Source of the DNA: Acidobacteriota bacterium
GTDB lineage: Bacteria > Acidobacteriota > UBA890 > WLXD01
Direction of reading: 5' to 3'
DNA: 64,000 nt
Assembly (NCBI GenBank): GCA_965248695.1
Contig: CBDFKD010000002.1
Location: 1,664,001-1,728,000, forward strand
How positions within the stretch are numbered: the stretch's first letter is position 1; the number at the start of each line of letters is the position of its first letter. The position numbers and the translations under genes are program-made. This document shows, in pieces, positions 1 to 64,000 of the stretch. Under the pieces are notes generated by a model. That model worked only from the letters and a program-made list of their open reading frames with translations, did no database searches and had not been told where the DNA came from.

Positions 1-632
1 AAAGAGGTAAGGCCGCCGTCCCGGATCTCCTTGAGGCCGGTGCCGAGCGCGTTGGACTCGCTGTAGCAGATGCCGAGCACGCGCAGGCCGAAGCCGTAGA
101 GGATCTCGATGCGATCGAGCTCGTTCTCGATCATCGCCGCACCCTCCTGCGCCGGCACAAGCGCGATGCGCCCCTCGCGGTGCGCGCGGCGAATATCGTC
201 GACCACCTCGCAGCGGATGATGAAGTCCTGATGAGCAAGATCACACAGGCGCATGCCCATGTCGTAGATGACGTCGTCCCACTTCCAGCCGCTCTTGGAG
301 GTGATGATCGCGCTGCCGTCGAGGAAGTTGTCGAAGACGCAATCCCAGTACGAATCGCCCAGCGCCTCGTAAGCGGTGAACACGCGGGCCTCGCGGTCGT
401 ACGCCATCATCTCGTCGAGCGCGGCCGGGAAGTAGTGCGGATGCTCGTGTAACGAGATCATCAGCAGGCGCTCGGCGAGATCCTCGACCCGGGCCACCTG
501 CTCATCGGTCAACGGCAGCAGGTACGGCTCACCCTTGCAGTGGCCCTCGACGAGCTCGAACTCGCGAAAATCGCGCGTCGTCTTCAGGTAGTCGAACGAT
601 CTGTAGCCGGTGAATTGCTTGTTGGTGCCCAT
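1..632 (-). CDS. Membrane dipeptidase (peptidase M19, amidohydrolase fold); runs off the left edge
   Basis: Hand translation from ATG at 632: MGTNKQFTGYRSFDYL...ISLHEHP...GRIALVPAQEGAAMIENELDRIEILYGFGLRVLGICYSESNALGTG...DGGLT, a renal-dipeptidase-like motif order. Absent from the ORF track because it has no stop in the window. Confidence 0.8.
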   Translation of the reverse strand, partial: MGTNKQFTGYRSFDYLKTTRDFREFELVEGHCKGEPYLLPLTDEQVARVEDLAERLLMISLHEHPHYFPAALDEMMAYDREARVFTAYEALGDSYWDCVFDNFLDGSAIITSKSGWKWDDVIYDMGMRLCDLAHQDFIIRCEVVDDIRRAHREGRIALVPAQEGAAMIENELDRIEILYGFGLRVLGICYSESNALGTGLKEIRDGGLTS

Positions 633-691
633 GCAGGCCTCTCGGTGTCGGTTCCACAGGTAGCCTCGCGGATCGCGGCGGACAACTTACA

Positions 692-901
692 TCAGCCGCG
701 ATCGCTGAGAGTGAAAGGCTCACCGCGGGGACCCCGTCGCGAGCGCAGCAGCTCCGGAGACAGACCCGTCATCTGATCCACGAGCAGCCCGATCTGTATT
801 GGCGAGGGCTTCGAGCGAACCCGGGCCAGGCGAAGTGAGGCGACATCGGCGGCCCGAGTCGGCAGGTCTCGATCAAGGCTGGAAAGATCAGAGGCTGGCA
901 T
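692..901 (-). CDS. Small hypothetical protein, probable partner of the upstream nucleotidyltransferase
   Basis: MPASDLSSLDRDLPTRAADVASLRLAR...GEPFTL; ATG at 901 overlaps the end of the NTase gene, suggesting translational coupling. Confidence 0.55.
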   Translation of the reverse strand: MPASDLSSLDRDLPTRAADVASLRLARVRSKPSPIQIGLLVDQMTGLSPELLRSRRGPRGEPFTLSDRG

Positions 902-1418
902 TGACCCTCTTCCACTCATCGAGCAGGTCATGGCGCTCGAAATAGACGCGCACGGACTCGGCGTCGACGCCGGTGGCGCGTAGTAGCTCGACGATGTCGG
1001 CCAACTCCTGGAATTGCCGGCTCGGGTCGTTCTTGGCCGCCAGCACCTTCATGGCCACCAGGTGCTCGGGCCGCGGTACCTTGGCAACGACGCCCGGGAA
1101 GATCTCCGACTCTTCGGCCTCACCGAACAGATCCTTCGCGGTCGGCGGATCGACGTAGACGACGTCGATGCGGCCCATCTCGGCGACCGGGTGCGCGTGG
1201 CTGGAGTATCCGTCCGACCGGTGCAACGTCTCGTAGCCGAGCGATTCCAGGTGCGCCACCAGAAAGTCCTGCGCGCGCCGCTCCGCGGCGATATCAACGT
1301 CGAGCGTCAGACGGCCGGCTCCATGGACGGCGAGCGCCAGCCCGCCGATCACGGCCCAGTCCGCCTGGTGCGCGGCCAAGCACGCCGCTGCCTCCCGCAG
1401 CACCCTGGCAAAGTCCAC
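888..1418 (-). CDS. Pol-beta-superfamily nucleotidyltransferase (AbiEii/DUF6036-like)
   Basis: IGGLAL...RLTLDVD (GG...DxD) motif, RIDVV third Asp, EHLVAMK. Confidence 0.8.
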   Translation of the reverse strand: MDFARVLREAAACLAAHQADWAVIGGLALAVHGAGRLTLDVDIAAERRAQDFLVAHLESLGYETLHRSDGYSSHAHPVAEMGRIDVVYVDPPTAKDLFGEAEESEIFPGVVAKVPRPEHLVAMKVLAAKNDPSRQFQELADIVELLRATGVDAESVRVYFERHDLLDEWKRVNASL

Positions 1419-1440
1419 CAGTCGCCCTCAGTGGCTCCCG

Positions 1441-2265
1441 CTAGAGCGGCCGATTCGGGTAGGCGATCGTGCGCCACATGTGGGCAACCGGGCTGTTGTC
1501 GTATCCCAGCCCTTCCTTCGGCTGCTTGAAATGGCGTCCGATGATGTCGATGAAGGGCTCGATCGATACCTCGGCATCGCGGTCGAACGCGTAGGTGTCG
1601 TTGACCGTGATCAAGCGAGCATCCATGTACATCGGGTGTGCACGGGCGTACTCGTACGCCGCCTTGATGTACGGCTCGGGGACGTAGTCCTCGCCGAAGA
1701 TGCGGTTGTACATCTCGGGGTACTCGTAGCCGACGCTGTCGTCGGGGTAGAAGCGCAACGGCGCGTGGTAGCGGATCCCCCAGCTGACGCGCTCGTCGAC
1801 GTACGGCTCCATGAGCTGCGCTCCCCACCAGCCGTGATCGACCTTGATCAGGTTGAGCACCACGTCGTGGAGCAGACACGCCAGGACCGTATGCTCCGGC
1901 TGCCCGGTCTTGAGCGCGTGAGTGGCGCTCTGCAGCACATGGTTGGCGGGTGCGAAGCGCTTCTCGAAGAACTCCGCCAGCGTCGGCTTGTCCGACATCG
2001 GGGCGAACGGCTCGGCACGTGGCATGAACAAGCTGCCGGTGCCTCGCGGCGCCCGGCGCTCGTCCTCCTGCTGCAGCTCGGCCACCGCAACGGCCTCGCC
2101 GTCGGGCATGTAGAGCACCGGCTCGACACCATCGCGGGCAGCGACGGCGAGATCGAGCTCCTCCATCATGTAGTGCTCGAGCTCTTCGGCCTTGTCCTCC
2201 GGAGACATCAGCTCGAGTGTGCCTACGCCCAGTGTGGCCAGGAATGCTCTGCGATCGACCTCCAT
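1441..2265 (-). CDS. HD-domain metalloprotein (PhnZ-like motif spacing) with N-terminal twin-arginine-like motif
   Basis: NHVLQSATHA...ACLLHDV...DHGWWGA...IRYH; N-terminus MEVDRRAFLATLG; start chosen at ATG 2265 after GAGGAG. Confidence 0.7.
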   Translation of the reverse strand: MEVDRRAFLATLGVGTLELMSPEDKAEELEHYMMEELDLAVAARDGVEPVLYMPDGEAVAVAELQQEDERRAPRGTGSLFMPRAEPFAPMSDKPTLAEFFEKRFAPANHVLQSATHALKTGQPEHTVLACLLHDVVLNLIKVDHGWWGAQLMEPYVDERVSWGIRYHAPLRFYPDDSVGYEYPEMYNRIFGEDYVPEPYIKAAYEYARAHPMYMDARLITVNDTYAFDRDAEVSIEPFIDIIGRHFKQPKEGLGYDNSPVAHMWRTIAYPNRPL

Positions 2266-2436
2266 GGCGGTCTCCTCGTCTCGGTGCGGAAGCAAGACTC
2301 AAGGGTGCCGGACTGCGGCATCCGCATGCTTCCACCGGGCTCGGTGCGCTGTCAACGGTGGATCGAGGCTGCGGCGGTCTCGGGCCTCTAGCAGGCATCC
2401 GATTTGACTCTCAAGGCGATGATCATGGGATCAGCT

Positions 2437-2445
2437 TGTTATACT
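2437..2445 (+). promoter_or_regulatory. Extended -10 promoter (TGTTATACT) for the vapBC-like operon; likely leaderless mRNA
   Basis: TGnTATACT ends 6 nt before ATG 2452; TGATC-N4-GATCA palindrome at 2420-2433 is a candidate autorepressor operator. Confidence 0.55.
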
Positions 2446-2451
2446 TATAGG

Positions 2452-2706
2452 ATGAGTACGAGGTTGCAGGTGGTGCTGGACGACGCCGAGCTCGAGGAGA
2501 TCCGTACCGTTGCGGAGCGACATCGAATGACGGTCTCCTCATGGGTGCGCCAGGCGCTGCGTGACGCCAGGCGACGCGAACCAACCCGACCGGCCGAGGT
2601 CAAGCTGGCCGCCCTGGAGCAGGCCAGTTGCCACAGCTACCCCACCGCGGACATCGACGAGATGCTGCGCCAGATCGCCCGTGGCCGCGACGGCGCCGAC
2701 GAGTGA
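2452..2706 (+). CDS. Antitoxin, ribbon-helix-helix type (VapB-like)
   Basis: MSTRLQVVLDDAELEEIRTVAERHRMTVSSWVRQALR; GTGA overlap with the PIN toxin. Confidence 0.8.
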   Translation: MSTRLQVVLDDAELEEIRTVAERHRMTVSSWVRQALRDARRREPTRPAEVKLAALEQASCHSYPTADIDEMLRQIARGRDGADE

Positions 2707-3098
2707 TCTTCGTCGATTCCAACATCCCGATGTACTTGGTGGGGGCAGCCCATCCGAACAAGACCAGGGCACGGAAAGTGCTCGCTCAACTCGTGAGCCA
2801 GGAAGCCCGGCTGGTGACGGACGCCGAGGTTTTCCAGGAAATTCTGCATCGCTACACCGCGATCCGCAGGCCCGACGCCATCGAAGCGGCGTGGCAGCTG
2901 CTTGAAGCCCTGGTCGACGAGACCTTCCCTATCGAGCTCGCTGACGTGGAAGCGGCGCGCCGCTTGATCGACGCCAAGGGCGACGTGTCGGCGCGCGACG
3001 CCCTGCACGCCGCGATCATGCTCCACAACGACGTGGCGCAGGTGTTCAGCTTCGACACGCACTTCGACGCGCTCGACGGCATCGTGCGGCTGGCGTAG
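2703..3098 (+). CDS. vapC: PIN-domain toxin (VapC family)
   Basis: IFVDSNI, VFQEIL, RDALHAA, FSFDTHFD acidic PIN motifs; GTG start at 2703. Confidence 0.9.
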   Translation: MIFVDSNIPMYLVGAAHPNKTRARKVLAQLVSQEARLVTDAEVFQEILHRYTAIRRPDAIEAAWQLLEALVDETFPIELADVEAARRLIDAKGDVSARDALHAAIMLHNDVAQVFSFDTHFDALDGIVRLA

Positions 3099-3101
3099 GG
3101 G

Positions 3102-3917
3102 CTACTGACGGAATGCGCTCGAACTGCACCGCGTTGTGGTGTGCCGTCTACCCGAGCGAGACATCAGATCGACGGTGACCGGGTTGTGGTCGCTGAGACG
3201 CTCCCACGGCTCGCCCGTACTCACCTCGGCGGAACGCAAGCAGGCCGCCCAACTCTTCGGCACCAGGATCTCGTCGCAGTGGTACGCCGTCACCGGGTCG
3301 CGCGTCCAGCGCAGCGTCTGTGTCAGAGGCACCCCAGGGTGAATGGCTCGCCACGCGTTCGCCAATCCGAGCTCCACCTCGGTCCGCTCCAGGAAGCGCT
3401 GCTCCCCGCGGCTGTTGGCGCGCTCTTCTCCGGGGGCTCGGTGGGCAACCGTCAGATTGAAGTCGCCTCCGATCACCAGGTCACCACCAGCCGACTGTGC
3501 CGCGATACCGTCGAGCATGGCATTGGCCTCGCGCACGTAGCTTCGCCGCCGGGCCGGCACGTGCACGCTGTACACGTGCCATGGCGGCCGTCGCGGCCAG
3601 GCGGTCACCACCGCCCCGACCACCCACCCGTCGAAGCCCGGAACCGGCAGGAGCGCCCGCGGCCGCCGCGGAAGCAACAGCGCCGAACCCCATTTGCCAT
3701 GCTCTACCGGGGCCCACACAAGGCGCCCGCGCGGAATCCCGAGCTCCGCGGCGAAGTTGCGCGGATCACGCGTCTCCTGCACCAGGGCGATATCGGGGGC
3801 CAGCCGATCGATCATTTCCTGCCAGTGGCTCAGCGACCCCCCGGCTCGCATGTTGAAGGAGACGAGCCGCAGCGTGGGCGTCTCACCAGGCACTACGAGA
3901 CTCCTCCTCGCGTCCAT
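3102..3917 (-). CDS. Endonuclease/exonuclease/phosphatase (EEP) family protein
   Basis: VSFN, DIALVQE, GGDFN, SDHNPV motifs. Confidence 0.9.
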   Translation of the reverse strand: MDARRSLVVPGETPTLRLVSFNMRAGGSLSHWQEMIDRLAPDIALVQETRDPRNFAAELGIPRGRLVWAPVEHGKWGSALLLPRRPRALLPVPGFDGWVVGAVVTAWPRRPPWHVYSVHVPARRRSYVREANAMLDGIAAQSAGGDLVIGGDFNLTVAHRAPGEERANSRGEQRFLERTEVELGLANAWRAIHPGVPLTQTLRWTRDPVTAYHCDEILVPKSWAACLRSAEVSTGEPWERLSDHNPVTVDLMSRSGRRHTTTRCSSSAFRQ

Positions 3918-3955
3918 TGCTTGAACCTAATTAGTTAGTTTAGTATTGAACTAAG
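3917..3955 (+). promoter_or_regulatory. AT-rich promoter/operator of the phd-vapC module
   Basis: TTAGTT(3935-3940)...AACTAA(3949-3954) inverted repeat immediately before ATG 3956; no Shine-Dalgarno. Confidence 0.5.
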
Positions 3956-4207
3956 ATGAAGGTCAATATGCACGACGCCAAGACGAATCTGTCGCGCTAC
4001 CTGGCGCAGTTGCGCGACGGCGAGAGCATCGTTGTCTGCCGCCGCAACGTGCCGGTGGCGGAGATCCGACCCCTGCGTCCACAGCGACGCCAGCTCGCGG
4101 AGCCTGGCCGCTGGAAGGGCGCGATCAAGGTGCCGGCCGATTTCTCCGCGTCCCTCCCGGATGCACTACTCGACGCGTTCGAGGGCCTACCGAGCAGCGA
4201 GGAATGA
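3956..4207 (+). CDS. Phd/YefM-family antitoxin
   Basis: MKVNMHDAKTNLSRYL...GESIVVCRRNVPVAEIRP; ATGA overlap with toxin. Confidence 0.9.
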   Translation: MKVNMHDAKTNLSRYLAQLRDGESIVVCRRNVPVAEIRPLRPQRRQLAEPGRWKGAIKVPADFSASLPDALLDAFEGLPSSEE

Positions 4208-4590
4208 ACGTCCTCCTCGATACCGCGCCCTTCCTGTGGCTGGCCGCGGACACGCCGGCGTTGTCGAAGCGTGTCCGCGAGGTGGTTCTCGACGCAGACA
4301 ATTCGATCTTCCTCAGCGCGGTGTCGGCCTGGGAGATCGCAGTGAAGTACCGCCTGGGTCGCTTGCCCCTCCCGGAACGACCCGAGACATTGGTGCCGGC
4401 AATCCGCGACGCCTACGCCATCGAATCGCTGCCGCTGGAGGAAACGGCGACCCTACATGTGCACCGGCTGCCCGAGTACCACCGCGACCCGTTCGACCGC
4501 ATGCTGGTGTGTCAGGCGATCGCCCATGGCCTGACGCTGGCGACGCCGGACGACGCGATCCGCCGCTATCCCGTGCCGACGATCTGGTAG
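4204..4590 (+). CDS. vapC: PIN-domain toxin (VapC family)
   Basis: LLDT, SAVSAWEI, HRDPFDRMLVCQA, TPD motifs. Confidence 0.92.
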   Translation: MNVLLDTAPFLWLAADTPALSKRVREVVLDADNSIFLSAVSAWEIAVKYRLGRLPLPERPETLVPAIRDAYAIESLPLEETATLHVHRLPEYHRDPFDRMLVCQAIAHGLTLATPDDAIRRYPVPTIW

Positions 4591-4688
4591 GCGCAGCGCA
4601 GCACGACGTCACATCGACCATCTCGGTCAACTAGCGCGCCGTCGCGGACGCCGGCACGTTCGACGCACTCGAAGACGCGGTCGGGTCG

Positions 4689-7600
4689 CTACATGTTCCG
4701 CCGGTATTGGCCGCCGACGTCGTACAGCGCCCCCGAGAGCTGGCGCAGGCTGCAGACCTTGGCCGCTTCCATCAGCGCCTCGAACGTGTTGCCGTTGTCC
4801 ACCGCGGTATGCTGCAGGCGCTCGAGCGCGTCCCCGGCGACCGTGCCGTTGCGCTCCTGGAACGCCTGGCGCGACGCGATCGCGTACTCCTTCTCCTCGG
4901 TGGTGGAACGGAAGACATCATCGGGGATGATCGTCGGTGAGCCTTCCTCGTCGAGGAACGTGTTGACGCCGACGATCGGTAGCTCGCCGGTGTGCTTGAG
5001 GCTTTCGTAATAGTGCGACTCCTCCTGGATGCGCGAGCGCTGGTACATGCGCTCCATGGCGCCCAGCACTCCGCCGCGCTCGGAGATGTTGCGGAATTCC
5101 TGCAGTACGGCCTGCTCGACGAGCTCGGTGAGCTCCTCGATGATGAACGACCCCTGTAACGGATTCTCGTTGCGCGCCAGCCCGAGCTCCTTGTTGATGA
5201 TCAGCTGGATCGCCAGCGCCCGGCGTACGCTCTCCTCCGTCGGCGTGGTCAGCGCTTCGTCGTAGGCGTTCGTGTGCAAGGAATTGCAGTTGTCGTAGAT
5301 GGCGTAGAGCGCCTGCAACGTGGTGCGGATGTCGTTGAAGGCGATCTCCTGGGCGTGCAGCGATCGCCCCGACGTCTGGATGTGGTACTTGAGCTTCTGT
5401 GAGCGTGCGCTGCCGCCGTACTTGCGCTTGATCGCCTTGGCCCAGATGCGCCGCGCCACCCGCCCCATGACCGAATACTCGGGGTCCATGCCATTGGAGA
5501 AGAAGAACGACAGGTTCGGAGCGAAGTCGTTGATCGCCATGCCGCGCGACAGGTAGTACTCGACGAAGGTGAAGCCGTTCGCCAGCGTGAAGGCCAGCTG
5601 GCTGATGGGGTTCGCTCCGGCTTCGGCCATGTGGTACCCGGAAATAGACACCGAGTAGAAATTCCGTACCTGGTGGTCGATGAAGTACTGCTGGATGTCA
5701 CCCATCATCCGCAGCGCGAACTCGGTGGAGAATATGCAGGTGTTCTGCGCCTGGTCCTCTTTGAGGATGTCCGCCTGCACGGTGCCGCGAACACCGCGCA
5801 GCGTATCGGCCTTGATGCGCTCGTAGACCTCCCGATCCAGCACCTCATCGCCGCTGACGCCGAGAAGCGCCAACCCGAGGCCGTCGCCGTGCTCGGGCGG
5901 TGCGCCCTGATACGCCGGCCGCTCCACGCCCTTGGCGTCGTAGATCGCATCGATCTTCGCCTCGACGTCGGCTGCGAGCCCTTCACGCTGTATATGCAGC
6001 TCACACTGCTGATCGATCGCGGCGTTGAGAAAGAACGCCAGCAGCATCGGCGCCGGACCGTTGATGGTCATCGACACCGACGTCGCCGGGTCGAGCAGAT
6101 CGAACCCCGAGTAGAGCTTCTTGGCGTCGTCGACCGTACAGACGCTCACCCCGGAGTTGCCCACCTTGCCGTAGATGTCGGGACGCGGATCCGGATCCTC
6201 GCCGTACAGGGTGACGGAGTCGAACGCCGTCGACAGGCGCCGCGCAGGCATCCCGTGCGACAGGTAATGGAAGCGGTGGTTGGTGCGCTCCGGGCCACCC
6301 TCGCCGGCGAACATCCGTGCCGGGTCTTCGGTCTCAATGCGCTTGAGCGGGAATACGCCGGCAGCATACGGAAACTCGCCGGGCACGTTCTCGGTCAGCA
6401 GCCAGCGCAAGATGTCGCCCCAGTCCAGATAACGTGGCAGCACCACTTTGGGAATACGCAGGTGGGACAACGACTCGGTGAACAGCGGACGCTCGATTAC
6501 CTGGTCGCGGACTTCGTACCGGTATACGTCGGCCCTGAACCGCTCCTGGGTCGCGGGCCACTCACGTAGCAGCCGCCGGCACACGGGGTCCAGGCGCTCG
6601 TGGAGCTCGTCATGGCGTGCGACGAGCTCCGTCGGGGCCTCGGCGCCATCGGCTCGCAACTGTTCAAGAGCACCGTTCAGCTGATACAGCTTGCTGCCCA
6701 TCGCCGCCTGCTCGTCGACGAACGCGCCGTAGGCATCGCTGTCCTCGGCGATCTCGGCGAGGTAGCGGACCCGCTCGGGCGGAATCACCAGCGTCGTGGC
6801 GGCGCTCACTTCAGCGCCTAGTGGACCCGGTACCGACTCGGCACCGCGGTCCGCCAACCTGTCCATCAACACGCGATACAGGCGCGTCATGCCGGGATCG
6901 TTGAACTGCGAAGCGATCGTCGAGTACACCGGGAGCTCGTCGTCCTTTGCGTCGAAGAGCTCGTGGTTGCGCCGGTACTGCTTGCGCACGTCGCGTAAGG
7001 CATCGAGCGAGCCGCGTTTGTCGAACTTGTTGATCGCGATGACGTCGGCGAAGTCGAGCATGTCGATCTTCTCGAGCTGCGTCGCAGCGCCGTACTCGGC
7101 AGTCATCACATACACCGAGACGTCGGCGTGATCGGTGATCTCGGTGTCCGACTGCCCGATGCCGGAGGTCTCGAGGATGATGAGGTCGAAGTTCGCCGCC
7201 CGACAGATATCGAGCGCGTGCCGCACATGCTTTGACAGCGCCAGGTTCGACTGCCGCGTGGCCAGCGAGCGCATGTAGGCACGATCGCTGTCGATGGCGT
7301 TCATGCGGATGCGATCGCCAAGCAGCGCCCCTCCGGTACGGCGCTTCGAGGGATCGACGGAGATCACGGCGACGGTGGTGTCATCGGACTCGAGCAGGAA
7401 CCGACGCACGAGCTCATCCACGAGCGACGACTTGCCGGCACCGCCGGGCCCCGTAATGCCCAGCACCGGCACGGAGCCGTCCTTCGTCATCGCCTGCAGG
7501 GCAGGCTGCAACTCGGTGACGGCCTCGGGGTAGTTCTCCACCATCGTGATGAGCTGACCGATCAGCCGCGGGCTGCGCTCCGCCAGTCCGGCGAGATGGC

Positions 7601-8063
7601 CATTCGGTGTGGGACCCACGGTCGAGAAATCGCTTTGCTGCAAGAGGTCGTTGACCATCCCCTGAAGCCCGAGCTGGCGCCCGTCATCGGGTGAGTAGAC
7701 ACGTGCCACTCCATATTGATGGAGCTCATCGATCTCGGCGGGATGGATAGTGCCGCCGCCGCCGCAGAACACCTTGATGTGCCCGGCGCCGCGATCGCGC
7801 AGCAGGTCGACCATGTACTTGAAGTATTCGATGTGGCCGCCCTGATAGGACGTGACGGCAATCGCCTGCGCGTCTTCCTGGATGGCGCAGTCGACGATCG
7901 CTGCGACGGACCGGTTGTGGCCGAGATGAATGACCTCGGCGCCCGATGCCTGGAGGATGCGCCGCATGATGTTGATGGCAACGTCGTGGCCATCGAACAG
8001 TGAGGCGGCTGTCACCACGCGCACATGGTGCTCAGGCTTGTAAGGTTCGACCCGTTCTCCCAT
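4689..8063 (-). CDS. icmF: Fused isobutyryl-CoA mutase / MeaB-type GTPase chaperone
   Basis: B12-binding FDGHD domain, P-loop GPGGAGKSS, mutase [20 protein letters not shown]-terminal GGQYRRNM; start moved to ATG 8063. Confidence 0.95.
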
Positions 8064-8100
8064 CACTGCGATCTTACTTGCAGCTCCGGGAATCCGCCTG

Positions 8101-8859
8101 TCAGGCGCTCGCTTTCGCCTCGCTGCCCGCTGCTGGCAATTCGCCGAACTTGCGGCGGTAGTACCGCTCCCAGTAGCTGTTGGCAACGGTCCCGATCACC
8201 CCGGGGGCGACCCACGGCACCCAATTGAACTGCCCCAGGATCGACAAATCGAGCACTATCCTCGAACCGAACACCAGGAACGCCGTGTGGAAGGCAATGC
8301 CGGCGCCCAGCAGCGCACCCATGTGCTCGTAGAACCAGGTCATCTTCTCTGCTGGCCGCCGATACGCGTACTTGTACATCCCATGGGTGGTCAATACACC
8401 GACCGGCGAGAGGGCCAGCATGATAATTGACACGCTGGACCAGAAGAACAAAGCCCAGGCGATAACGACAGCGCTACCGACAGCCGGAAGCACCATCAGC
8501 GCGCGATACAGCGGGGTACGGATGGAGTCCGGATCGCGCCGCGTCCGCACCGCCTGTATGGCGTGGTGCGTCAGCGCGATCGTCGCGCAGCCGAGATAGA
8601 ACAGAAAGATCAGGAACCCGAAATTGGTGGCGTTGTCGGTTATCGAGGCGCCGGCAGCCAGTGCCCGGCCGATACGCAGCGGCGGCGTCAACATCGCGGA
8701 GCCCCCCACTGCGAAGGCGCACACCGCGAACACCTTCCCGAACAGCATGTGCCGCTTACCGCCCTTCTTGCTGAGGATCGGCACCCACCAGGCCGCGAGG
8801 CCTACGAATCCCAACACAATGTGGCTCCACCTGAGCACCTGAATCAGTCCTTCCATCAT
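8101..8859 (-). CDS. Multi-pass membrane protein (DUF2306-like)
   Basis: HIVLG...KKGGKRH...GKVF, WFYEHMG, about 7 hydrophobic helices; coupled to the PadR gene. Confidence 0.7.
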
Positions 8860-9443
8860 CGTTCCTCCGCGCCGACAGGCTCCGGGTGGGCCGCGGCGAT
8901 TCGTTCGTTGAGTCGCTCAGTCGTCTCGTCGCACCAGGCGATCCGCGCTCGGTGGGCATGCAGGCCCATCCGCAACGCGGCGTGGTAGTGAAATCCATCT
9001 GCGTCGAGCTGGGAGAGATCGCCATACTCGTCGCGAATCTGGAGATCGGCCTGCTCCAGGAACGTGACCTTGTGAGCCCATTCGCGCCGCATACGGCGGA
9101 CCATGCGCAACGACTCCTCGAAGTTATCAAGCTCTCCGAGGAAGAACGTCTGCGCCACGTAGGCAAGGCGCTCACGACCGATCTTCGGTCCTTCACACAG
9201 CCAGGCGCGGAGGGCCTGCCGCCCAGCCGGCGTGGTTTCGTACACCTGCCGCCGGGGACCACGCTCCGACGGCGCCTCGGTACGTTGCAGGAGACCATCC
9301 GCCTCCATCCGCTTGAGCGCCGGATAGATCTGGCTGCGCTCGGCAAACCAGAAGTGGGCCGCCGCCTCGGTGAACTGTTTGCCCAAGTCGTACCCCGTCG
9401 ACGGGCTACGCAGCATACCGAGGAGGATGTGGTCGAGGCTCAT
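8856..9443 (-). CDS. PadR/AphA-family transcriptional regulator
   Basis: LDHILLGML...TGYDL...SQIYPALKRME...RRQVYETTPAGR; ATG 9443 (alternative TTG 9467). Confidence 0.92.
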   Translation of the reverse strand: MSLDHILLGMLRSPSTGYDLGKQFTEAAAHFWFAERSQIYPALKRMEADGLLQRTEAPSERGPRRQVYETTPAGRQALRAWLCEGPKIGRERLAYVAQTFFLGELDNFEESLRMVRRMRREWAHKVTFLEQADLQIRDEYGDLSQLDADGFHYHAALRMGLHAHRARIAWCDETTERLNERIAAAHPEPVGAEER

Positions 9444-9467
9444 TCCGGTCCCTGTTAGGTAAGACAA

Positions 9468-9506
9468 TAGATAAGTATTTATATAAATCTTTATCTAGTC
9501 TGTCAA
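9468..9506 (-). promoter_or_regulatory. Near-consensus sigma70 promoter overlapped by a 30-bp palindromic operator
   Basis: Minus strand TTGACA-17 nt-TATAAA; TAGATAAgtATTTATATAAATctTTATCTA (9468-9497) matches its own reverse complement at 26/30 positions. Confidence 0.8.
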
Positions 9507-9572
9507 CCTGGACGGCTCCGCCGATAACGACACGGCGTCGAGCCGGCTTCGCGGTGAGCGCGACGCGTCGGC

Positions 9573-10661
9573 TCAGCGGTTCTTCTTGTAGTGCTTGCGA
9601 TAGTCGGTGTGGATCTTCTTCCAGCGCTTCTTCTCTGCCAGCGCTGCCCCGAGGTCGCGCCGACGCTCCTCATACGCCAGCTCCTTCTGCAACTTCTCGT
9701 AGCTTGCCCAGCGCTCCGGTGTGATCGAGCCTGACTGGACCGCCTCGCGCACCGCACACCCCGGCTCATCGGCGTGAGTGCAGTCGCGAAACCGGCAGCC
9801 GTCGATCACCGCCGCGACGTCGTCGAAGGTCTCTTCCAGACCGTCGTCGGCGTCGACGAGGCCGAGCTCGCGCATGCCCGGCGTATCGAGCGCCAGCGCG
9901 CCGCCCGGCAATCGGAAGATCTCTCGGTGAGTCGTCGTGTGTCGGCCCTTGTCGTCGGTCTCGCGTATTTCCTGGGTGCGCAGCAGCTCGCTGCCGGCAA
10001 ATATGTTCACCAAGGTCGACTTGCCAACCCCCGACGATCCCAGCAGTACCACCGTCTTCCCAGGGCTCAAGTACGCCTGTAGCTCCTGGATACCCTCCCC
10101 GGTGACCGCGCTGACAGCCAGTATCGGCGCGCCGGCCGCCGCCGGGCGAACTTCGGTCAGCCGCGCCTCGAGATCATCGCACTGGTCGAGCTTGGTCAAT
10201 ACGACGACCGGCTGGGCGCCGCTTTCCCAGGCCGCCACCAGGTAGCGCTCGATGCGGCGCGGACTGAGCTCCTGATTGAGCGAGGTCACCAGGAAGACAA
10301 CATCGACATTCGCAGCCACTACCTGTTCCTGACTTTCGGTACCCGACTTGCGCCGCACGAACTGGGTGCTGCGGGGCAGGATCTCCGTGATGGTCGCCGG
10401 CCCGTCGGCCTCAGCCTCGATCAGCACCCAATCGCCTACCGCCGGCAACTCGCGCCGTCCCGACGCGCGGTAGAGCATGCGGCCCGGGGCTACACCGGTG
10501 GCCTCACCCCACGGTGTGATGAGCCGATACTCGCCGCGATGCTGGGCGATCACGCGCGCCGGCGCCAAGCTGGAGCCGGCCTCGAGGGCAGCCCCAACGT
10601 CGTCGCTCCAGCCCCAGTCCAGGAGCCGGCCGCCGGAGAGCGCCTCGGCGCCGTCGCTCAT
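9573..10661 (-). CDS. rsgA: Ribosome small subunit-dependent GTPase A
   Basis: AVGDWV, TKLD, GSSGVGKST, GRHTTT, DTPG, CRFRDCTHADEPGC. Confidence 0.95.
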   Translation of the reverse strand: MSDGAEALSGGRLLDWGWSDDVGAALEAGSSLAPARVIAQHRGEYRLITPWGEATGVAPGRMLYRASGRRELPAVGDWVLIEAEADGPATITEILPRSTQFVRRKSGTESQEQVVAANVDVVFLVTSLNQELSPRRIERYLVAAWESGAQPVVVLTKLDQCDDLEARLTEVRPAAAGAPILAVSAVTGEGIQELQAYLSPGKTVVLLGSSGVGKSTLVNIFAGSELLRTQEIRETDDKGRHTTTHREIFRLPGGALALDTPGMRELGLVDADDGLEETFDDVAAVIDGCRFRDCTHADEPGCAVREAVQSGSITPERWASYEKLQKELAYEERRRDLGAALAEKKRWKKIHTDYRKHYKKNR

Positions 10662-13384
10662 CTGGGAGGCATGGTGGACGCTTCCTCTACGTCGACCTCG
10701 ATACCACCAGCCAGCAAGGCGTTGAACAGCGCCCGGAACGTCCCGAAAGACTGACCACGCCACTGAGGCCGGAATCCGAGCAACACCACCTGCCCCTCAC
10801 CATGCTTCACCCGCAGCGCGGCGGCGTTGCCGTGCAGGTGCTCCTCGCCCAGCAGGTACCCGGATAGTAACGGTGAGGCCGCCTCGGAGAAGTGCATCAA
10901 CACCTCGCCGTCGAACCCCTCCAACGACCGAAACACCGGACTGCGCGAGACGGTCAGACTGGCGCGTCGCGGCATGCCGGCCATCAGCGGGTGGGTAGTA
11001 TCGACGACGACCTCCAGCTGCGAGATGCCAGCGAAGAACTCGTCTCGACCGAGATCCGCCAAGGCATTCTCGACCGGCAACCCGAGCGCGTCGATGGCGA
11101 ACAGACTGCTGTTGTTCATCGCCACCAGCGTGCCGCCGTCGTCCACGAAGCGCGCCAGTGCGCGTGCACCCTCCTCGCCGACGCCACCAGCGTAGCGCGG
11201 CGGTACAGTGCCGGCCGAGTGACCCTCTCTGATCTCGCGCTGCCGCGCATCGGGCAGCACCACTACGTCGTAGCGATCTCGCAGCCCACCAGCGCGCACA
11301 TCGGCGTCGCGCAGGGAACCGAACTCGAAGTCGTAGCCTTCCAGCAGCCAGCGCGTCCAACCCTCGTCCATGTTGGCGGTCCAGGGTCTGTAAAGACCGA
11401 TCCGCGGCCGTTGCAGTTGTACGCCGGCGACGGAGCGCCGTTCGGCGCGCAACGCCAATGACCGCACCATCTCTGCGGCCGCATCGGCCGACAATCCCGA
11501 GAGCACGTAGCGTGCCTCGTGTCCGGCCAGCAGCCGGACGCTACCGCCAGCCCGCCAGGTGCGATTCACGGCTCGGAAGGAGTTGTTCTCGGCCGGGCGC
11601 ACCGCCAGGGCAACGCCCTGACCGCCAACCGGGGCGGACGGCGGCACCAGCGCAGCAGCCACGGGGTCGGTGTCGAATCCCACGCCGGTGACCGAGTCGA
11701 ACGGTGCACGATCGTAGCTGGCGATCACCTCCGGGTTGGCGTCGCCGTCGCCTTGCCAGCCCGCACGATCGCCAGAAACCCGCTCGAGCGATGCGCGGAA
11801 GCCATCGTCGAGCGGCGTGGCGCCCGCGATCACCCGAACTCCCATCTGATACGGCAGCGTCCACCCGGCGGCATCGTAGGGCTGTTCGGGCGGGCCCTCC
11901 GGATATTCGCGCAGATCAGGGTACGCCTGCGCCTCCAGAACCTGGCGGGCTAGCTCGGCGTCCTCCTGTGCCATTGGCACGACCCAGGTACCAGCATCGA
12001 AGTTGCTGCCTTCGTACTCCAAGCCGTGCGCCAGCCGGTACACGCGCAACCCGTTGAACGCCAGACGCCGGAGCAGCTCCACCGCCGCCACCGGGTCGCG
12101 CTGATCGACTGGTATCAGATAGGCGTAGGGCGGATCCCGGCGGTACCGGAGAATCGTGTCACGCGCCGCCTGGTAGCGGTTGTACAGCAAGTCGGAGCGA
12201 TACTTGGCAGCGTAGTCGAGGGTGGCGATCGAGCCGGTAAGCATGTATTCCACCGCGTCACGCAGGCGCCACCAGCCGCCGCGCCACGGGCTCGGGTAGA
12301 GGGACTCGGATCGCAGCTCGCGACGGCCCTCAGGATAGTCGCGCAGGGTGTAGAACTTCGGCGTCGCGTAGGCGTAGAGCGCCGTCTCCGTCCACCACGA
12401 GGCGATGTTGCGCAACATCGGCATGTAGTCGACATAGCCGGGATACCAGGCGTCAAACCCGGTACCCATATGTACGGCGCCCGTCTGACCGCGCTCCTCC
12501 AGTGCCTGCGCGATCAACATACCGACGGCGTTCACCGTGCGCGACATCAGCGGGTGGACCCGTGTGGCAATCGGCTCGGCGAACGGCGGCAACCAGATGC
12601 GGGTCGGGAACGGCGACGACTGGTGGTGGATGTAGATGATCTGCGGCTCCCAATGACGCCATGTGCGCGCCAGCACACGGGACTCCACCATGTTGAGCAT
12701 GTAGCCGTCGCGGTTGTTGTCGTGGCCGACGTACTTCTGGTACAGCCATGGCATCGGCGACACTTCGTAGGGTGTCCCGACGTTGCCGCGGTACCAGTCG
12801 GCGATGAGATTCTGGCCGTCGGGGTTCACCGAGGGCCACAGCATCAGCACGACCTCGTCGAGGATCGCCTGGATCTCCGGATCGTCCGTGTTGCTCACCA
12901 GGTCATAGGCCAGCTGGATGGTGTGCTGGGCGTGTGCCACCTCGCTGGCGTGCAAGCCGCCGTCGATGTGCACGATCGCCTTGCCGCGAGCGGCCAGGGC
13001 GCGGGCCTCCTCATCGCTGAGCATCGGCGCGGCACCGTCGACGCCCAGCGGATGCGCCAGGCGCCGGGCGATATCCCGGTACTCGTCGACGCGCGCCAGA
13101 TTCTGGGGACTGGACACCAGGGCCATGTACCAGCGGCGGCCTTCCGAGCTGCGCCCCACCTCACGCAGCTCGATGCGATCGCTGGCGGCAGCCAGGGCGC
13201 GGAAGTAGGCCATCGAGTCGTCGTAGCTCGCGAGCTTGAAATCGGCCCCAACGCGGAACCCGAGAACCGATTCCGGCGTCGGCAGCGACGCCTGGAGCGC
13301 GGGCTCCGTAGGAGCTCCGGCGGCGGCGAACGACGAGCCGAGCCCGACGACGATGAGCGCGCAGATCGCGGTGCGTTTCTTCAT
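10658..13384 (-). CDS. Secreted M14 zinc carboxypeptidase-like protein with C-terminal GATase-like domain
   Basis: Signal peptide; GGLHASE, NPDG, HDNNRD, HHQ; MDEGWTRW. Confidence 0.88.
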   Translation of the reverse strand: MKKRTAICALIVVGLGSSFAAAGAPTEPALQASLPTPESVLGFRVGADFKLASYDDSMAYFRALAAASDRIELREVGRSSEGRRWYMALVSSPQNLARVDEYRDIARRLAHPLGVDGAAPMLSDEEARALAARGKAIVHIDGGLHASEVAHAQHTIQLAYDLVSNTDDPEIQAILDEVVLMLWPSVNPDGQNLIADWYRGNVGTPYEVSPMPWLYQKYVGHDNNRDGYMLNMVESRVLARTWRHWEPQIIYIHHQSSPFPTRIWLPPFAEPIATRVHPLMSRTVNAVGMLIAQALEERGQTGAVHMGTGFDAWYPGYVDYMPMLRNIASWWTETALYAYATPKFYTLRDYPEGRRELRSESLYPSPWRGGWWRLRDAVEYMLTGSIATLDYAAKYRSDLLYNRYQAARDTILRYRRDPPYAYLIPVDQRDPVAAVELLRRLAFNGLRVYRLAHGLEYEGSNFDAGTWVVPMAQEDAELARQVLEAQAYPDLREYPEGPPEQPYDAAGWTLPYQMGVRVIAGATPLDDGFRASLERVSGDRAGWQGDGDANPEVIASYDRAPFDSVTGVGFDTDPVAAALVPPSAPVGGQGVALAVRPAENNSFRAVNRTWRAGGSVRLLAGHEARYVLSGLSADAAAEMVRSLALRAERRSVAGVQLQRPRIGLYRPWTANMDEGWTRWLLEGYDFEFGSLRDADVRAGGLRDRYDVVVLPDARQREIREGHSAGTVPPRYAGGVGEEGARALARFVDDGGTLVAMNNSSLFAIDALGLPVENALADLGRDEFFAGISQLEVVVDTTHPLMAGMPRRASLTVSRSPVFRSLEGFDGEVLMHFSEAASPLLSGYLLGEEHLHGNAAALRVKHGEGQVVLLGFRPQWRGQSFGTFRALFNALLAGGIEVDVEEASTMPPR

Positions 13385-13511
13385 GGTCGCAATCTATCAC
13401 CGACAGAGCATCGGCTAGCCATCGTGTCGGGTGCGTAGAAGAATGGCGCTCGTCGCGCCGTGGCGCGACCCCCGAGCGTCCGAGCCCGGCGCCTTGCACC
13501 GTGAGACCATC

Positions 13512-16229
13512 ATGAAGAACCACGCTTTCCTGTCGGCCGCGCTGCTCGTCATGCTGGTCGCCACCCCGGCACCGGGTGCCGGTCAGGCACACCAAAGCTC
13601 GCAGCTGCAGTTCTATCCGGACGACGCGGGGTACCTCCCCGAGGTGCCTACCCTCGAACGGGTCGTGGGCCACGAATGGGGCGAGCGGGTGACCTCCCCG
13701 GAAGAGATCGAGCGTTATATCCACGCCCTCGCAGAAGCGTCGCCGCGCGTCTCCGTACACGAGTATGCGCGCACTTGGGAGGGACGCCGCCTCTACTACG
13801 TTGTGGTTGCTTCACAGACAAACATCGACAGGATCGAATCGCTTCGCGAGGCCAACCTGTCGCTTGCCGATCCACGCGCCACGTCGTCCACGCAGGCAGA
13901 GCAGATCATCGCCGACAACCCGGTGATCACCTGGCTGGCCTATGGCGTGCACGGCAACGAGATCTCCAGCGGCGATGCCGCCCTGCTGACGATGTACCAC
14001 CTCGCTGCCGCCGCCAACGACGAGCTTGCTGCCGAAGTTCTGGCCAACAGCGTGGTCATTCTCGACCCGATGCAGAACCCCGACGGACGCAATCGATTCG
14101 TCAGCCACTACCGCCAGTCGAAGGGCGTGTGGGCCGACTCCAATACCGCTTCGGTGGAGCTTCGAGAGCCCTGGCCTGGCGGCCGCACGAACCACTACCT
14201 GTTCGACCTGAACCGCGATTGGTTTGCGCAAACACAGCCCGAGAGCCGTGGCAAGGTGGCGGCGTTCATGCGCTGGCGACCGCAAGTCTATGTCGATCTG
14301 CACGAGATGGGCGGCGACTCGACCTATTACTTCCCGCCCCAGGCGCCGCCACAGAACCCGAACCAGACCGAGGACATCGCAAGCTGGATAGAGGAGGTCG
14401 GCCGCAACAACGCACGCTGGTTCGACCGCATGGGGTTCGACTACTTCACCGGTGAGGTCTTCGACGCCTTCTATCCCGGCTACGGCGTTTCATGGCCCAT
14501 GTTCCAGGGAGCGCTGGGAATGACCTACGAGCAGGCGTCGTCGCGCGGGCTGCTGCGTGAGCGCACCGACGAGACCGTGCTCGAGTACCGACATACCGTG
14601 CAGCACCATTTCATCGCCTCGCTTGCAACCGCCGAGACGGCGGCGAACAACCGCGTGGCGATCCTGCGCGACTTCTACGACTTCGGCGTCGAGGCGATCC
14701 AGAGCGGTGGCTTGGAGGACATCCGCGAGGTGATCATCACCCCCGGGAACGATCCGCGCCGCGTCGACAAGCTGGTACGCGGGTTCATGACACAGGGCGT
14801 CGAGGTGGCTCGCGCCACCGAGCCCTTCGGCAACGTGGTGAGTGACTACTACGGTGGCAATCCCGAGCGCCGGGAATTCCCGGCCGGCAGCTACCGGATC
14901 TCCATGGCACAGCCGGCCAAGCACCTCGTCAAGGTACTGCTGGCGCCGGAGACGCCGATGGACGAGGAGTTCTTGCGCCAGCAACGTCGGCGATACGAGC
15001 GCCGCCAGGGTGACCAGATCTACGACATCAGCGGCTGGTCGCTACCGCTGCTGTTCGACCTCGAGGCGTACACCGCCAGCGAGCCCTCGACGCCCGACAT
15101 GGTACTCAGCGGCGACCTGCTCGAGGCCCCGCCGGGTGTCAGCGGTAGCGTCCACGGCGGCCCGGCGCAGGTGGCCTACCTGGTGCCGTGGGGTGCCCAG
15201 GGAGCGGTGGAGGGGTTGGCGGCGCTGCACCACCACGACATTCGCGTCCACAGCGCCGGCGACTCCTTCAGCATCGGTGGCCGTGACTACCCAGCCGGAT
15301 CGCTGATCATCAAGGTGCACGACAACGGCGCTAACCTGCACACGGATCTGGAACGCATCGCCGCCAACCACAACGTCGACTTCTATCCCACCGATACCTC
15401 GTGGGTCGACGATGGCATCAACTTCGGCAGCAGGCGGGTACGGTACCTGCCGAAGCCGCGTATCGCGCTGGCCTGGGATCGTCCAACCAGCGCCAACTCT
15501 GCGGGTTGGGCGCGTTATCTGATCGAGGTGCCGTACCACTACCCGGTGACCATCGTTCGGGTCAGCGAGCTCACCACTGCGGATCTCGACGATTTCAACG
15601 TCCTGATCCTTCCGGACGCCTTCTCGTTCGGCGGCGGCGGAGGCTACGGCGACTCGTTCTCGGAACGCACGGTCGAGCGCATTGGTGAGTGGCTACAGGC
15701 CGGCGGTACGCTGATCACCCTCGGCAGCGCGACTCGCTGGTTAATCGCCGAAGACGTCGGGATGCTAGCGAGCTCGCTCAAGACCAAGATGAACGCCGAG
15801 GACGAGGAGGCCACCATGAGTGCGGACGGACTCAGCACCGGGCTTCCAGAGGGTGTCGTTCCAGAAGAGGAGGACCCCACGCCGCTCCCCGGTACCATCC
15901 TGCGCGCCCAGCTCGATCCCGAGCACTGGTTGGCGTTCGGGTACGGCGATCGAGTCAACCTGATCGCTCAGTCGCGCAACATCTACGAGCCGGTGCAGAT
16001 CGACGACGGCATCAACGTCGCGACCTATCTCTCCGGTGATGCGCTCAAGGTCTCGGGCGTCGCCTGGGACGACGAGCTGGAGCTCATCGCAGGTACTCCG
16101 TTTCTCATGCACCAGCCGCACGGCCGTGGGCATGTGGTGGCGTTCGCCGAGGATCCCAACTTCCGCGCCTACTTCGACGGTCTCAACCTGCTGTTCCTGA
16201 ACGGTGTGTTTCTGGGGCCTGGCTACTGA
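13512..16229 (+). CDS. Secreted M14 zinc carboxypeptidase-like protein
   Basis: Signal peptide MKNHAFLSAALL; GVHGNE, QNPDGR, DLNRD, DLHEM. Confidence 0.9.
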   Translation: MKNHAFLSAALLVMLVATPAPGAGQAHQSSQLQFYPDDAGYLPEVPTLERVVGHEWGERVTSPEEIERYIHALAEASPRVSVHEYARTWEGRRLYYVVVASQTNIDRIESLREANLSLADPRATSSTQAEQIIADNPVITWLAYGVHGNEISSGDAALLTMYHLAAAANDELAAEVLANSVVILDPMQNPDGRNRFVSHYRQSKGVWADSNTASVELREPWPGGRTNHYLFDLNRDWFAQTQPESRGKVAAFMRWRPQVYVDLHEMGGDSTYYFPPQAPPQNPNQTEDIASWIEEVGRNNARWFDRMGFDYFTGEVFDAFYPGYGVSWPMFQGALGMTYEQASSRGLLRERTDETVLEYRHTVQHHFIASLATAETAANNRVAILRDFYDFGVEAIQSGGLEDIREVIITPGNDPRRVDKLVRGFMTQGVEVARATEPFGNVVSDYYGGNPERREFPAGSYRISMAQPAKHLVKVLLAPETPMDEEFLRQQRRRYERRQGDQIYDISGWSLPLLFDLEAYTASEPSTPDMVLSGDLLEAPPGVSGSVHGGPAQVAYLVPWGAQGAVEGLAALHHHDIRVHSAGDSFSIGGRDYPAGSLIIKVHDNGANLHTDLERIAANHNVDFYPTDTSWVDDGINFGSRRVRYLPKPRIALAWDRPTSANSAGWARYLIEVPYHYPVTIVRVSELTTADLDDFNVLILPDAFSFGGGGGYGDSFSERTVERIGEWLQAGGTLITLGSATRWLIAEDVGMLASSLKTKMNAEDEEATMSADGLSTGLPEGVVPEEEDPTPLPGTILRAQLDPEHWLAFGYGDRVNLIAQSRNIYEPVQIDDGINVATYLSGDALKVSGVAWDDELELIAGTPFLMHQPHGRGHVVAFAEDPNFRAYFDGLNLLFLNGVFLGPGY

Positions 16230-16283
16230 GCACCGGCTTCCCGGGCACGTGATTCTGGGGCAACCGGTCTCCGTAGATCGCGC

Positions 16284-16532
16284 CTACTGCGGCGCGGTGT
16301 CGGTGGCGTCGTGCCAGTGGCCGTGTTCCGGCGACCAGACGCGGCCGGACGGTACGTCCTCTGCCTCGGAACCGCTGCGGATAATGCCGACGGTCACCAA
16401 AACGACGAGCACGGCGATGAGGATGGCGAAGCCGCGCCATAGCTTCTGGCTACTCGTTACCTTGCCCTCACAGCAACGCTTGTACTTGTCACCACTGCCG
16501 CACGGGCAGGGCTCATTGCGACCTACGCTCAC
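16284..16532 (-). CDS. Small SEC-C motif membrane protein with C-terminal His motif
   Basis: [18 protein letters not shown], one TM helix, [13 protein letters not shown]; AGGAG SD upstream. Confidence 0.85.
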
Positions 16533-16542
16533 GATGGTCTCC

Positions 16543-16818
16543 TAGTGGCCTGTAACAGATGATCGTTGCCTATCGCAGATGGGATTTGCGGGTGAGATCA
16601 AGGCGCGGCGACGCTGTCGATGCTAGGGACATCATCGAGGAGCCGCAACGCCGAGATCACCCGCAACTGCCCATCTGTCCGGAGGATGGCGGCGAACTGG
16701 GCCCGCCTGCGGCGTTGCTCCTCCTTGAAAATGGGCGAACATTGTCTCGTCGGATCGCCTGGCATCCGGGCCCATTTCGTCACCACGATAGGCAACGATC
16801 ATCTGTTACAGGCCACTA
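16543..16818. mobile_element. MITE-like non-autonomous element with perfect 33-bp terminal inverted repeats (including flanking TA)
   Basis: tagtggcctgtaacagatgatcgttgcctatcg (16543-16575) is the exact reverse complement of 16786-16818; no credible ORF; two internal hairpin modules. Confidence 0.8.
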
Positions 16819-16895
16819 ACTGGGGCGGTGTCACGGCACACTCAATATGCGCCCGACGACCGGCGTAGTTCAACCCCGGTACAATCGCTCGACCG

Positions 16896-18704
16896 ATGAC
16901 CGACCTCTCGCACGTACGCAACTTCTGCATCATTGCTCACATCGATCATGGCAAATCGACGCTTGCCGATCGATTGCTGCAGGCGTGCGGGGCGGTATCG
17001 GAGCGCGAGTTCCACGATCAGATGCTCGACACGATGGATCTCGAACAGGAGCGTGGAATCACCATCAAGAGCAACACGATCACGCTGTCGTACACGGCGG
17101 ACGACGGTCAGACGTACGAGCTGAACCTGATCGACACGCCGGGGCACGTGGATTTCTCGCACGAGGTGCGGCGGTCGTTGATGTCGTGTGAGGGGGCGCT
17201 GCTGCTGATCGACGCCGCGCAGGGCGTGGAAGCGCAAACGGTCGCCAACTTGTACCTGGCACTGGAGCACGATCTGGAGATCGTGCCGGTGATCAACAAG
17301 ATTGACCTGCCGGCGGCCGATCCGGAGCGCGTGCGCGAGCAGATCGACGCCGACCTGGGACTCGACCCGTTCGAGGTGGTGCTCGCCTCGGCCAAGGAAG
17401 GAACCGGCATCCACGACGTGCTCGAAGCCGTCGTCACCAAGCTGCCGGCGCCGCAAGGCGACGCGGAGGCGCCGCTGAAGGCGTTGATCTTCGACGCCAC
17501 GTATGACGCCTATCGCGGCGTAATCATGCTGGCCCGCATCGTCGACGGCACGCTCCACGCCGGGGACCCTGTAAAGCTGATGCACAGCGAGACGGAGTAC
17601 GAGATCGAGGAGGTCGGACAACTGAAGCTCGGCCGTGAGAAGAGCGCGCAGCTGACGGCCGGCGGGGTCGGCTACATCATCGCCGGGGTCAAGTCGGTGA
17701 GCGACATCGAGGTCGGCGACACGCTGACCCGCGCGGACGCGCCGGCCGCCGAACCGCTGCCGGGCTACGTTGCAGCCAAACCTGTTGTGTTCTCGTCGCT
17801 GTATCCGATGCAGGCCGACGAGTACGAGGACCTCAGCAAGGCGCTCGACAAGTTGAAGCTCAACGACGCTTCGCTGACCTACCAGAAGGACTCTTCCAGC
17901 GCGCTGGGGTTCGGGTACCGGTGTGGTTTTCTCGGCATGCTGCACCTGGAGATCGTGCAAGAACGGCTGACGCGCGAGTATGGGCTGTCGCTCTTGCTGA
18001 CAGCGCCGTCGGTGGAGTTCCACGTGCGCACCGCCGCCGGCGAGGACCTGGTGGTGGAGAACCCGGCCGAGTACCCCGACCCAGGGTCGATCGAGAGCGT
18101 CCAGGAGCCCTTCATCAAGGCATCGATCCTGATGCCCGACCGCTACCTCGGCGCGGTCATGGAGCTACTGCGCGACAAGCGCGGCGAGAACATCAAGTTC
18201 GACTACCTGGCGGTGGGTCGCGTCGACGTCACTGCCGACCTGCCGCTGGCCGAGGTTCTGTTCGACTTCTACGATCGTCTCAAGTCCATAACCCAGGGCT
18301 ACGGCTCGTTCGACTACGAGGTAACGGACTATCGGCCCACAGATCTGGTGAAGGTGGACATCCTGGTGAACGCTGAACGCGTCGACGCCCTCGCCATGCT
18401 CGTGCACCGCGAAAAGGCGCGCGGCCGCGCCCTGCACGCCTGCGACCAGCTGTCGAAGACGATCCCGCGACACAATTTCAAGATCCCCATCCAGGGCACC
18501 ATAGGTCGCGACATCATCGCCAGAAAGAACATCAACGCTTTCCGCAAGGACGTCACCGCCAAGTGCTACGGCGGCGACATCACGCGCAAGCGCAAGCTAC
18601 TCGAACGCCAGAAAGCCGGCAAGAAGCGCGCCCGCATGTTCGGCCAGGTAGAGATCCCGCAGGAGGCGTTCCTGTCGGTTCTACGCACCGACGCGGACAC
18701 CTGA
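16896..18704 (+). CDS. lepA: Elongation factor 4
   Basis: RNFCIIAHIDHGKSTLADRL, DTPGHVDF, NKID, KCYGGDITRKRKLL. Confidence 0.97.
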   Translation: MTDLSHVRNFCIIAHIDHGKSTLADRLLQACGAVSEREFHDQMLDTMDLEQERGITIKSNTITLSYTADDGQTYELNLIDTPGHVDFSHEVRRSLMSCEGALLLIDAAQGVEAQTVANLYLALEHDLEIVPVINKIDLPAADPERVREQIDADLGLDPFEVVLASAKEGTGIHDVLEAVVTKLPAPQGDAEAPLKALIFDATYDAYRGVIMLARIVDGTLHAGDPVKLMHSETEYEIEEVGQLKLGREKSAQLTAGGVGYIIAGVKSVSDIEVGDTLTRADAPAAEPLPGYVAAKPVVFSSLYPMQADEYEDLSKALDKLKLNDASLTYQKDSSSALGFGYRCGFLGMLHLEIVQERLTREYGLSLLLTAPSVEFHVRTAAGEDLVVENPAEYPDPGSIESVQEPFIKASILMPDRYLGAVMELLRDKRGENIKFDYLAVGRVDVTADLPLAEVLFDFYDRLKSITQGYGSFDYEVTDYRPTDLVKVDILVNAERVDALAMLVHREKARGRALHACDQLSKTIPRHNFKIPIQGTIGRDIIARKNINAFRKDVTAKCYGGDITRKRKLLERQKAGKKRARMFGQVEIPQEAFLSVLRTDADT

Positions 18705-19687
18705 TGCAACGTCTCCACCTTTGGATCGCCGTGGCCATCCTGGCCAGCGGCAGCGCGGTGGTTCGCAAGCTCGCCGCGATCGGAGCCGCCAACCTCATCG
18801 ACGGGCGCAATCCGATCTCGTTCTGCAACGTGTTGTTCGCCGGCAATCTGGTGGCGCTCGCGTTGATTCTGCTGGTGCATCGGACGGAGTGGTCGCGCGA
18901 CAACCTAGCCAAGGTCAGCAGCAACGAATGGTTGAGCATGGTGGCGGTGGCGTTGCTGTCCGTGGCCCTGGCGCCGGCGCTCATCTTCACCGCGCTGGAG
19001 CGCACCAGCGTAACCAGCGTCGTGCTCCTCGGACGCATCGAGCCGCCGCTCGTGCTGGCTCTGGGGGCCCTCGTCCTCGGCGACCTGCTCAGCCGCTGGG
19101 GCGTGATCGGCGCGCTAACGGTTCTGGCCGGGGTCGCCGCGTCGTTGCTGCTGCAGCCGATGATGGACGGGCTGATGTTCGGCCGCGGAGAGGCCTTCGC
19201 GCTGCTGGGCGCCGCCTGCCTGGCGGCCGGCACGGTTGTCGCCAAGGCGCGGCTGGGGAAGGTGCCGCTCGGTATCTTCGCCGGGACACGCATGGCCGTG
19301 GGCACGGTGGTGTTCGCCGTCGTCGTGATGACGCTGTTCGGACCGGTGCACTTCATCGATATCTTCGCGCCCAGATTGTGGGCGTGGATGCTGGTCTACG
19401 GCGGCATCGTGGTCACCGGCGGCCAGCTACTCTGGTTCTCGGGGTTGAGACGCAGCTCGACGTTGCAGGTCTCCATGGCCTCGTCAACGAGCCCGGTGAT
19501 CGCCGTGCTGGCGGCCTTCGTGATCCTCGGCGAGGTTCCCATGCAGGCGCAGCTAGCCGGCGGCGCCCTCATGCTCGTCGGCATCGGAATGGGCCTGTGG
19601 GCGGCAACGCACGACGCCGCGTCGGCGCCTGCGTCCACCTGCGGCGCCGCCGATTACGACGGCAATGTCGGCTTCAAGGGTGTCTAG
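18704..19687 (+). CDS. DMT/EamA family transporter
   Basis: About 10 TM segments in two EamA-like repeats; TGATG coupling with lepA. Confidence 0.85.
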   Translation: MQRLHLWIAVAILASGSAVVRKLAAIGAANLIDGRNPISFCNVLFAGNLVALALILLVHRTEWSRDNLAKVSSNEWLSMVAVALLSVALAPALIFTALERTSVTSVVLLGRIEPPLVLALGALVLGDLLSRWGVIGALTVLAGVAASLLLQPMMDGLMFGRGEAFALLGAACLAAGTVVAKARLGKVPLGIFAGTRMAVGTVVFAVVVMTLFGPVHFIDIFAPRLWAWMLVYGGIVVTGGQLLWFSGLRRSSTLQVSMASSTSPVIAVLAAFVILGEVPMQAQLAGGALMLVGIGMGLWAATHDAASAPASTCGAADYDGNVGFKGV

Positions 19688-19834
19688 CAGGCCGTGGTGA
19701 AAGTGTGGCGGGCCTGGCGACAGGGTCCTGCGAGGTGGAGGCAAGGAGAGAGGAGGAGGCGATGGTTACCCCATCGTTGACGACGAACGACGCAGCATAC
19801 ACGCGCAACCCTCTGTCGCCCAAAGGGTTGCGGC
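19684..19834 (+). repeat. 151-bp dispersed repeat, copy 1 (starts at the CTAG containing the upstream stop codon)
   Basis: 6 mismatches versus 45323-45473 by manual comparison. Confidence 0.9.
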
Positions 19835-19846
19835 AGCGTGACGGCG

Positions 19847-20584
19847 CTATCGATTCGTTTCGATCGCTCGGCGTGCCGTCTGAAAAATATCGATCAGCAT
19901 CTCGAGCGTCAGCTTGCCGGTAAACGTATTCTGCTGGCTCGGGTGGTAGGAGGCGATCAGCTCCAGGTCGCGGCGCGGGAATCGTCCGGTCGCGTCTGCA
20001 GGCGCAACGACGACTCGCCGACCGTGGCCGAAGCGCGGCTTGGGTCGCGGCACGTCCGCTCCGCGATCACGAAACAGACGCATTGATTGATCGTAGGCAA
20101 ACTGCCCCAACGCCACCACGGCGCGAATCCCCGGGCCCCCGAAGTCCAGGAGGTCGAGCTCGCGCTCCAGAAACGGGCGACAGGCTTCGCGCTCCGCAGG
20201 CGTCGGTTTGTTTCCCGGCGGCGCGCAGCGGTTGGCAGCGGTAATGAAGCAGTCATGGAGCTCCAGCCCGTCGGACACGTCGACTGCCTCGGCCTGGCTG
20301 GCAAAGCCGGTCTCGTAGAGCGCGCGATAAAGCCAGTCGCCGGACCGGTCGCCAGTAAACATCCGGCCCGTTCGGTTCGATCCGTGCGCTCCAGGCGCAA
20401 GGCCAACCAGCACCAGACGCGCCCGGCGGTCGCCGAACCCGGGCACCGGACGGCCCCAGTACTCCTGGTCACGGTATGCGGCTCGCTTCTCGCGTGCCAT
20501 GCGCTCGCGGTGCTCGACGAGGCGCGGGCACAGGCGACACTCGACGATCTCACCGTCGAGTTGCGCCCAATCGGAGGCGCTCAC
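19847..20584 (-). CDS. Uracil-DNA glycosylase family 5 (UdgB-like, Fe-S)
   Basis: CRLCPRL, GLAPGAHGSNRTGRMFTGDRSG, HPSQQN; GTG start estimated. Confidence 0.92.
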   Translation of the reverse strand: MSASDWAQLDGEIVECRLCPRLVEHRERMAREKRAAYRDQEYWGRPVPGFGDRRARLVLVGLAPGAHGSNRTGRMFTGDRSGDWLYRALYETGFASQAEAVDVSDGLELHDCFITAANRCAPPGNKPTPAEREACRPFLERELDLLDFGGPGIRAVVALGQFAYDQSMRLFRDRGADVPRPKPRFGHGRRVVVAPADATGRFPRRDLELIASYHPSQQNTFTGKLTLEMLIDIFQTARRAIETNR

Positions 20585-20669
20585 CGCGAGCTCCGGCAAT
20601 GCGCCGCATAGCTGAGGCCGGCGGAGCAAAGTCCTATCACATGGGACCGGCTCTTGGTGGCAGGGCCCA

Positions 20670-21806
20670 TCAGCTGCACGCCGGGGCATGCCCGGCCGGG
20701 ATCGTCAGCCGGTCCAGCTCGCGCCGCGAGACGTAGGGCACGTAGCCGCGATCAGAGGCCAGCTCCCAGAACCGATCGATCTTGCTGCGCTGCGTCAGGT
20801 AGTCGATTGCCAGCACTGCCTTGCCTGCCGCCGCAAACACATCGAGCAGGTCGATGGTGAACTGCTGCGGATCGAGCCTGTTGTTCTCATCGCGATCGCC
20901 GAAGTAGAAGGTGTCCTCGGCGCCGATGCCGTCGATTGCCTTGAAGTACGCCCGCTGCCGGCGAGCGGATTCCTTGTCGGGATCGGCGGCGTCCGGGTAG
21001 GTTTCCGGGTGGATGATGCCGGCGCCGTTCTGCGGCACCACCAGGAACTCGCTCGCTCCACGCGTCTTGCGAGCGTACTTGGCCAACCGGCGGACGAGCT
21101 TGACCATGTCGGCAGGGGCCCGGCGACGCTCGTCGTTGCCACCGATCTCGGCGGGACCCCAGTACTCGTACGCATCGACGATGTCGAGATACACACCGTC
21201 GAAGCCAACGTCGATGATGCGGTCCAGGTAGCTCTTATCGCGCCCCGATGCGCTGCCGAACAGGATTCGCTGCCATTCCCGCAACCAGTAGCGCGCCTTG
21301 TAGTTGCCCTCCCACTCGGGGTTGGTCGGGCCGAGGAACGCCGGTGCGCCGGCTCCAGGGTCGCCGTCAGCATCGAGCCAAGCAGCATCGAAATAATAAC
21401 GATAGCTCTCGGCCTCGCCGATGCTCAGATAGGCAAGTACGACTCGCGGACCGCAGGGACCCGTACGTAGCGCTTCCACTTGAGCCGGGATCAGCTCGCC
21501 CGAAGCATCGCCGGTCGTGGAGTAGTCGATGACCAGGACCTGGAAGGCTGACGCGGCAAGCGCTGAGAGGTTGAATTCCTGCAGCTGGTACCCCCAGTTA
21601 TCAACTGTGAACGGCAATCGCTGGCGCGCGGCGGTCGGTGCCGGCCCCTGGTGGGCGCTCAGAAGCTGGACCGTCGTCGCGAGGACCGCAAGAACGATCA
21701 GCAGCCTGAACAGTAATGAGCGAGAGCGATCGACTCGTCGGCAGGCGGCTGACGCGCAGGGCCCGGATGAGACAGACCCCCTTCTGATCAGACCGTTGAG
21801 CGTCAT
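20670..21806 (-). CDS. GH114-like / TM1410-type endo-alpha-1,4-polygalactosaminidase-like hydrolase
   Basis: WGYQLQ, AYLSIGEAESYRYY, GFDGVYLDIVD, VPQNG; start uncertain (ATGA overlap at 21806). Confidence 0.82.
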   Translation of the reverse strand: MTLNGLIRRGSVSSGPCASAACRRVDRSRSLLFRLLIVLAVLATTVQLLSAHQGPAPTAARQRLPFTVDNWGYQLQEFNLSALAASAFQVLVIDYSTTGDASGELIPAQVEALRTGPCGPRVVLAYLSIGEAESYRYYFDAAWLDADGDPGAGAPAFLGPTNPEWEGNYKARYWLREWQRILFGSASGRDKSYLDRIIDVGFDGVYLDIVDAYEYWGPAEIGGNDERRRAPADMVKLVRRLAKYARKTRGASEFLVVPQNGAGIIHPETYPDAADPDKESARRQRAYFKAIDGIGAEDTFYFGDRDENNRLDPQQFTIDLLDVFAAAGKAVLAIDYLTQRSKIDRFWELASDRGYVPYVSRRELDRLTIPAGHAPACS

Positions 21807-22441
21807 CGGAGCTCCATCCCCCGAGCCCGTCGACGGCCCTGCCACAGGAACCAGCAGCCGACGGATCGGTACGGACGCCAGGGCTCGCCGATCCGCAGCA
21901 GCTCATCGCCCCGCGGCCGTTCTCGCAGGCGGTAAAGGACCTGGGCGCCGTCGAGCAGCCCGATGTCATCGACCGGCAGCATGTCCAAGCGAGCGAGCCG
22001 GAAGATCATGAACACCTCGGCCGTCCATCGGCCGATCCCCTTGACCTGCACCAGCGCCTCGATCACGGCGTCGTCCGACAGCCGCTCCAGCGCTCGAAGG
22101 CTGAGCTGGCGGCTCGTGATGCGGGCGGCGAGATCACGTAGATAGGCAACTTTGGGGCGTGACAGGCCCGCCGCCCGGAGGTCCGCCTCGGAGGTTGCCA
22201 GCAACCGTCGGGCGGATGGATCACGTCCGCCGTAGAGCGCCCGAAAGCGACGATGGATGCTGCGCGCTGCCTGCACGGAGATCTGCTGGCCGATGATGGT
22301 CTGCAAGAGCGCCGGCAGCGCCTGCCGGCGCCAGTAGCGATCCAGGCCGCACGGGCCGATCTCCTTGATGACCGATCGCATGACCGGGTCGACGCGACCC
22401 AGGTGACGTTCCGCGGTCCGGAGCAGGGCGAGCGTGACCAT
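21803..22441 (-). CDS. DNA-3-methyladenine glycosylase II (HhH-GPD, AlkA-like)
   Basis: IIGQQISVQAA, VKGIGRWTAE, LPVDDIG, WRPYRS. Confidence 0.92.
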   Translation of the reverse strand: MVTLALLRTAERHLGRVDPVMRSVIKEIGPCGLDRYWRRQALPALLQTIIGQQISVQAARSIHRRFRALYGGRDPSARRLLATSEADLRAAGLSRPKVAYLRDLAARITSRQLSLRALERLSDDAVIEALVQVKGIGRWTAEVFMIFRLARLDMLPVDDIGLLDGAQVLYRLRERPRGDELLRIGEPWRPYRSVGCWFLWQGRRRARGMELR

Positions 22442-22536
22442 CCCGGCAGGGTAGATGAGGCCGGGCTCCACCGCAGCCACTTGAGAGTGGCTCTCCGATG
22501 CTGCAACGTTGCCACGGTCACCACTGAACTGATCCG

Positions 22537-23703
22537 ATGGAGCCAATGAGCGACTTTCTAGGGTTCGACTTCGCTAGCATCGACTATCAGGCCTGGATCG
22601 ATTCAGCCATCCAGTTCTTGCTGCCTCGCCTGATCCAGAGCGGCCTGCAGCTGGTCGCGGCAGCAATCGTCTACTACCTGGCACGCTGGATCCTGACCCG
22701 GCTCGAGTCGCGCTTCGTGTCGCGCACCGAGACCAACCTCGACGACATCGTGGTGGAGCTCGTGCGGCGGCTGGTGCTGACGTCGGTCGGGTTCTGGGCA
22801 CTTTGGCGACTGGCGTTCATCTGGGGCCTCCCGACTATGGCGGCCGCAATCGGCGGCATCTGGATCGTCGGGCTCAGCTTGCCGGTAAGTCGCGCTGTCG
22901 GAGCACTGATCAAGGTCCTGGAGACCACCTTGGTGGCGAAGACCGATACCAAGCTCGACGACACCGCGCTGCCGTGGATCAACCGCATCATTACCGGGGT
23001 GATCGTCGGCACCGCCGCGCTGCTGGCGCTCTTCAACATGAACATCAACATCACGCCGTTGCTCGCCGGTGCAAGCGTTGCCGGGGTAGCGATCTCGTTC
23101 GCCGCCAAAGACACGCTGTCGAACCTCATTGCTGGCGTGCTGTTGATTCTCGACCGCCCCTTCGAAGTCGGCGACCGTATCGAGCTGTGGAGCGCCCCGG
23201 CGCGGCACTCGACCTGGGGCGACGTTACCGAGATCGGCATCCGCGCCACCAAGATACGCACCCCGGACAACATCCTGATCATCATCCCGAACAACCAGAT
23301 CATGCAGCGCGACATCATCAACTACACCGCTTCGGGTCCCACAATCCGGCTCCGCATTCCGATCGGCATCGGCTACGACGCCGATGTGGAACAGGCCAAG
23401 GGGATATGCCTTGAGGTTGCCGCGGCTTCGGACGACGTCGAGGACTCGCCGGCAGCGGTGTGCATTCTGCGTGCCTTCGGCGCGTCGTCGGTCGATCTCG
23501 AGCTACGCGTCTGGCTCAAGGACGGACGTCGTCGTCGAGCCGTCGAGGATTGGATCACCGAACAGGTGAAGCTCCGCTTTGACGCCGCCGGCATCGAGAT
23601 CCCCTACCCGAAGCGCGATCTTTACATCAAGCAGGCTCCGGGGGGCGGCGATGTCGCAGGTGTCCCTGCGGGAAGCATCGATGTGGGAGGGTCCGATGGC
23701 TGA
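22537..23703 (+). CDS. MscS-family mechanosensitive channel
   Basis: SFAAKDTLSNLIAG, RPFEVGDRI, GIRATKIRT, GIEIPYP. Confidence 0.92.
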   Translation: MEPMSDFLGFDFASIDYQAWIDSAIQFLLPRLIQSGLQLVAAAIVYYLARWILTRLESRFVSRTETNLDDIVVELVRRLVLTSVGFWALWRLAFIWGLPTMAAAIGGIWIVGLSLPVSRAVGALIKVLETTLVAKTDTKLDDTALPWINRIITGVIVGTAALLALFNMNINITPLLAGASVAGVAISFAAKDTLSNLIAGVLLILDRPFEVGDRIELWSAPARHSTWGDVTEIGIRATKIRTPDNILIIIPNNQIMQRDIINYTASGPTIRLRIPIGIGYDADVEQAKGICLEVAAASDDVEDSPAAVCILRAFGASSVDLELRVWLKDGRRRRAVEDWITEQVKLRFDAAGIEIPYPKRDLYIKQAPGGGDVAGVPAGSIDVGGSDG

Positions 23704-24073
23704 GGCAGAGACCGGCAGTGTGCGACCCAGCGCCGAGGTGGCGCTCAACGACGTACCAGCCGGGACCGCAACTCGAACCCAGGTGCTGATCGGGGCCGAG
23801 GACGGAGCTCCGAACTTTGCCATGCGACGCTTCGTGATGGGCCACGGTGGTGGCATGCCGCGGCACACCAACGCCGTGGAGCACGAGCAATACGTGCTCA
23901 AGGGTCGAGCCCGGGTGACCATCGGCAACGCGGTGCACGAGGTAAAGGCCGACGATGCCGTTTACATTCCCGCGGGCGTACCGCACTCCTACGAGGTGAT
24001 CGACGAGCCCTTCGAGTTCCTGTGCATGGTGCCGAATCTGCCCGACGCCATCGAGATCTTGCCGGAGGAATGA
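23696..24073 (+). CDS. Cupin domain protein
   Basis: NFAMRRF, MPRHTNAVEHEQYVLKG, YIPAGVPHSY. Confidence 0.88.
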   Translation: MAEAETGSVRPSAEVALNDVPAGTATRTQVLIGAEDGAPNFAMRRFVMGHGGGMPRHTNAVEHEQYVLKGRARVTIGNAVHEVKADDAVYIPAGVPHSYEVIDEPFEFLCMVPNLPDAIEILPEE

Positions 24074-24966
24074 GGCAGGGCCGCGCTAACCGGGACAACC
24101 AGATGGAACCCACATCCAGCTCACGATACGTCGCCGTCGCAGCGATCGCCGGGCTCGTGGCTGGCGTGCTGGCGACGATGGCGATCTCTGGCGGCGGGGA
24201 GCCGGCGGTCGACAATCGCGAGCCCTTCGGCGGGCTCGATCTTCGCAATCCGGAAGCCTGGCGTCTCGTCGATCTGACGCACGCGTTGAGCCCCGACAGC
24301 CTGTACTGGCCCAACGGCGAGCCCTTCGAACACGAGCGCCAGGGGTGGGAGTTCGACGCCGACGGCAACTGGTACGCGATGGCCCGATTCTCGACACCTG
24401 AACATCTCGGTACACATCTGGACGCTCCGATCCACTTCGCCGCCGGTGGCTGGACGAGCGCCGAGATCCCGGCCGAACGGTTTCTCGGTGCCGCGGTCGT
24501 GGTGGACATCAGTGAGCGCGCCGCCGCGGACCCCGACGCAACGCTCCAGCCGGGGGATCTGGAGGCCTGGGAGGCCCGCCATGGAGCAGTGCCTGAGGGC
24601 TCGATCTTGCTGGTAAGGACGCGCTGGTCGGAGCGCTGGCCCAACTGGAGCGATTACTACGGCAGCGACGATCCGTTCGATACGACATCGCTGCACTTCC
24701 CGGGCGTGTCGGCCGAAGCGGCCGCGGCGATCGTCGAGCGTGGCGTAATCGGCGTGGGGATAGACACCGCCAGCATCGATCCGGGCAACGATGTGGCGTT
24801 CAGGGCACACCGGGTGCTTGCCGCCGCCAACATCTTCAATCTGGAGAACCTCAGGGAGCTCGGCGAGCTACCCGAGAACGGCGCCACACTGCTGGCGCTG
24901 CCGATAAAGATCGCCGACGGGACGGGGGGACCGGCGCGGGTATTGGCGCTCGTGCCATCCAGTTGA
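24070..24966 (+). CDS. Cyclase / kynurenine-formamidase family protein with N-terminal anchor
   Basis: EHLGTHLDAPIHF, GIDTASID, LENL, GTGGPARV. Confidence 0.9.
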   Translation: MRQGRANRDNQMEPTSSSRYVAVAAIAGLVAGVLATMAISGGGEPAVDNREPFGGLDLRNPEAWRLVDLTHALSPDSLYWPNGEPFEHERQGWEFDADGNWYAMARFSTPEHLGTHLDAPIHFAAGGWTSAEIPAERFLGAAVVVDISERAAADPDATLQPGDLEAWEARHGAVPEGSILLVRTRWSERWPNWSDYYGSDDPFDTTSLHFPGVSAEAAAAIVERGVIGVGIDTASIDPGNDVAFRAHRVLAAANIFNLENLRELGELPENGATLLALPIKIADGTGGPARVLALVPSS

Positions 24967-25026
24967 TCGCAGCGCGTATCGGGCCTAGTGGCCTGCGCCC
25001 GCACACCTGATCCGCGGCGTCCGCTG

Positions 25027-26196
25027 TCAGTACTCCGCAAAGATCCGCCGCAACTCGTCCAGGTCGCCGGTGTGCATCAATGCCACCAGCAGGAGAACTC
25101 GCGCCTTCTGCGGCAGCAGGTCGTAGCCGGCGATCATGTCGCAACGACCGGAGCCGACTCGTCCCCCACCGGTGCGGCTCGTGCTGACGACGAAGATCCC
25201 GGTCGCGGCCACCTCGCAGGCCACGGTTCCCTGGCTGGGGGTGGTTGAGCCGGCGCCGGAGGCCGCGAGAACTAGGCCGCGGGCGCCGGCCGCCGCGAAG
25301 GCGCGAATGTCGGTACCGTCGGCGCCGTTGTAGGTGTAGGAGATGTCGACCCGTGCCAGATCCTCGGCGCTTTTGTCGGCAACGTCGAACTCACTCCGGA
25401 ACGTATGTCGCCGCTCGGCACGTCGGTGGAAGATCGGCCCACTCGATTCGACGCTACCGAGCGCACCCCAGTTGCGCGACTTGAAAGTCTGCACTCGGTT
25501 GGCGTGGGTCTTGGTGGCATCGCGAGCGGCGTTGATCTCTTGATTGAGCACGACGAGAGCCCCGCGCCCGCGAGAATCCGGATGCGCGGCTACCTGCACG
25601 GCGTTCAGCAGGTTGAGAGGGCCGTCGGCCGAGGTTGCGGTCGCCGGACGCATGGCACCGACGATGACCACCGGCTTGGGGCTCTTCACCGTCAGGTTGA
25701 GAAAATAGGCCGTCTCCTCGAGGGCGTCGGTGCCGTGGGTGACCACCAGGCCATCCACTTCCCGGTTGTCGGCGCCAGCCACCAGGATGGTGTTGATTCG
25801 CTGCGCCAGAGCCAGCCAATCGGCCGGTGCCAGAGAGGTGGAGCCCACGTTGCGGAACTGCTCGGAGCTGACATCGGCAACCGTATCCAGAGCCGGAACG
25901 GCAGCCAGCAGCTCCTCGATCGGAATCGCGCCCGATCGATAGCCGGAAACGCTCCCGGGCTCGCCACGACCGGCGATTGTCCCGCCAGTGGCCACGACGC
26001 GAACATGGGCACGGGCCGCGGTCTGGGCGACTGACGGACGCGCCGGCGGCTGCAACTGAGCGCCGCCGCGAGCGGGACCAGGCACCAGACCGATTGCCGC
26101 AATACCGGCCATGCCGAGGATACGCGCAACCCGGAAGCGCACACTGAAACGTGATCGAGCATCCGAAACGACCTCGGTGGACGCGTTTCTAGCCAA
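25027..26196 (-). CDS. Type II-like L-asparaginase (signal peptide)
   Basis: ATGGTIAG, THGTDALEETAYF, GAMRP, SADGPLNL, PQKARVLL. Confidence 0.93.
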   Translation of the reverse strand: MARNASTEVVSDARSRFSVRFRVARILGMAGIAAIGLVPGPARGGAQLQPPARPSVAQTAARAHVRVVATGGTIAGRGEPGSVSGYRSGAIPIEELLAAVPALDTVADVSSEQFRNVGSTSLAPADWLALAQRINTILVAGADNREVDGLVVTHGTDALEETAYFLNLTVKSPKPVVIVGAMRPATATSADGPLNLLNAVQVAAHPDSRGRGALVVLNQEINAARDATKTHANRVQTFKSRNWGALGSVESSGPIFHRRAERRHTFRSEFDVADKSAEDLARVDISYTYNGADGTDIRAFAAAGARGLVLAASGAGSTTPSQGTVACEVAATGIFVVSTSRTGGGRVGSGRCDMIAGYDLLPQKARVLLLVALMHTGDLDELRRIFAEY

Positions 26197-26845
26197 ACTG
26201 CTGCACTCCCTGATTTGATGCCATCAGCACTTTATCGGCTCCCCGGCGCGCGAAAATACCGCACGTCACGACTCCCGCGATGGTCTCGAGCTCGAGCTCG
26301 AGCGCCAGAGGATCGACGATATGCAGCCCCCGGACGTCGACGATCGGGTTGCCGTGATCGGTGACCGTGTCGGGCCGCTGCAGTGGATCGCCCCCGAGCT
26401 CGCGGACCCGGCGACAAACCGCCTCCACGGCCATCGGAAGTACCTCCAGAGGAACTGGGAACTCGCCGAGCATGTCGACGCGTTTGGACGCATCGACGAT
26501 ACAGACGAACGTATCGGCAACGGAGAGGACGATCTTCTCGCCGGTCAACGCCGCGCCGCCCCCCTTGATCAGAGATAGACCCGGATCGAACTCATCGGCA
26601 CCGTCGACGTAGACCGCCAGACGCTGCACCTGATTGAGATCGACGACCTTCACTCCCATGGCGCGCAACCGTTCGGCGCTGGCTTCGGAGGCGCAAACGG
26701 CGGCTGCAACCCGGTCAGCCATCGGCGCCAGCGCGGCGATGAACAGATCGACGGTCGAGCCGCTGCCAACGCCCAGCACCTCACCCGGCTGGACAAACTC
26801 CAGGGCGGCCTCGGCAACCTCTCGCTTCTGCGCTTCGATGCTCAT
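26189..26845 (-). CDS. rpiA: Ribose-5-phosphate isomerase A
   Basis: GVGSGST, DGADE, IKGGGAALTGEK. Confidence 0.95.
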   Translation of the reverse strand: MSIEAQKREVAEAALEFVQPGEVLGVGSGSTVDLFIAALAPMADRVAAAVCASEASAERLRAMGVKVVDLNQVQRLAVYVDGADEFDPGLSLIKGGGAALTGEKIVLSVADTFVCIVDASKRVDMLGEFPVPLEVLPMAVEAVCRRVRELGGDPLQRPDTVTDHGNPIVDVRGLHIVDPLALELELETIAGVVTCGIFARRGADKVLMASNQGVQQFG

Positions 26846-26897
26846 GCTTGCCGGATATCCCGCGTCGGGACTCGCGCCACGGTTTGAGGCGCCAAAC

Positions 26898-27806
26898 TCA
26901 GTTCACGAGCTGCTCGATTCGGCGAATTCGATCGTCGATCGGCGGGTGGGTCGAGAACAGCCCCTTCGCCCGTTTCTCCCAACGCTTGATCGGTTGCACA
27001 ATATACAGGTGCGCGGTGGCGCGATTGGCTACCTCGAGCACCTCGCGATCCCCTCCGAGCTGACGTAGCGCGGCGATCATGGCATCCGGGTTTCGGGTGA
27101 GCTCGACAGCGCCGGCATCGGCGAGGTACTCGCGCTCACGGGACGCCGCCAGCTGGATGAGCCTGGCAAGCATCGGCGCAGCCAGCGACAGCACGATCGC
27201 CACAACGAGCAACACCGCGCCGCCGCCGCCGTCGCGGGACCGTGACGCGTCTCGGAAACGCATGCTGCGCCAGGAGAAGTCGGTGATTAGAACGACCGCC
27301 CCGACCAGGGTCGCCAGGAGCGTCGCCAACCGGATGTCGAAGTGGCGCACATGGGAAATCTCGTGGGCGAGCACCGCCTGCAGCTGATCGCGCGACAGCC
27401 GCTGTCGCAATCCGGTGGTGATGGCGACCGCGGCGTGTTCCGGATCGCGTCCAGTGGCGAACGCATTCAGCGCCGAGTCATCGATCAGATACACCGCCGG
27501 CGCCGGCACACCAGCGGCAATGGCCAGCTCGTCGACGACGTTGTGCAGCTGCGGATCCTCGTCGCGCGTGGCTCTCCGGGCCCGGCTCATCCCGAGGATC
27601 GCCGCCCCACCACCGTAGTAGCTCCAGATCGCCACCAGCGCGCCGCCTAGGCTGGCAATCGTGGCGAGCATCAGCGACTCGCCCGGACCTACGCCAAGCA
27701 GCCCGGCGCCGAGGACGCCCACCAGCAGGCCGATGAAGAGGACGAATCCGACGATCAACACGGCGCTATTGCGACGGTTCCGGGCGATCAGATCATGGTA
27801 GGTCAC
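26898..27806 (-). CDS. htpX: HtpX-like M48 membrane zinc protease
   Basis: NAFATG, AHEISH, REREYLADAG, FSTHPP; follows lemA. Confidence 0.92.
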   Translation of the reverse strand: MTYHDLIARNRRNSAVLIVGFVLFIGLLVGVLGAGLLGVGPGESLMLATIASLGGALVAIWSYYGGGAAILGMSRARRATRDEDPQLHNVVDELAIAAGVPAPAVYLIDDSALNAFATGRDPEHAAVAITTGLRQRLSRDQLQAVLAHEISHVRHFDIRLATLLATLVGAVVLITDFSWRSMRFRDASRSRDGGGGAVLLVVAIVLSLAAPMLARLIQLAASREREYLADAGAVELTRNPDAMIAALRQLGGDREVLEVANRATAHLYIVQPIKRWEKRAKGLFSTHPPIDDRIRRIEQLVN

Positions 27807-27858
27807 CCGTGCCCGCCCCCTGCCTGGGCCATTGCCCGGCCCAGTGCTTCAGCTGCGC

Positions 27859-28416
27859 TCAGAACTTGACCTGAGGAGCCTCCCGCTGCTCCGCTTCCTC
27901 GAGCTCGAAGAACTCTCGTCGCTGGAACCCGAACATGTTGGCGAAGATGTTGTCCGGGAAGCTCTCGAGCCGCGTGTTGTACTGGCGCACGTTGTCGTTG
28001 TAGTGCTGGCGCGCAAAAGCGATCTTGTTCTCCGTCGACGACAGCTCTTCTTGCAGCTGGCCGAAGCTCTGGTTGGCCTTCAGATCGGGATAGGCCTCGG
28101 AAAGCGCGAACAGCTGCCGCAGCGCGCCGGTGATCATGTTCTCGGCTTGCGCCTGTTCTTCCACGGTGCCGGCATCGATCCCCGCTTGGCGAGCTCGAAC
28201 AACCGCCTCGAACGTCTCGCGCTCGTGGCTGGCGTAGCCCTTCACGGTCTCGATCAGGTTGGGAATCAGGTCATAGCGCCGCTTGAGTTGCACGTCGATC
28301 GACGCCCAGGCGTCCTGACACCGCACCTTGAGTCGTACCAATCGGTTGTAGATACCGACGAGCCAAGCACCGACCACCGCCAGCAGACCGAGAAGACCGA
28401 CAAAGCCGAACAACAT
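27859..28416 (-). CDS. lemA: LemA family protein
   Basis: YNRLV...IDVQLKRRYDLIPNL, EAYPDLKAN, ENKIAFARQHYND. Confidence 0.95.
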   Translation of the reverse strand: MLFGFVGLLGLLAVVGAWLVGIYNRLVRLKVRCQDAWASIDVQLKRRYDLIPNLIETVKGYASHERETFEAVVRARQAGIDAGTVEEQAQAENMITGALRQLFALSEAYPDLKANQSFGQLQEELSSTENKIAFARQHYNDNVRQYNTRLESFPDNIFANMFGFQRREFFELEEAEQREAPQVKF

Positions 28417-28420
28417 CACC

Positions 28421-29482
28421 TCACTCCTTGGCGGCGGCCACCGGTTCGGGGATCTCGGGCGCCTCGCCAACGTCGCTGCCGCCGATCTCCTTGGCCTCGA
28501 GGAAGGGGATCTCGCGGCGCAGGCGCGCACCGACTTCCTCGATCGGATGTTGATGCTCCTGGGCGCGACGAGCGCTGAAATCGGCGAGCCCGCTGCGGTT
28601 TTCCTCGACCCAGCCGGCAGCGTACTTGCCATCGCGCACGTCGGCCAAGATGCGCCGCATCTCGGCGCGCGTTTCGTCGGTTACCAAGCGCGATCCACCC
28701 TGGTAGCCGCCGTGCTCGGCGGTATCGGAAACGCTATGCCACATGTAGGTGAGTCCACCCTGGTACATCAGATCGACGATGAGCTTGAGCTCGTGCAGAC
28801 ATTCGAAGTAGGCGATCTCGGGCTGATAGCCCGCCTCGACGAGGGTTTCGAAACCAGTCCGTACAAGCGCCGACACTCCGCCGCACAGCACTGCCTGCTC
28901 ACCGAAAAGATCGGTCTCGGTCTCCTCCGCAAAGGTAGTCTCGACGACACCGGCGCGCGCACAGCCGATCGCCGCCGAGTAGGCGAGGGCGTTCTGCAAC
29001 GCGCGACCACTGGGATCGCGCTCGACCGCAACCAGCGCCGGAGTTCCGGCTCCCTCCTGAAAGAGCTCGCGTACCCGATGCCCGGGAGACTTGGGTGCCA
29101 CCATCGACACGTCGATCCCCTCGCCCGGGTCGATCAGCCCGTAACGGATGTTGAACCCGTGCGCGAACATGAGCGTGTCACCTGGCTTCATGAACGGCGC
29201 AATCTGGTTTTCGTAGATGTCCGCCTGACACGTATCAGGAGCCAACATCATCACGACATCAGCCTTCTCGGCCGCATCTTCGATACCGGTCACTGTCAGT
29301 CCTGCGGCAACCGCGTCATCGTGACTGGCGCTGCCAGGCCGCAGACCGACGATCACCCGCACGCCGGAGTCGTGAAGGTTGAGGGCGTGCGCATGCCCTT
29401 GGCTGCCGTAGCCGATGATCGCCACGGTGCGGTTGATGATGTCGGCTGTGTCGGCGTCCTTGTCGTAGTAGATCCGTGCCAT
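28421..29482 (-). CDS. ilvC: Ketol-acid reductoisomerase
   Basis: [43 protein letters not shown]. Confidence 0.97.
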
Positions 29483-29526
29483 GACTGCTCCTCGCGCCCC
29501 TGCTTGTGCGGGCTTGGCGCCCGTGC

Positions 29527-30081
29527 TCATGCGGGCTTCGGCGCCCGTGATAATGCGGGCTTGGCGTGTATCCCTTCCTGGAATGTCCGCTCACCCGTGC
29601 CCATGGCGATGGCTCCATGTCGGGTGATCTCGAGAATCCCGAGCGGTTCGAGCTTCTCTGTCAGGTTGTCGATCTCGTCGGCTTCTCCGCTCACCTCTAC
29701 GATCACCGTATCCGACGATTCGTCGATGACGTGGGCCCAGAACTCGCGACAAATCTCACTGATACGCGGGCGATTGTCGTCCACACCGGTCAACTTGATC
29801 AGCGCCAGGCTACGGGCGACGTGCGGTCGACTACCTATGTTCTCCACATGTAGAACCGGGATCAACCGGGCCAACTGCTTGACCACGCGTCGGGCGTTCT
29901 CGGCGTCACCGTAGATCACCAACGTCAACTGAACATTGTCGGCAGCGGCAGTACGCGCCACGCTGATGCTCTCCAGCAGCACCTGGCGGCTACGTAGCAG
30001 ACCCGTAACGCGTCCCACAACGTCTTGCCCCGGACGCACCAGCAGAACGAGCGTCTGCCGATCCGACGAGAGGCCGGTCAC
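29527..30081 (-). CDS. ilvN: Acetolactate synthase small (regulatory) subunit, divergent ACT domain
   Basis: Between ilvB and ilvC; [28 protein letters not shown]. Confidence 0.85.
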
Positions 30082-31782
30082 CTACGACTCCACCTTCTGC
30101 GCTGGCTTGTGGTCACGGCGGATCATGGTGTTGAGCGCGGCGCCTGCCGCCACCATCGGATACACGACGTCATGCTGCTCGACGACGAATTCGATCAGGA
30201 ACGGTGACCCGGTGTGCGCCCGCGCGCGGCGCACGGCGACGTCGACCTCGTCGCTCTCGGTCACCCGACATGCCGGAATTCCGAAGGCACCCGCGAGGCG
30301 ACGAAAGTCAGGATGGAACATCGGCGTGGCGTTGTAGCGACGATCGTGGAACAGCTCCTGCCATTGACGGACCATACCCAGATAGCCGTTGTTGATGATT
30401 GCAATCTTGACCTCGACGCCTTCCTGCACGGCGGTCGCCAGCTCGGGCATCGTCATCTGGAATCCACCGTCGCCGACGATCGCCCAGACTTCCTCCTCCG
30501 GGCGAGCAATCTTCGCACCGATCGCCGCCGGCAGGGCGAAGCCCATCGTGCCCATGCCGCCGCTCGTGATCAGCGTCCCAGGGCGGTCGTGCGGGTAGTA
30601 CTGCGCCTCCCACATCTGATGCTGCCCGACGTCGGTTATCGAGATGGCGTCGCCGCCGGTACTACGCCAAAGCTCGTGAATGGCGTGCGCCGCCAGGAAG
30701 CTGTCCGGATCGGGCGGGTGCGTGAGGATGTCGCGCTCACCATCTTCGTCTTGCCAGGACTTGATCTTGTCGATCCACGGCTGGTGATCGGCGGGGGCCA
30801 GTCCGGCCGCCATCGCGCGAATCCAGTCGCCGACATCGGCGACGGTGCCCACTTCTACCTGGATCAGCTTGTTGATCTCCGCCGCGTCGATGTCGATGTG
30901 GATCTTCTTGGAGTGCGGCGAGTACTCCGCCAGCTTCCCGGTCACGCGGTCGTCGAATCGCATCCCCAGCGCCAGCAGCAGGTCGGCTTCCTGAATGGCG
31001 TGGTTCGCTGCCGCTTCGCCGTGCATCCCCATCATGCCAAGCGACAGCGCGTGCGCCTGTGGGAAACCGCCTTTCCCGAGCAGCGTCTGGGTCACCGGAA
31101 TATGCAACGTCTCGGCGAACGCCACGAGCTCGTTGTGCGCCCCGGAGATCAGAACACCGTGCCCGGCCAGGATGACCGGGCGCTCAGAGGAACGCAGCAG
31201 CTCGTGAGCGCGCACGATATCGGCGTCCGGGATGACCGCAGGCTCATCGGCGTAGGCGGGCTGCGGCCCGAGATCGGCGGTCTCGAGCTGCACATCCTTG
31301 GGGATGTCCACCAACACCGGCCCCGGTCGGCCCGTGCGAGCGATGTGGAACGCCTCGTGGAGCGCCGGTCCGACCTCGGCGGCCTCGCGCACCAGCACAC
31401 TGTGCTTGGTGATCGGTAAAGTGATACCGATGATGTCGGTTTCCTGAAAGGCATCGGTGCCCATGAGGTGTTGCGGGACCTGCCCGGTGATGAACACCAC
31501 GGGCGATGAATCCATCATCGCGGTGGCGATGCCGGTGACCAGGTTGGTGGCTCCAGGTCCGCTGGTGCCGATCGCGACGCCTACCTTGCCGCTGGCACGA
31601 GCGTACCCGTCGGCCATGTGGGCGGCCCCCTGCTCATGGCGCGTCAACACATGGTGGACGTGCGGATACTTGCTATGGGCATCGTACGTCGGCAGGATCG
31701 CACCGCCCGGATAGCCGAACACGACGTCGACGCCTTCGCGAGCCAGGCACTCCCAAACAATCTCGGCACCGGTGAGCTTCAT
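30082..31782 (-). CDS. ilvB: Acetolactate synthase large subunit
   Basis: FGYPGGAIL, RHEQGA, RFDDRVTG, GDGGFQMT...NNGYLGMVRQWQ. Confidence 0.97.
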   Translation of the reverse strand: MKLTGAEIVWECLAREGVDVVFGYPGGAILPTYDAHSKYPHVHHVLTRHEQGAAHMADGYARASGKVGVAIGTSGPGATNLVTGIATAMMDSSPVVFITGQVPQHLMGTDAFQETDIIGITLPITKHSVLVREAAEVGPALHEAFHIARTGRPGPVLVDIPKDVQLETADLGPQPAYADEPAVIPDADIVRAHELLRSSERPVILAGHGVLISGAHNELVAFAETLHIPVTQTLLGKGGFPQAHALSLGMMGMHGEAAANHAIQEADLLLALGMRFDDRVTGKLAEYSPHSKKIHIDIDAAEINKLIQVEVGTVADVGDWIRAMAAGLAPADHQPWIDKIKSWQDEDGERDILTHPPDPDSFLAAHAIHELWRSTGGDAISITDVGQHQMWEAQYYPHDRPGTLITSGGMGTMGFALPAAIGAKIARPEEEVWAIVGDGGFQMTMPELATAVQEGVEVKIAIINNGYLGMVRQWQELFHDRRYNATPMFHPDFRRLAGAFGIPACRVTESDEVDVAVRRARAHTGSPFLIEFVVEQHDVVYPMVAAGAALNTMIRRDHKPAQKVES

Positions 31783-31794
31783 CAGATCACCCTC

Positions 31795-32211
31795 CTATTC
31801 GAGCAGCACGGCGCCTTCACTGGCGCTACTGACCATGCTCGAGTAGCGACGCAACCACTTGCTAGGGAACGTACCGCGGAACTCGGTGATCTCGGCAAGG
31901 CGACGACGGAGCTCATCGTCCGGGACGTCGATGTCGATGCGACGTTCGACCAGGTCGATACTGATGATGTCGCCATCCTGGACCGCCGCCAGCGGTCCGC
32001 CTGCTGCGGCTCCCGGGCTCACGTGGCCGACGCTGAGGCCACGGCTACCGCCCGAGAAACGGCCGTCGGTTTGCCCGGGGATGATGTCGATATAGCTGTT
32101 GCAAACCGCGATGAACGGCTTGCGCATGTCGGCATCGGTCACCCCCGTCGCCTTCAGGAGCGCTCGGTGCGGAGCTCGCTCGAACCCCTGTTTGATACGG
32201 TCAGATCTCAT
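31795..32211 (-). pseudogene. ilvD: Dihydroxy-acid dehydratase remnant with large in-frame internal deletion
   Basis: N-terminal MRSDRIKQGFERAPHRALLKATG...NSYIDIIPG is joined directly to C-terminal TDGRFSGG...GHVSP...WLRRYSSMVSSASEGAV; 138 aa versus about 550-560 aa normally. Confidence 0.9.
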
Positions 32212-32265
32212 CGGGTTTTTTCCGGTCTCCGGCCCGCGGCGACGCAACGGACTCGAACTAGCTAC

Positions 32266-32294
32266 AAAAAAGGCCCCCGCGTCCTGCGGGAGCC
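32266..32294 (-). terminator. Intrinsic terminator of the ilv attenuator
   Basis: Minus strand GGCTCCCGC-aggac-GCGGGGGCC-TTTTTT, about 55 nt upstream of the ilvD start. Confidence 0.85.
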
Positions 32295-32320
32295 GCGATT
32301 CGCCTCGGTGTCTCCGGCGT

Positions 32321-32383
32321 CTAGTCGGCTGCCCCCGCGTCCCCCGGCAGCGCTACGATGCCGAGGTAGTCGATGGGGCACAT
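32321..32383 (-). CDS. Putative ilv attenuator leader peptide (20 aa)
   Basis: MCPIDYLGIVALPGDAGAAD*, with Ile/Leu/Val codons followed by GCGGGGGCAGCC, which is complementary to the terminator 5' arm. Confidence 0.6.
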   Translation of the reverse strand: MCPIDYLGIVALPGDAGAAD

Positions 32384-32829
32384 AAGAAGGAGTACAGATG
32401 ACCGGGCAGCCGCACGTACTCCACGCAGCTCCAACTGTCGCGCGTCGATATCGGCTCCGCAGCTCGTCACTTTCCACACCTCGTTCTTTGTCGACAAGGC
32501 GGACGTTAGCAAGGCCCGAGAGCACCGGTCAATAGCGCCAGTGGTAGCCCGGGAAGAAAGATCTATGGCGACCGTGATCCCCACCTCCAATCCGGGCTGG
32601 GGTAGCCCGCGCATGCGGTCAACTCTCGTGGCATTCACGGGTTATGCTAGCGTCACTTCCACTGCTCGGTCGGGGGCGCGCATTCGCGCAGGAGTAGCGG
32701 CAAAGATCGATTCTCGCCAAGCTCGCTGATCCACGAGCGGGCGGACGCCCGGAACGCCACAGGTAAATGTGCGCTCGTGCTGCGCCTGACGTGGAGCTTC
32801 CGTCAGGCAACCTCGGAGAAAGACACTCA

Positions 32830-34794
32830 GTGGCCTCCAACACCCACAACGGAAACGGTGCTCGCCCCCAGGATCTTGCCTGGCGAGTCGGCGGCGCCCA
32901 GGGCAGCGGCGTCGACACCGCGGCGCTCATCTTCCAACGCGCTTGCGGCATCGCCGGTCTGCATCTCTACGGTCGGCGGGAGTACTACTCCAACATCATG
33001 GGGCGCCACAGCTACTACGACGTCCGTGCGTCGGAGCTGCCGCGCACGGGACATCGCGACACCGTGGACCTGCTGACCACGTTCGAGGCCGAGACGCTCG
33101 TCCGACACATTCTGGCGGTGCGCGAGGGCGGCGGAGTGATCCATACGGCCGCCGATGCCGACGTCCCGCTGAACAACATCACGTTCCTCGACGGACGCTT
33201 GACCAACGACCTCAGTGCGTACCTCGAGGAGCGCGGCCACGAAACGACCACCGCAGGCCTGCTGGAAGATGCCCGCAACCGCGGGGTGCAGTGCTTCGAG
33301 GTCGACTTCGACGACATCGTCAACCAGCTGGCGGAGCGGCTCGAGGTTCCTCAGGCGATGGCGGCGCGGACCAGAAACACGCTCGCGGTGGCAGTGTCCA
33401 CGGCGCTGCTCGACTTCCGGCGCGACTTCGTCAAGAAGGCGCTCGAGCGCACCTGGCCAGGCCGCCAGAAGATCATCGATCTGAACGTCGAGGCAGTGGA
33501 GCTGACGTACAACTTCGTCGACGAGCAGTTCGACCGTAGCGATTTCTCCATCGATCTGAACTCGGCAGAGACGAGCGAGAAGCGGATGATCATCAACGGC
33601 AACCAAGCCGTGGCGCTCGGGAAGCTCGCCGGTGGCATTGCCGTGCAGAGCTACTACCCGATCTCGCCGGCAACCGACGAGAGCACCTTTCTGGAAGCGC
33701 ACGAGGAGTTCGGTACCCGAGACGGTGGAACGACGAACGTGCTCGTGGTGCAGACCGAAGACGAGATCGCGGCGATCACGATGGCCGCCGGCGCGGCGCT
33801 GACCGGAGCACGATCGGCGACGGCGACGTCAGGGCCTGGTTTCGCGCTCATGTGTGAGGGTCTCGGGTGGGCGTGCATCAACGAGGTTCCGCTGGTGATC
33901 ACGCTGTGGCAGCGCGGCGGCCCGTCGACCGGGATGCCGACACGCAACGAGCAGGGCGACCTCCGTATCGCGACCGCCGGGGCACATGGCGACTTTCCGC
34001 TCATGGTCGTGGCGTCGGGTGACATCATCGAGGCCTTCTACGATGCCGCCGAGTGCTTCAACTACGCGGACCGTTATCAGACCGTCGTCGTGCACATCGT
34101 TGACAAAGCGCTATCGAGCTCGTCGCGGACGCTGCCCTACTTCGACCTCGATCAGGTCACGATCGATCGTGGCGACATCGCCGAGCCTCGAGGGGAAAGT
34201 GACGGCACGGCGTTCCCGCGCTTTCAGGTAACGGAGTCCGGTGTGTCACCCCGCACGCTGCTGGGGCAATCCGGCAACGCCCACTGGATGACCGGTGGCG
34301 AGCACACACCAGAGGGTCGGGTGACCGAGGATCCGGTCGTCCGTGAGCTGCAGATCGAGAAGCGCGCCCGCAAGATGGAGCTCGCGGCACGGGAGATCCC
34401 GCTCGAGGAGAAGATAAAGATCTTCGGTGATCGCGATGCCGCCCTTACGATTCTCAGCTGGGGCTCCAACAAAGGAGCCATCCTGGAGACGCTCGATGTG
34501 CTCGAGGAGGCCGGCGTGGCGGCGCGCTTCATTCAGGCACGACTGATGTTGCCGTTCCCTGCGGACGAGTTCAGCGAGATGCTCGATAACGCCGAACCGC
34601 TGGTCATCGTCGAGTCGAACTTCTCCGGCCAGTTCGCGCAACTGCTGCGCCAGCACACCGGAATCCAACCCGATCACCTCATCCTGAAATACAATGGCCG
34701 GCCGATCTCGGCCGAGGAGCTGGTCGTGGCCGTCAATGACGTTCGCTCCGGCGACGCGCCGCCGCGCATCGTGCTTCGCAACCCGCTCCAATAG
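32830..34794 (+). CDS. 2-oxoacid:ferredoxin oxidoreductase alpha subunit (gamma-alpha fusion)
   Basis: GGAQGSGVD, YYPISPA, EDEIAA, ATSGPGFALM, QRGGPSTGMPT; GTG 32830 after GGAG. Confidence 0.93.
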   Translation: MASNTHNGNGARPQDLAWRVGGAQGSGVDTAALIFQRACGIAGLHLYGRREYYSNIMGRHSYYDVRASELPRTGHRDTVDLLTTFEAETLVRHILAVREGGGVIHTAADADVPLNNITFLDGRLTNDLSAYLEERGHETTTAGLLEDARNRGVQCFEVDFDDIVNQLAERLEVPQAMAARTRNTLAVAVSTALLDFRRDFVKKALERTWPGRQKIIDLNVEAVELTYNFVDEQFDRSDFSIDLNSAETSEKRMIINGNQAVALGKLAGGIAVQSYYPISPATDESTFLEAHEEFGTRDGGTTNVLVVQTEDEIAAITMAAGAALTGARSATATSGPGFALMCEGLGWACINEVPLVITLWQRGGPSTGMPTRNEQGDLRIATAGAHGDFPLMVVASGDIIEAFYDAAECFNYADRYQTVVVHIVDKALSSSSRTLPYFDLDQVTIDRGDIAEPRGESDGTAFPRFQVTESGVSPRTLLGQSGNAHWMTGGEHTPEGRVTEDPVVRELQIEKRARKMELAAREIPLEEKIKIFGDRDAALTILSWGSNKGAILETLDVLEEAGVAARFIQARLMLPFPADEFSEMLDNAEPLVIVESNFSGQFAQLLRQHTGIQPDHLILKYNGRPISAEELVVAVNDVRSGDAPPRIVLRNPLQ

Positions 34795-34804
34795 GCAGGC
34801 TGCC

Positions 34805-35779
34805 ATGACCACCGCAACCGAGACGACATACAAGGCCAAGGATTTCCAGCAGGCGAGCCCCAATGATTGGTGCCCGGGCTGTGGCGATTTCGGCATCCTC
34901 AACGCTATGCACCAGGCATCCGCGAAGCTCGCGCTCGATCCCTCCAAGGTCGTAGCCGTCGGCGGTATCGGATGTTCCGGAAAGGCCCCGTACTACATGG
35001 GTACATACGGCGTGCATACGCTGCATGGTCGTCCGATCCCGTACGCCACGGGAATCAAGCTGGCGAATCCGGAGCTCACCGTGATAATCGCCGGCGGCGA
35101 CGGCGACGGCCTCGGCATCGGTGCGGGCCACTTCGTCAATGTAGGGCGCCGCAACGTCGATCTCACGTACGTCATGTTCAACAACGAGGTCTACGGGCTG
35201 ACGAAAGGACAGGCGGCGCCGACGATGGCGATGGGCATGCAGACCAAGAGCCTCCCTGAGCCCAATATTCAGATGAAGCTCAACCCGCTGATGATGGCGT
35301 ATGCCAGCGGATTCACGTGGATCGGACGCGGCTACTCGTTCAATGTCAAACAGCTGGTGGAGTTGCTCGTTCAAGCGATCTCACATCCCGGGCTGTCGTT
35401 TCTGGACGTTCTGCAGCCCTGTCCGACCTACAACGACCTCCACACCAAGGAATGGTTCGCCGGCAAGGATCTCGAGGAGGTGCGGCCTCGCGTTCAACCA
35501 CTGCCGGACGACTACGATCCGGTGATCGAGCCCGAGATGTCAGAAGACGAGCGCTGGGAGCACACACGCGACTTCATGGAGATGTCGCAGCGCTGGGGCG
35601 ACAGCATTCCCACTGGCCTGTTCTTCGAGAACCGCGCGGTCAGCACCTTCGCGACCCGTATCGAGAGCCGTCTGGAGAGCTATGCGGCAAACGCGCCAGC
35701 GGTAAAGAAGATCGCCGACGACAACGGCGTCAGCAACGCCTCGCTGGATCCGATCTTCGACGAGCTATCGGTCAACTGA
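34805..35779 (+). CDS. 2-oxoacid:ferredoxin oxidoreductase beta subunit (TPP binding)
   Basis: WCPGCGDF, GIGCS, GGDGDG, NNEVYGLTKGQ, QPCPTYN. Confidence 0.95.
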   Translation: MTTATETTYKAKDFQQASPNDWCPGCGDFGILNAMHQASAKLALDPSKVVAVGGIGCSGKAPYYMGTYGVHTLHGRPIPYATGIKLANPELTVIIAGGDGDGLGIGAGHFVNVGRRNVDLTYVMFNNEVYGLTKGQAAPTMAMGMQTKSLPEPNIQMKLNPLMMAYASGFTWIGRGYSFNVKQLVELLVQAISHPGLSFLDVLQPCPTYNDLHTKEWFAGKDLEEVRPRVQPLPDDYDPVIEPEMSEDERWEHTRDFMEMSQRWGDSIPTGLFFENRAVSTFATRIESRLESYAANAPAVKKIADDNGVSNASLDPIFDELSVN

Positions 35780-35788
35780 GCTACCGCT

Positions 35789-37798
35789 TCAGGCTTCGAG
35801 CGGCGCCACCTCGACCCGGGCATCGTTGAAGCAGGCGCCGTCGCCAACATCGGTGTAGTCGTCGGGCACGAGCGCGTTGGTAGTGCGCCCGTTCAGGGTG
35901 TTGTGCTTCCACAGCCCCTTGGGCATGAACACGACGCCGGCTCGCACCCGGCCGGTGATCTTCGCCAAGCAGTGCATCTCGCCGATCTGGTTGTACACTC
36001 GCAGGCGCATGCCATCGATGATGCCGCGCGATGCCGCGTCGTCCGGGTGAATGCTGAGCGCCACCTGACCGCGATGCAACTGGCCGAACATGGAGCTCAT
36101 GCGGCGGCTGGTGGCCGGAGATACCAACGCCAGCGGATGCGCCTCGGTACGGGGGTCGGGTCGGAACGCATAGAGGCCCCCGGGGGCGGCGTCGTCGAGG
36201 GCCTCGGGCACGAGGTGCGCCCTGCCGTCCGGCGTACGCGGGGCTAGATCCCCGAACTGCACCGCCCCGGTGTTGCAATCGAGAATCGCGATACCCGCCC
36301 TGGCGATCGGCTCGCGAAGAGCACTGTCGGCCAGGATCGCGGCAGACAGGTCGTCTGGGCCGTGCGCATCGCCGTCGCGACTCAGGCCCAGCCGCTCGCA
36401 CAGCTGATCGAAGACCTCGTAGTTCGGTCGTGCTTGTCCGGCTGCACGGACCACCGCGTCAGCCTGCTGAACAACCAGCGCCCCGTAGCCGCTGCGGAGC
36501 TCGGTGTGTTCCAGGAAAACGGTGGCCGGTAGCACGACGTCGGCATACAGAGCGCTGTCGGTCATCACCTGCTCGAAAACCACCGTGAAGAGATCCTCGC
36601 GCCGCATGCCTTGGAGCACGCGCTCCTGATCCGGGAGAATCGACGCCGGGTTGCAGTTGTACACGAACAGGACCTTGACCGGCGGATCGTCGGTCTCCAG
36701 CAATGCCCGTCCGATACGGTTCAGGTTGATGGTGCGCGCGGCGGTCGGTGCGGCATTGGCGGCACGCGTCGCCTCGAGCGGCATGGCGCCACCGTTGCTG
36801 AGCAGGTAGCCGCCGCCGAGGACTCCGAACTTACCCGCGACGGCCGGAAGCGCCAGCACCGCAGCCACCGACGAGCACCCATTGCGATTGCGTTCCATCC
36901 CCCAACCGGCGCGAATCACCGCCGGGCTCGAGTCGGCGTACCAGCTCGCCAGCGTCTCGATCTCTGCGCTGGAGATGCCGGCGACCGCAGCAGCGCGATC
37001 CAGCGGCCACTCGGAAGCACGGCGCCGGAACTCGTCGACCTGGCGCGCGTTCTCGGAAAGGAACTCGAGATCAGCCCTGTCGTTCTCGAACAACCAGTTG
37101 GCCACCGCCAGAGCCACGGCCACGTCGGTTCCGGGCTGCACCGCCAGATGCAGATCGGCCTGGCGCGCCAGTCGGTTGCGCCGTGGGTCGACGACCACCA
37201 GCCGAGCACCGCGGCGGCGTGCCTCCTGTACGTGTGGCAGCAGGTGAATCCCGGTGACCGCCGGGTTGCAGCCCCAGATGACGATCAGCTGTGCGTGCTC
37301 GAAGTCGGAGAACGCCACGCCGGGCATCTTGCCGTACATGCCCATCAACGCCATACCGGTCGGAACGGCGCAAACGTTGCGCGCCAGGTTCGAGGCGCCC
37401 AGCCGGCGGAACAACCTGGCGTCGGTGGTGTCCTGGGTCAGGGCGCCGTTCGAGCCACCGTAGCTGAGCGGAAGAATCGCCTCGCCGCCGAACTCCGAAG
37501 CAGTTTCGCGCATGCGTTCCGCGATCAGATCCAGAGCTTCGTCCCAGGTCGCGGTTCGAAAGCGGCCTTCGCCTTTCGCCCCGACGCGGATTGCGGGTTG
37601 CAACACCCGCTCGCTACCGTACATGTGCTCGGGCAGGGCGCGTACCTTGCTGCAAATGAACCCGTCGGTGAGGGGATTTCGACGGTCGCCGTCCACCGTG
37701 ACGACGCGGTCGTCCTCGACTTCGACGGTCAGGCTGCATGCGTCGGGACAATCGAGCGGACAGTGAGACTGCCTCTGCACGGTTACCTCCCCGGACAT
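35789..37798 (-). CDS. Molybdopterin-dependent oxidoreductase (4Fe-4S, DMSO reductase superfamily)
   Basis: CPLDCPDAC, GFICSK, WDEALD, ADVVLPA, IHPDDAASRGI. Confidence 0.92.
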   Translation of the reverse strand: MSGEVTVQRQSHCPLDCPDACSLTVEVEDDRVVTVDGDRRNPLTDGFICSKVRALPEHMYGSERVLQPAIRVGAKGEGRFRTATWDEALDLIAERMRETASEFGGEAILPLSYGGSNGALTQDTTDARLFRRLGASNLARNVCAVPTGMALMGMYGKMPGVAFSDFEHAQLIVIWGCNPAVTGIHLLPHVQEARRRGARLVVVDPRRNRLARQADLHLAVQPGTDVAVALAVANWLFENDRADLEFLSENARQVDEFRRRASEWPLDRAAAVAGISSAEIETLASWYADSSPAVIRAGWGMERNRNGCSSVAAVLALPAVAGKFGVLGGGYLLSNGGAMPLEATRAANAAPTAARTINLNRIGRALLETDDPPVKVLFVYNCNPASILPDQERVLQGMRREDLFTVVFEQVMTDSALYADVVLPATVFLEHTELRSGYGALVVQQADAVVRAAGQARPNYEVFDQLCERLGLSRDGDAHGPDDLSAAILADSALREPIARAGIAILDCNTGAVQFGDLAPRTPDGRAHLVPEALDDAAPGGLYAFRPDPRTEAHPLALVSPATSRRMSSMFGQLHRGQVALSIHPDDAASRGIIDGMRLRVYNQIGEMHCLAKITGRVRAGVVFMPKGLWKHNTLNGRTTNALVPDDYTDVGDGACFNDARVEVAPLEA

Positions 37799-37922
37799 AC
37801 TCGGACTATTATTTGATCCGAGCCGGTGCGTGGGGTCTGATAGCGACTGGCCGACATTCTAGCGAACGGCTCCAGGGCCCGTAACGGGGGCGTGCTGGTC
37901 CGGAGCCCAGTGGGGTGGTCCG

Positions 37923-39257
37923 ATGCAGGCATTCTCGTTTCTGCATTGCGCCGATGTTCATCTGGGGGCACCGGTACGTGGCCTCGGCCGTCTGCCGGCG
38001 CGTTTGCGCGAGCGTCTTCGCGATGCACCGACCGAGGCCCTCGCTCGTCTGGTGGCCACTGCGATCAACCGCGATGTCGACGCGGTGATCGTATCCGGCG
38101 ACCTGTTCGACGCCGATGACAGGAATCTGCGCGCTCACGCCGAGTTGCGCGAACAGCTCCAGCACCTCGACGAGGCCGGCATCCCGAGCTTCATCGCCTC
38201 CGGCAACCACGATCCGATCGGGACTCTGTCGCCCGGCGTGCGCCTGCCCGACTCGACCCACGTCTTCGGACCCGAAGTCGAGTCCGTGCCGTTACTGCGA
38301 AACGGCGATGAGCTGGCGCGGATCTACGGCGTCTCCTACACCAAATCCGCTACGTACGAGAACCTCGCGGCGGCCTTTCCGCGCAACCCTGACGGCGATT
38401 TCTCGATCGGTGTTCTCCACACCAACGTCGGCGACCAGGCGGGACACGATCCCTACGCCCCGTGCCAGCTCGGCGACCTCACGCAGACCGGTTTCGATTA
38501 CTGGGCGCTCGGGCACGTTCACACGCGCGCCACTCTGCACACCAGGGCACCGGTGGTGCACTACCCAGGCAATCCACAGGGGCTTCACACGCGGGAGCCC
38601 GGCGCGCGTGGCGCGACGCTCGTCGCGATCGACGACGGCGGCCGGGTCGAGCTCGAGCCGATCTGGACCGATGTTGCGCGCTGGCACCGCGTGCGGACGT
38701 CAATCGACGGGCTCGAGGCGATCGACGATCTCATCGGCGCGTTCGCCGAGCTGTCGGGATCGATCCGCGGCTGCGCACCGAATCGGATCCACCTGGTCCG
38801 CTGGACCCTGACGGGCAGCGGCCCATTGCACGCGGAGCTCAGCCGGCCGGCGACGGAGACCGATCTGTGCCACCTCCTGCGTACCGCGCAGACGATCCGC
38901 GCCGAGGGCGATCCGGTATGGCTCGAGCGACTTGATATCACCACCAGCGCGGCGCACGACGTGGAACGTCTCCGCCGGCAGCAGGACTACCTGGGGGACA
39001 TGCTGCGTCTGGCGGTGGAGATTCGCGACGCGCCCCCAGCGCCAAGCGCCGCGACCGTCGGCGACGAGCGTCCACCCGCTGTCGACCCACGAGGTGTCGG
39101 CGCCAGCGTGCGTGCCGACCTCGCCGAGTTGCTGGACAACCCACGGCTGACGCGTGCGATCGGCTCGGACCCGTGGCTCACCTTACGGTGGCAGGAGATC
39201 GTCGCCCACGCCGAGACACTCGCCATCCATCACCTAGCCCCCACCGAGGCCAACTGA
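37923..39257 (+). CDS. SbcD/Mre11-like metallophosphoesterase (YhaO-like)
   Basis: ADVHLG, SGDLFD, GNHD, YWALGHVH, YPGNPQG. Confidence 0.92.
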   Translation: MQAFSFLHCADVHLGAPVRGLGRLPARLRERLRDAPTEALARLVATAINRDVDAVIVSGDLFDADDRNLRAHAELREQLQHLDEAGIPSFIASGNHDPIGTLSPGVRLPDSTHVFGPEVESVPLLRNGDELARIYGVSYTKSATYENLAAAFPRNPDGDFSIGVLHTNVGDQAGHDPYAPCQLGDLTQTGFDYWALGHVHTRATLHTRAPVVHYPGNPQGLHTREPGARGATLVAIDDGGRVELEPIWTDVARWHRVRTSIDGLEAIDDLIGAFAELSGSIRGCAPNRIHLVRWTLTGSGPLHAELSRPATETDLCHLLRTAQTIRAEGDPVWLERLDITTSAAHDVERLRRQQDYLGDMLRLAVEIRDAPPAPSAATVGDERPPAVDPRGVGASVRADLAELLDNPRLTRAIGSDPWLTLRWQEIVAHAETLAIHHLAPTEAN

Positions 39258-39259
39258 CG

Positions 39260-41881
39260 GTGATCTTTAGTCGCGTACACATCGATGGCTTCGGAGTCTG
39301 GCGCGACCTTGATCTGTCCGACTTGGGGCCGGGTCTGAACGTTTTCCTGGCACCCAACGAGGGCGGCAAGTCGACCTTGATGGCGTTCATTCGTGCGATG
39401 TTGTTCGGCTTCAAGCGACGCGGTGATCCGCATCGATACGAGCCCTTGCGAGGCGGTCAGCACGGGGGCTTCATCGGGTTCGAGACCGGCGGTGTCGGGT
39501 ATCGGGTATCGCGCCTCGACAACGGCACTTCACGCGGTGAAGCGACGGTAACCGGCGATGACGGGAGGAAGTTCGAACCCGGCAAGCTCGGATCGCTACT
39601 ACGCAATACCACCGAGACACTCTACGAGAACGTGTTCGCCTTCGGCCTCGAGGAGCTGCAGCGCCTCGATACGCTGCAGGCCGAAGACGTCGCCGGGCAC
39701 ATCTACAGTGCCGGGATGGGTTCCGGGGCGCTCAATCCGGTCGCTTTTCGCCAGCAGATTCAGGAGTCACTGGAGCGTTTCTACCGACCACGCGGCAAGA
39801 AACCGACCATCTCGCGTCTGCTGGGCGACATCGAGGCGACTCAGGACCGGATCGAGAACCGGCGCGAGAAGGCCGACGCCCATGCGGAGCTTGCCCGGCG
39901 GCGCAAGCGATTACACGAGCGACGCGGGCAGCACGACGCCACCCTGCGTCGGCGCCAGGACGAGTACGAAGACCTCAAACGCCTCGAAACAGCCTGGCCG
40001 CAGTACGAGAAGCTGCTGGAGTCCGAGGCCACCCTCGAGGCGGTGGGCGTCACCCCGCGGCGCCTACGCGCGGGGCACGCGGCCGCCGCAGAGGCCAGCG
40101 TCGCGGCCTCGGATGTGGCGGGGGGCAGTCAGGTCGCGGTCATCGCGGCAGCCCCCGGCGAGGTCGCCGACGACGAGACCGATGCGCTCGATCTGATGTC
40201 GGCCGCGCAGCGAACGTTGCTCACCCAGGCGAGCCGTATTCGCGGCCTGACGAGCAACGGCGAGCGACTGCGGGAGTTGCACGCCACGGTGGACGCCCGG
40301 CGGCGCGAGGCCCGACACTTACGCCACGCCCTGTTCAACGATCTCGAAGAAATGGGCGGCGAATGGTCCCTGGACCGCGTCAGGGCGGTACGGACGGACG
40401 TCACCATACGTGACGAGATTCGGCAATGGAGTGAGCGCTTCCAGGAAGCCGAGGCGCAGATCCGAACCGCGGACACACGCGCCACCGACGCCAACCTCGT
40501 CTACCAGGCCATGCTGGAAAACCGTGAGCAGATCGGCCGCGGCACACTGCTGACAACCTGGGGGCTAATCGCCGCTGCTGTCACAGCGACTGCGATTCTG
40601 GTGCCGGCCCCGGCACGCCTGACGAGCAGCCTGGGAATCCCGACCGTCGGACTGCTGCTGGGCGTTCTGATGACCTGGCTGTACCGGCGCGGCCTGACGC
40701 ACCGGCGTTCCGATCAAGGGATCGCTGCGCAGCGGGAAGCCGAGTTCTGGCAGCGGCACGACGACGCGATCGAATCCCTCGCAGCGGTGTCCGAGGAATG
40801 GAAGGACTGGTTGCGTGGCCAGGGAATGCCGACTGAGGTCAGCCCTCAGGGTGCACTGGACCTGCTGGATCGATTGCGGCAGAGCCAGGACAAGGATCGC
40901 CGCGCGCAGGCGGCGGAAACGACTGTCGACACCGCCATGGCCGAGCTGCAGCGAGCCTGCATGACGGTGCTCTCGGTGCTCGAGCAGCTCGACCGGCAGG
41001 CCATGGATCTCCGTTATGACACGCTCAAGATGGTGGATCCGTTGCTGAGCACGATCAGCGAGTTGCAGGCGGAAGTCGAGGCGGTAGAGGAGAATCGCGA
41101 GCGCATTCGACGGGTCCTCGACGAATACGCACGCGCCCGCGCCGGTCTCCGTGCGCTCGCTGGAGAGGAGGGAGCCGCGGCTTTCCAACGTCGTCTCGAA
41201 GCCACCAACCCGGAGAGTCTGGCGCGCGCGCTCGGCGAAGCCCAGGGCTTTCTGGCGTCGGCGCGGGCGGACCGTGACGCCATCAACGAGAGCCTCGGTG
41301 CACTCCGTCAGCAAAGCGACGACCTGGAGAATGACGTCGAGTTGGCGAACCTGCTGCAATCGCGCGAGACGCAGCGCACCGACCTCATCGAACAACTGCA
41401 GGAGTGGGCCGGACACGCCGTCTGCGCGGCGTTGTATGACGAGGCTAAACGCAAGTACGAGGCCGAGCGACAGCCGGAGGTCGTGCGCCTCGCGAGCCGT
41501 TATTTTCAGATGATGACCGACGGCCGGTACACGCGTGTCATCGCCCCACTGGGCGAGAACCGGCTGGAGGTCGAGCAGGACCGAGGTGACCGGCTACCGC
41601 CGAACGCCTTGTCGCGCGGGACCAGCGAGCAGCTGTACCTGGCCATGCGGCTGGCGCTGGCCAAGGTCTACGGCAACCAGGCTGTGCCCCTACCCCTCGT
41701 TGCTGACGACATCCTGGTCAACTTCGACGATGACCGGGCGCGGGCCACTGCCGCGCTGCTCGATCTGTACGCCAGTGAAGGGCACCAGATCCTGGCGTTC
41801 ACCTGCCATCGCCATCTGGTGAAGACGCTCGAGGGTAACGCCCCGGAAGCCCACATTCGCGCTCTGCCAGCCCACGCCTGA
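39260..41881 (+). CDS. SbcC/Rad50-like coiled-coil ATPase (YhaN-like) with two central TM helices
   Basis: APNEGGKST, LSRGTSEQLYLAMR, DDILVNFDD, FTCH. Confidence 0.9.
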   Translation: MIFSRVHIDGFGVWRDLDLSDLGPGLNVFLAPNEGGKSTLMAFIRAMLFGFKRRGDPHRYEPLRGGQHGGFIGFETGGVGYRVSRLDNGTSRGEATVTGDDGRKFEPGKLGSLLRNTTETLYENVFAFGLEELQRLDTLQAEDVAGHIYSAGMGSGALNPVAFRQQIQESLERFYRPRGKKPTISRLLGDIEATQDRIENRREKADAHAELARRRKRLHERRGQHDATLRRRQDEYEDLKRLETAWPQYEKLLESEATLEAVGVTPRRLRAGHAAAAEASVAASDVAGGSQVAVIAAAPGEVADDETDALDLMSAAQRTLLTQASRIRGLTSNGERLRELHATVDARRREARHLRHALFNDLEEMGGEWSLDRVRAVRTDVTIRDEIRQWSERFQEAEAQIRTADTRATDANLVYQAMLENREQIGRGTLLTTWGLIAAAVTATAILVPAPARLTSSLGIPTVGLLLGVLMTWLYRRGLTHRRSDQGIAAQREAEFWQRHDDAIESLAAVSEEWKDWLRGQGMPTEVSPQGALDLLDRLRQSQDKDRRAQAAETTVDTAMAELQRACMTVLSVLEQLDRQAMDLRYDTLKMVDPLLSTISELQAEVEAVEENRERIRRVLDEYARARAGLRALAGEEGAAAFQRRLEATNPESLARALGEAQGFLASARADRDAINESLGALRQQSDDLENDVELANLLQSRETQRTDLIEQLQEWAGHAVCAALYDEAKRKYEAERQPEVVRLASRYFQMMTDGRYTRVIAPLGENRLEVEQDRGDRLPPNALSRGTSEQLYLAMRLALAKVYGNQAVPLPLVADDILVNFDDDRARATAALLDLYASEGHQILAFTCHRHLVKTLEGNAPEAHIRALPAHA

Positions 41882-41899
41882 GGAACCGTCTCCCGACAG

Positions 41900-44164
41900 C
41901 TACCAGGTGTCGGCGCCGAACAACGGGTTGGCTTCCTGGTCGCCGAGCAAGTGACGGTCGAACCAGGCCTTGTAGCGCCGCATTCGATCGATGTCGTGCG
42001 ACGGGGGGCCACTCGGATCGGCGTTGTCCGGGTAAACGATCAATGCAGTTTCCGGCCCGCCATCGGCCATTCGCCGTCGCAGCCGGACGAACATGCCCTC
42101 GCTCAGCGACGCTGGCGCATGCCATCCGTTGTCATCGAGCATGAACAGGGTCGGCACCGCGATATCGCCGACTGAGAAGGCCGGCGCCATGCGTTCGCTC
42201 ACCGCACGAACGGCAGGCTCGTAGGGAAGCCCCTGCTCGCGCTCGCGCCAGCGCCGCAACTCGTCGGTACCGCAGCACGCGAAGCTGCCAGTCTCGGAAA
42301 CGCCGGAGATCGCGGCGGCGAAACGCTCGCTTCCGCTGATCAGATGGTTGGTCAGGATGCCGCCGTAGGATGAGCCGCCGATGCCGATCCGCTCGGGGTC
42401 GATCACACCCCGTTGTTGCAGGTGATCGACTCCCGCTAGCACGTCGTCGGAGTCCGGTCCTCCCCATTCGGCCCACACGCTCTGGGCGAATGCTTGACCG
42501 TATCCGGACGAGCCGCGCGGGTTCAAGAAAAGGAGCGCGTACCCCTGCGCCACGAGCCACTGGCGCTCCCAGGAGAACGCCCAAGTGAGCTGATCGGCCG
42601 GCGCACCGGGGAGGCGAACAACGAGCGGGTGACGAACGCCGTCAGCAGCATCCAGTGGCCGCATGAGCCAGCCCTCGATGACCGCGTCTTCGGCGCTCGA
42701 AAAGCGCAGCGGCTCGGGCTCGGCAAGCCGCATCGTTCGACGCCACCGCTGATTGACTTCCGTCAGGCGCACAAGATCGAACGTCGGCGGCAAGGCGGTC
42801 GGTTGCATGTGGGCATTCGGATCCCGCAGCGGAACGGCGGTCCGCTGAGCGTCCGTGGCGACCGCATAGATCTCCGGCGGCTCCGTTCCCCAGGACAGCT
42901 CGGCCAGTACCTGAGATCCGTCGGCGGTGAGCGCAAACGCGCCCACCACGCGCGGCCCGGCAATGATCGCCCCGGCAGTGCCCGCCGGAACAGCTGGTGC
43001 GCGCCGGCGGCGTCCGATACCGAGAAAGCCTCGACGACGCTCGCCGACACGTGTCAGACCGGTCGACACCTGCAGTAGCGGCACGGTCCCACGATCCTGG
43101 ATCGTCACGTATATCGTCGCCCGATCGGGGGACCAGACGGGCCCCGAGGCGAGCGATCGGTCGATCTCGGACGTCAACTCCTGCACCTCCCCGATCTGCA
43201 GCTCGGCAGGCGGCGGATCGTCGTCCTCGACCTGCGGCGGGTACAGAGAGATCATGCGCAGCCGGCTGCTGGCGTAGACCGGTGGATCGGCGGGAATAAA
43301 CCGATACGCCAGAAAGCGTGCGTCCGGCGACCAAGCAGGAGCGGCTTCCACTCCGCGGCTGCTGGTGAGCTGAACCAAGTCGCCACCATCCGGGCTGACC
43401 AACCAGATCTCTGAGCCGGCGGCGGACCGGTGTTCGCGGGCATGAACGTCCCCGCCGTCCGGGCCCTCCCCGGCGCGGTTCGAGATGAACGCGATCCAAC
43501 GGCCGTCCGGTGACCAGGCGGGCGACGCATCGTCCCAGGCGCCATCGGTAAGTCGCTGGGGTGGCGTCGGCGTCGACAACGGGTCCGGAACCTGGACCAC
43601 GAAGAGGTGGTATTGACGAGCGCCCAGGTATCCTCCGCCGTCGGCTCTCGATTGCAGCCTGGTTACGACCTTCGGCAGCCCACGCTCGTCTGCCACCGCC
43701 GGACCGCGACTCACCAGGACGATCCGGTCGCCGGTCGGACTCCAGGCGAGATCGGTGACCCCTCCCGGGAGGGTAGTTAGTTGCCAGGGCTCGCCACCGG
43801 TCGACGGCAGCAACCAGATCTGTGCATCACGCAAGTAGGCCAGCCAGGCGCCATCCGGCGACAAACGCGGATGAGACCCCCGACCGACCAGGCGACGCAT
43901 ACCGCTCCCGCTGGGACTCATCTCCCACAACGACGTGACCCGAGCGTCGGAGGCACGGTCGATGCCGGTGCGCGAGAACACGACGCGGCTGCCGTCGAGG
44001 CTGATGTCGATGTCCCCGGTACGCGCCAGATCGTAGTAGTCGGCGAGCTCGAGCAGCCGTAGTGCGGCGGGTTGCTGCTGGGTCGCGAAACCGAACGTCT
44101 CGACCGCCGGCGGCATCACCAGCAGGAGCAACAAGGTCAGACGAGACGCGCGCCGGCCGCACAT
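41900..44164 (-). CDS. S9 (prolyl oligopeptidase/acylaminoacyl peptidase-like) protein with PD40 repeats; triad appears degenerate
   Basis: WSPDG repeats, NPRGSSGYGQAF, GGSSYGG; Asp and His motifs altered. Confidence 0.85.
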   Translation of the reverse strand: MCGRRASRLTLLLLLVMPPAVETFGFATQQQPAALRLLELADYYDLARTGDIDISLDGSRVVFSRTGIDRASDARVTSLWEMSPSGSGMRRLVGRGSHPRLSPDGAWLAYLRDAQIWLLPSTGGEPWQLTTLPGGVTDLAWSPTGDRIVLVSRGPAVADERGLPKVVTRLQSRADGGGYLGARQYHLFVVQVPDPLSTPTPPQRLTDGAWDDASPAWSPDGRWIAFISNRAGEGPDGGDVHAREHRSAAGSEIWLVSPDGGDLVQLTSSRGVEAAPAWSPDARFLAYRFIPADPPVYASSRLRMISLYPPQVEDDDPPPAELQIGEVQELTSEIDRSLASGPVWSPDRATIYVTIQDRGTVPLLQVSTGLTRVGERRRGFLGIGRRRRAPAVPAGTAGAIIAGPRVVGAFALTADGSQVLAELSWGTEPPEIYAVATDAQRTAVPLRDPNAHMQPTALPPTFDLVRLTEVNQRWRRTMRLAEPEPLRFSSAEDAVIEGWLMRPLDAADGVRHPLVVRLPGAPADQLTWAFSWERQWLVAQGYALLFLNPRGSSGYGQAFAQSVWAEWGGPDSDDVLAGVDHLQQRGVIDPERIGIGGSSYGGILTNHLISGSERFAAAISGVSETGSFACCGTDELRRWREREQGLPYEPAVRAVSERMAPAFSVGDIAVPTLFMLDDNGWHAPASLSEGMFVRLRRRMADGGPETALIVYPDNADPSGPPSHDIDRMRRYKAWFDRHLLGDQEANPLFGADTW

Positions 44165-44241
44165 GAGGGGCCTCCATCAGATTGTTCGATTCGGGGAGGC
44201 TGAGTTTGCCGTGCTCGTAGCGGCTCGTCCATCCTATCGGT

Positions 44242-44955
44242 ATGCCCTTCGAACTCCAGCGCGTCGACGCTGTTTTCTTCGATCTCGACGATACCCTGGC
44301 CGATACGTTCGGCACCCTGGTCGGCCCGGCCCTATATCGGGCGGCCGAGCAGATGGTCGCCGGCGGACTCGACACCGACGCCGAAACAGCAGCAGAGTTC
44401 ATGCACCGCTTGGCGGATCGGGGCGAGGGGGCCGACTACTTCGCCAGCGCGCTGGACCGGTTCGGCTCGACGTCCGGGAACGAGTCCGCGATCGCGGCGA
44501 TCGGCCAGCGAACATACTTCACGACCGATGTAGCGGCGATACAGCTGTTGCCCGGCGGACGGCGGCTACTGGAAGCTCTCACGACGCGGCACACGTTGTT
44601 CCTGGTTACCGCGGGCGACCCACGGACGCAGCGACAAAAACTCGAACGACTGGCGATCGCCGACCTGTTCCGCGACATGCGGCTGGTTTCAACCATCGCT
44701 GGCGAACGCAAGCGTGATGCGTTTGCAGAACTGGTTGCGCACCACGCGCTCGCACCGCAGCATTGCATCTGCGTCGGCGACCGTCTGGTCGGCGAGATCC
44801 GCGACGGCAACGAGCTCGGGATGACCACGATCTGGGTGCGGCGTGGCGAGTTTCGCCACCTGCAGCCGCTGACAGACAACGACCGGCCGACTCACACCGT
44901 CGCGAACCTCGACGAGCTTGCGACCCTACTCGGCGTGGAACAGGCGATCATCTGA
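44242..44955 (+). CDS. HAD-superfamily hydrolase
   Basis: FFDLDDTL, LVT, VGDRLVGEI...GMTTIWV. Confidence 0.9.
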   Translation: MPFELQRVDAVFFDLDDTLADTFGTLVGPALYRAAEQMVAGGLDTDAETAAEFMHRLADRGEGADYFASALDRFGSTSGNESAIAAIGQRTYFTTDVAAIQLLPGGRRLLEALTTRHTLFLVTAGDPRTQRQKLERLAIADLFRDMRLVSTIAGERKRDAFAELVAHHALAPQHCICVGDRLVGEIRDGNELGMTTIWVRRGEFRHLQPLTDNDRPTHTVANLDELATLLGVEQAII

Positions 44956-45326
44956 TGTCCGAGATGCTGGAGCCAGTCAGCAGACGAACGTACGCGCGCA
45001 TCGAACAGCTCGTGCGAGAGGACGTGGTGTGCGGTCAGACGATCCGCTTCTGCCCCTGCCGGTTGCTACCGGAGACAGTGCTGAATCTCAAGGGAGTGAT
45101 CGTCGAGATCCACCGGCTCTGGATCGAGAGCCTGGGTCGGGCCGCCTGGGACGAGCTGCAGTCGCACCCGGACGGTCGTCGGTTCTTCGGCGGGCAGGTA
45201 CAGCTCGTCGATGTCCAGGAGGGCCGCCCGCAGATGGTGGCCGTCTGGCTGCGACTGCCCGCCGACTACCCGCGCCGCTTCAAAGTGCAGCTGGTCGACA
45301 CGATAGAGCCCTGGGAGCTTCCCTAG
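44955..45326 (+). CDS. Hypothetical protein (123 aa)
   Basis: TGATG coupling with the HAD gene; MSEMLEPVSRRTYARIEQLVREDVVCGQTIRFCPC...; protein-like composition. Confidence 0.65.
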   Translation: MSEMLEPVSRRTYARIEQLVREDVVCGQTIRFCPCRLLPETVLNLKGVIVEIHRLWIESLGRAAWDELQSHPDGRRFFGGQVQLVDVQEGRPQMVAVWLRLPADYPRRFKVQLVDTIEPWELP

Positions 45327-45473
45327 CAGGCCGTAGTGAAAGTGTGGCGGGCCTGGCGACAGGGTCTTGCGAGGTGGAGGCAAGGAGAGAGGAGGAGGCG
45401 ATGGCTACCCCATCGTTGACGACGAACGACGCAGTATACGCGCGCAACCCCCTGTCGCCCAAAGGGTTGCGGC
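45323..45473 (+). repeat. 151-bp dispersed repeat, copy 2
   Basis: About 96% identical to 19684-19834; also starts at the CTAG containing a stop codon. Confidence 0.9.
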
Positions 45474-45603
45474 GATGTTTCGTTAGCCGCCGCCGCCGAG
45501 ACGGGATAGGCTCAACGGCGAGGAGGCGTACGCCAATGGTGTACCAGCACAGGTCGGTCCGGACCGTCGCAGGGCTACCGAGCCCGCCGCCGGAGCCCTG
45601 CAC

Positions 45604-47103
45604 GTGAATCGGTCCGTCGGGCAAACACGCCGAACCAAGATCGTCTGCACGATCGGTCCGGCAACGCAGGACCCAGACCAGCTGGCGGCGCTGGTCGACG
45701 CCGGCATGGATGTGGCCCGGCTGAACTTGTCGCACGGCGAGCCGGAATGGCATCGTCGGACGATCGAGCTGGTCCGACGCATCTCGGCGGAGCGCAAGCG
45801 TCCCGTCGGCGTCATGCTGGATGTTCCCGGTCCCAAGCTCCGGATCGGAAAGATTCCCAACGGACCCGTCTTTCTGGACAGCGGCTCGGTGATACGCCTG
45901 GTGCCTGGCGACGCACCCGGCGACGCCGGCGAGATCTCGGTGAACTACGCGCCGCTGGCAGACGAGGTCGAGCCGGCCGATCGGATCTTCGTCGGCGACG
46001 GAGATGTCGAGCTCCAGGTGGAGTCGATCGAACGACACGCGGTCAGCTGCCGTGTGATCTCCGGCGGACCGGTGTCCAGCCACAAGGGCATGAACTTCCC
46101 TACCAGAACCCTGTCGATACCCACCATCACACCGGCGGACCGAGCCGCGATTCAGCTCGGTGTGGAGGCCGGGGTCGATTTCGTGGCGCTTTCGTTCGTC
46201 CGCACGGCGGAGGATATCGACCCGGCGCGAGGCGTCATTCTCGAGTGCGGCGGCAACCTGCCGGTGATCGCCAAGATCGAGAAGCATGAGGCCATGCAGC
46301 ACCTGGAGGAGATCATCGAGGGGTCCGACGGTCTGCTGGTGGCGCGCGGCGATCTGGCGCTGGAGATACCGCTCGAGGAGGTACCCCGGGCCCAGAAGCG
46401 CATCATTCGCAGCGCCAATGCGGCCGGGAAGCCGGTGATCACGGCAACGCAGATGCTGCGATCGATGGTCACCGCCAGCAGGCCCACCCGCGCCGAAGCC
46501 ACCGATGTGGCGAACGCGCTCTATGACGGGACCGACGCCGTGATGCTGTCGGAGGAGACCGCGGTGGGCTCCAATCCGGTAGGTGCGGTGAACATCATGC
46601 GCCGCATCTGCATGGCAACAGAGCGCGACATGGAGCGGCACGCGCTCGACAGGAGTCTGCCGACAGAGCGTCGCGACTCGGTCCCCGATGTGGTTGCGGC
46701 GGCTGCGGGGCTGGTGGCTCGGCTCCTCGACGTGGCTGCGATCCTCGTACCAACGAGGACCGGCGGCACAGCGATCAAGATGTCCGAATTCCGGCCGCGA
46801 CAGCCGATCCTCGCCATCAGCACGCATCCGGCAACGGTTGGCAGGCTGACGCTCACATGGGGTGTGATCCCGCTGCTGGGCAACGAAGTACCGACCCATG
46901 AGGCCATGCTCGCCGAGGCAGAAGCGACGGCTCTCGATGAAGGCCTGTTGCAGGAGGGCGACCTGGTAGTCATCACCGCCGGGTTCCCCGTCGGCGGCCC
47001 GGGATCCACCAACACCGTCACGGTAAAGGCCATCGGCGAGGAACTAGCAGTGGGCGGATGGGATGATCAGCCGGCACTCTTCGCGGACCCCTGCGATGCC
47101 TGA
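45604..47103 (+). CDS. pyk: Pyruvate kinase
   Basis: RRTKIVCTIGPA, ARLNLSHG, IAKIEK, VARGDL, ATQML, DAVMLSEET. Confidence 0.97.
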   Translation: MNRSVGQTRRTKIVCTIGPATQDPDQLAALVDAGMDVARLNLSHGEPEWHRRTIELVRRISAERKRPVGVMLDVPGPKLRIGKIPNGPVFLDSGSVIRLVPGDAPGDAGEISVNYAPLADEVEPADRIFVGDGDVELQVESIERHAVSCRVISGGPVSSHKGMNFPTRTLSIPTITPADRAAIQLGVEAGVDFVALSFVRTAEDIDPARGVILECGGNLPVIAKIEKHEAMQHLEEIIEGSDGLLVARGDLALEIPLEEVPRAQKRIIRSANAAGKPVITATQMLRSMVTASRPTRAEATDVANALYDGTDAVMLSEETAVGSNPVGAVNIMRRICMATERDMERHALDRSLPTERRDSVPDVVAAAAGLVARLLDVAAILVPTRTGGTAIKMSEFRPRQPILAISTHPATVGRLTLTWGVIPLLGNEVPTHEAMLAEAEATALDEGLLQEGDLVVITAGFPVGGPGSTNTVTVKAIGEELAVGGWDDQPALFADPCDA

Positions 47104-47117
47104 GCAAGGACGCGACG

Positions 47118-47777
47118 ATGTCGACTGAGTCGATCGAGGACTACATCAAGGCGATTTTTCAGCTCGGCAGCCCTGATGGTCCGGTGCAGACGTCAGCGAT
47201 CGCCGAGCGGCTCGAGGTGCGTCCGGCCTCGGTGAGCAACATGTTGCGACGTCTGTCAAAGCTCGAACTGGTCGAGCACGAGCCCTATCGTGGCGTGATC
47301 CTGACCGACGACGGGGAGCGTCTCGCACGGCGAATGATCCGGCGGCATCGGCTGATCGAGCGGTTCCTGAGCGAGTATTTGGAGTACCCGTGGGACGAGG
47401 TGCACGCCGAGGCGGAACGTCTCGAGCACGCCGTGAGTCAGCGGTTCGTTGCCGCCCTCGACCGCCTGCTTCAGAATCCGGGCACGGACCCTCATGGAGA
47501 TCCGATCCCGGCAAGCGACGGCTCGATGGCGGAGTCCGAATACCCGCCACTGTCGGAGCTGAAAGTTGGTGAGGAGGCGACCGTGCGGCGCGTGACCGAT
47601 ACCGACGCGGACCTCCTGCGCTACCTCGGCGAGCTCGGGATCCGGCCAGATGTCGACCTGCAGCTGGTCGAGCGCGGCGCCCGAGGAGACACCATCACCG
47701 TGCGGATTGGCGACCGACTCTGCCACCTGGGCCAAGCGGCCACAGGCGGCGTATTCGTGGAACGGGTCTCGGGATAG
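47118..47777 (+). CDS. DtxR/MntR-family metal-dependent regulator with FeoA-like domain
   Basis: EDYIKAIF, RRHRLIERFL, VHAEAERLEH, DPHGDPIP. Confidence 0.95.
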   Translation: MSTESIEDYIKAIFQLGSPDGPVQTSAIAERLEVRPASVSNMLRRLSKLELVEHEPYRGVILTDDGERLARRMIRRHRLIERFLSEYLEYPWDEVHAEAERLEHAVSQRFVAALDRLLQNPGTDPHGDPIPASDGSMAESEYPPLSELKVGEEATVRRVTDTDADLLRYLGELGIRPDVDLQLVERGARGDTITVRIGDRLCHLGQAATGGVFVERVSG

Positions 47778-47833
47778 ACTCTCCGCAACGAGGTTCTGTT
47801 CGAGCACCCCAACGAGCAACAAGGTCTTCTCAG

Positions 47834-48229
47834 ATGCCCGTCTTGCGACAGATCAGCGTATTCCTGGAGAACGTTCCCGGCCGTCTGGCAACCCTGTGCA
47901 ATACCCTGGAGTCGAACGGCATCGACCTGCGGGCAATGACGACCTCGGAAGGGAGCGACTACGGCGTCGTGCGGATGCTGGTAGACGATGTCGATGCTGC
48001 CGAGGAGGTCCTACGGGCCGCAGACCTACCGTTCTCAACCGTTGAAGTGCTGGCGCTGGAGGTGTCCGACGAGCCCGGCGCGCTGGGAAAAGTCGCGGTA
48101 CGGCTAGCGGAGACCGGCATCAACGTGGAGTACGCATACGCCACCGCCGTGTCCGGAATGTCTCGCGCACTCTGCGTGTTCAAGGTGGCGGATCCACAGG
48201 GCGCCGCGGCGGCACTCGACCAGGACTAG
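47834..48229 (+). CDS. Tandem ACT-domain protein
   Basis: QISVFLENVPGRL, DEPGALG, GINVEYAYA. Confidence 0.9.
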   Translation: MPVLRQISVFLENVPGRLATLCNTLESNGIDLRAMTTSEGSDYGVVRMLVDDVDAAEEVLRAADLPFSTVEVLALEVSDEPGALGKVAVRLAETGINVEYAYATAVSGMSRALCVFKVADPQGAAAALDQD

Positions 48230-48253
48230 CGTCCTGTAGCAGAGGTTTCAGAC

Positions 48254-48679
48254 TTGGTACCGCACACCGTGGTTGTCGACTTCGCGGTGGCGCTGCTCGC
48301 CACGTCGGTTGTGTGCGACTTGCTGGCGAGCACCGTAGACGAGAAGGAGCTGCGCATCGTCGCCTCCTGGACGCTGATCTTCGGAGCGGTGGCGGCAGTG
48401 TTCGCAGTGCTCTCGGGCTACGCGGCGCACAGCGCCGCTTCGCCCACGGGCGCCGCCGATGCCGCCGTGATCCGCCACCGGCTGGCGGGCTGGATCGTGC
48501 TTTCGACCTTCGTCCCGCTCGCCGGCTGGCGACTCATGTCCCGAGGACAGCTTCCCGTTCGTGGCGCCAGCTTGTATTGGCTGCTGGCTCTGATCGGCGC
48601 CGGCGCACTGGCGATCACCGCCTACCTGGGCGGCAACGCGGTGTTCAGTCACGGCGTCGGAGTGACCCTGGCTAGCTAA
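48254..48679 (+). CDS. DUF2231-like membrane protein
   Basis: 4 TM helices, H...F..ALL, AVLSG, H, TAYLGGNAVFSHGVGV; start uncertain (TTG). Confidence 0.7.
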   Translation: MVPHTVVVDFAVALLATSVVCDLLASTVDEKELRIVASWTLIFGAVAAVFAVLSGYAAHSAASPTGAADAAVIRHRLAGWIVLSTFVPLAGWRLMSRGQLPVRGASLYWLLALIGAGALAITAYLGGNAVFSHGVGVTLAS

Positions 48680-48797
48680 CTCGCACCCGACAGTGCCCCC
48701 CGACTTCCGTGCGCCGGCCAACGCTGAGCGGTCCAAAGGGGTGCGGTGATGGGCACGAGGTTTCTCAGGTTGCTACAATCTCGTGCGGAGGAAGGCG

Positions 48798-49178
48798 ATG
48801 CGCTTCACGGAATCTGAGATTGCGATGGCCGCCCGTCTGCGTGGTGCCGGCCTTCAATGGGATCCACAGCCGGGTCATTACATCTTCGACATTGACGGCG
48901 TCATGAAAGCTGGATCGCCATTCCAGGCCAGCGTGTACCTGATCACCAGCCCGAATCAGACGGCCGCTGAGGCCGGCGGTGAAGAGGCGCTGGCGACCGG
49001 GTTTTCGTGGCTCCCGACGTGGGAGGACGCGCGCGCCTGGCTCGTCGACCGTGGAGTCACCCCTGCACAGCTGGCCGACGCGCTTAGAGGCGGGTTGGAG
49101 GATGGTCTCAGCGACCGAGAGTCGCTGTATACGCTGATCATCGAGCACCTCGAGAAGGACGCGCAGGGAAGCCCATAA
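48798..49178 (+). CDS. Hypothetical protein
   Basis: GGAGG SD; MRFTESEIAMAARLRGAGLQWDPQPGHY...WLPTWEDARAWL; TAATG coupling to the next gene. Confidence 0.75.
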   Translation: MRFTESEIAMAARLRGAGLQWDPQPGHYIFDIDGVMKAGSPFQASVYLITSPNQTAAEAGGEEALATGFSWLPTWEDARAWLVDRGVTPAQLADALRGGLEDGLSDRESLYTLIIEHLEKDAQGSP

Positions 49179-50104
49179 TGTCCGTGAAACGTATCGGGGC
49201 GCTCCGCCTCCTAATCATCGTCTGCGCCGCGCTGGTGTCTGCCTGCAACCAGACGCCGACGGAGATCACCGCGCTCCCGCGCGCTGTGGGCGAGATCCAG
49301 GCGATGCTGGTAGATGTGTCCTCGCTGCAGCCACTGGACCCGGCGAGCGAGGGTATCTACTACCTCTGGGCACTCCTCGAACGCAACGAGTCACGCAGTC
49401 TGGGAGCGTTCAACGTCGGGGCTGGCGGTCAGATAGTCGACACGACGGGGGCTGCGAAGCGCGAATTCAGCTCGGACCAATTCTCCATGCGCAAGACGCT
49501 GGGAATTCTCATTACGGTCGAATCCGACGCCGTGGCGCCGGAGTCGCCCAGTGGCATGCAGATCCTCTCCGGCACGTTCATCGAGGGAGTAGCGCGGCTC
49601 TCCGTACCGATCTCGACGGCGATCACGAGCTCCAACGGCGCCGTACGCATCTTCACTCCGACGGACGGACCGAACACGAACGAGACTTCAGGATTCTGGA
49701 TGGTCGATGGCAACGGTGATCCCCTGGTCAACGTTCCGGACACCACTGCCGCTCTCGTCTACGAGACATTCGTCGAGATCAACGGTCAATCCGTGAACGT
49801 CGGACGGTTCGATCGCCCCGACCAGAGCGACGATTTCTGCCGCTTCTGCGCTGACTTGGATCCGGCGCCCGACCGCCCGGGCGACGACCTACTGGTCAAC
49901 CCGCCCGACGGTCTGGCTTTCCCTGCCGACCTTTCGGGTGCACGCATCAGCGTGAGCCTCGAGGGCAGGTCGAACGACTTCGTAAGCCAGTCACAGTTGA
50001 TCGTGCTGGAGGGATTCGTTCCGATCGGTGTCACACCGGAGACAATTGTCTCCCTGATCAATCGCGCCGACTCCTTCCCGTCCGGCCAAGCCGTCCTTTT
50101 CTAG
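49178..50104 (+). CDS. Lipoprotein with tandem RskA-C-like (anti-sigma-K C-terminal-like) domains
   Basis: Lipobox VSAC; YYLWA...SLGAF...LITVE...PSG; second copy YETFV...VGRF...ISVSLE. Confidence 0.6.
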   Translation: MSVKRIGALRLLIIVCAALVSACNQTPTEITALPRAVGEIQAMLVDVSSLQPLDPASEGIYYLWALLERNESRSLGAFNVGAGGQIVDTTGAAKREFSSDQFSMRKTLGILITVESDAVAPESPSGMQILSGTFIEGVARLSVPISTAITSSNGAVRIFTPTDGPNTNETSGFWMVDGNGDPLVNVPDTTAALVYETFVEINGQSVNVGRFDRPDQSDDFCRFCADLDPAPDRPGDDLLVNPPDGLAFPADLSGARISVSLEGRSNDFVSQSQLIVLEGFVPIGVTPETIVSLINRADSFPSGQAVLF

Positions 50105-50113
50105 GAGCTCCGC

Positions 50114-50782
50114 GTGAACCAGCCCGTGCTTCGTGCAGTCTTGCTCCTGGCAGCGGTGGCGCTCACACCGGACCTGGCGCACGCTGCGACGCGATCCGAC
50201 GACGAGAACGAGCGCAGCGCGGCAGGCACGGTTGGCGCGTTCGACCTTCAGCAGACCATTCGACGCGACGACCGACCGCCTTCCGATCCCGTCGGTGGCT
50301 TCCAGATCAGCGTCATGGGCGGAGTGCAGATGCGCGGCTCGGCATCCGGGCAAGCCGGTCTGGCTCTCAGCTACTTCAAACGCTCTACCGGCAACGTCGG
50401 CATCGAGCTCGAAGGCGGCATCACGCGAGGCCCGAACGGCCAGATCAACCATGGCCTGCTGAGTTTCATCTTCCAGTCCGGCGGTCGGGCGAGCAAGCTG
50501 GCCCCGTACCTATCGGTGGGCGCTGGCATCTACCACGCCAACGAGCACTTACGTGACGGCGTGGCGGCGGCGCTACCGACGTTCGGCATCCAGCCCGAGG
50601 AAGGGCTCGAAACAGGGGCGCTTGTCGCCTTCGGATTAGGGTTTCGCTTCTATCTGTCGGAGGGCGTCTCTTTCCGCGCCGACTATCGGGAGATGCGCGC
50701 CATCACGACCGGCAGCGGCGGTCTGTTCGACCGCCTGTTCTCGCTGCGCCGGATCGGTGGCTTTCTGTCATTCCATCTCTAG
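50114..50782 (+). CDS. Outer membrane beta-barrel protein (small, OmpA/OmpW-like)
   Basis: Signal peptide, PYLSVGAG, FGLGFRFYL, FRADYR, aromatic C-terminal strand. Confidence 0.75.
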   Translation: MNQPVLRAVLLLAAVALTPDLAHAATRSDDENERSAAGTVGAFDLQQTIRRDDRPPSDPVGGFQISVMGGVQMRGSASGQAGLALSYFKRSTGNVGIELEGGITRGPNGQINHGLLSFIFQSGGRASKLAPYLSVGAGIYHANEHLRDGVAAALPTFGIQPEEGLETGALVAFGLGFRFYLSEGVSFRADYREMRAITTGSGGLFDRLFSLRRIGGFLSFHL

Positions 50783-50868
50783 CAGGCCGTGGTGGAAGTG
50801 TGGTGGGTCTGGTTACGACGAGTTGGGGCCAGATACAAGGCAGCCTGACGCAGGTGATGCCCTAGCAT
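50779..50868 (+). repeat. Diverged, truncated third copy of the stop-codon-associated repeat
   Basis: First 34 nt match copy 1 with 3 mismatches; then CAAGG..GACG core and a short hairpin. Confidence 0.7.
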
Positions 50869-50910
50869 GCTAGCGACGGCGATCTCGCCGAGCAGAGAAT
50901 CCGCCCTCAA

Positions 50911-51038
50911 CAGAGAATCCGCCGGACACCTGCCGGGCTAGCTCACCGGGTTCAGAGCGAGGGTCCCCTGTTTCCCCTTCCGTCCGACGTTGTCCCGGTT
51001 CCGCGAGCCAGCCCGACTGATGCCCGGCGGCCTCTTGC
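50911..51038 (-). ncRNA. Candidate sigma54-dependent small RNA (rod-like hairpin, GGA-rich)
   Basis: Begins about 12 nt after a -24/-12 promoter; 12-bp and 15-bp stems with 5 G-U pairs valid only on the minus strand; no convincing ORF. Confidence 0.65.
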
Positions 51039-51048
51039 CCTCCTACAG

Positions 51049-51065
51049 AGCAAGGAGGATGCCAA
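51049..51065 (-). promoter_or_regulatory. Sigma54 -24/-12 promoter
   Basis: TTGGCATCCTCCTTGCT: GG-N10-GC with TTGGCA and TTGCT, about 180 bp downstream of a sigma54 activator gene. Confidence 0.8.
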
Positions 51066-51243
51066 ACCGCCGTCCGCCAGACCAAAGAGACCGCTCCAGG
51101 CTGCGCGAGCTCCGCAAAGTCCCTTGTTGTCAGCAAGTTCTGCGGCCGGCTCTGAAATCCAAGAGGTCCGGCAGGGCCGGGCGCGGACGAGCACACCGAC
51201 CGGCGTACTTCAGGATCGACCGTGGACCGACGACGAGCCGTGG

Positions 51244-52770
51244 TCAGCGTCGATCCGCCGACGCCTCTTCCTCGGGCACATCGATGCCGTGCCGGCGCAG
51301 CTTGTGGTACAGAGACGTACGTGGGATCCCGAGCACGTCGGCGGCGCGCGTCTTGTTGCCTTTCACCGCGGCGAGCACACGCCGAATGTGCGTGGCCACG
51401 ACGCTATCGAGCCGCGCTCGGCCCAGATCAGCCTCCGACAGCTCGGCCCGCTCCACGGCGACGGCAGGCCCGACCTCGCTCATGGACGCTCCGATAGCCG
51501 GGGGCAGATCTTCGACGATGATCTGCGAGGTTTCCGACAACACCGCTGCCCTACGCACCGCGTTGCGTAGCTCGCGTACATTACCGGGCCAATCGAACGC
51601 TGCCAGCGCGGCCGAGGCCTCATCGCTGAACCCGGTCGGGCCGCCGCCGTTTTCCTCAACGAAATCGCGGCGAAAGTGCTCGGCGAGTAGCGGGATGTCC
51701 TCGCGGCGCTCGCGCAGTGCCGGCACACGCAGGCCGAAGACGTTGAAGCGATAGTAAAGATCCTCGCGAAAGGAGCCGTCGTCGACCAGGCCTCGCAGGT
51801 CCTGGTTGCTGGCCGCGATGAAGCGCACATCCACCCGCCGAGCGGCGCGATCTTCGCCTACTTTCTGGATCTCGCCGTACTCCAGTGCCCGCAGCAACAT
51901 GACCTGCAGCCGTGGGCTCATCGCCTCGACCTCGTCGAGAAAGAGGGTGCCCCCATCGGCGAGCTCCATCTTGCCGGCCTTGTCGCGATGGGCACCGGTA
52001 AAAGAGCCCCGCACATGGCCAAACAGCTCGGATGCGAGCAGCTCCTCGGCAAAGGCGCCGCAGTTGACGATCATCAGCTGGCGGTCGCGGCGCGGCGAGA
52101 AATAGTGCACCGCGTGGGCCAGCAGTTCCTTGCCGACACCGCTCTCTCCCGTTACGAGCACGGGCTCCTTGGTGGGTGCGACGCGCTTGACGAGCGCCTC
52201 GATATTCCGAATCTGCTTGGAGACGCCGACGATCTCGACGTTGTAGCCGCGGCGTCGTGAGTACCGCGTCAGCCACAGACGACCAATGACCATTGAGATC
52301 GCCTCGGCGAATTCTTCTAGTCGCTCCTGATGCTCGCTCGTGTAGTGATTGCGTTCGCGGGACTCGACCGACAGAACGCCGATGGCCTCGCCCTGCAACC
52401 GGATCGGAACCACCAGGTCGGCCTGGACATCCTTGAACGCCGGGAAGTAGTACGGATCCTCGCTGACATCGTTACTCATGTAGGTCTGGTTGTTGTGGTA
52501 GACCCACGTGATGATGCCTGGCGATTGGGTATCGAGCTCGAGCAGGTTCGGCAGGTCAGCCAGCAGCTCGCCTTCCTCGCGGTGCGCGACGAGTCGAACG
52601 TCTCCGTCTTCGTTTTCCATGACGAAGATCGAGCCGTAGTCGCTCTCGGTCAGCGTCTTGGCAACGTCGACGAAGTCCGCCAGCACAGGCTCGAGCACCT
52701 GGTCGCTGGGATAGGCCTCGAGGCACACCTTCTGCAGGATGTCGCGCGACAGCGCGTCGGTTGTCGACAT
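51244..52770 (-). CDS. GAF-domain sigma54 enhancer-binding protein (GAF-AAA+-Fis HTH)
   Basis: GESGVGKE, SELFGHVRGSFTGA, LFLDEV, FREDLYYR, WPGNVREL, GNKTRAADVLGIPRTSLYHKL; N-terminal GAF, no receiver domain. Confidence 0.95.
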   Translation of the reverse strand: MSTTDALSRDILQKVCLEAYPSDQVLEPVLADFVDVAKTLTESDYGSIFVMENEDGDVRLVAHREEGELLADLPNLLELDTQSPGIITWVYHNNQTYMSNDVSEDPYYFPAFKDVQADLVVPIRLQGEAIGVLSVESRERNHYTSEHQERLEEFAEAISMVIGRLWLTRYSRRRGYNVEIVGVSKQIRNIEALVKRVAPTKEPVLVTGESGVGKELLAHAVHYFSPRRDRQLMIVNCGAFAEELLASELFGHVRGSFTGAHRDKAGKMELADGGTLFLDEVEAMSPRLQVMLLRALEYGEIQKVGEDRAARRVDVRFIAASNQDLRGLVDDGSFREDLYYRFNVFGLRVPALRERREDIPLLAEHFRRDFVEENGGGPTGFSDEASAALAAFDWPGNVRELRNAVRRAAVLSETSQIIVEDLPPAIGASMSEVGPAVAVERAELSEADLGRARLDSVVATHIRRVLAAVKGNKTRAADVLGIPRTSLYHKLRRHGIDVPEEEASADRR

Positions 52771-52801
52771 GTGGTCATTCTATCGCGGCGGCGGAACCGC
52801 C

Positions 52802-54175
52802 TCAGCGCGTCGAATCGTCCAGGCCCAGAAGGACCAGTTGACGCTGCTTCGGCGACCATCGCAAGCCCCACGAGCGCGCAAAGTCGGCGCCCAGAACAGA
52901 TTGGGGTGTCACCAGTCCAGAACCGACGAGCGTCTCGAACCGGGGCTCGATTCGATATGCATGCTCGGTCCGGAAGCCGCCGAGTCGTGTCGAGAGTACA
53001 ACGCTCGCTTCCGCCCGGCGCGCCGTCGGCTCCGGATCGTGAACCGTTGCCAGAGCCAGGCCACCGTAACTGATGCGCGATGCCCCCCCGAGATCGAGGG
53101 CTGCGGCCACCGACACCGTCGACAGTCGTGGCAGGAGCAGCAGTTGCGTTTGCAGTCCGTCGACCGGCATGCGCACCTCGATCCAGTACACCTGCTCCGC
53201 TGACTCGTTCGACCGTGGTCGGGCGATGGTGCTCGCCGTCGCCTGGGTCGGTCTGCTGACCACCATTCGCTCGTCTCTGAGCCAGAGCTCCCACCCGAAG
53301 GTCGACAGCACGTCAAAGCCGAGCTCGCCGTCGGCGCCCTCCACCGGCTCCAGCACGAACGGAATCGCGGGGGCTGACAGGCGCCCGAGCGCGACCGGGG
53401 TCACCGCAACGCCGCCGGCGTCTGGGCTACCGTGCACTACCAGGCCAACCCTACCCACGAGCCGGGGAGACAACGTCGAATGCGACGAAGACAACGACAG
53501 CCGCAGGCGCGCAGTGGTATCACCCATGCGTGCGACGACGATCGGCTCGCCCGCCGCACCGCGCTCCAACGGCAGCGTCCCGCCCGCACCGCTCCACAGG
53601 ATCGGCGTCTCGCCGGGGTTCGACGGCACGGTCGCTGCGACGGCCGCGCGTGTTTCCAGATAGGCGCGCGTGGCGTCATCGTCCGAGGCCTCGGCGGCGG
53701 CGCTGAGATAATCGGCTGCGATGGCCGAGTCTCCCTGCACCCAGCCGATGGCGGCCAGCAACCGCAGCGCCCGCGCCCGCGTCGGGTCGTCAGCCATTGC
53801 CTGTTCCGCCAGCAACCGCGCCGCCTCGAGTCGTCCACGCGCGGCCGCAGCGCGTGCCTGGCCCAGAAGGCCCTCCGCAGCTCCCGACCTCGCAGCGCGG
53901 CGATGATAACTCTCTGCCTCGAGCAGCTCCCCCGAGCGCCACAATGCGCGTCCCAATAGGCCCCAGGACAGGGGCCCCGGAGAGCGCCGCTCGTACGACA
54001 CTGCCCGAGTCAGCGCCGCGCTGATCTCGCCAGCCTCCAGCAGCGCTCGGATCTCGGACTCGACGATGATCGCTGTGCTGTTGATCCCCGCCCCTGCCCC
54101 GGCGCAACCGTACGACCCGAGCATGAACGCGAGCGTCGCCACGGACGGACCGATTGTCCCTCCTTGGCGGCGCAA
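52802..54175 (-). CDS. Putative lipoprotein with TPR repeats and two degenerate retropepsin-like lobes
   Basis: Hydrophobic stretch ending YGC; TPR-like Ala/Leu helices; DGELGFDVL and SVLGADF motifs; start uncertain (ORF open to 54256). Confidence 0.65.
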   Translation of the reverse strand: MRRQGGTIGPSVATLAFMLGSYGCAGAGAGINSTAIIVESEIRALLEAGEISAALTRAVSYERRSPGPLSWGLLGRALWRSGELLEAESYHRRAARSGAAEGLLGQARAAAARGRLEAARLLAEQAMADDPTRARALRLLAAIGWVQGDSAIAADYLSAAAEASDDDATRAYLETRAAVAATVPSNPGETPILWSGAGGTLPLERGAAGEPIVVARMGDTTARLRLSLSSSHSTLSPRLVGRVGLVVHGSPDAGGVAVTPVALGRLSAPAIPFVLEPVEGADGELGFDVLSTFGWELWLRDERMVVSRPTQATASTIARPRSNESAEQVYWIEVRMPVDGLQTQLLLLPRLSTVSVAAALDLGGASRISYGGLALATVHDPEPTARRAEASVVLSTRLGGFRTEHAYRIEPRFETLVGSGLVTPQSVLGADFARSWGLRWSPKQRQLVLLGLDDSTR

Positions 54176-54242
54176 AAGCCGGCCCAGGCCACTTCTGTCG
54201 CCTCGGGATCCGATGCTATGATCTCCCATGAAAGGGAGGCAC

Positions 54243-54488
54243 ATGAAGATCGACAACTATCTGTCTCGCTGGCACGAGTTTCGCGAGTGGTCAGCGACGA
54301 ATCGTCCCGAAATCGTAGCTTCGGTCGAGAACCTCGGCACCGAGCTTCGCGGCGCAATCACCCAGTACCGCCAAGCCACCGACCCCGACCAGCGGCAGAT
54401 CCGCATGGATCTCATCAAACAGCACTACGATCGCGTGGTCCAGTGGCATATGGAAGAGATCCTATCGAAGCTCGATCGTGAGCCTTAG
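54243..54488 (+). CDS. Small helical hypothetical protein (81 aa)
   Basis: GGGAGG SD and extended -10 TGCTATGAT (54214-54222); MKIDNYLSRWHEFREW... Confidence 0.75.
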   Translation: MKIDNYLSRWHEFREWSATNRPEIVASVENLGTELRGAITQYRQATDPDQRQIRMDLIKQHYDRVVQWHMEEILSKLDREP

Positions 54489-54542
54489 CAGGACCTCCTC
54501 GCGCCCGGCACCCCATTAGCAGCCCCAGACCACCGTGTACTG

Positions 54543-54866
54543 TCAGTCTGCCCGCAGGTAAACCTGCGCTACCGACGGGTGCTCGGCGCGACCCACTGAT
54601 CGGACGCGACGCTCGACTCGCTGATAAAGACCGTGGGCGACGTCCTCGAATTCGTCGAGTCGCTGCATCTCGACGCCGCTGAGCTCGCCGAATAGCAACC
54701 CGATAATCTGGTGGCCAGCCGCCGAGCGGGCACGGTAGTACCCGGTCGCTGGGTCTAGCTCGCGCACGTGATCCGGCAGAAGCGCCAGGGCGCAAACAGG
54801 CATGCGGCCCAGCAAGCCGACAACGATCTCGGCCCGACACAGCTCGCCGTAGGCGAACAGATTCAA
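54543..54866 (-). CDS. Gamma-glutamylcyclotransferase (AIG2-like) family protein
   Basis: LFAYGEL, LDEFE, YQR, AQVY; overlaps the upstream stop. Confidence 0.8.
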   Translation of the reverse strand: MNLFAYGELCRAEIVVGLLGRMPVCALALLPDHVRELDPATGYYRARSAAGHQIIGLLFGELSGVEMQRLDEFEDVAHGLYQRVERRVRSVGRAEHPSVAQVYLRAD

Positions 54867-55213
54867 TCGTCGCTGTCCGTGGCGGCCTGCAGTCGATGCG
54901 CCAGTTTCTTGATCTCGCGTCGTTGCGGGAAGCTGAGATGCTGGCCCAGATCCGACTCGACGCGCAGCAACATCGTCGCCGCATCCGTGGCCGTAGCAAT
55001 CAGCTCACCCGAGGCCGAAGCCCCGTTGGTATCGGGCTCGGCACCACCGGTTCCCGGTTGCGACTCCACCCAGCGCTCGAGCTCATCCCGATCGAATCGA
55101 ACGTTGAAGCCCAGCTTGCGATGCGGAATCTTCCCGGTCCGGACCCACTCGTACAGTGTCTTGGGCCGAATGCCCAGGAAATCGGCCGCCTGATCGACGC
55201 GCCAGAGAGTCAT
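54863..55213 (-). CDS. Excisionase-like (HTH_17) DNA-binding protein with extra C-terminal helical domain
   Basis: VDQAADFLGIRPKTLYEWVRTGKIPHRKLG..VRFDRDELERW. Confidence 0.85.
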   Translation of the reverse strand: MTLWRVDQAADFLGIRPKTLYEWVRTGKIPHRKLGFNVRFDRDELERWVESQPGTGGAEPDTNGASASGELIATATDAATMLLRVESDLGQHLSFPQRREIKKLAHRLQAATDSDD

Positions 55214-55375
55214 GGATGCCCCCACCCGATGCCGGTTGCCCCCAACCGACACCCCCAAGCTATCGTTGTAGCGGACGCTTGGCAACTGACACGCGTGACC
55301 ATTTGCGCCCTTTCGGCGGCCTCCCTATACTTACTCGCCTATCTGGCTTCTCAAACTACACTGAGCCTCCGCACG

Positions 55376-55900
55376 ATGGACTCTGCGCCTACCCAGCGCC
55401 CGCGCAAGCTGCGACCGACGGACGTGCTCAAACACGAGCACCGACAGATCGAGGAGCGCCTCGAGGTGCTGTCGTCGGCCCTCAAGTCGCTAGGCAGCCA
55501 GGGAGCAGCGCCCGAGATTCTGGATCGGATCGAGGAGGTGGCGCGCTACATCGATCGCGAGATGGCAGCGCACCATCGCAAGGAAGAGGAAGGACTCTTC
55601 CCGTTGCTGGCGCAGTACCTGGACGAAGATCTTCATCTCGACGGTCGCATCGCCGATCACGAAGATCTCAAGATCATGAGCGGCAAGTTCAAACAGACCC
55701 TCGAGGATTGTCGTAGCGCCAGCGACCACTTCGCGGCCCAGATGCTCAGAGGCTATGGGCTGTACATCGTCCACCTCGTGCTCGAACATTTGCTCAAAGA
55801 GGACGAGATCCTCTTCCTGGTCGCCGACCGTTATCTGAGCGACGAGCAAGAGGCGGAGATCTTCCAGCGCTTCGGCGAGATCGACGCCGCCGTCTCCTGA
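55376..55900 (+). CDS. Hemerythrin-like (HHE) domain protein
   Basis: EHRQI, HHRKEEEGLFP, DH, EHLLKEDEILF. Confidence 0.9.
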   Translation: MDSAPTQRPRKLRPTDVLKHEHRQIEERLEVLSSALKSLGSQGAAPEILDRIEEVARYIDREMAAHHRKEEEGLFPLLAQYLDEDLHLDGRIADHEDLKIMSGKFKQTLEDCRSASDHFAAQMLRGYGLYIVHLVLEHLLKEDEILFLVADRYLSDEQEAEIFQRFGEIDAAVS

Positions 55901-55974
55901 TCGCCGCGCCAGCGACGCGCTTTCGCCCCTCGGTCGCCAAACGCTGTGTCCTTGTGTCCGCTCGCTTCGGAGTT

Positions 55975-55996
55975 ATACCATACCCCCCTATGGTAT
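55975..55996. promoter_or_regulatory. CsoR operator
   Basis: ATACCATA-CCCCCC-TATGGTAT: AT-rich inverted repeat around a C-tract, 28 bp upstream of csoR. Confidence 0.88.
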
Positions 55997-56024
55997 TTAG
56001 ATTTCACCGACATCGAGACGAGTC

Positions 56025-56309
56025 ATGAACAGCCCAAGTCAGGGAGCGCCACATCACGACGAGATCCGTCGGCTACGTCGCATCGAAGGACAGATCCGAG
56101 GTCTGCAGCGCATGATCGAGGATAATCGATACTGCATCGACATACTCACGCAGACGCGCTCGGCGCAGCGCGCCCTCCAGCGCGTCAACGACTCCATCCT
56201 CGCGCGCCACCTGCGGCATTGCGTCATGCAGGCGGCCAAGAGCGGCAGCGCACGCGTGCGCGACGAGCGTGTCGACGAGGTCATGCAAGTACTGGAGCGC
56301 GGACGATGA
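56025..56309 (+). CDS. csoR: CsoR/RcnR-family copper-sensing repressor
   Basis: [27 protein letters not shown]...HLRHC. Confidence 0.95.
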
Positions 56310-58555
56310 GCGCCGCGGCAACCGTGCGCACCTTGCCGGTGCGCGGTATGCACTGTGCCTCCTGCGCTGGCAATGTGGCGCGTGCCCTGCAGGCGCTTCC
56401 AGGCGTGGGAGATGCCACCGTCAACCTGGCGACCGAGAGAGTGCGCGTCGAGTTCGACGCCGCCAGCGTCGAGCTCGCTGCCCTTGCGGACGCGGTGTCA
56501 GCGGCCGGGTTTGAGCTCGTGACGGAACCCACGGGCGCTCCCTCGTCAGTCACCGAGAGCGGCGGTCGGACAGCACTGCGCGAGGCCCAGGGGCGCGTCT
56601 TCTTCGCGTGGCTGTTCACCCTGCCGATCATGCTGATCATGGCGGGCAGCTGGGCGTTCGGCAGCCCGTGGCCCGATCCTCTACTGCATCGGCTGTTGAT
56701 GCTGGTCTTGGCGTTTCCCGTACTGTTCGTGGTCGGCAACGAGACCCTCTCCAGCGCTGCGGCGGCGGTACGCCGACGCGCCCCCAACATGGACGTGCTC
56801 ATCGCCCTCGGCACCCTGGCGGCCTATACCAGCGGGCTGCTGGCGCTATTCACGCCAGTCGCCAGCTTCTCGGGTATCGCGGCGATGATCATGGCTTTCC
56901 ACCTAACCGGTCGTTACATCGAAACCAAGGCTCGGGGACGCGCCTCTGACGCCATTCGTCGCTTGGTGGAGCTCGGTGCCAAGAGCGCCCGCGTCGAGAT
57001 CGACGGGCAGGAACGCGAAGTCGACATCGAGGACGTCGGTGTCGGCGACGTGATGATCGTACGGCCGGGCGAACGCATACCCACCGACGGTATTGTGGTC
57101 GAAGGCAGCAGTGCCATCGACGAATCGATGGCAACGGGTGAGCCGCTGCCCGTCGCCAAGCAGCCGGGCGACGAGGTCATCGGCGCGACGCTCAACCAAC
57201 GTGGCCGCCTACGAGTTCGGGCTACACGCATCGGCAGCGACACCTTCTTGGCGCAGGTCATCCAGCTGGTCGAGCAATGTCAGTCGACGAGGGTACCGAT
57301 CCAGCTGCTCGCCGATCGCGTCACCGCCGTGTTCGTGCCGACCTCGCTGTTGATCGCGTCGCTGACCTTCATCGGCTGGATTGTGGCCCCCGGCGTCCTC
57401 GGCGCCGGGGCCCGCGCCGCGGCTGCCGTCCTCCCCTGGGTAAACCCCGACCTGGGGGTCGTCTCCCTGGCAGTGTTCGCCGCCGTCGCGGTGCTGGTCA
57501 TCGCCTGCCCTTGCGCCCTCGGCCTCGCCACCCCGACAGCACTGATGGTGGGCACCGGGCGCGCGGCGGAGAGCGGCATACTCTTCCGCTCCGGAGCGGC
57601 GCTGCAAGCACTCGTGGACGCCGACGTCATCGCTTTCGACAAGACGGGTACGTTGACCGCCGGTCGCACGCAGTTGACCGGCATGACGGTCGCCGCCGGT
57701 GGCGATGAGAACGAGAGCCTACGCCTGGCGGCAGCGGTCGAGAATGCGTCAGAGCACCCGCTTGCCGCTGCCGTCGTCGAGGCGGCGCGTACGCGGGGTC
57801 TCGACCTTCCAGCCGCCGCCGAGTTCGAAGCAATCGTCGGGCGAGGCGTAGTGGCACGGGTACTCGACAGACAGGTGGTCGTGGGGAGCCCGGTCCTGAT
57901 GCGCGAGCGCGACATCGCGCTCGGACCGCTCGAAGCGGAAGCGACCCGAGTCGAGGAATCCGCCGAGACCGCGATCATCGTCAGCATTGATGGACAGGCC
58001 AGCGCGCTGCTGGCGATCAGCGACCCGCTGAAGGACGATTCCGCCGCCGCCGTGGCACAGCTGCGCGCCCTCGGTCTGGAGCCGTTGATGCTCACCGGCG
58101 ACAACGAGCGCACCGCCGCTGCGATCGCGGCGCAGGTCGGGATCGTCGAAGTGGAGGCCGGCCTCCTTCCCGGCACCAAGCTCGATCGGATTCGCCGCCA
58201 TCAAGAGGACGGCAAGAAGGTCGTCATGGTTGGCGACGGCATCAACGATGCCCCCGCTCTCACCCAGGCCGACGTTGGGGTGGCGATCGGCACCGGTACC
58301 GACATCGCCATCGAGGCGGCCGACGTGACCGTGGTGCGCGGCGATCTCGAGTCGGTTGCCCGCGCCGTTCGGATCGCGCGCCGAACGTTCGCGATCATCC
58401 GGCAGAACCTGTTCTGGGCGTTCTTCTACAACGTCGTCGCCATCCCGGTGGCAATCCTGGGGCTGCTGCATCCGGTGCTGGCCGAGCTGGCGATGGCGCT
58501 CTCGTCGTTGACCGTTGTCGGCAACGCGTTGCGTCTACGGCGCGGGAGCTTCTGA
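56306..58555 (+). CDS. copA: Cu(I)-exporting P1B-1 ATPase
   Basis: [36 protein letters not shown]. Confidence 0.95.
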
Positions 58556-58573
58556 CCCGAAGCGTCGTCGCTC

Positions 58574-59203
58574 CTAGTGCAGGCGGACACCGTCAACGCG
58601 CTGGCGGTAGCGGTACAGCACGCGACGCACGTAGTTCTGCGTCTCGGCGTAAGGGGGTATGCCGTCGTAGCGGCGAACCGCGCCCTCGCCGGCGTTGTAG
58701 GCCGCGAGTGAGCGCTCCAGATCCCCGTCGTACTTTCGTAGCAAGCCGCGCAGATGACGCACGCCCGCGTCAAGGTTCTGCCACGGATCGAACGGTGCAT
58801 CGACGCCGTACTGACGCGCCACCTCCGGCATGAGCTGCATCAACCCCATGGCGCCCTTCGTAGACACGGCCCGTGGGTTGAATCCGGACTCCATCTCGAC
58901 GAGCGACTCGACCAGCCGATGATCCACGCCGCCGCGCTCGGCAACGTCGTGTGTCAACGAGATCAGCTCCGCGACCGCGAACGTGAGGCGCAGTCGGCCC
59001 GGAGGCCGGAACTCGGCGCGAGATCGCGTATGGTCGCAGCCTGGGTCGGTGGCGCTGTCGGTAATGACCATGACGCCATCGTCACCGGTACGCACACAAG
59101 GCTGGCGCAACCCCTGGGCCTCGGCAGCGACTGGAGTCAAGTAGCCGGTCAAGGCAACCAGGTAGGCCAGCCTACCGACCCGACTAGCGACGAGCCCCAC
59201 CAT
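58574..59203 (-). CDS. Lytic transglycosylase (SLT domain)
   Basis: ESGFNPRAVS..GAMGLMQLMP, AAYNAG, ETQNYV. Confidence 0.93.
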   Translation of the reverse strand: MVGLVASRVGRLAYLVALTGYLTPVAAEAQGLRQPCVRTGDDGVMVITDSATDPGCDHTRSRAEFRPPGRLRLTFAVAELISLTHDVAERGGVDHRLVESLVEMESGFNPRAVSTKGAMGLMQLMPEVARQYGVDAPFDPWQNLDAGVRHLRGLLRKYDGDLERSLAAYNAGEGAVRRYDGIPPYAETQNYVRRVLYRYRQRVDGVRLH

Positions 59204-60515
59204 TCGCTCGTCCCTCGAGCCAGCTGAGGTGCTGTGTCAGGTACCGAGCGATGCGCGGATGATCGCTGCCACCGGAAGTGAGGAAGCGATAGTAGTGGTC
59301 GATGGCACGCTCGACTTCGTCGATCTCCTCGTAGACCAAGCCGAGGTTGTAGTTTGCCAGCGCGTCGTTGGGATTCAGTGCCAGGACCTGCATGAAGGCA
59401 CGCTGCGCGTCCTCGTAGCGTCCCCAGCGAGTGAAGATCAAGCCCTTGTTGGTGTAGGCGTCGAGGCGTCCCGGGTCGAGCGACAGGGTGCGGTTGAGCT
59501 CGATCAGCGCGGCATCGTGTTCGCCCATGCGATACAGCACGACGCCGAGGTTGTTGTGCACCGAGGCGTTGTCGGGCTCGACCGAGCTCGCCTGACGCAG
59601 ATGGCGCTCGGCGTCCTCGAGGCGGCCGAGTTGCTCGTAGATAACGCCCAGATTGGCATTGACCTTGGCGTTGTGCGGATCGTAACGCAGCGCCCGCTTG
59701 TAGGCCTCTTCAGCGCGGGCGTGGTCGCCTTCCTTCTGAGCTCGTACGCCGCTTTCGAACGCCGAACGAACGCCCGGATCAACGAGCGCTCCGCCGGCAG
59801 CGGGTACGCCGCGGGCGCGGTCAGCGGTCACATTCTCCCTGGCTGACTCAACGGCACGACCCGGCGGCGGGCGTCGGGTGGTGGGAGCGACCGGGCCACT
59901 GGCATTCGGCGATGTCGGGCGGCTGGTCAGATCGATACCGGCACCGGCACTCGGCGCCGGAGCTCTGTTCTCAACCTCGAGGCTGAAGCCAGAGTCGCTC
60001 TGGTTCCCGCCGCCGGCTACAGCCGCCGACGGCATATCGCGCGTCATCGGCAGATTCCCCGAAAGGTCGTTCAGCTCGCCGTCTGCGGCCGGCGCCGGTA
60101 CGGACTCCGCCCTGGTCATCAAAGCGCCGGAACCCAGATCTCTTTCGGTGGTGGCGAAAGTGCCGCCGTGCGTCGGGCTCGACGCCGGGAAGCTCACTGC
60201 GTCTCGTGGGACGGCAGTCAGGTCAGTCAATAGCGCCTGACCGTCATTGGCGCGCGGGCCGGAGAAGCTCGGTTGCATCCACCAAAGCACCGTCGCCACT
60301 ACCGCGATGCTGGCAGCGGCCAGCGCTCCGATCCAGACGGCCGGCCCAGCCTGGCGCCGTGCAGTCATGCGTGGCGCGTCGGTAAGTGGGGCGCTCAAGC
60401 GGCGCAACAGTGCGTTCGAGCCGTGCAACGGACCTGGCTCCGGGACTTTCGGAGCGACGCCGCGACGACGGTTCTCGTCCTGCACGCGCTTCAATGCATC
60501 GAGGATGACGCTCAT
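59184..60515 (-). CDS. Membrane-anchored TPR protein (GspB/MshN-like)
   Basis: MSVILDALKR N-terminus, one TM, C-terminal TPR repeats; follows an ExeA-like ATPase. Confidence 0.8.
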   Translation of the reverse strand: MSVILDALKRVQDENRRRGVAPKVPEPGPLHGSNALLRRLSAPLTDAPRMTARRQAGPAVWIGALAAASIAVVATVLWWMQPSFSGPRANDGQALLTDLTAVPRDAVSFPASSPTHGGTFATTERDLGSGALMTRAESVPAPAADGELNDLSGNLPMTRDMPSAAVAGGGNQSDSGFSLEVENRAPAPSAGAGIDLTSRPTSPNASGPVAPTTRRPPPGRAVESARENVTADRARGVPAAGGALVDPGVRSAFESGVRAQKEGDHARAEEAYKRALRYDPHNAKVNANLGVIYEQLGRLEDAERHLRQASSVEPDNASVHNNLGVVLYRMGEHDAALIELNRTLSLDPGRLDAYTNKGLIFTRWGRYEDAQRAFMQVLALNPNDALANYNLGLVYEEIDEVERAIDHYYRFLTSGGSDHPRIARYLTQHLSWLEGRANGGARR

Positions 60516-60523
60516 TGGCTTTC

Positions 60524-61903
60524 CTAGCTCCCGGTGGCGTCGGCGACCGCGACCGCCTCGGCGTGAGCGAGACCCGACTCCCTTAGCTTCGAGGCTGTCG
60601 CTCGCGCCGCTGCCTGATCGTCGAATTCACCTACGGTGAGTCGATACATGGTGCCCATACCCGGAACGTCCGCCCCGATGAGGAAACTGACGTAGCCGGC
60701 TTCGTTCAAACGCCCGCGCAGCTCCAAGAGGTAGTCGTCATCGGGCTGCCGGAATGAGCTCAGATACACAGTGAACGGCTTCCGCGGCATCGTCAGATCG
60801 ACCGCGACGTTGCCACTGCCGAAGGTCTCCTGGTTCGGCGCCGCGTTGAGGCTACCGTCGGCGCGTACCGGCGGCGGGTCCACGAGGGCGACGGTGCGAT
60901 TCGCCGACCAGGCAGCGTAGCCTCCAGCGCTGACCGCTGCGGCCAGCACGATTCCTGCGAGCGCCTGCACCGGTTTCACCGACCGCGCCGCGGGCTGCGG
61001 GCTCGCGGCGATCGGCATCAGCCCGTGCGCCTGGACCGGCTCCGGCCGTTCGATCGGCGCCCCTCCGTCCTCGGCCAGATCGAGGGTGGTGGCGGCTCGG
61101 TCGATGATGCCAGCATCGATCAAGCGAGTTTGCTGGGCATAGCCCGCCAGCAGCGACCGATCACCGAGCAGATTCACCAGCCGCGGCACGCCCTCGGTAT
61201 AGCGATGCAAGCGGTCGAGCGCCACGTCGTCGAACACCACGTCGCCGTCGCTACCGGCGATGCGGAGTCGGTGATCAATGTAGCGGCCAATCTCGTCGCG
61301 GCCGAACGGCTGCAGCGTGTAGCGCACGGACACCCGTTGTGCCAGCTGGCTGAGCTCCGGAGCGGCAAGCAGGCGTCGCAGGCCGAGTTGACCGGCGAGC
61401 ACGATCTGCAGCAGCTTCTGCTTCGAGGTCTCGAGGTTCGACAGCAGACGGATCTGCTCCATCACCGGAAGCGGCAGGTTCTGCGCCTCGTCCACCACGA
61501 GAACCGCAGCGCGACCCTGCATGCTGAGTCCGATGAGATAGTCGTTGAGGCGATCCACGAGCTCTTGCTTGCTCGTCTGGCGCCCGGCCCCGGCCTCGAA
61601 CTCGGCGCGCGTGGCGACGCCGAAGTCCTGCAGGATGATGCGTAGCAGATCTTCCTCAGACAGATACGGGTTCAGGACGATGGCGGTGACGATGTCATCG
61701 CCGAAGCCATCGAGCACCGTGCGCAGCAGGGTCGTCTTGCCGGTTCCCGCAGCACCGACGAAGCACATGAAGCCCTCGCGCTCCCGCACGCCGTAGCGCA
61801 GCAGATCACGCGCCTCCGCATGGCATCCCGAGGCGAAGAAGTACTTCGGGTCCGGCGTCAGGCTGAAGGGCTTTTCAATGAGCCCGTGGAAGTCTAGATA
61901 CAT
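60524..61903 (-). CDS. ExeA/MshM-like AAA ATPase with C-terminal SPOR domain
   Basis: PFSLTPDP, GAAGTGKTT, VDEAQNL, GVPRLVN, TM, SPOR-like YRLTVGEF. Confidence 0.9.
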   Translation of the reverse strand: MYLDFHGLIEKPFSLTPDPKYFFASGCHAEARDLLRYGVREREGFMCFVGAAGTGKTTLLRTVLDGFGDDIVTAIVLNPYLSEEDLLRIILQDFGVATRAEFEAGAGRQTSKQELVDRLNDYLIGLSMQGRAAVLVVDEAQNLPLPVMEQIRLLSNLETSKQKLLQIVLAGQLGLRRLLAAPELSQLAQRVSVRYTLQPFGRDEIGRYIDHRLRIAGSDGDVVFDDVALDRLHRYTEGVPRLVNLLGDRSLLAGYAQQTRLIDAGIIDRAATTLDLAEDGGAPIERPEPVQAHGLMPIAASPQPAARSVKPVQALAGIVLAAAVSAGGYAAWSANRTVALVDPPPVRADGSLNAAPNQETFGSGNVAVDLTMPRKPFTVYLSSFRQPDDDYLLELRGRLNEAGYVSFLIGADVPGMGTMYRLTVGEFDDQAAARATASKLRESGLAHAEAVAVADATGS

Positions 61904-61922
61904 CGTTGGCCTCCGGAATCCT

Positions 61923-63725
61923 TCACTGACCGCGGCGTCCGCCCGTACGTGACCGGCGGCGCATCTCGAGGCGCTGCAGTTGGTCACGCATGAGCTCACG
62001 TACACGGTCGCCGTTGAGCACCGTCGGGGTGATCATGACGACGAGATCTGACTTGCGGCTGCTGCGATCCGTGCGCCGGAAGAGCGAGCCGATGAGCGGG
62101 ATGTCGCCGAGTATCGGGGTCTTGGACACGCTCTCTCGCGTGACGTCTTCGAGGAGACCACCGATGAAGATGGTCTCGCCCTCACGCACACGGATGACGT
62201 TGTCGGTCACCCGCACGTCCATGATCGGGAAGCGATCGCCGTTGGGCGAAATCGCCTCGCCAGCGAGGCTGGTGATTGCTGGCTGGATGCTCATCGTGAC
62301 CCAACCGTCGGCCGACACCTGCGGCGTGACCGAGAGGATGACGCCGTTGGTGACGGTGCCGGGGTTGGTAACCGTCTGAGCTAACCCACCCTGGTTGTTG
62401 AACACGGTCTGCGAGGTGAAGAACACCTCCTGCGTACCGACGGTCAACAAGGCGATCTGGTTGTTCAAGGTCACGACGGACGGCGACGACAGCACGTCGA
62501 CGTCACCCTGGTTCGACATCGCACCGAGGACGGCGTTGAAGTCCTGGCGCTGGATGCCTGCCTGGAAGATGTTCAGGCCGCTGGCACCGACGGTCTGAGC
62601 CGCGGTGAGGCCAAGATCACCGAACACGGTGCGCCAATCCACGCCGGCAGCGAACTCCTTGTGCATCAGCACCTCGACGATCTTCGCTTCGATCAGCACC
62701 TGGCGCTGAGCGATCTCCTCTACCGTCGCCAGGTACTCGCCGATCTCGTCGAGCACGTCCGGATAGTGGCGCACCATGACCGTGCCGGCGCTGCGGTTCA
62801 CATGCAGCGCGGGACCGTCGGTGCCGCCCAAGCCGCCGGCGCCGCCAAATCCGCCTAGTCCGCCGCGCAGCCGCCGGCGGTTGGGATCGAGCGGATCGAA
62901 TCCGCCGCCACCGAGACCGCCACCGTAGCCGCCCCCCATGAGAAACAGGGCGCCCTCTGTAATGTCGTCCCAGATGAAGCTCGGATCGTTGGACTGCACG
63001 GAAGCGGAGCCGCCGCCGTTGCCGCCGCCACCGCCACCGCCGACGCCACCGCCGGCAGCGCCTCCAGCGCCTCCAGCAATAGTGCCGCCGCCGAGGCCGC
63101 CAGCGCCTCCACCGCCCTGGCTGCCTGTGCTGACCCCGATCGTGCGGGATCCATTCCGGTCAGTCTGCACGATGTCGAGGAAGAAGAAGCGCGTCTCCAT
63201 CTGCCGCGGGCGGATCTTCAGCACCCGGTGCTCGACGCGATACTCGAGGCCAATCGGAGTTAGCAGGCTATCCAGCAGCACTGGCAGCGTTACGCCGACT
63301 ATGTCCTGTGTCACTACGCCGGCCACGTCCGGTTCGATGACGATCGACAGATCGGACTCGCGCGCGATCGCCAGCAGCACCGCACGCACGTCAGTGTCGC
63401 GCACCCTGAGGCTATAGGCGCGGCCGGGATCGTAGCCGGTGTCATCGAGCGACTCCTCGATCGAAGTTGCCGGGGCTGCCGCGATGCTCGCTTGTGGGCC
63501 GAAGTCGTCCACCGACGGACGCCCGGGATCCTCCCAGCGGGGCGGAGACGGCGCCGTCGCTGCCGACGCTGTCGGTCGCGCTTGGGCGTTGTTGTCGCCA
63601 CGCGACATGCAACCCGGCATCATCGCGACGACCAGCAGAAATGCCGCGGCCATCTTCCAACGGGGCGTTCGTACGCTTCGGTTCATCATCCCAGACCTCC
63701 TCGATCCGACTCGCAGTGGGTTCAT
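61923..63725 (-). CDS. Secretin (MshL-like lipoprotein)
   Basis: Lipobox MPGC, RQVLIEAKIVEV, GVILSVTPQ, PILGDIPLIGSLFR, DLVVMITP; Gly-rich insertions. Confidence 0.9.
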   Translation of the reverse strand: MNPLRVGSRRSGMMNRSVRTPRWKMAAAFLLVVAMMPGCMSRGDNNAQARPTASAATAPSPPRWEDPGRPSVDDFGPQASIAAAPATSIEESLDDTGYDPGRAYSLRVRDTDVRAVLLAIARESDLSIVIEPDVAGVVTQDIVGVTLPVLLDSLLTPIGLEYRVEHRVLKIRPRQMETRFFFLDIVQTDRNGSRTIGVSTGSQGGGGAGGLGGGTIAGGAGGAAGGGVGGGGGGGNGGGSASVQSNDPSFIWDDITEGALFLMGGGYGGGLGGGGFDPLDPNRRRLRGGLGGFGGAGGLGGTDGPALHVNRSAGTVMVRHYPDVLDEIGEYLATVEEIAQRQVLIEAKIVEVLMHKEFAAGVDWRTVFGDLGLTAAQTVGASGLNIFQAGIQRQDFNAVLGAMSNQGDVDVLSSPSVVTLNNQIALLTVGTQEVFFTSQTVFNNQGGLAQTVTNPGTVTNGVILSVTPQVSADGWVTMSIQPAITSLAGEAISPNGDRFPIMDVRVTDNVIRVREGETIFIGGLLEDVTRESVSKTPILGDIPLIGSLFRRTDRSSRKSDLVVMITPTVLNGDRVRELMRDQLQRLEMRRRSRTGGRRGQ

Positions 63726-64000
63726 CAGTACCTCCCAACGTTGCCGCTGCGAGAGCTCAGACCGATCGCGGCGTCAGCCATTCTCAAGACATGCCGTTGT
63801 CCCCCCGAGGCGAAGACCACGGTCTCATCGGTTACCTCGACTACCTGCATGCCGGCGAAGCTGTCGCCGACCGTCACGATCTCGTTGTTGATTACCGCCA
63901 CGCGGCGGCCAGTGCTGTCGGTCACGATCGCCGACAGATAGAGGCCCTCATCGAGCGCAACGCCGGCGTCGACATAGACGGGAGCGAAGTTGTCGATCGC
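63725..64000 (-). CDS. MshK/GspB-like pilus assembly protein, 5' part outside the window
   Basis: Frame open from 64000: LYLSAIV...VAVINNEIVTVGD...VVEVTDETVV; coupled to the secretin gene. Confidence 0.65.
   Translation of the reverse strand, partial: AIDNFAPVYVDAGVALDEGLYLSAIVTDSTGRRVAVINNEIVTVGDSFAGMQVVEVTDETVVFASGGQRHVLRMADAAIGLSSRSGNVGRY

Follow-up and report, generated by a model that had tools for sequence, protein, structure and literature searches.

A candidate sigma-54-transcribed structured RNA gene linked to a GAF-domain activator gene in Acidobacteriota

Beside the gene for a GAF-domain enhancer-binding protein, the Acidobacteriota DNA analyzed here probably carries (at roughly three chances in four) a stand-alone gene for a structured sRNA of ~125–135 nt, which would be transcribed by sigma-54 and most probably activated by the adjacent protein. 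The window, that is, the whole 64-kb stretch under analysis, was compared with 15 orthologous activator loci, each from an Acidobacteriota MAG. These 16 loci all come from uncultured genomes, and their sequences form three clades. The conserved structure exists at the level of the RNA, on a defined strand, behind a sigma-54 promoter motif and always as one copy linked to the activator gene. In all 16 loci the architecture is that of a conserved, predicted sRNA gene with its own sigma-54-type promoter beside the activator. The parts of the locus in the window are these:

51244..52770 (−): sigma-54 activator gene, 508 aa (Pfam domains)
51218..51262 (−): candidate upstream activator site, three dyad-like 14-mers placed end to end (motif sampling)
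51049..51064 (−): sigma-54-type promoter TGGCAT-CCTCC-TTGCT (-24 GG, -12 GC), TGGCATCCTCCTTGCT (pattern match)
51031..51041 (−): predicted transcription start (~51038) and short non-conserved 5' leader (usual spacing)
50919..51030 (−): rod hairpin of the RNA, 112 nt (folding, covariance model R1)
50952..50989 (−): nearly invariant apical module, CGUCGGACGGAAGGGGAAACAGGGGACCCUCGCUCUGA (column conservation in 16 sequences)
50907..50918 (−): U-enriched 3' tail, AUUCUCUGUUGA (U fraction over 16 loci)
50114–50782 (+): outer-membrane barrel gene, the next gene, converging with the RNA

The activator gene ends in a TGA stop at 51246–51244 (−). Its product consists of an N-terminal GAF domain, an AAA+ sigma-54 interaction domain with the G[S/A]FTGA loop and a C-terminal HTH_8 domain (Pfam: Sigma54_activat 5.6e-62, GAF_2 6.3e-14, HTH_8 2e-9, with AAA_lid_14 also present). 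With its Sigma54_activat domain, GAFTGA loop and HTH, the protein is a bEBP (NtrC-family AAA+). Both the loop and the Walker A motif GESGVGKE are retained in 21 of 21 aligned orthologues, and the orthologue group has a sharp edge, with identities of 63–95% before the next protein falls to 41%. No Response_reg domain is found among the Pfam matches and the N-terminus is GAF, so the protein is not a receiver-domain regulator. Nor does it reach any NCBIfam equivalog cut-off (NifA, 319.8 bits vs. 528.9; NorR, 313.1 vs. 476; PrdR, 308.8 vs. 795; FhlA, 238 vs. 830). Among solved structures, those nearest to the GAF domain belong to small GAF proteins that stand alone (Ta0848, E 8.5e-8) and point to no particular ligand.

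A sigma-54-like promoter ~180 nt past the stop of this gene had been proposed in the first-pass annotation, and it is indeed found there: TTGGCATCCTCCTTGCT lies at 51065–51049 (−), 179–180 nt beyond the TGA, and the predicted promoter has the -24 GG and the -12 GC at exact spacing. How much weight can such a match carry? The 64-kb window contains the exact pattern TGGCAY-N5-TTGCW a single time (0.08 expected), and 8 of 100 shuffles had a match. With one mismatch allowed there are 2 matches against 2.3 expected, and since this count is at expectation, the match in the window is by itself only suggestive. Across the comparison set, the exact pattern is present in 16/16 loci, 73–81 nt ahead of the conserved core, and the N5 spacer differs among loci with the -24 and -12 elements both retained. 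Each of the 15 related loci (L001–L015) has one match, every time preceding the RNA; the 13 non-orthologous loci have none. A scan of 50600–51400 in the window gave no sigma-70-like promoter. Sigma-54 start sites usually lie 11–13 nt beyond the -12 GC, and the predicted start at ~51038 follows this spacing; the match to the covariance model starts at 51041. No rpoN gene was seen among the 55 window ORFs of at least 70 aa.

Further upstream, the three 14-mers (GTCGGCGGATCGAC, GACCACGGCTCGTC and GTCGGTCCACGGTC) overlap the end of the activator gene, covering its final codons and stop, ~154–198 bp upstream of the T in TGGCA. A Gibbs sampler recovered a GWCC-RCAT-WTCGWC-like motif from each of the 12 representative loci, at positions between -211 and -141, with an information content of 12.7 bits vs. 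9.2–10.0 bits in 12 shuffled sets. The 14-mer pattern, which was defined post hoc, matches 15 of the 16 loci. In the window it has 5 matches vs. 4.04 expected, which is not above chance, and three of the five are at the activator gene. The 14-mers are a candidate site for binding by the activator, and it is adjacency together with this post hoc motif that would tie the RNA to this particular activator.

The long hairpin drawn at 51030–50919 in the earlier annotation is reproduced by folding. An A-A mismatch divides its basal stem into 12 and 13 bp, and a 6-bp middle helix and then the apical module follow. The minimum free energy (MFE) structure has 41 pairs (29 G-C, 7 A-U and 5 G-U) and an 11-nt GAAACAGGGGA loop. 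All five G-U pairs had been assigned to the two long stems, which is correct for the longer second stem drawn at the time, whereas the MFE structure places four of them there and one in the UCGGA/UCUGA helix. The strand asymmetry that had been taken to point to an RNA is borne out by the energies: the MFE is -77.5 kcal/mol for the minus strand (z -4.0; at or below this energy, 0 of 200 shuffles) vs. -54.8 kcal/mol for the plus strand (z -1.5; 13 of 200). G-U is also frequent among the pair types in the alignment.

The apical module is built from a 5-bp helix, a 1x1 loop, two further base pairs, a GA bulge, a 4–5-bp G/C helix and a purine-rich loop of 11–15 nt. Over the 16 sequences, 29 of its 38 ungapped columns are invariant vs. 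14 of 58 in the basal stem, and the module is presumed to be the effector part of the RNA. A 4-nt indel in the loop distinguishes clades, so there is no conserved reading frame. Single-stranded stretches are few, which is unusual for a base-pairing sRNA. The 11 nt past the stem have a U fraction of 0.34 (16 loci) vs. 0.146 in the whole RNA, although the tail is not a canonical U-run and a simple terminator scan makes no call there. Tail and G+C-rich basal stem together may form a weak, intrinsic-terminator-like end, and read-through into the same-strand gene that follows in seven loci is therefore possible.

Covariance model R1 makes exactly one strong match (99–141 bits) in each of the 16 orthologous loci, including L004–L006, which were not among the sequences that built it. 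The window hairpin scores 113.5 bits on the minus strand vs. 37.1 on the opposite strand, and reverse strands across the loci score 27–47 bits. Thirteen loci with unrelated GAF proteins gave no match to R1, save one noise match at E 0.57. The RNA lies in tandem downstream of the activator gene in 13 of the 16 loci (12 relatives and the window); in L004–L006, where only the activator gene has been inverted between its neighbors, it is upstream and divergent. Covariation is seen at 12 of 37 pairs in a MAFFT alignment made without fitting to the structure, and in the model-fitted alignment 19 of 43 pairs have changed on both sides, with a score reached by 0 of 500 shuffles. Overall, 96.2% of the alignment cells are paired vs. 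29–52% when the partners are slid. Because the 16 sequences form three clades, many compensatory cells reflect shared descent and not independent change. Conservation of the promoter together with covariation next to activator orthologues, which had been proposed as a check, is thus found, with the exact pattern in 16/16 loci. The suggestion of an uncharacterized RNA gene with a -24/-12 promoter, tied to the GAF activator, accordingly draws strong support from the comparison of the 16 loci. A dispersed repeat (REP/MITE-like) was considered and dropped: there is one hairpin copy in the 64-kb window, where no second copy of a hairpin arm was found, and one in each locus of 5.7–10.3 kb.

Could the hairpin be something other than an RNA gene? 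As a terminator of the activator gene, a bidirectional terminator or a repeat element, preceded by a promoter-like match by chance, it would suit the position between convergent genes in the window and the very stable G+C-rich stem. This is nevertheless highly improbable. Such a reading fails on the divergent arrangement in L004–L006, where the RNA is upstream of the activator and faces away from it; the promoter motif is kept in 16/16 loci with a changing spacer; ~40 nt of invariant apical sequence would be needless in a terminator; and each locus has a single copy, with none elsewhere in the 64 kb. Least credible of all is a small protein encoded by the 108-aa ORF at 50870–51196 (−). Its open frame does cover the RNA region, but it is without a Pfam match, conservation tracks base pairs and not codons, and the ORF is rejected because indels of 4 nt and 6 nt lie inside the conserved block between clades. 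A cis-acting role for the hairpin, as leader or attenuator of a downstream protein gene served by the promoter, is also very unlikely. A same-strand gene does follow within ~50–260 nt in seven of the loci (aldehyde dehydrogenase in L007, L008 and L011; lpxA in L009, L010, L012 and L015), and the 3' tail lacks the features of a strong terminator. In the other nine loci, on the other hand, the next gene converges, and RNA and promoter are equally conserved there. The stretch between the RNA and the same-strand genes is not conserved, and the RNA is not the leader of a fixed gene, since the gene that follows varies (nine converging, three aldehyde dehydrogenase, four lpxA). The earlier statement that the promoter has no downstream gene to serve is true of the window, where the next gene converges, but not for the seven loci with a same-strand follower.

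A different alternative concerns function. The GGA triplets had been read as CsrA ligands, and the RNA as a possible CsrA/RsmA-type protein sponge in which GGA motifs titrate the CsrA dimer. The consensus CsrA ligand is ANGGA in a loop, and the apical loop here, ACAGGGGA or ACCAGGGGA, with an ACGGA ~15–20 nt upstream, resembles such sites; moreover, four of the six GGAs of the window RNA are within the invariant module. The count of six (hairpin positions 29–65) stands, but not as an enrichment beyond composition: shuffles average 3.2, and at least six were obtained in 131 of 2000, so that the sponge idea goes unsupported and is unlikely. About half of the GGAs are base-paired, the RNA forms one rod instead of several short hairpins with GGA loops, no Csr/Rsm family in Rfam matched even at E up to 10, and csrA was not seen among the scanned window ORFs of at least 70 aa.

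At the gathering score, Rfam gave 0 matches in the window and in L004, L007 and L012. At E up to 10, the region itself gave weak chance matches only (miRNA precursors, P4, sot2652 and Xoo5), with animal and plant miRNA precursors at the top of the list because of the rod shape. The Pxr, CrcZ, NrsZ, Qrr and GlmY/Z families are contained in Rfam 15, and none of their models matched the RNA. The literature search found neither a description of this RNA nor a sigma-54-dependent sRNA in Acidobacteriota. The Rfam comparison called for in the first-pass annotation has thus yielded no known family, and this is likely a new regulatory RNA.

What might the RNA act on? Exact complements of the loop in the 16 loci were limited to the antisense strand of the RNA itself and scattered coding matches. 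Among 55 translation starts in the window, the apical module gave the best duplex energy at the junction upstream of the 50114 gene (-41 kcal/mol vs. a median of -28), and the orthologous junctions gave -25.6 to -41.9 kcal/mol. This candidate was dropped, however: the pairing register varies, the C/U-rich site corresponds to a conserved Phe-Pro coding motif, and a sliding duplex scan of all loci showed no gene family recurrent among the top sites. No conserved target site was found near the RNA in the loci.

The mechanism that we infer for the sRNA gene, from transcription, RpoN and activator dependence and the binding site to processing and everything on the target side, is drawn from the sequences. 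The activator would bind the dyad-like 14-mers ~170–235 bp upstream of the start. A GAF-sensed signal would cause it to assemble and, at the expense of ATP, to open the -24/-12 promoter. The predicted transcript is a short leader followed by a single long rod hairpin, in which the covarying G+C-rich basal stem and the U-enriched tail would end and stabilize the RNA. At ~26 bp, the basal stem would be sufficiently long for an RNase III substrate. The invariant apical module of ~40 nt, with its bulges and purine-rich AAAC(C)AGGGGA loop, would presumably work in trans on a partner of one of two kinds, a pyrimidine-rich site in an RNA or a specific protein. A more specific, tentative and rather unlikely version is a one-component signal-to-RNA module, in which the rod precursor would be the only direct output of a cytoplasmic GAF sensor-activator. 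RNase III would cut the 26-bp stem and free an invariant stem-loop of ~40–60 nt for a dedicated protein other than CsrA or Hfq, and the module could be linked to its neighbors in a metal/redox stress response. The proposed cut of the basal stem would resemble that of a microRNA precursor.

The arrangement resembles several known systems. The sRNA gene pxr (108 nt) of Myxococcus xanthus and other Cystobacterineae lies on the same strand downstream of the sigma-54 activator gene nla19, after a 262-nt spacer with a predicted sigma-54 promoter and enhancer site, in a position conserved among relatives (PMC5568312). That ~260-nt spacer compares with 172–237 nt from stop to promoter here. Pxr is predicted to form three stem-loops, whereas the RNA here would form one rod, and the two are not similar in sequence or by Rfam; Nla19 has been described as a response regulator, in contrast to a GAF-domain activator, and the phylum also differs. 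In Pseudomonas, crcZ lies immediately downstream of cbrB. There, too, a sigma-54 activator drives an sRNA gene (crcZ, and also crcY), with CbrB directly activating crcZ from upstream binding subsites (PMC6296734). CrcZ, however, sequesters Crc/Hfq via A-rich motifs that are missing from the RNA here, and CbrB is part of a two-component system, whereas the present activator has a GAF sensor domain. Other sigma-54-dependent sRNAs under NtrC-family activators are those of ntrC-nrsZ, luxO-qrr (Vibrio) and glrR-glmY (Enterobacteria). These have kinase-fed receiver-domain activators and other RNA folds, as opposed to the GAF domain and rod seen here. Qrr and NrsZ use single-stranded seeds for Hfq-type base pairing, and the rod could offer such seeds only in its apical loop. 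NrsZ of Pseudomonas aeruginosa is reported to be induced by NtrB/C (PMC4253122).

The locus appears to be a compact circuit fully specified in sequence, comprising sensor-activator, candidate binding sites, promoter and RNA, and could be transferred to a reporter host without culturing the organism. It would extend the design of a sigma-54 activator gene with an adjacent sRNA gene from the two-component regulators of proteobacteria and myxobacteria to a GAF one-component sensor. The freely covarying basal stem vs. the invariant apical module indicates which nucleotides to mutate in a search for the partner. Acidobacteriota rank among the most abundant bacteria of soil, and for this phylum the signal-to-RNA module, if true, would be the first sRNA circuit to be defined.

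As to the surroundings, the conserved neighbors of the locus include an anti-sigma-like protein, the outer-membrane barrel, MntR, a hemerythrin and a copper ATPase. The protein atlas gave no lead for a neighboring protein of 131 aa. For another, of 308 aa, it gave an anti-sigma (RskA_C-like) lead with a score of 0.96, the family being found on 13–66% of members.

The minus strand at 50700–51400 reads exactly as in the first-pass annotation, which had proposed, from sequence alone, a sigma-54-driven small RNA behind an activator gene. The elements concerned are the following, in window coordinates.

51244–52770, minus strand: activator gene (508 aa) with GAF, Sigma54_activat, AAA_lid_14 and HTH_8 domains
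51218–51262, minus strand: candidate activator 14-mers
51049–51064, minus strand: promoter-like element (TGGCAY-N5-TTGCW)
50919–51030, minus strand: rod-shaped hairpin RNA
50952–50989, minus strand: apical module of the hairpin

The promoter-like TTGGCATCCTCCTTGCT does lie 179–180 nt past the stop of the activator gene, whose proposed domains were confirmed. The strict pattern occurs once in the 64-kb window versus 0.08 expected; because the count with one mismatch is at chance level (2 versus 2.3 expected), the window alone does not settle the promoter. The hairpin is real, with 41 pairs (29 G-C, 7 A-U and 5 G-U) and an 11-nt loop, GAAACAGGGGA. The minus strand (146 nt) reaches -77.5 kcal/mol (z -4.0), a value that none of 200 shuffles equalled; the plus strand folds at -54.8 (z -1.5; 13 of 200). 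Over the window and its 15 orthologous loci, the 11 nt 3' of the stem have a U fraction of 0.34, versus 0.146 for the whole RNA, and the tail lacks a canonical U-run. Within the window the hairpin arm has no second copy. An exact 13-nt direct repeat, CAGAGAATCCGCC (plus strand), occurs at 50893–50905 and 50911–50923, with an 18-nt offset. The hairpin's 3' foot and tail are thereby duplicated; the repeat was not seen in L001, an orthologous locus.

The activator belongs to an orthologue group with a sharp boundary: about 60 clusters share 63–95% identity, and the next ones 41%. Its GAF domain carries invariant stretches specific to this group, and its nearest solved structures are small stand-alone GAF proteins; the protein falls under all curated NCBIfam cut-offs. 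An aligned 100-residue GAF block from 12 orthologous proteins, run against species-representative genomes, returned 28 loci. Fifteen are orthologues (L001–L015; GAF-block identity 64–97%), from Acidobacteriota/Acidobacteria MAGs except for L008, titled "uncultured bacterium"; the other 13, Chloroflexota loci with distant GAF proteins (L016–L028), served as negative controls.

Conservation beside orthologues, a check set out in the first-pass annotation, strongly supports the core of the proposal: promoter motif and covarying RNA are kept at all 15. Every one of L001–L015 has a single exact copy of the promoter pattern in the sequence fetched, each time at the RNA, and the controls have none. 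In 12 of the 15 it lies 172–237 nt past the activator stop on the same strand; in L004–L006 the RNA has its own promoter, TGGCATCGAGATTGCT or TGGCATCAGGTTTGCT. Promoter and core stay 73–81 nt apart. In the 12 tandem loci the promoter is followed by an alignable block with differing flanks and a nearly constant centre, CGUYGGACGGAAGGGGA...GGGGACCC(C)UCGCUC. A covariance model trained on the window together with those 12 gave a single strong match per source in all 16 (99–141 bits), including L004–L006, which were left out of the model and still score 99–105 bits. The reverse strand reached only 27–47 bits, and the 13 control loci yielded nothing but one hit at E 0.57.

Each of the 16 RNAs folds into this rod (150 nt, -71 to -95 kcal/mol), and RNAalifold recovers it from a plain MAFFT alignment, with both sides changed in 12 of 37 pairs. 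In the model-fitted alignment of the 16 sequences, standard pairs fill 96.2% of cells, versus 29–52% when partners are slid by 1–3 columns; the covariation score was matched by none of 500 shuffles, and both sides changed in 19 of 43 pairs, many covarying cells being inherited, since the sequences form three clades. More than one covariation event is nevertheless recorded, because several pairs occur as three or four types (for example, C-G 6, A-U 5, U-A 4, U-G 1). G-U pairs are frequent, which fits the strand bearing the promoter. Invariant columns make up 29 of the 38 ungapped ones in the apical module and 14 of 58 in the basal stem. The apical module is thus constrained as sequence, and by its near-invariance covariation is silent, for or against, on pairing in the apical helix. 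Across the 16 sources, the structure is strand-specific and covarying, present in one copy per locus and always beside the activator gene.

What kind of RNA is this? Rfam 15 has no family matching the window at gathering score, and up to E 10 the RNA region draws chance-level matches only. The best matches below threshold are to eukaryotic microRNA precursors (MIR1437, mir-763, mir-341), at 20–21 bits over window 50919–51049 and L007 6485–6624; these scores arise because the rod is long and almost perfectly paired, and reflect no homology. A conserved reading frame is ruled out by indels between clades, 4 nt in the loop and 6 nt in the 3' strand. A leader dedicated to one gene would account for the promoter, but the varied gene after the RNA argues against it: nine loci have a convergent gene there, and the remaining seven have one of two kinds, with extra same-strand genes between the RNA and the outer-membrane barrel gene. 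One clade has a lone lpxA, which in three loci is preceded by an aldehyde dehydrogenase gene.

L007 (6690–8937), L008, L011: aldehyde dehydrogenase and lpxA after the RNA
L009 (4897–5685), L010, L012, L015: lpxA alone after the RNA

In L011 the two genes read as one 746-aa frame. As for a CsrA sponge, suggested earlier from a GGA cluster, the six triplets are present, but their enrichment is not borne out (131 of 2000 shuffles have six or more), and the suggestion is neither needed nor supported.

As a candidate sRNA family this RNA is well supported, and its phylum is one that has been little studied. Searches on Acidobacteria sigma-54, sRNA, structured RNAs, RpoN and the core motif, in literature outside subscription journals and supplements, turned up no account of it. 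NrsZ (under NtrBC), Qrr and GlmY are sigma-54-driven sRNAs, and the sigma-54 holoenzyme opens promoters only with an AAA+ activator bound upstream. An activator with a sigma-54-driven sRNA is described for nla19, which has pxr alongside (PMC5568312), and for CbrB and crcZ (PMC6296734). The present pair probably works likewise; however, its RNA matches neither system's RNA families in Rfam, and the activator here is a one-component sensor of the GAF type, whereas theirs is a receiver-domain regulator.

Most likely, the activator would respond to a ligand through its GAF domain, bind the 14-mers and switch on the RNA. The basal stem and tail would terminate and stabilise the transcript, and the stem, with some 26 nearly perfect base pairs, could serve RNase III as a substrate; the invariant apical module would be the part acting in trans. 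Seed and duplex searches of the window and all loci found no conserved partner site.

The 14-mers are leads to activator sites. A Gibbs sampler run on 12 representative upstream regions returned a dyad-like 14-mer (GACCGCATATCGTC, GTCGATATATCGAC and similar), which occurs in either orientation at -141 to -211 relative to the promoter, with 12.7 bits versus 9.2–10.0 in 12 shuffled sets; the pattern, which matches 15 of 16 loci, is post hoc, and relatedness of sequences inflates such scores. Window-wide its five matches (4.04 expected) are not above chance; two lie upstream of the RNA promoter and one over the activator start codon. The last (52763–52776, minus strand, GACCACATGTCGAC; about 4733–4746 in L001–L003, GACCGCATGTCGAC) may point to autoregulation. 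Similar short motifs thus occur on both flanks of the activator, the one gene inverted in L004–L006.

Gene order is kept around the pair. Genes for HTH_17, GGACT and TPR proteins share one strand with the activator and the RNA. Running towards the RNA from the opposite side are genes for an MntR-like repressor, an ACT protein, DUF2231, proteins of 131 aa and 308 aa, and an outer-membrane barrel; a hemerythrin protein and a heavy-metal P-type ATPase are encoded at greater distance. The likeness of the 308-aa protein to RskA_C-type anti-sigma factors lies only in language-model features. In L004–L006 (L004 4365–6236, L005 4358–6236, L006 1644–3519) only the activator is flipped, with the TPR gene on one side of it and the RNA plus barrel gene on the other; relative to the barrel gene, the RNA, about 240 bp upstream of the activator start and pointing away, has neither moved nor turned. 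The conserved neighbours in the window have a metal/redox flavour.

45604–50782 (plus strand) and 54543–58555: MntR/DtxR-type repressor with FeoA domain, ACT protein, DUF2231, anti-sigma-like 308-aa protein, outer-membrane barrel, hemerythrin-domain protein, CopA-like P-type ATPase

Elsewhere in the window, a dihydroxy-acid dehydratase is represented at 31795–32247 (minus strand) by its C-terminal part alone (ILV_EDD_C, 150 aa), adjoining ilv genes and with about 500 nt upstream lacking an assigned gene; the gene either is broken or lost its remainder to the ORF filter. A toxin-antitoxin-like cluster at 888–4590 comprises an AbiEii-like nucleotidyltransferase, two PIN-domain proteins and a Phd/YefM antitoxin. 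At 4689–8186 (minus strand), a 1165-aa fusion of a B12-binding domain, MeaB GTPase and a methylmalonyl-CoA mutase domain is an IcmF-like fused mutase.
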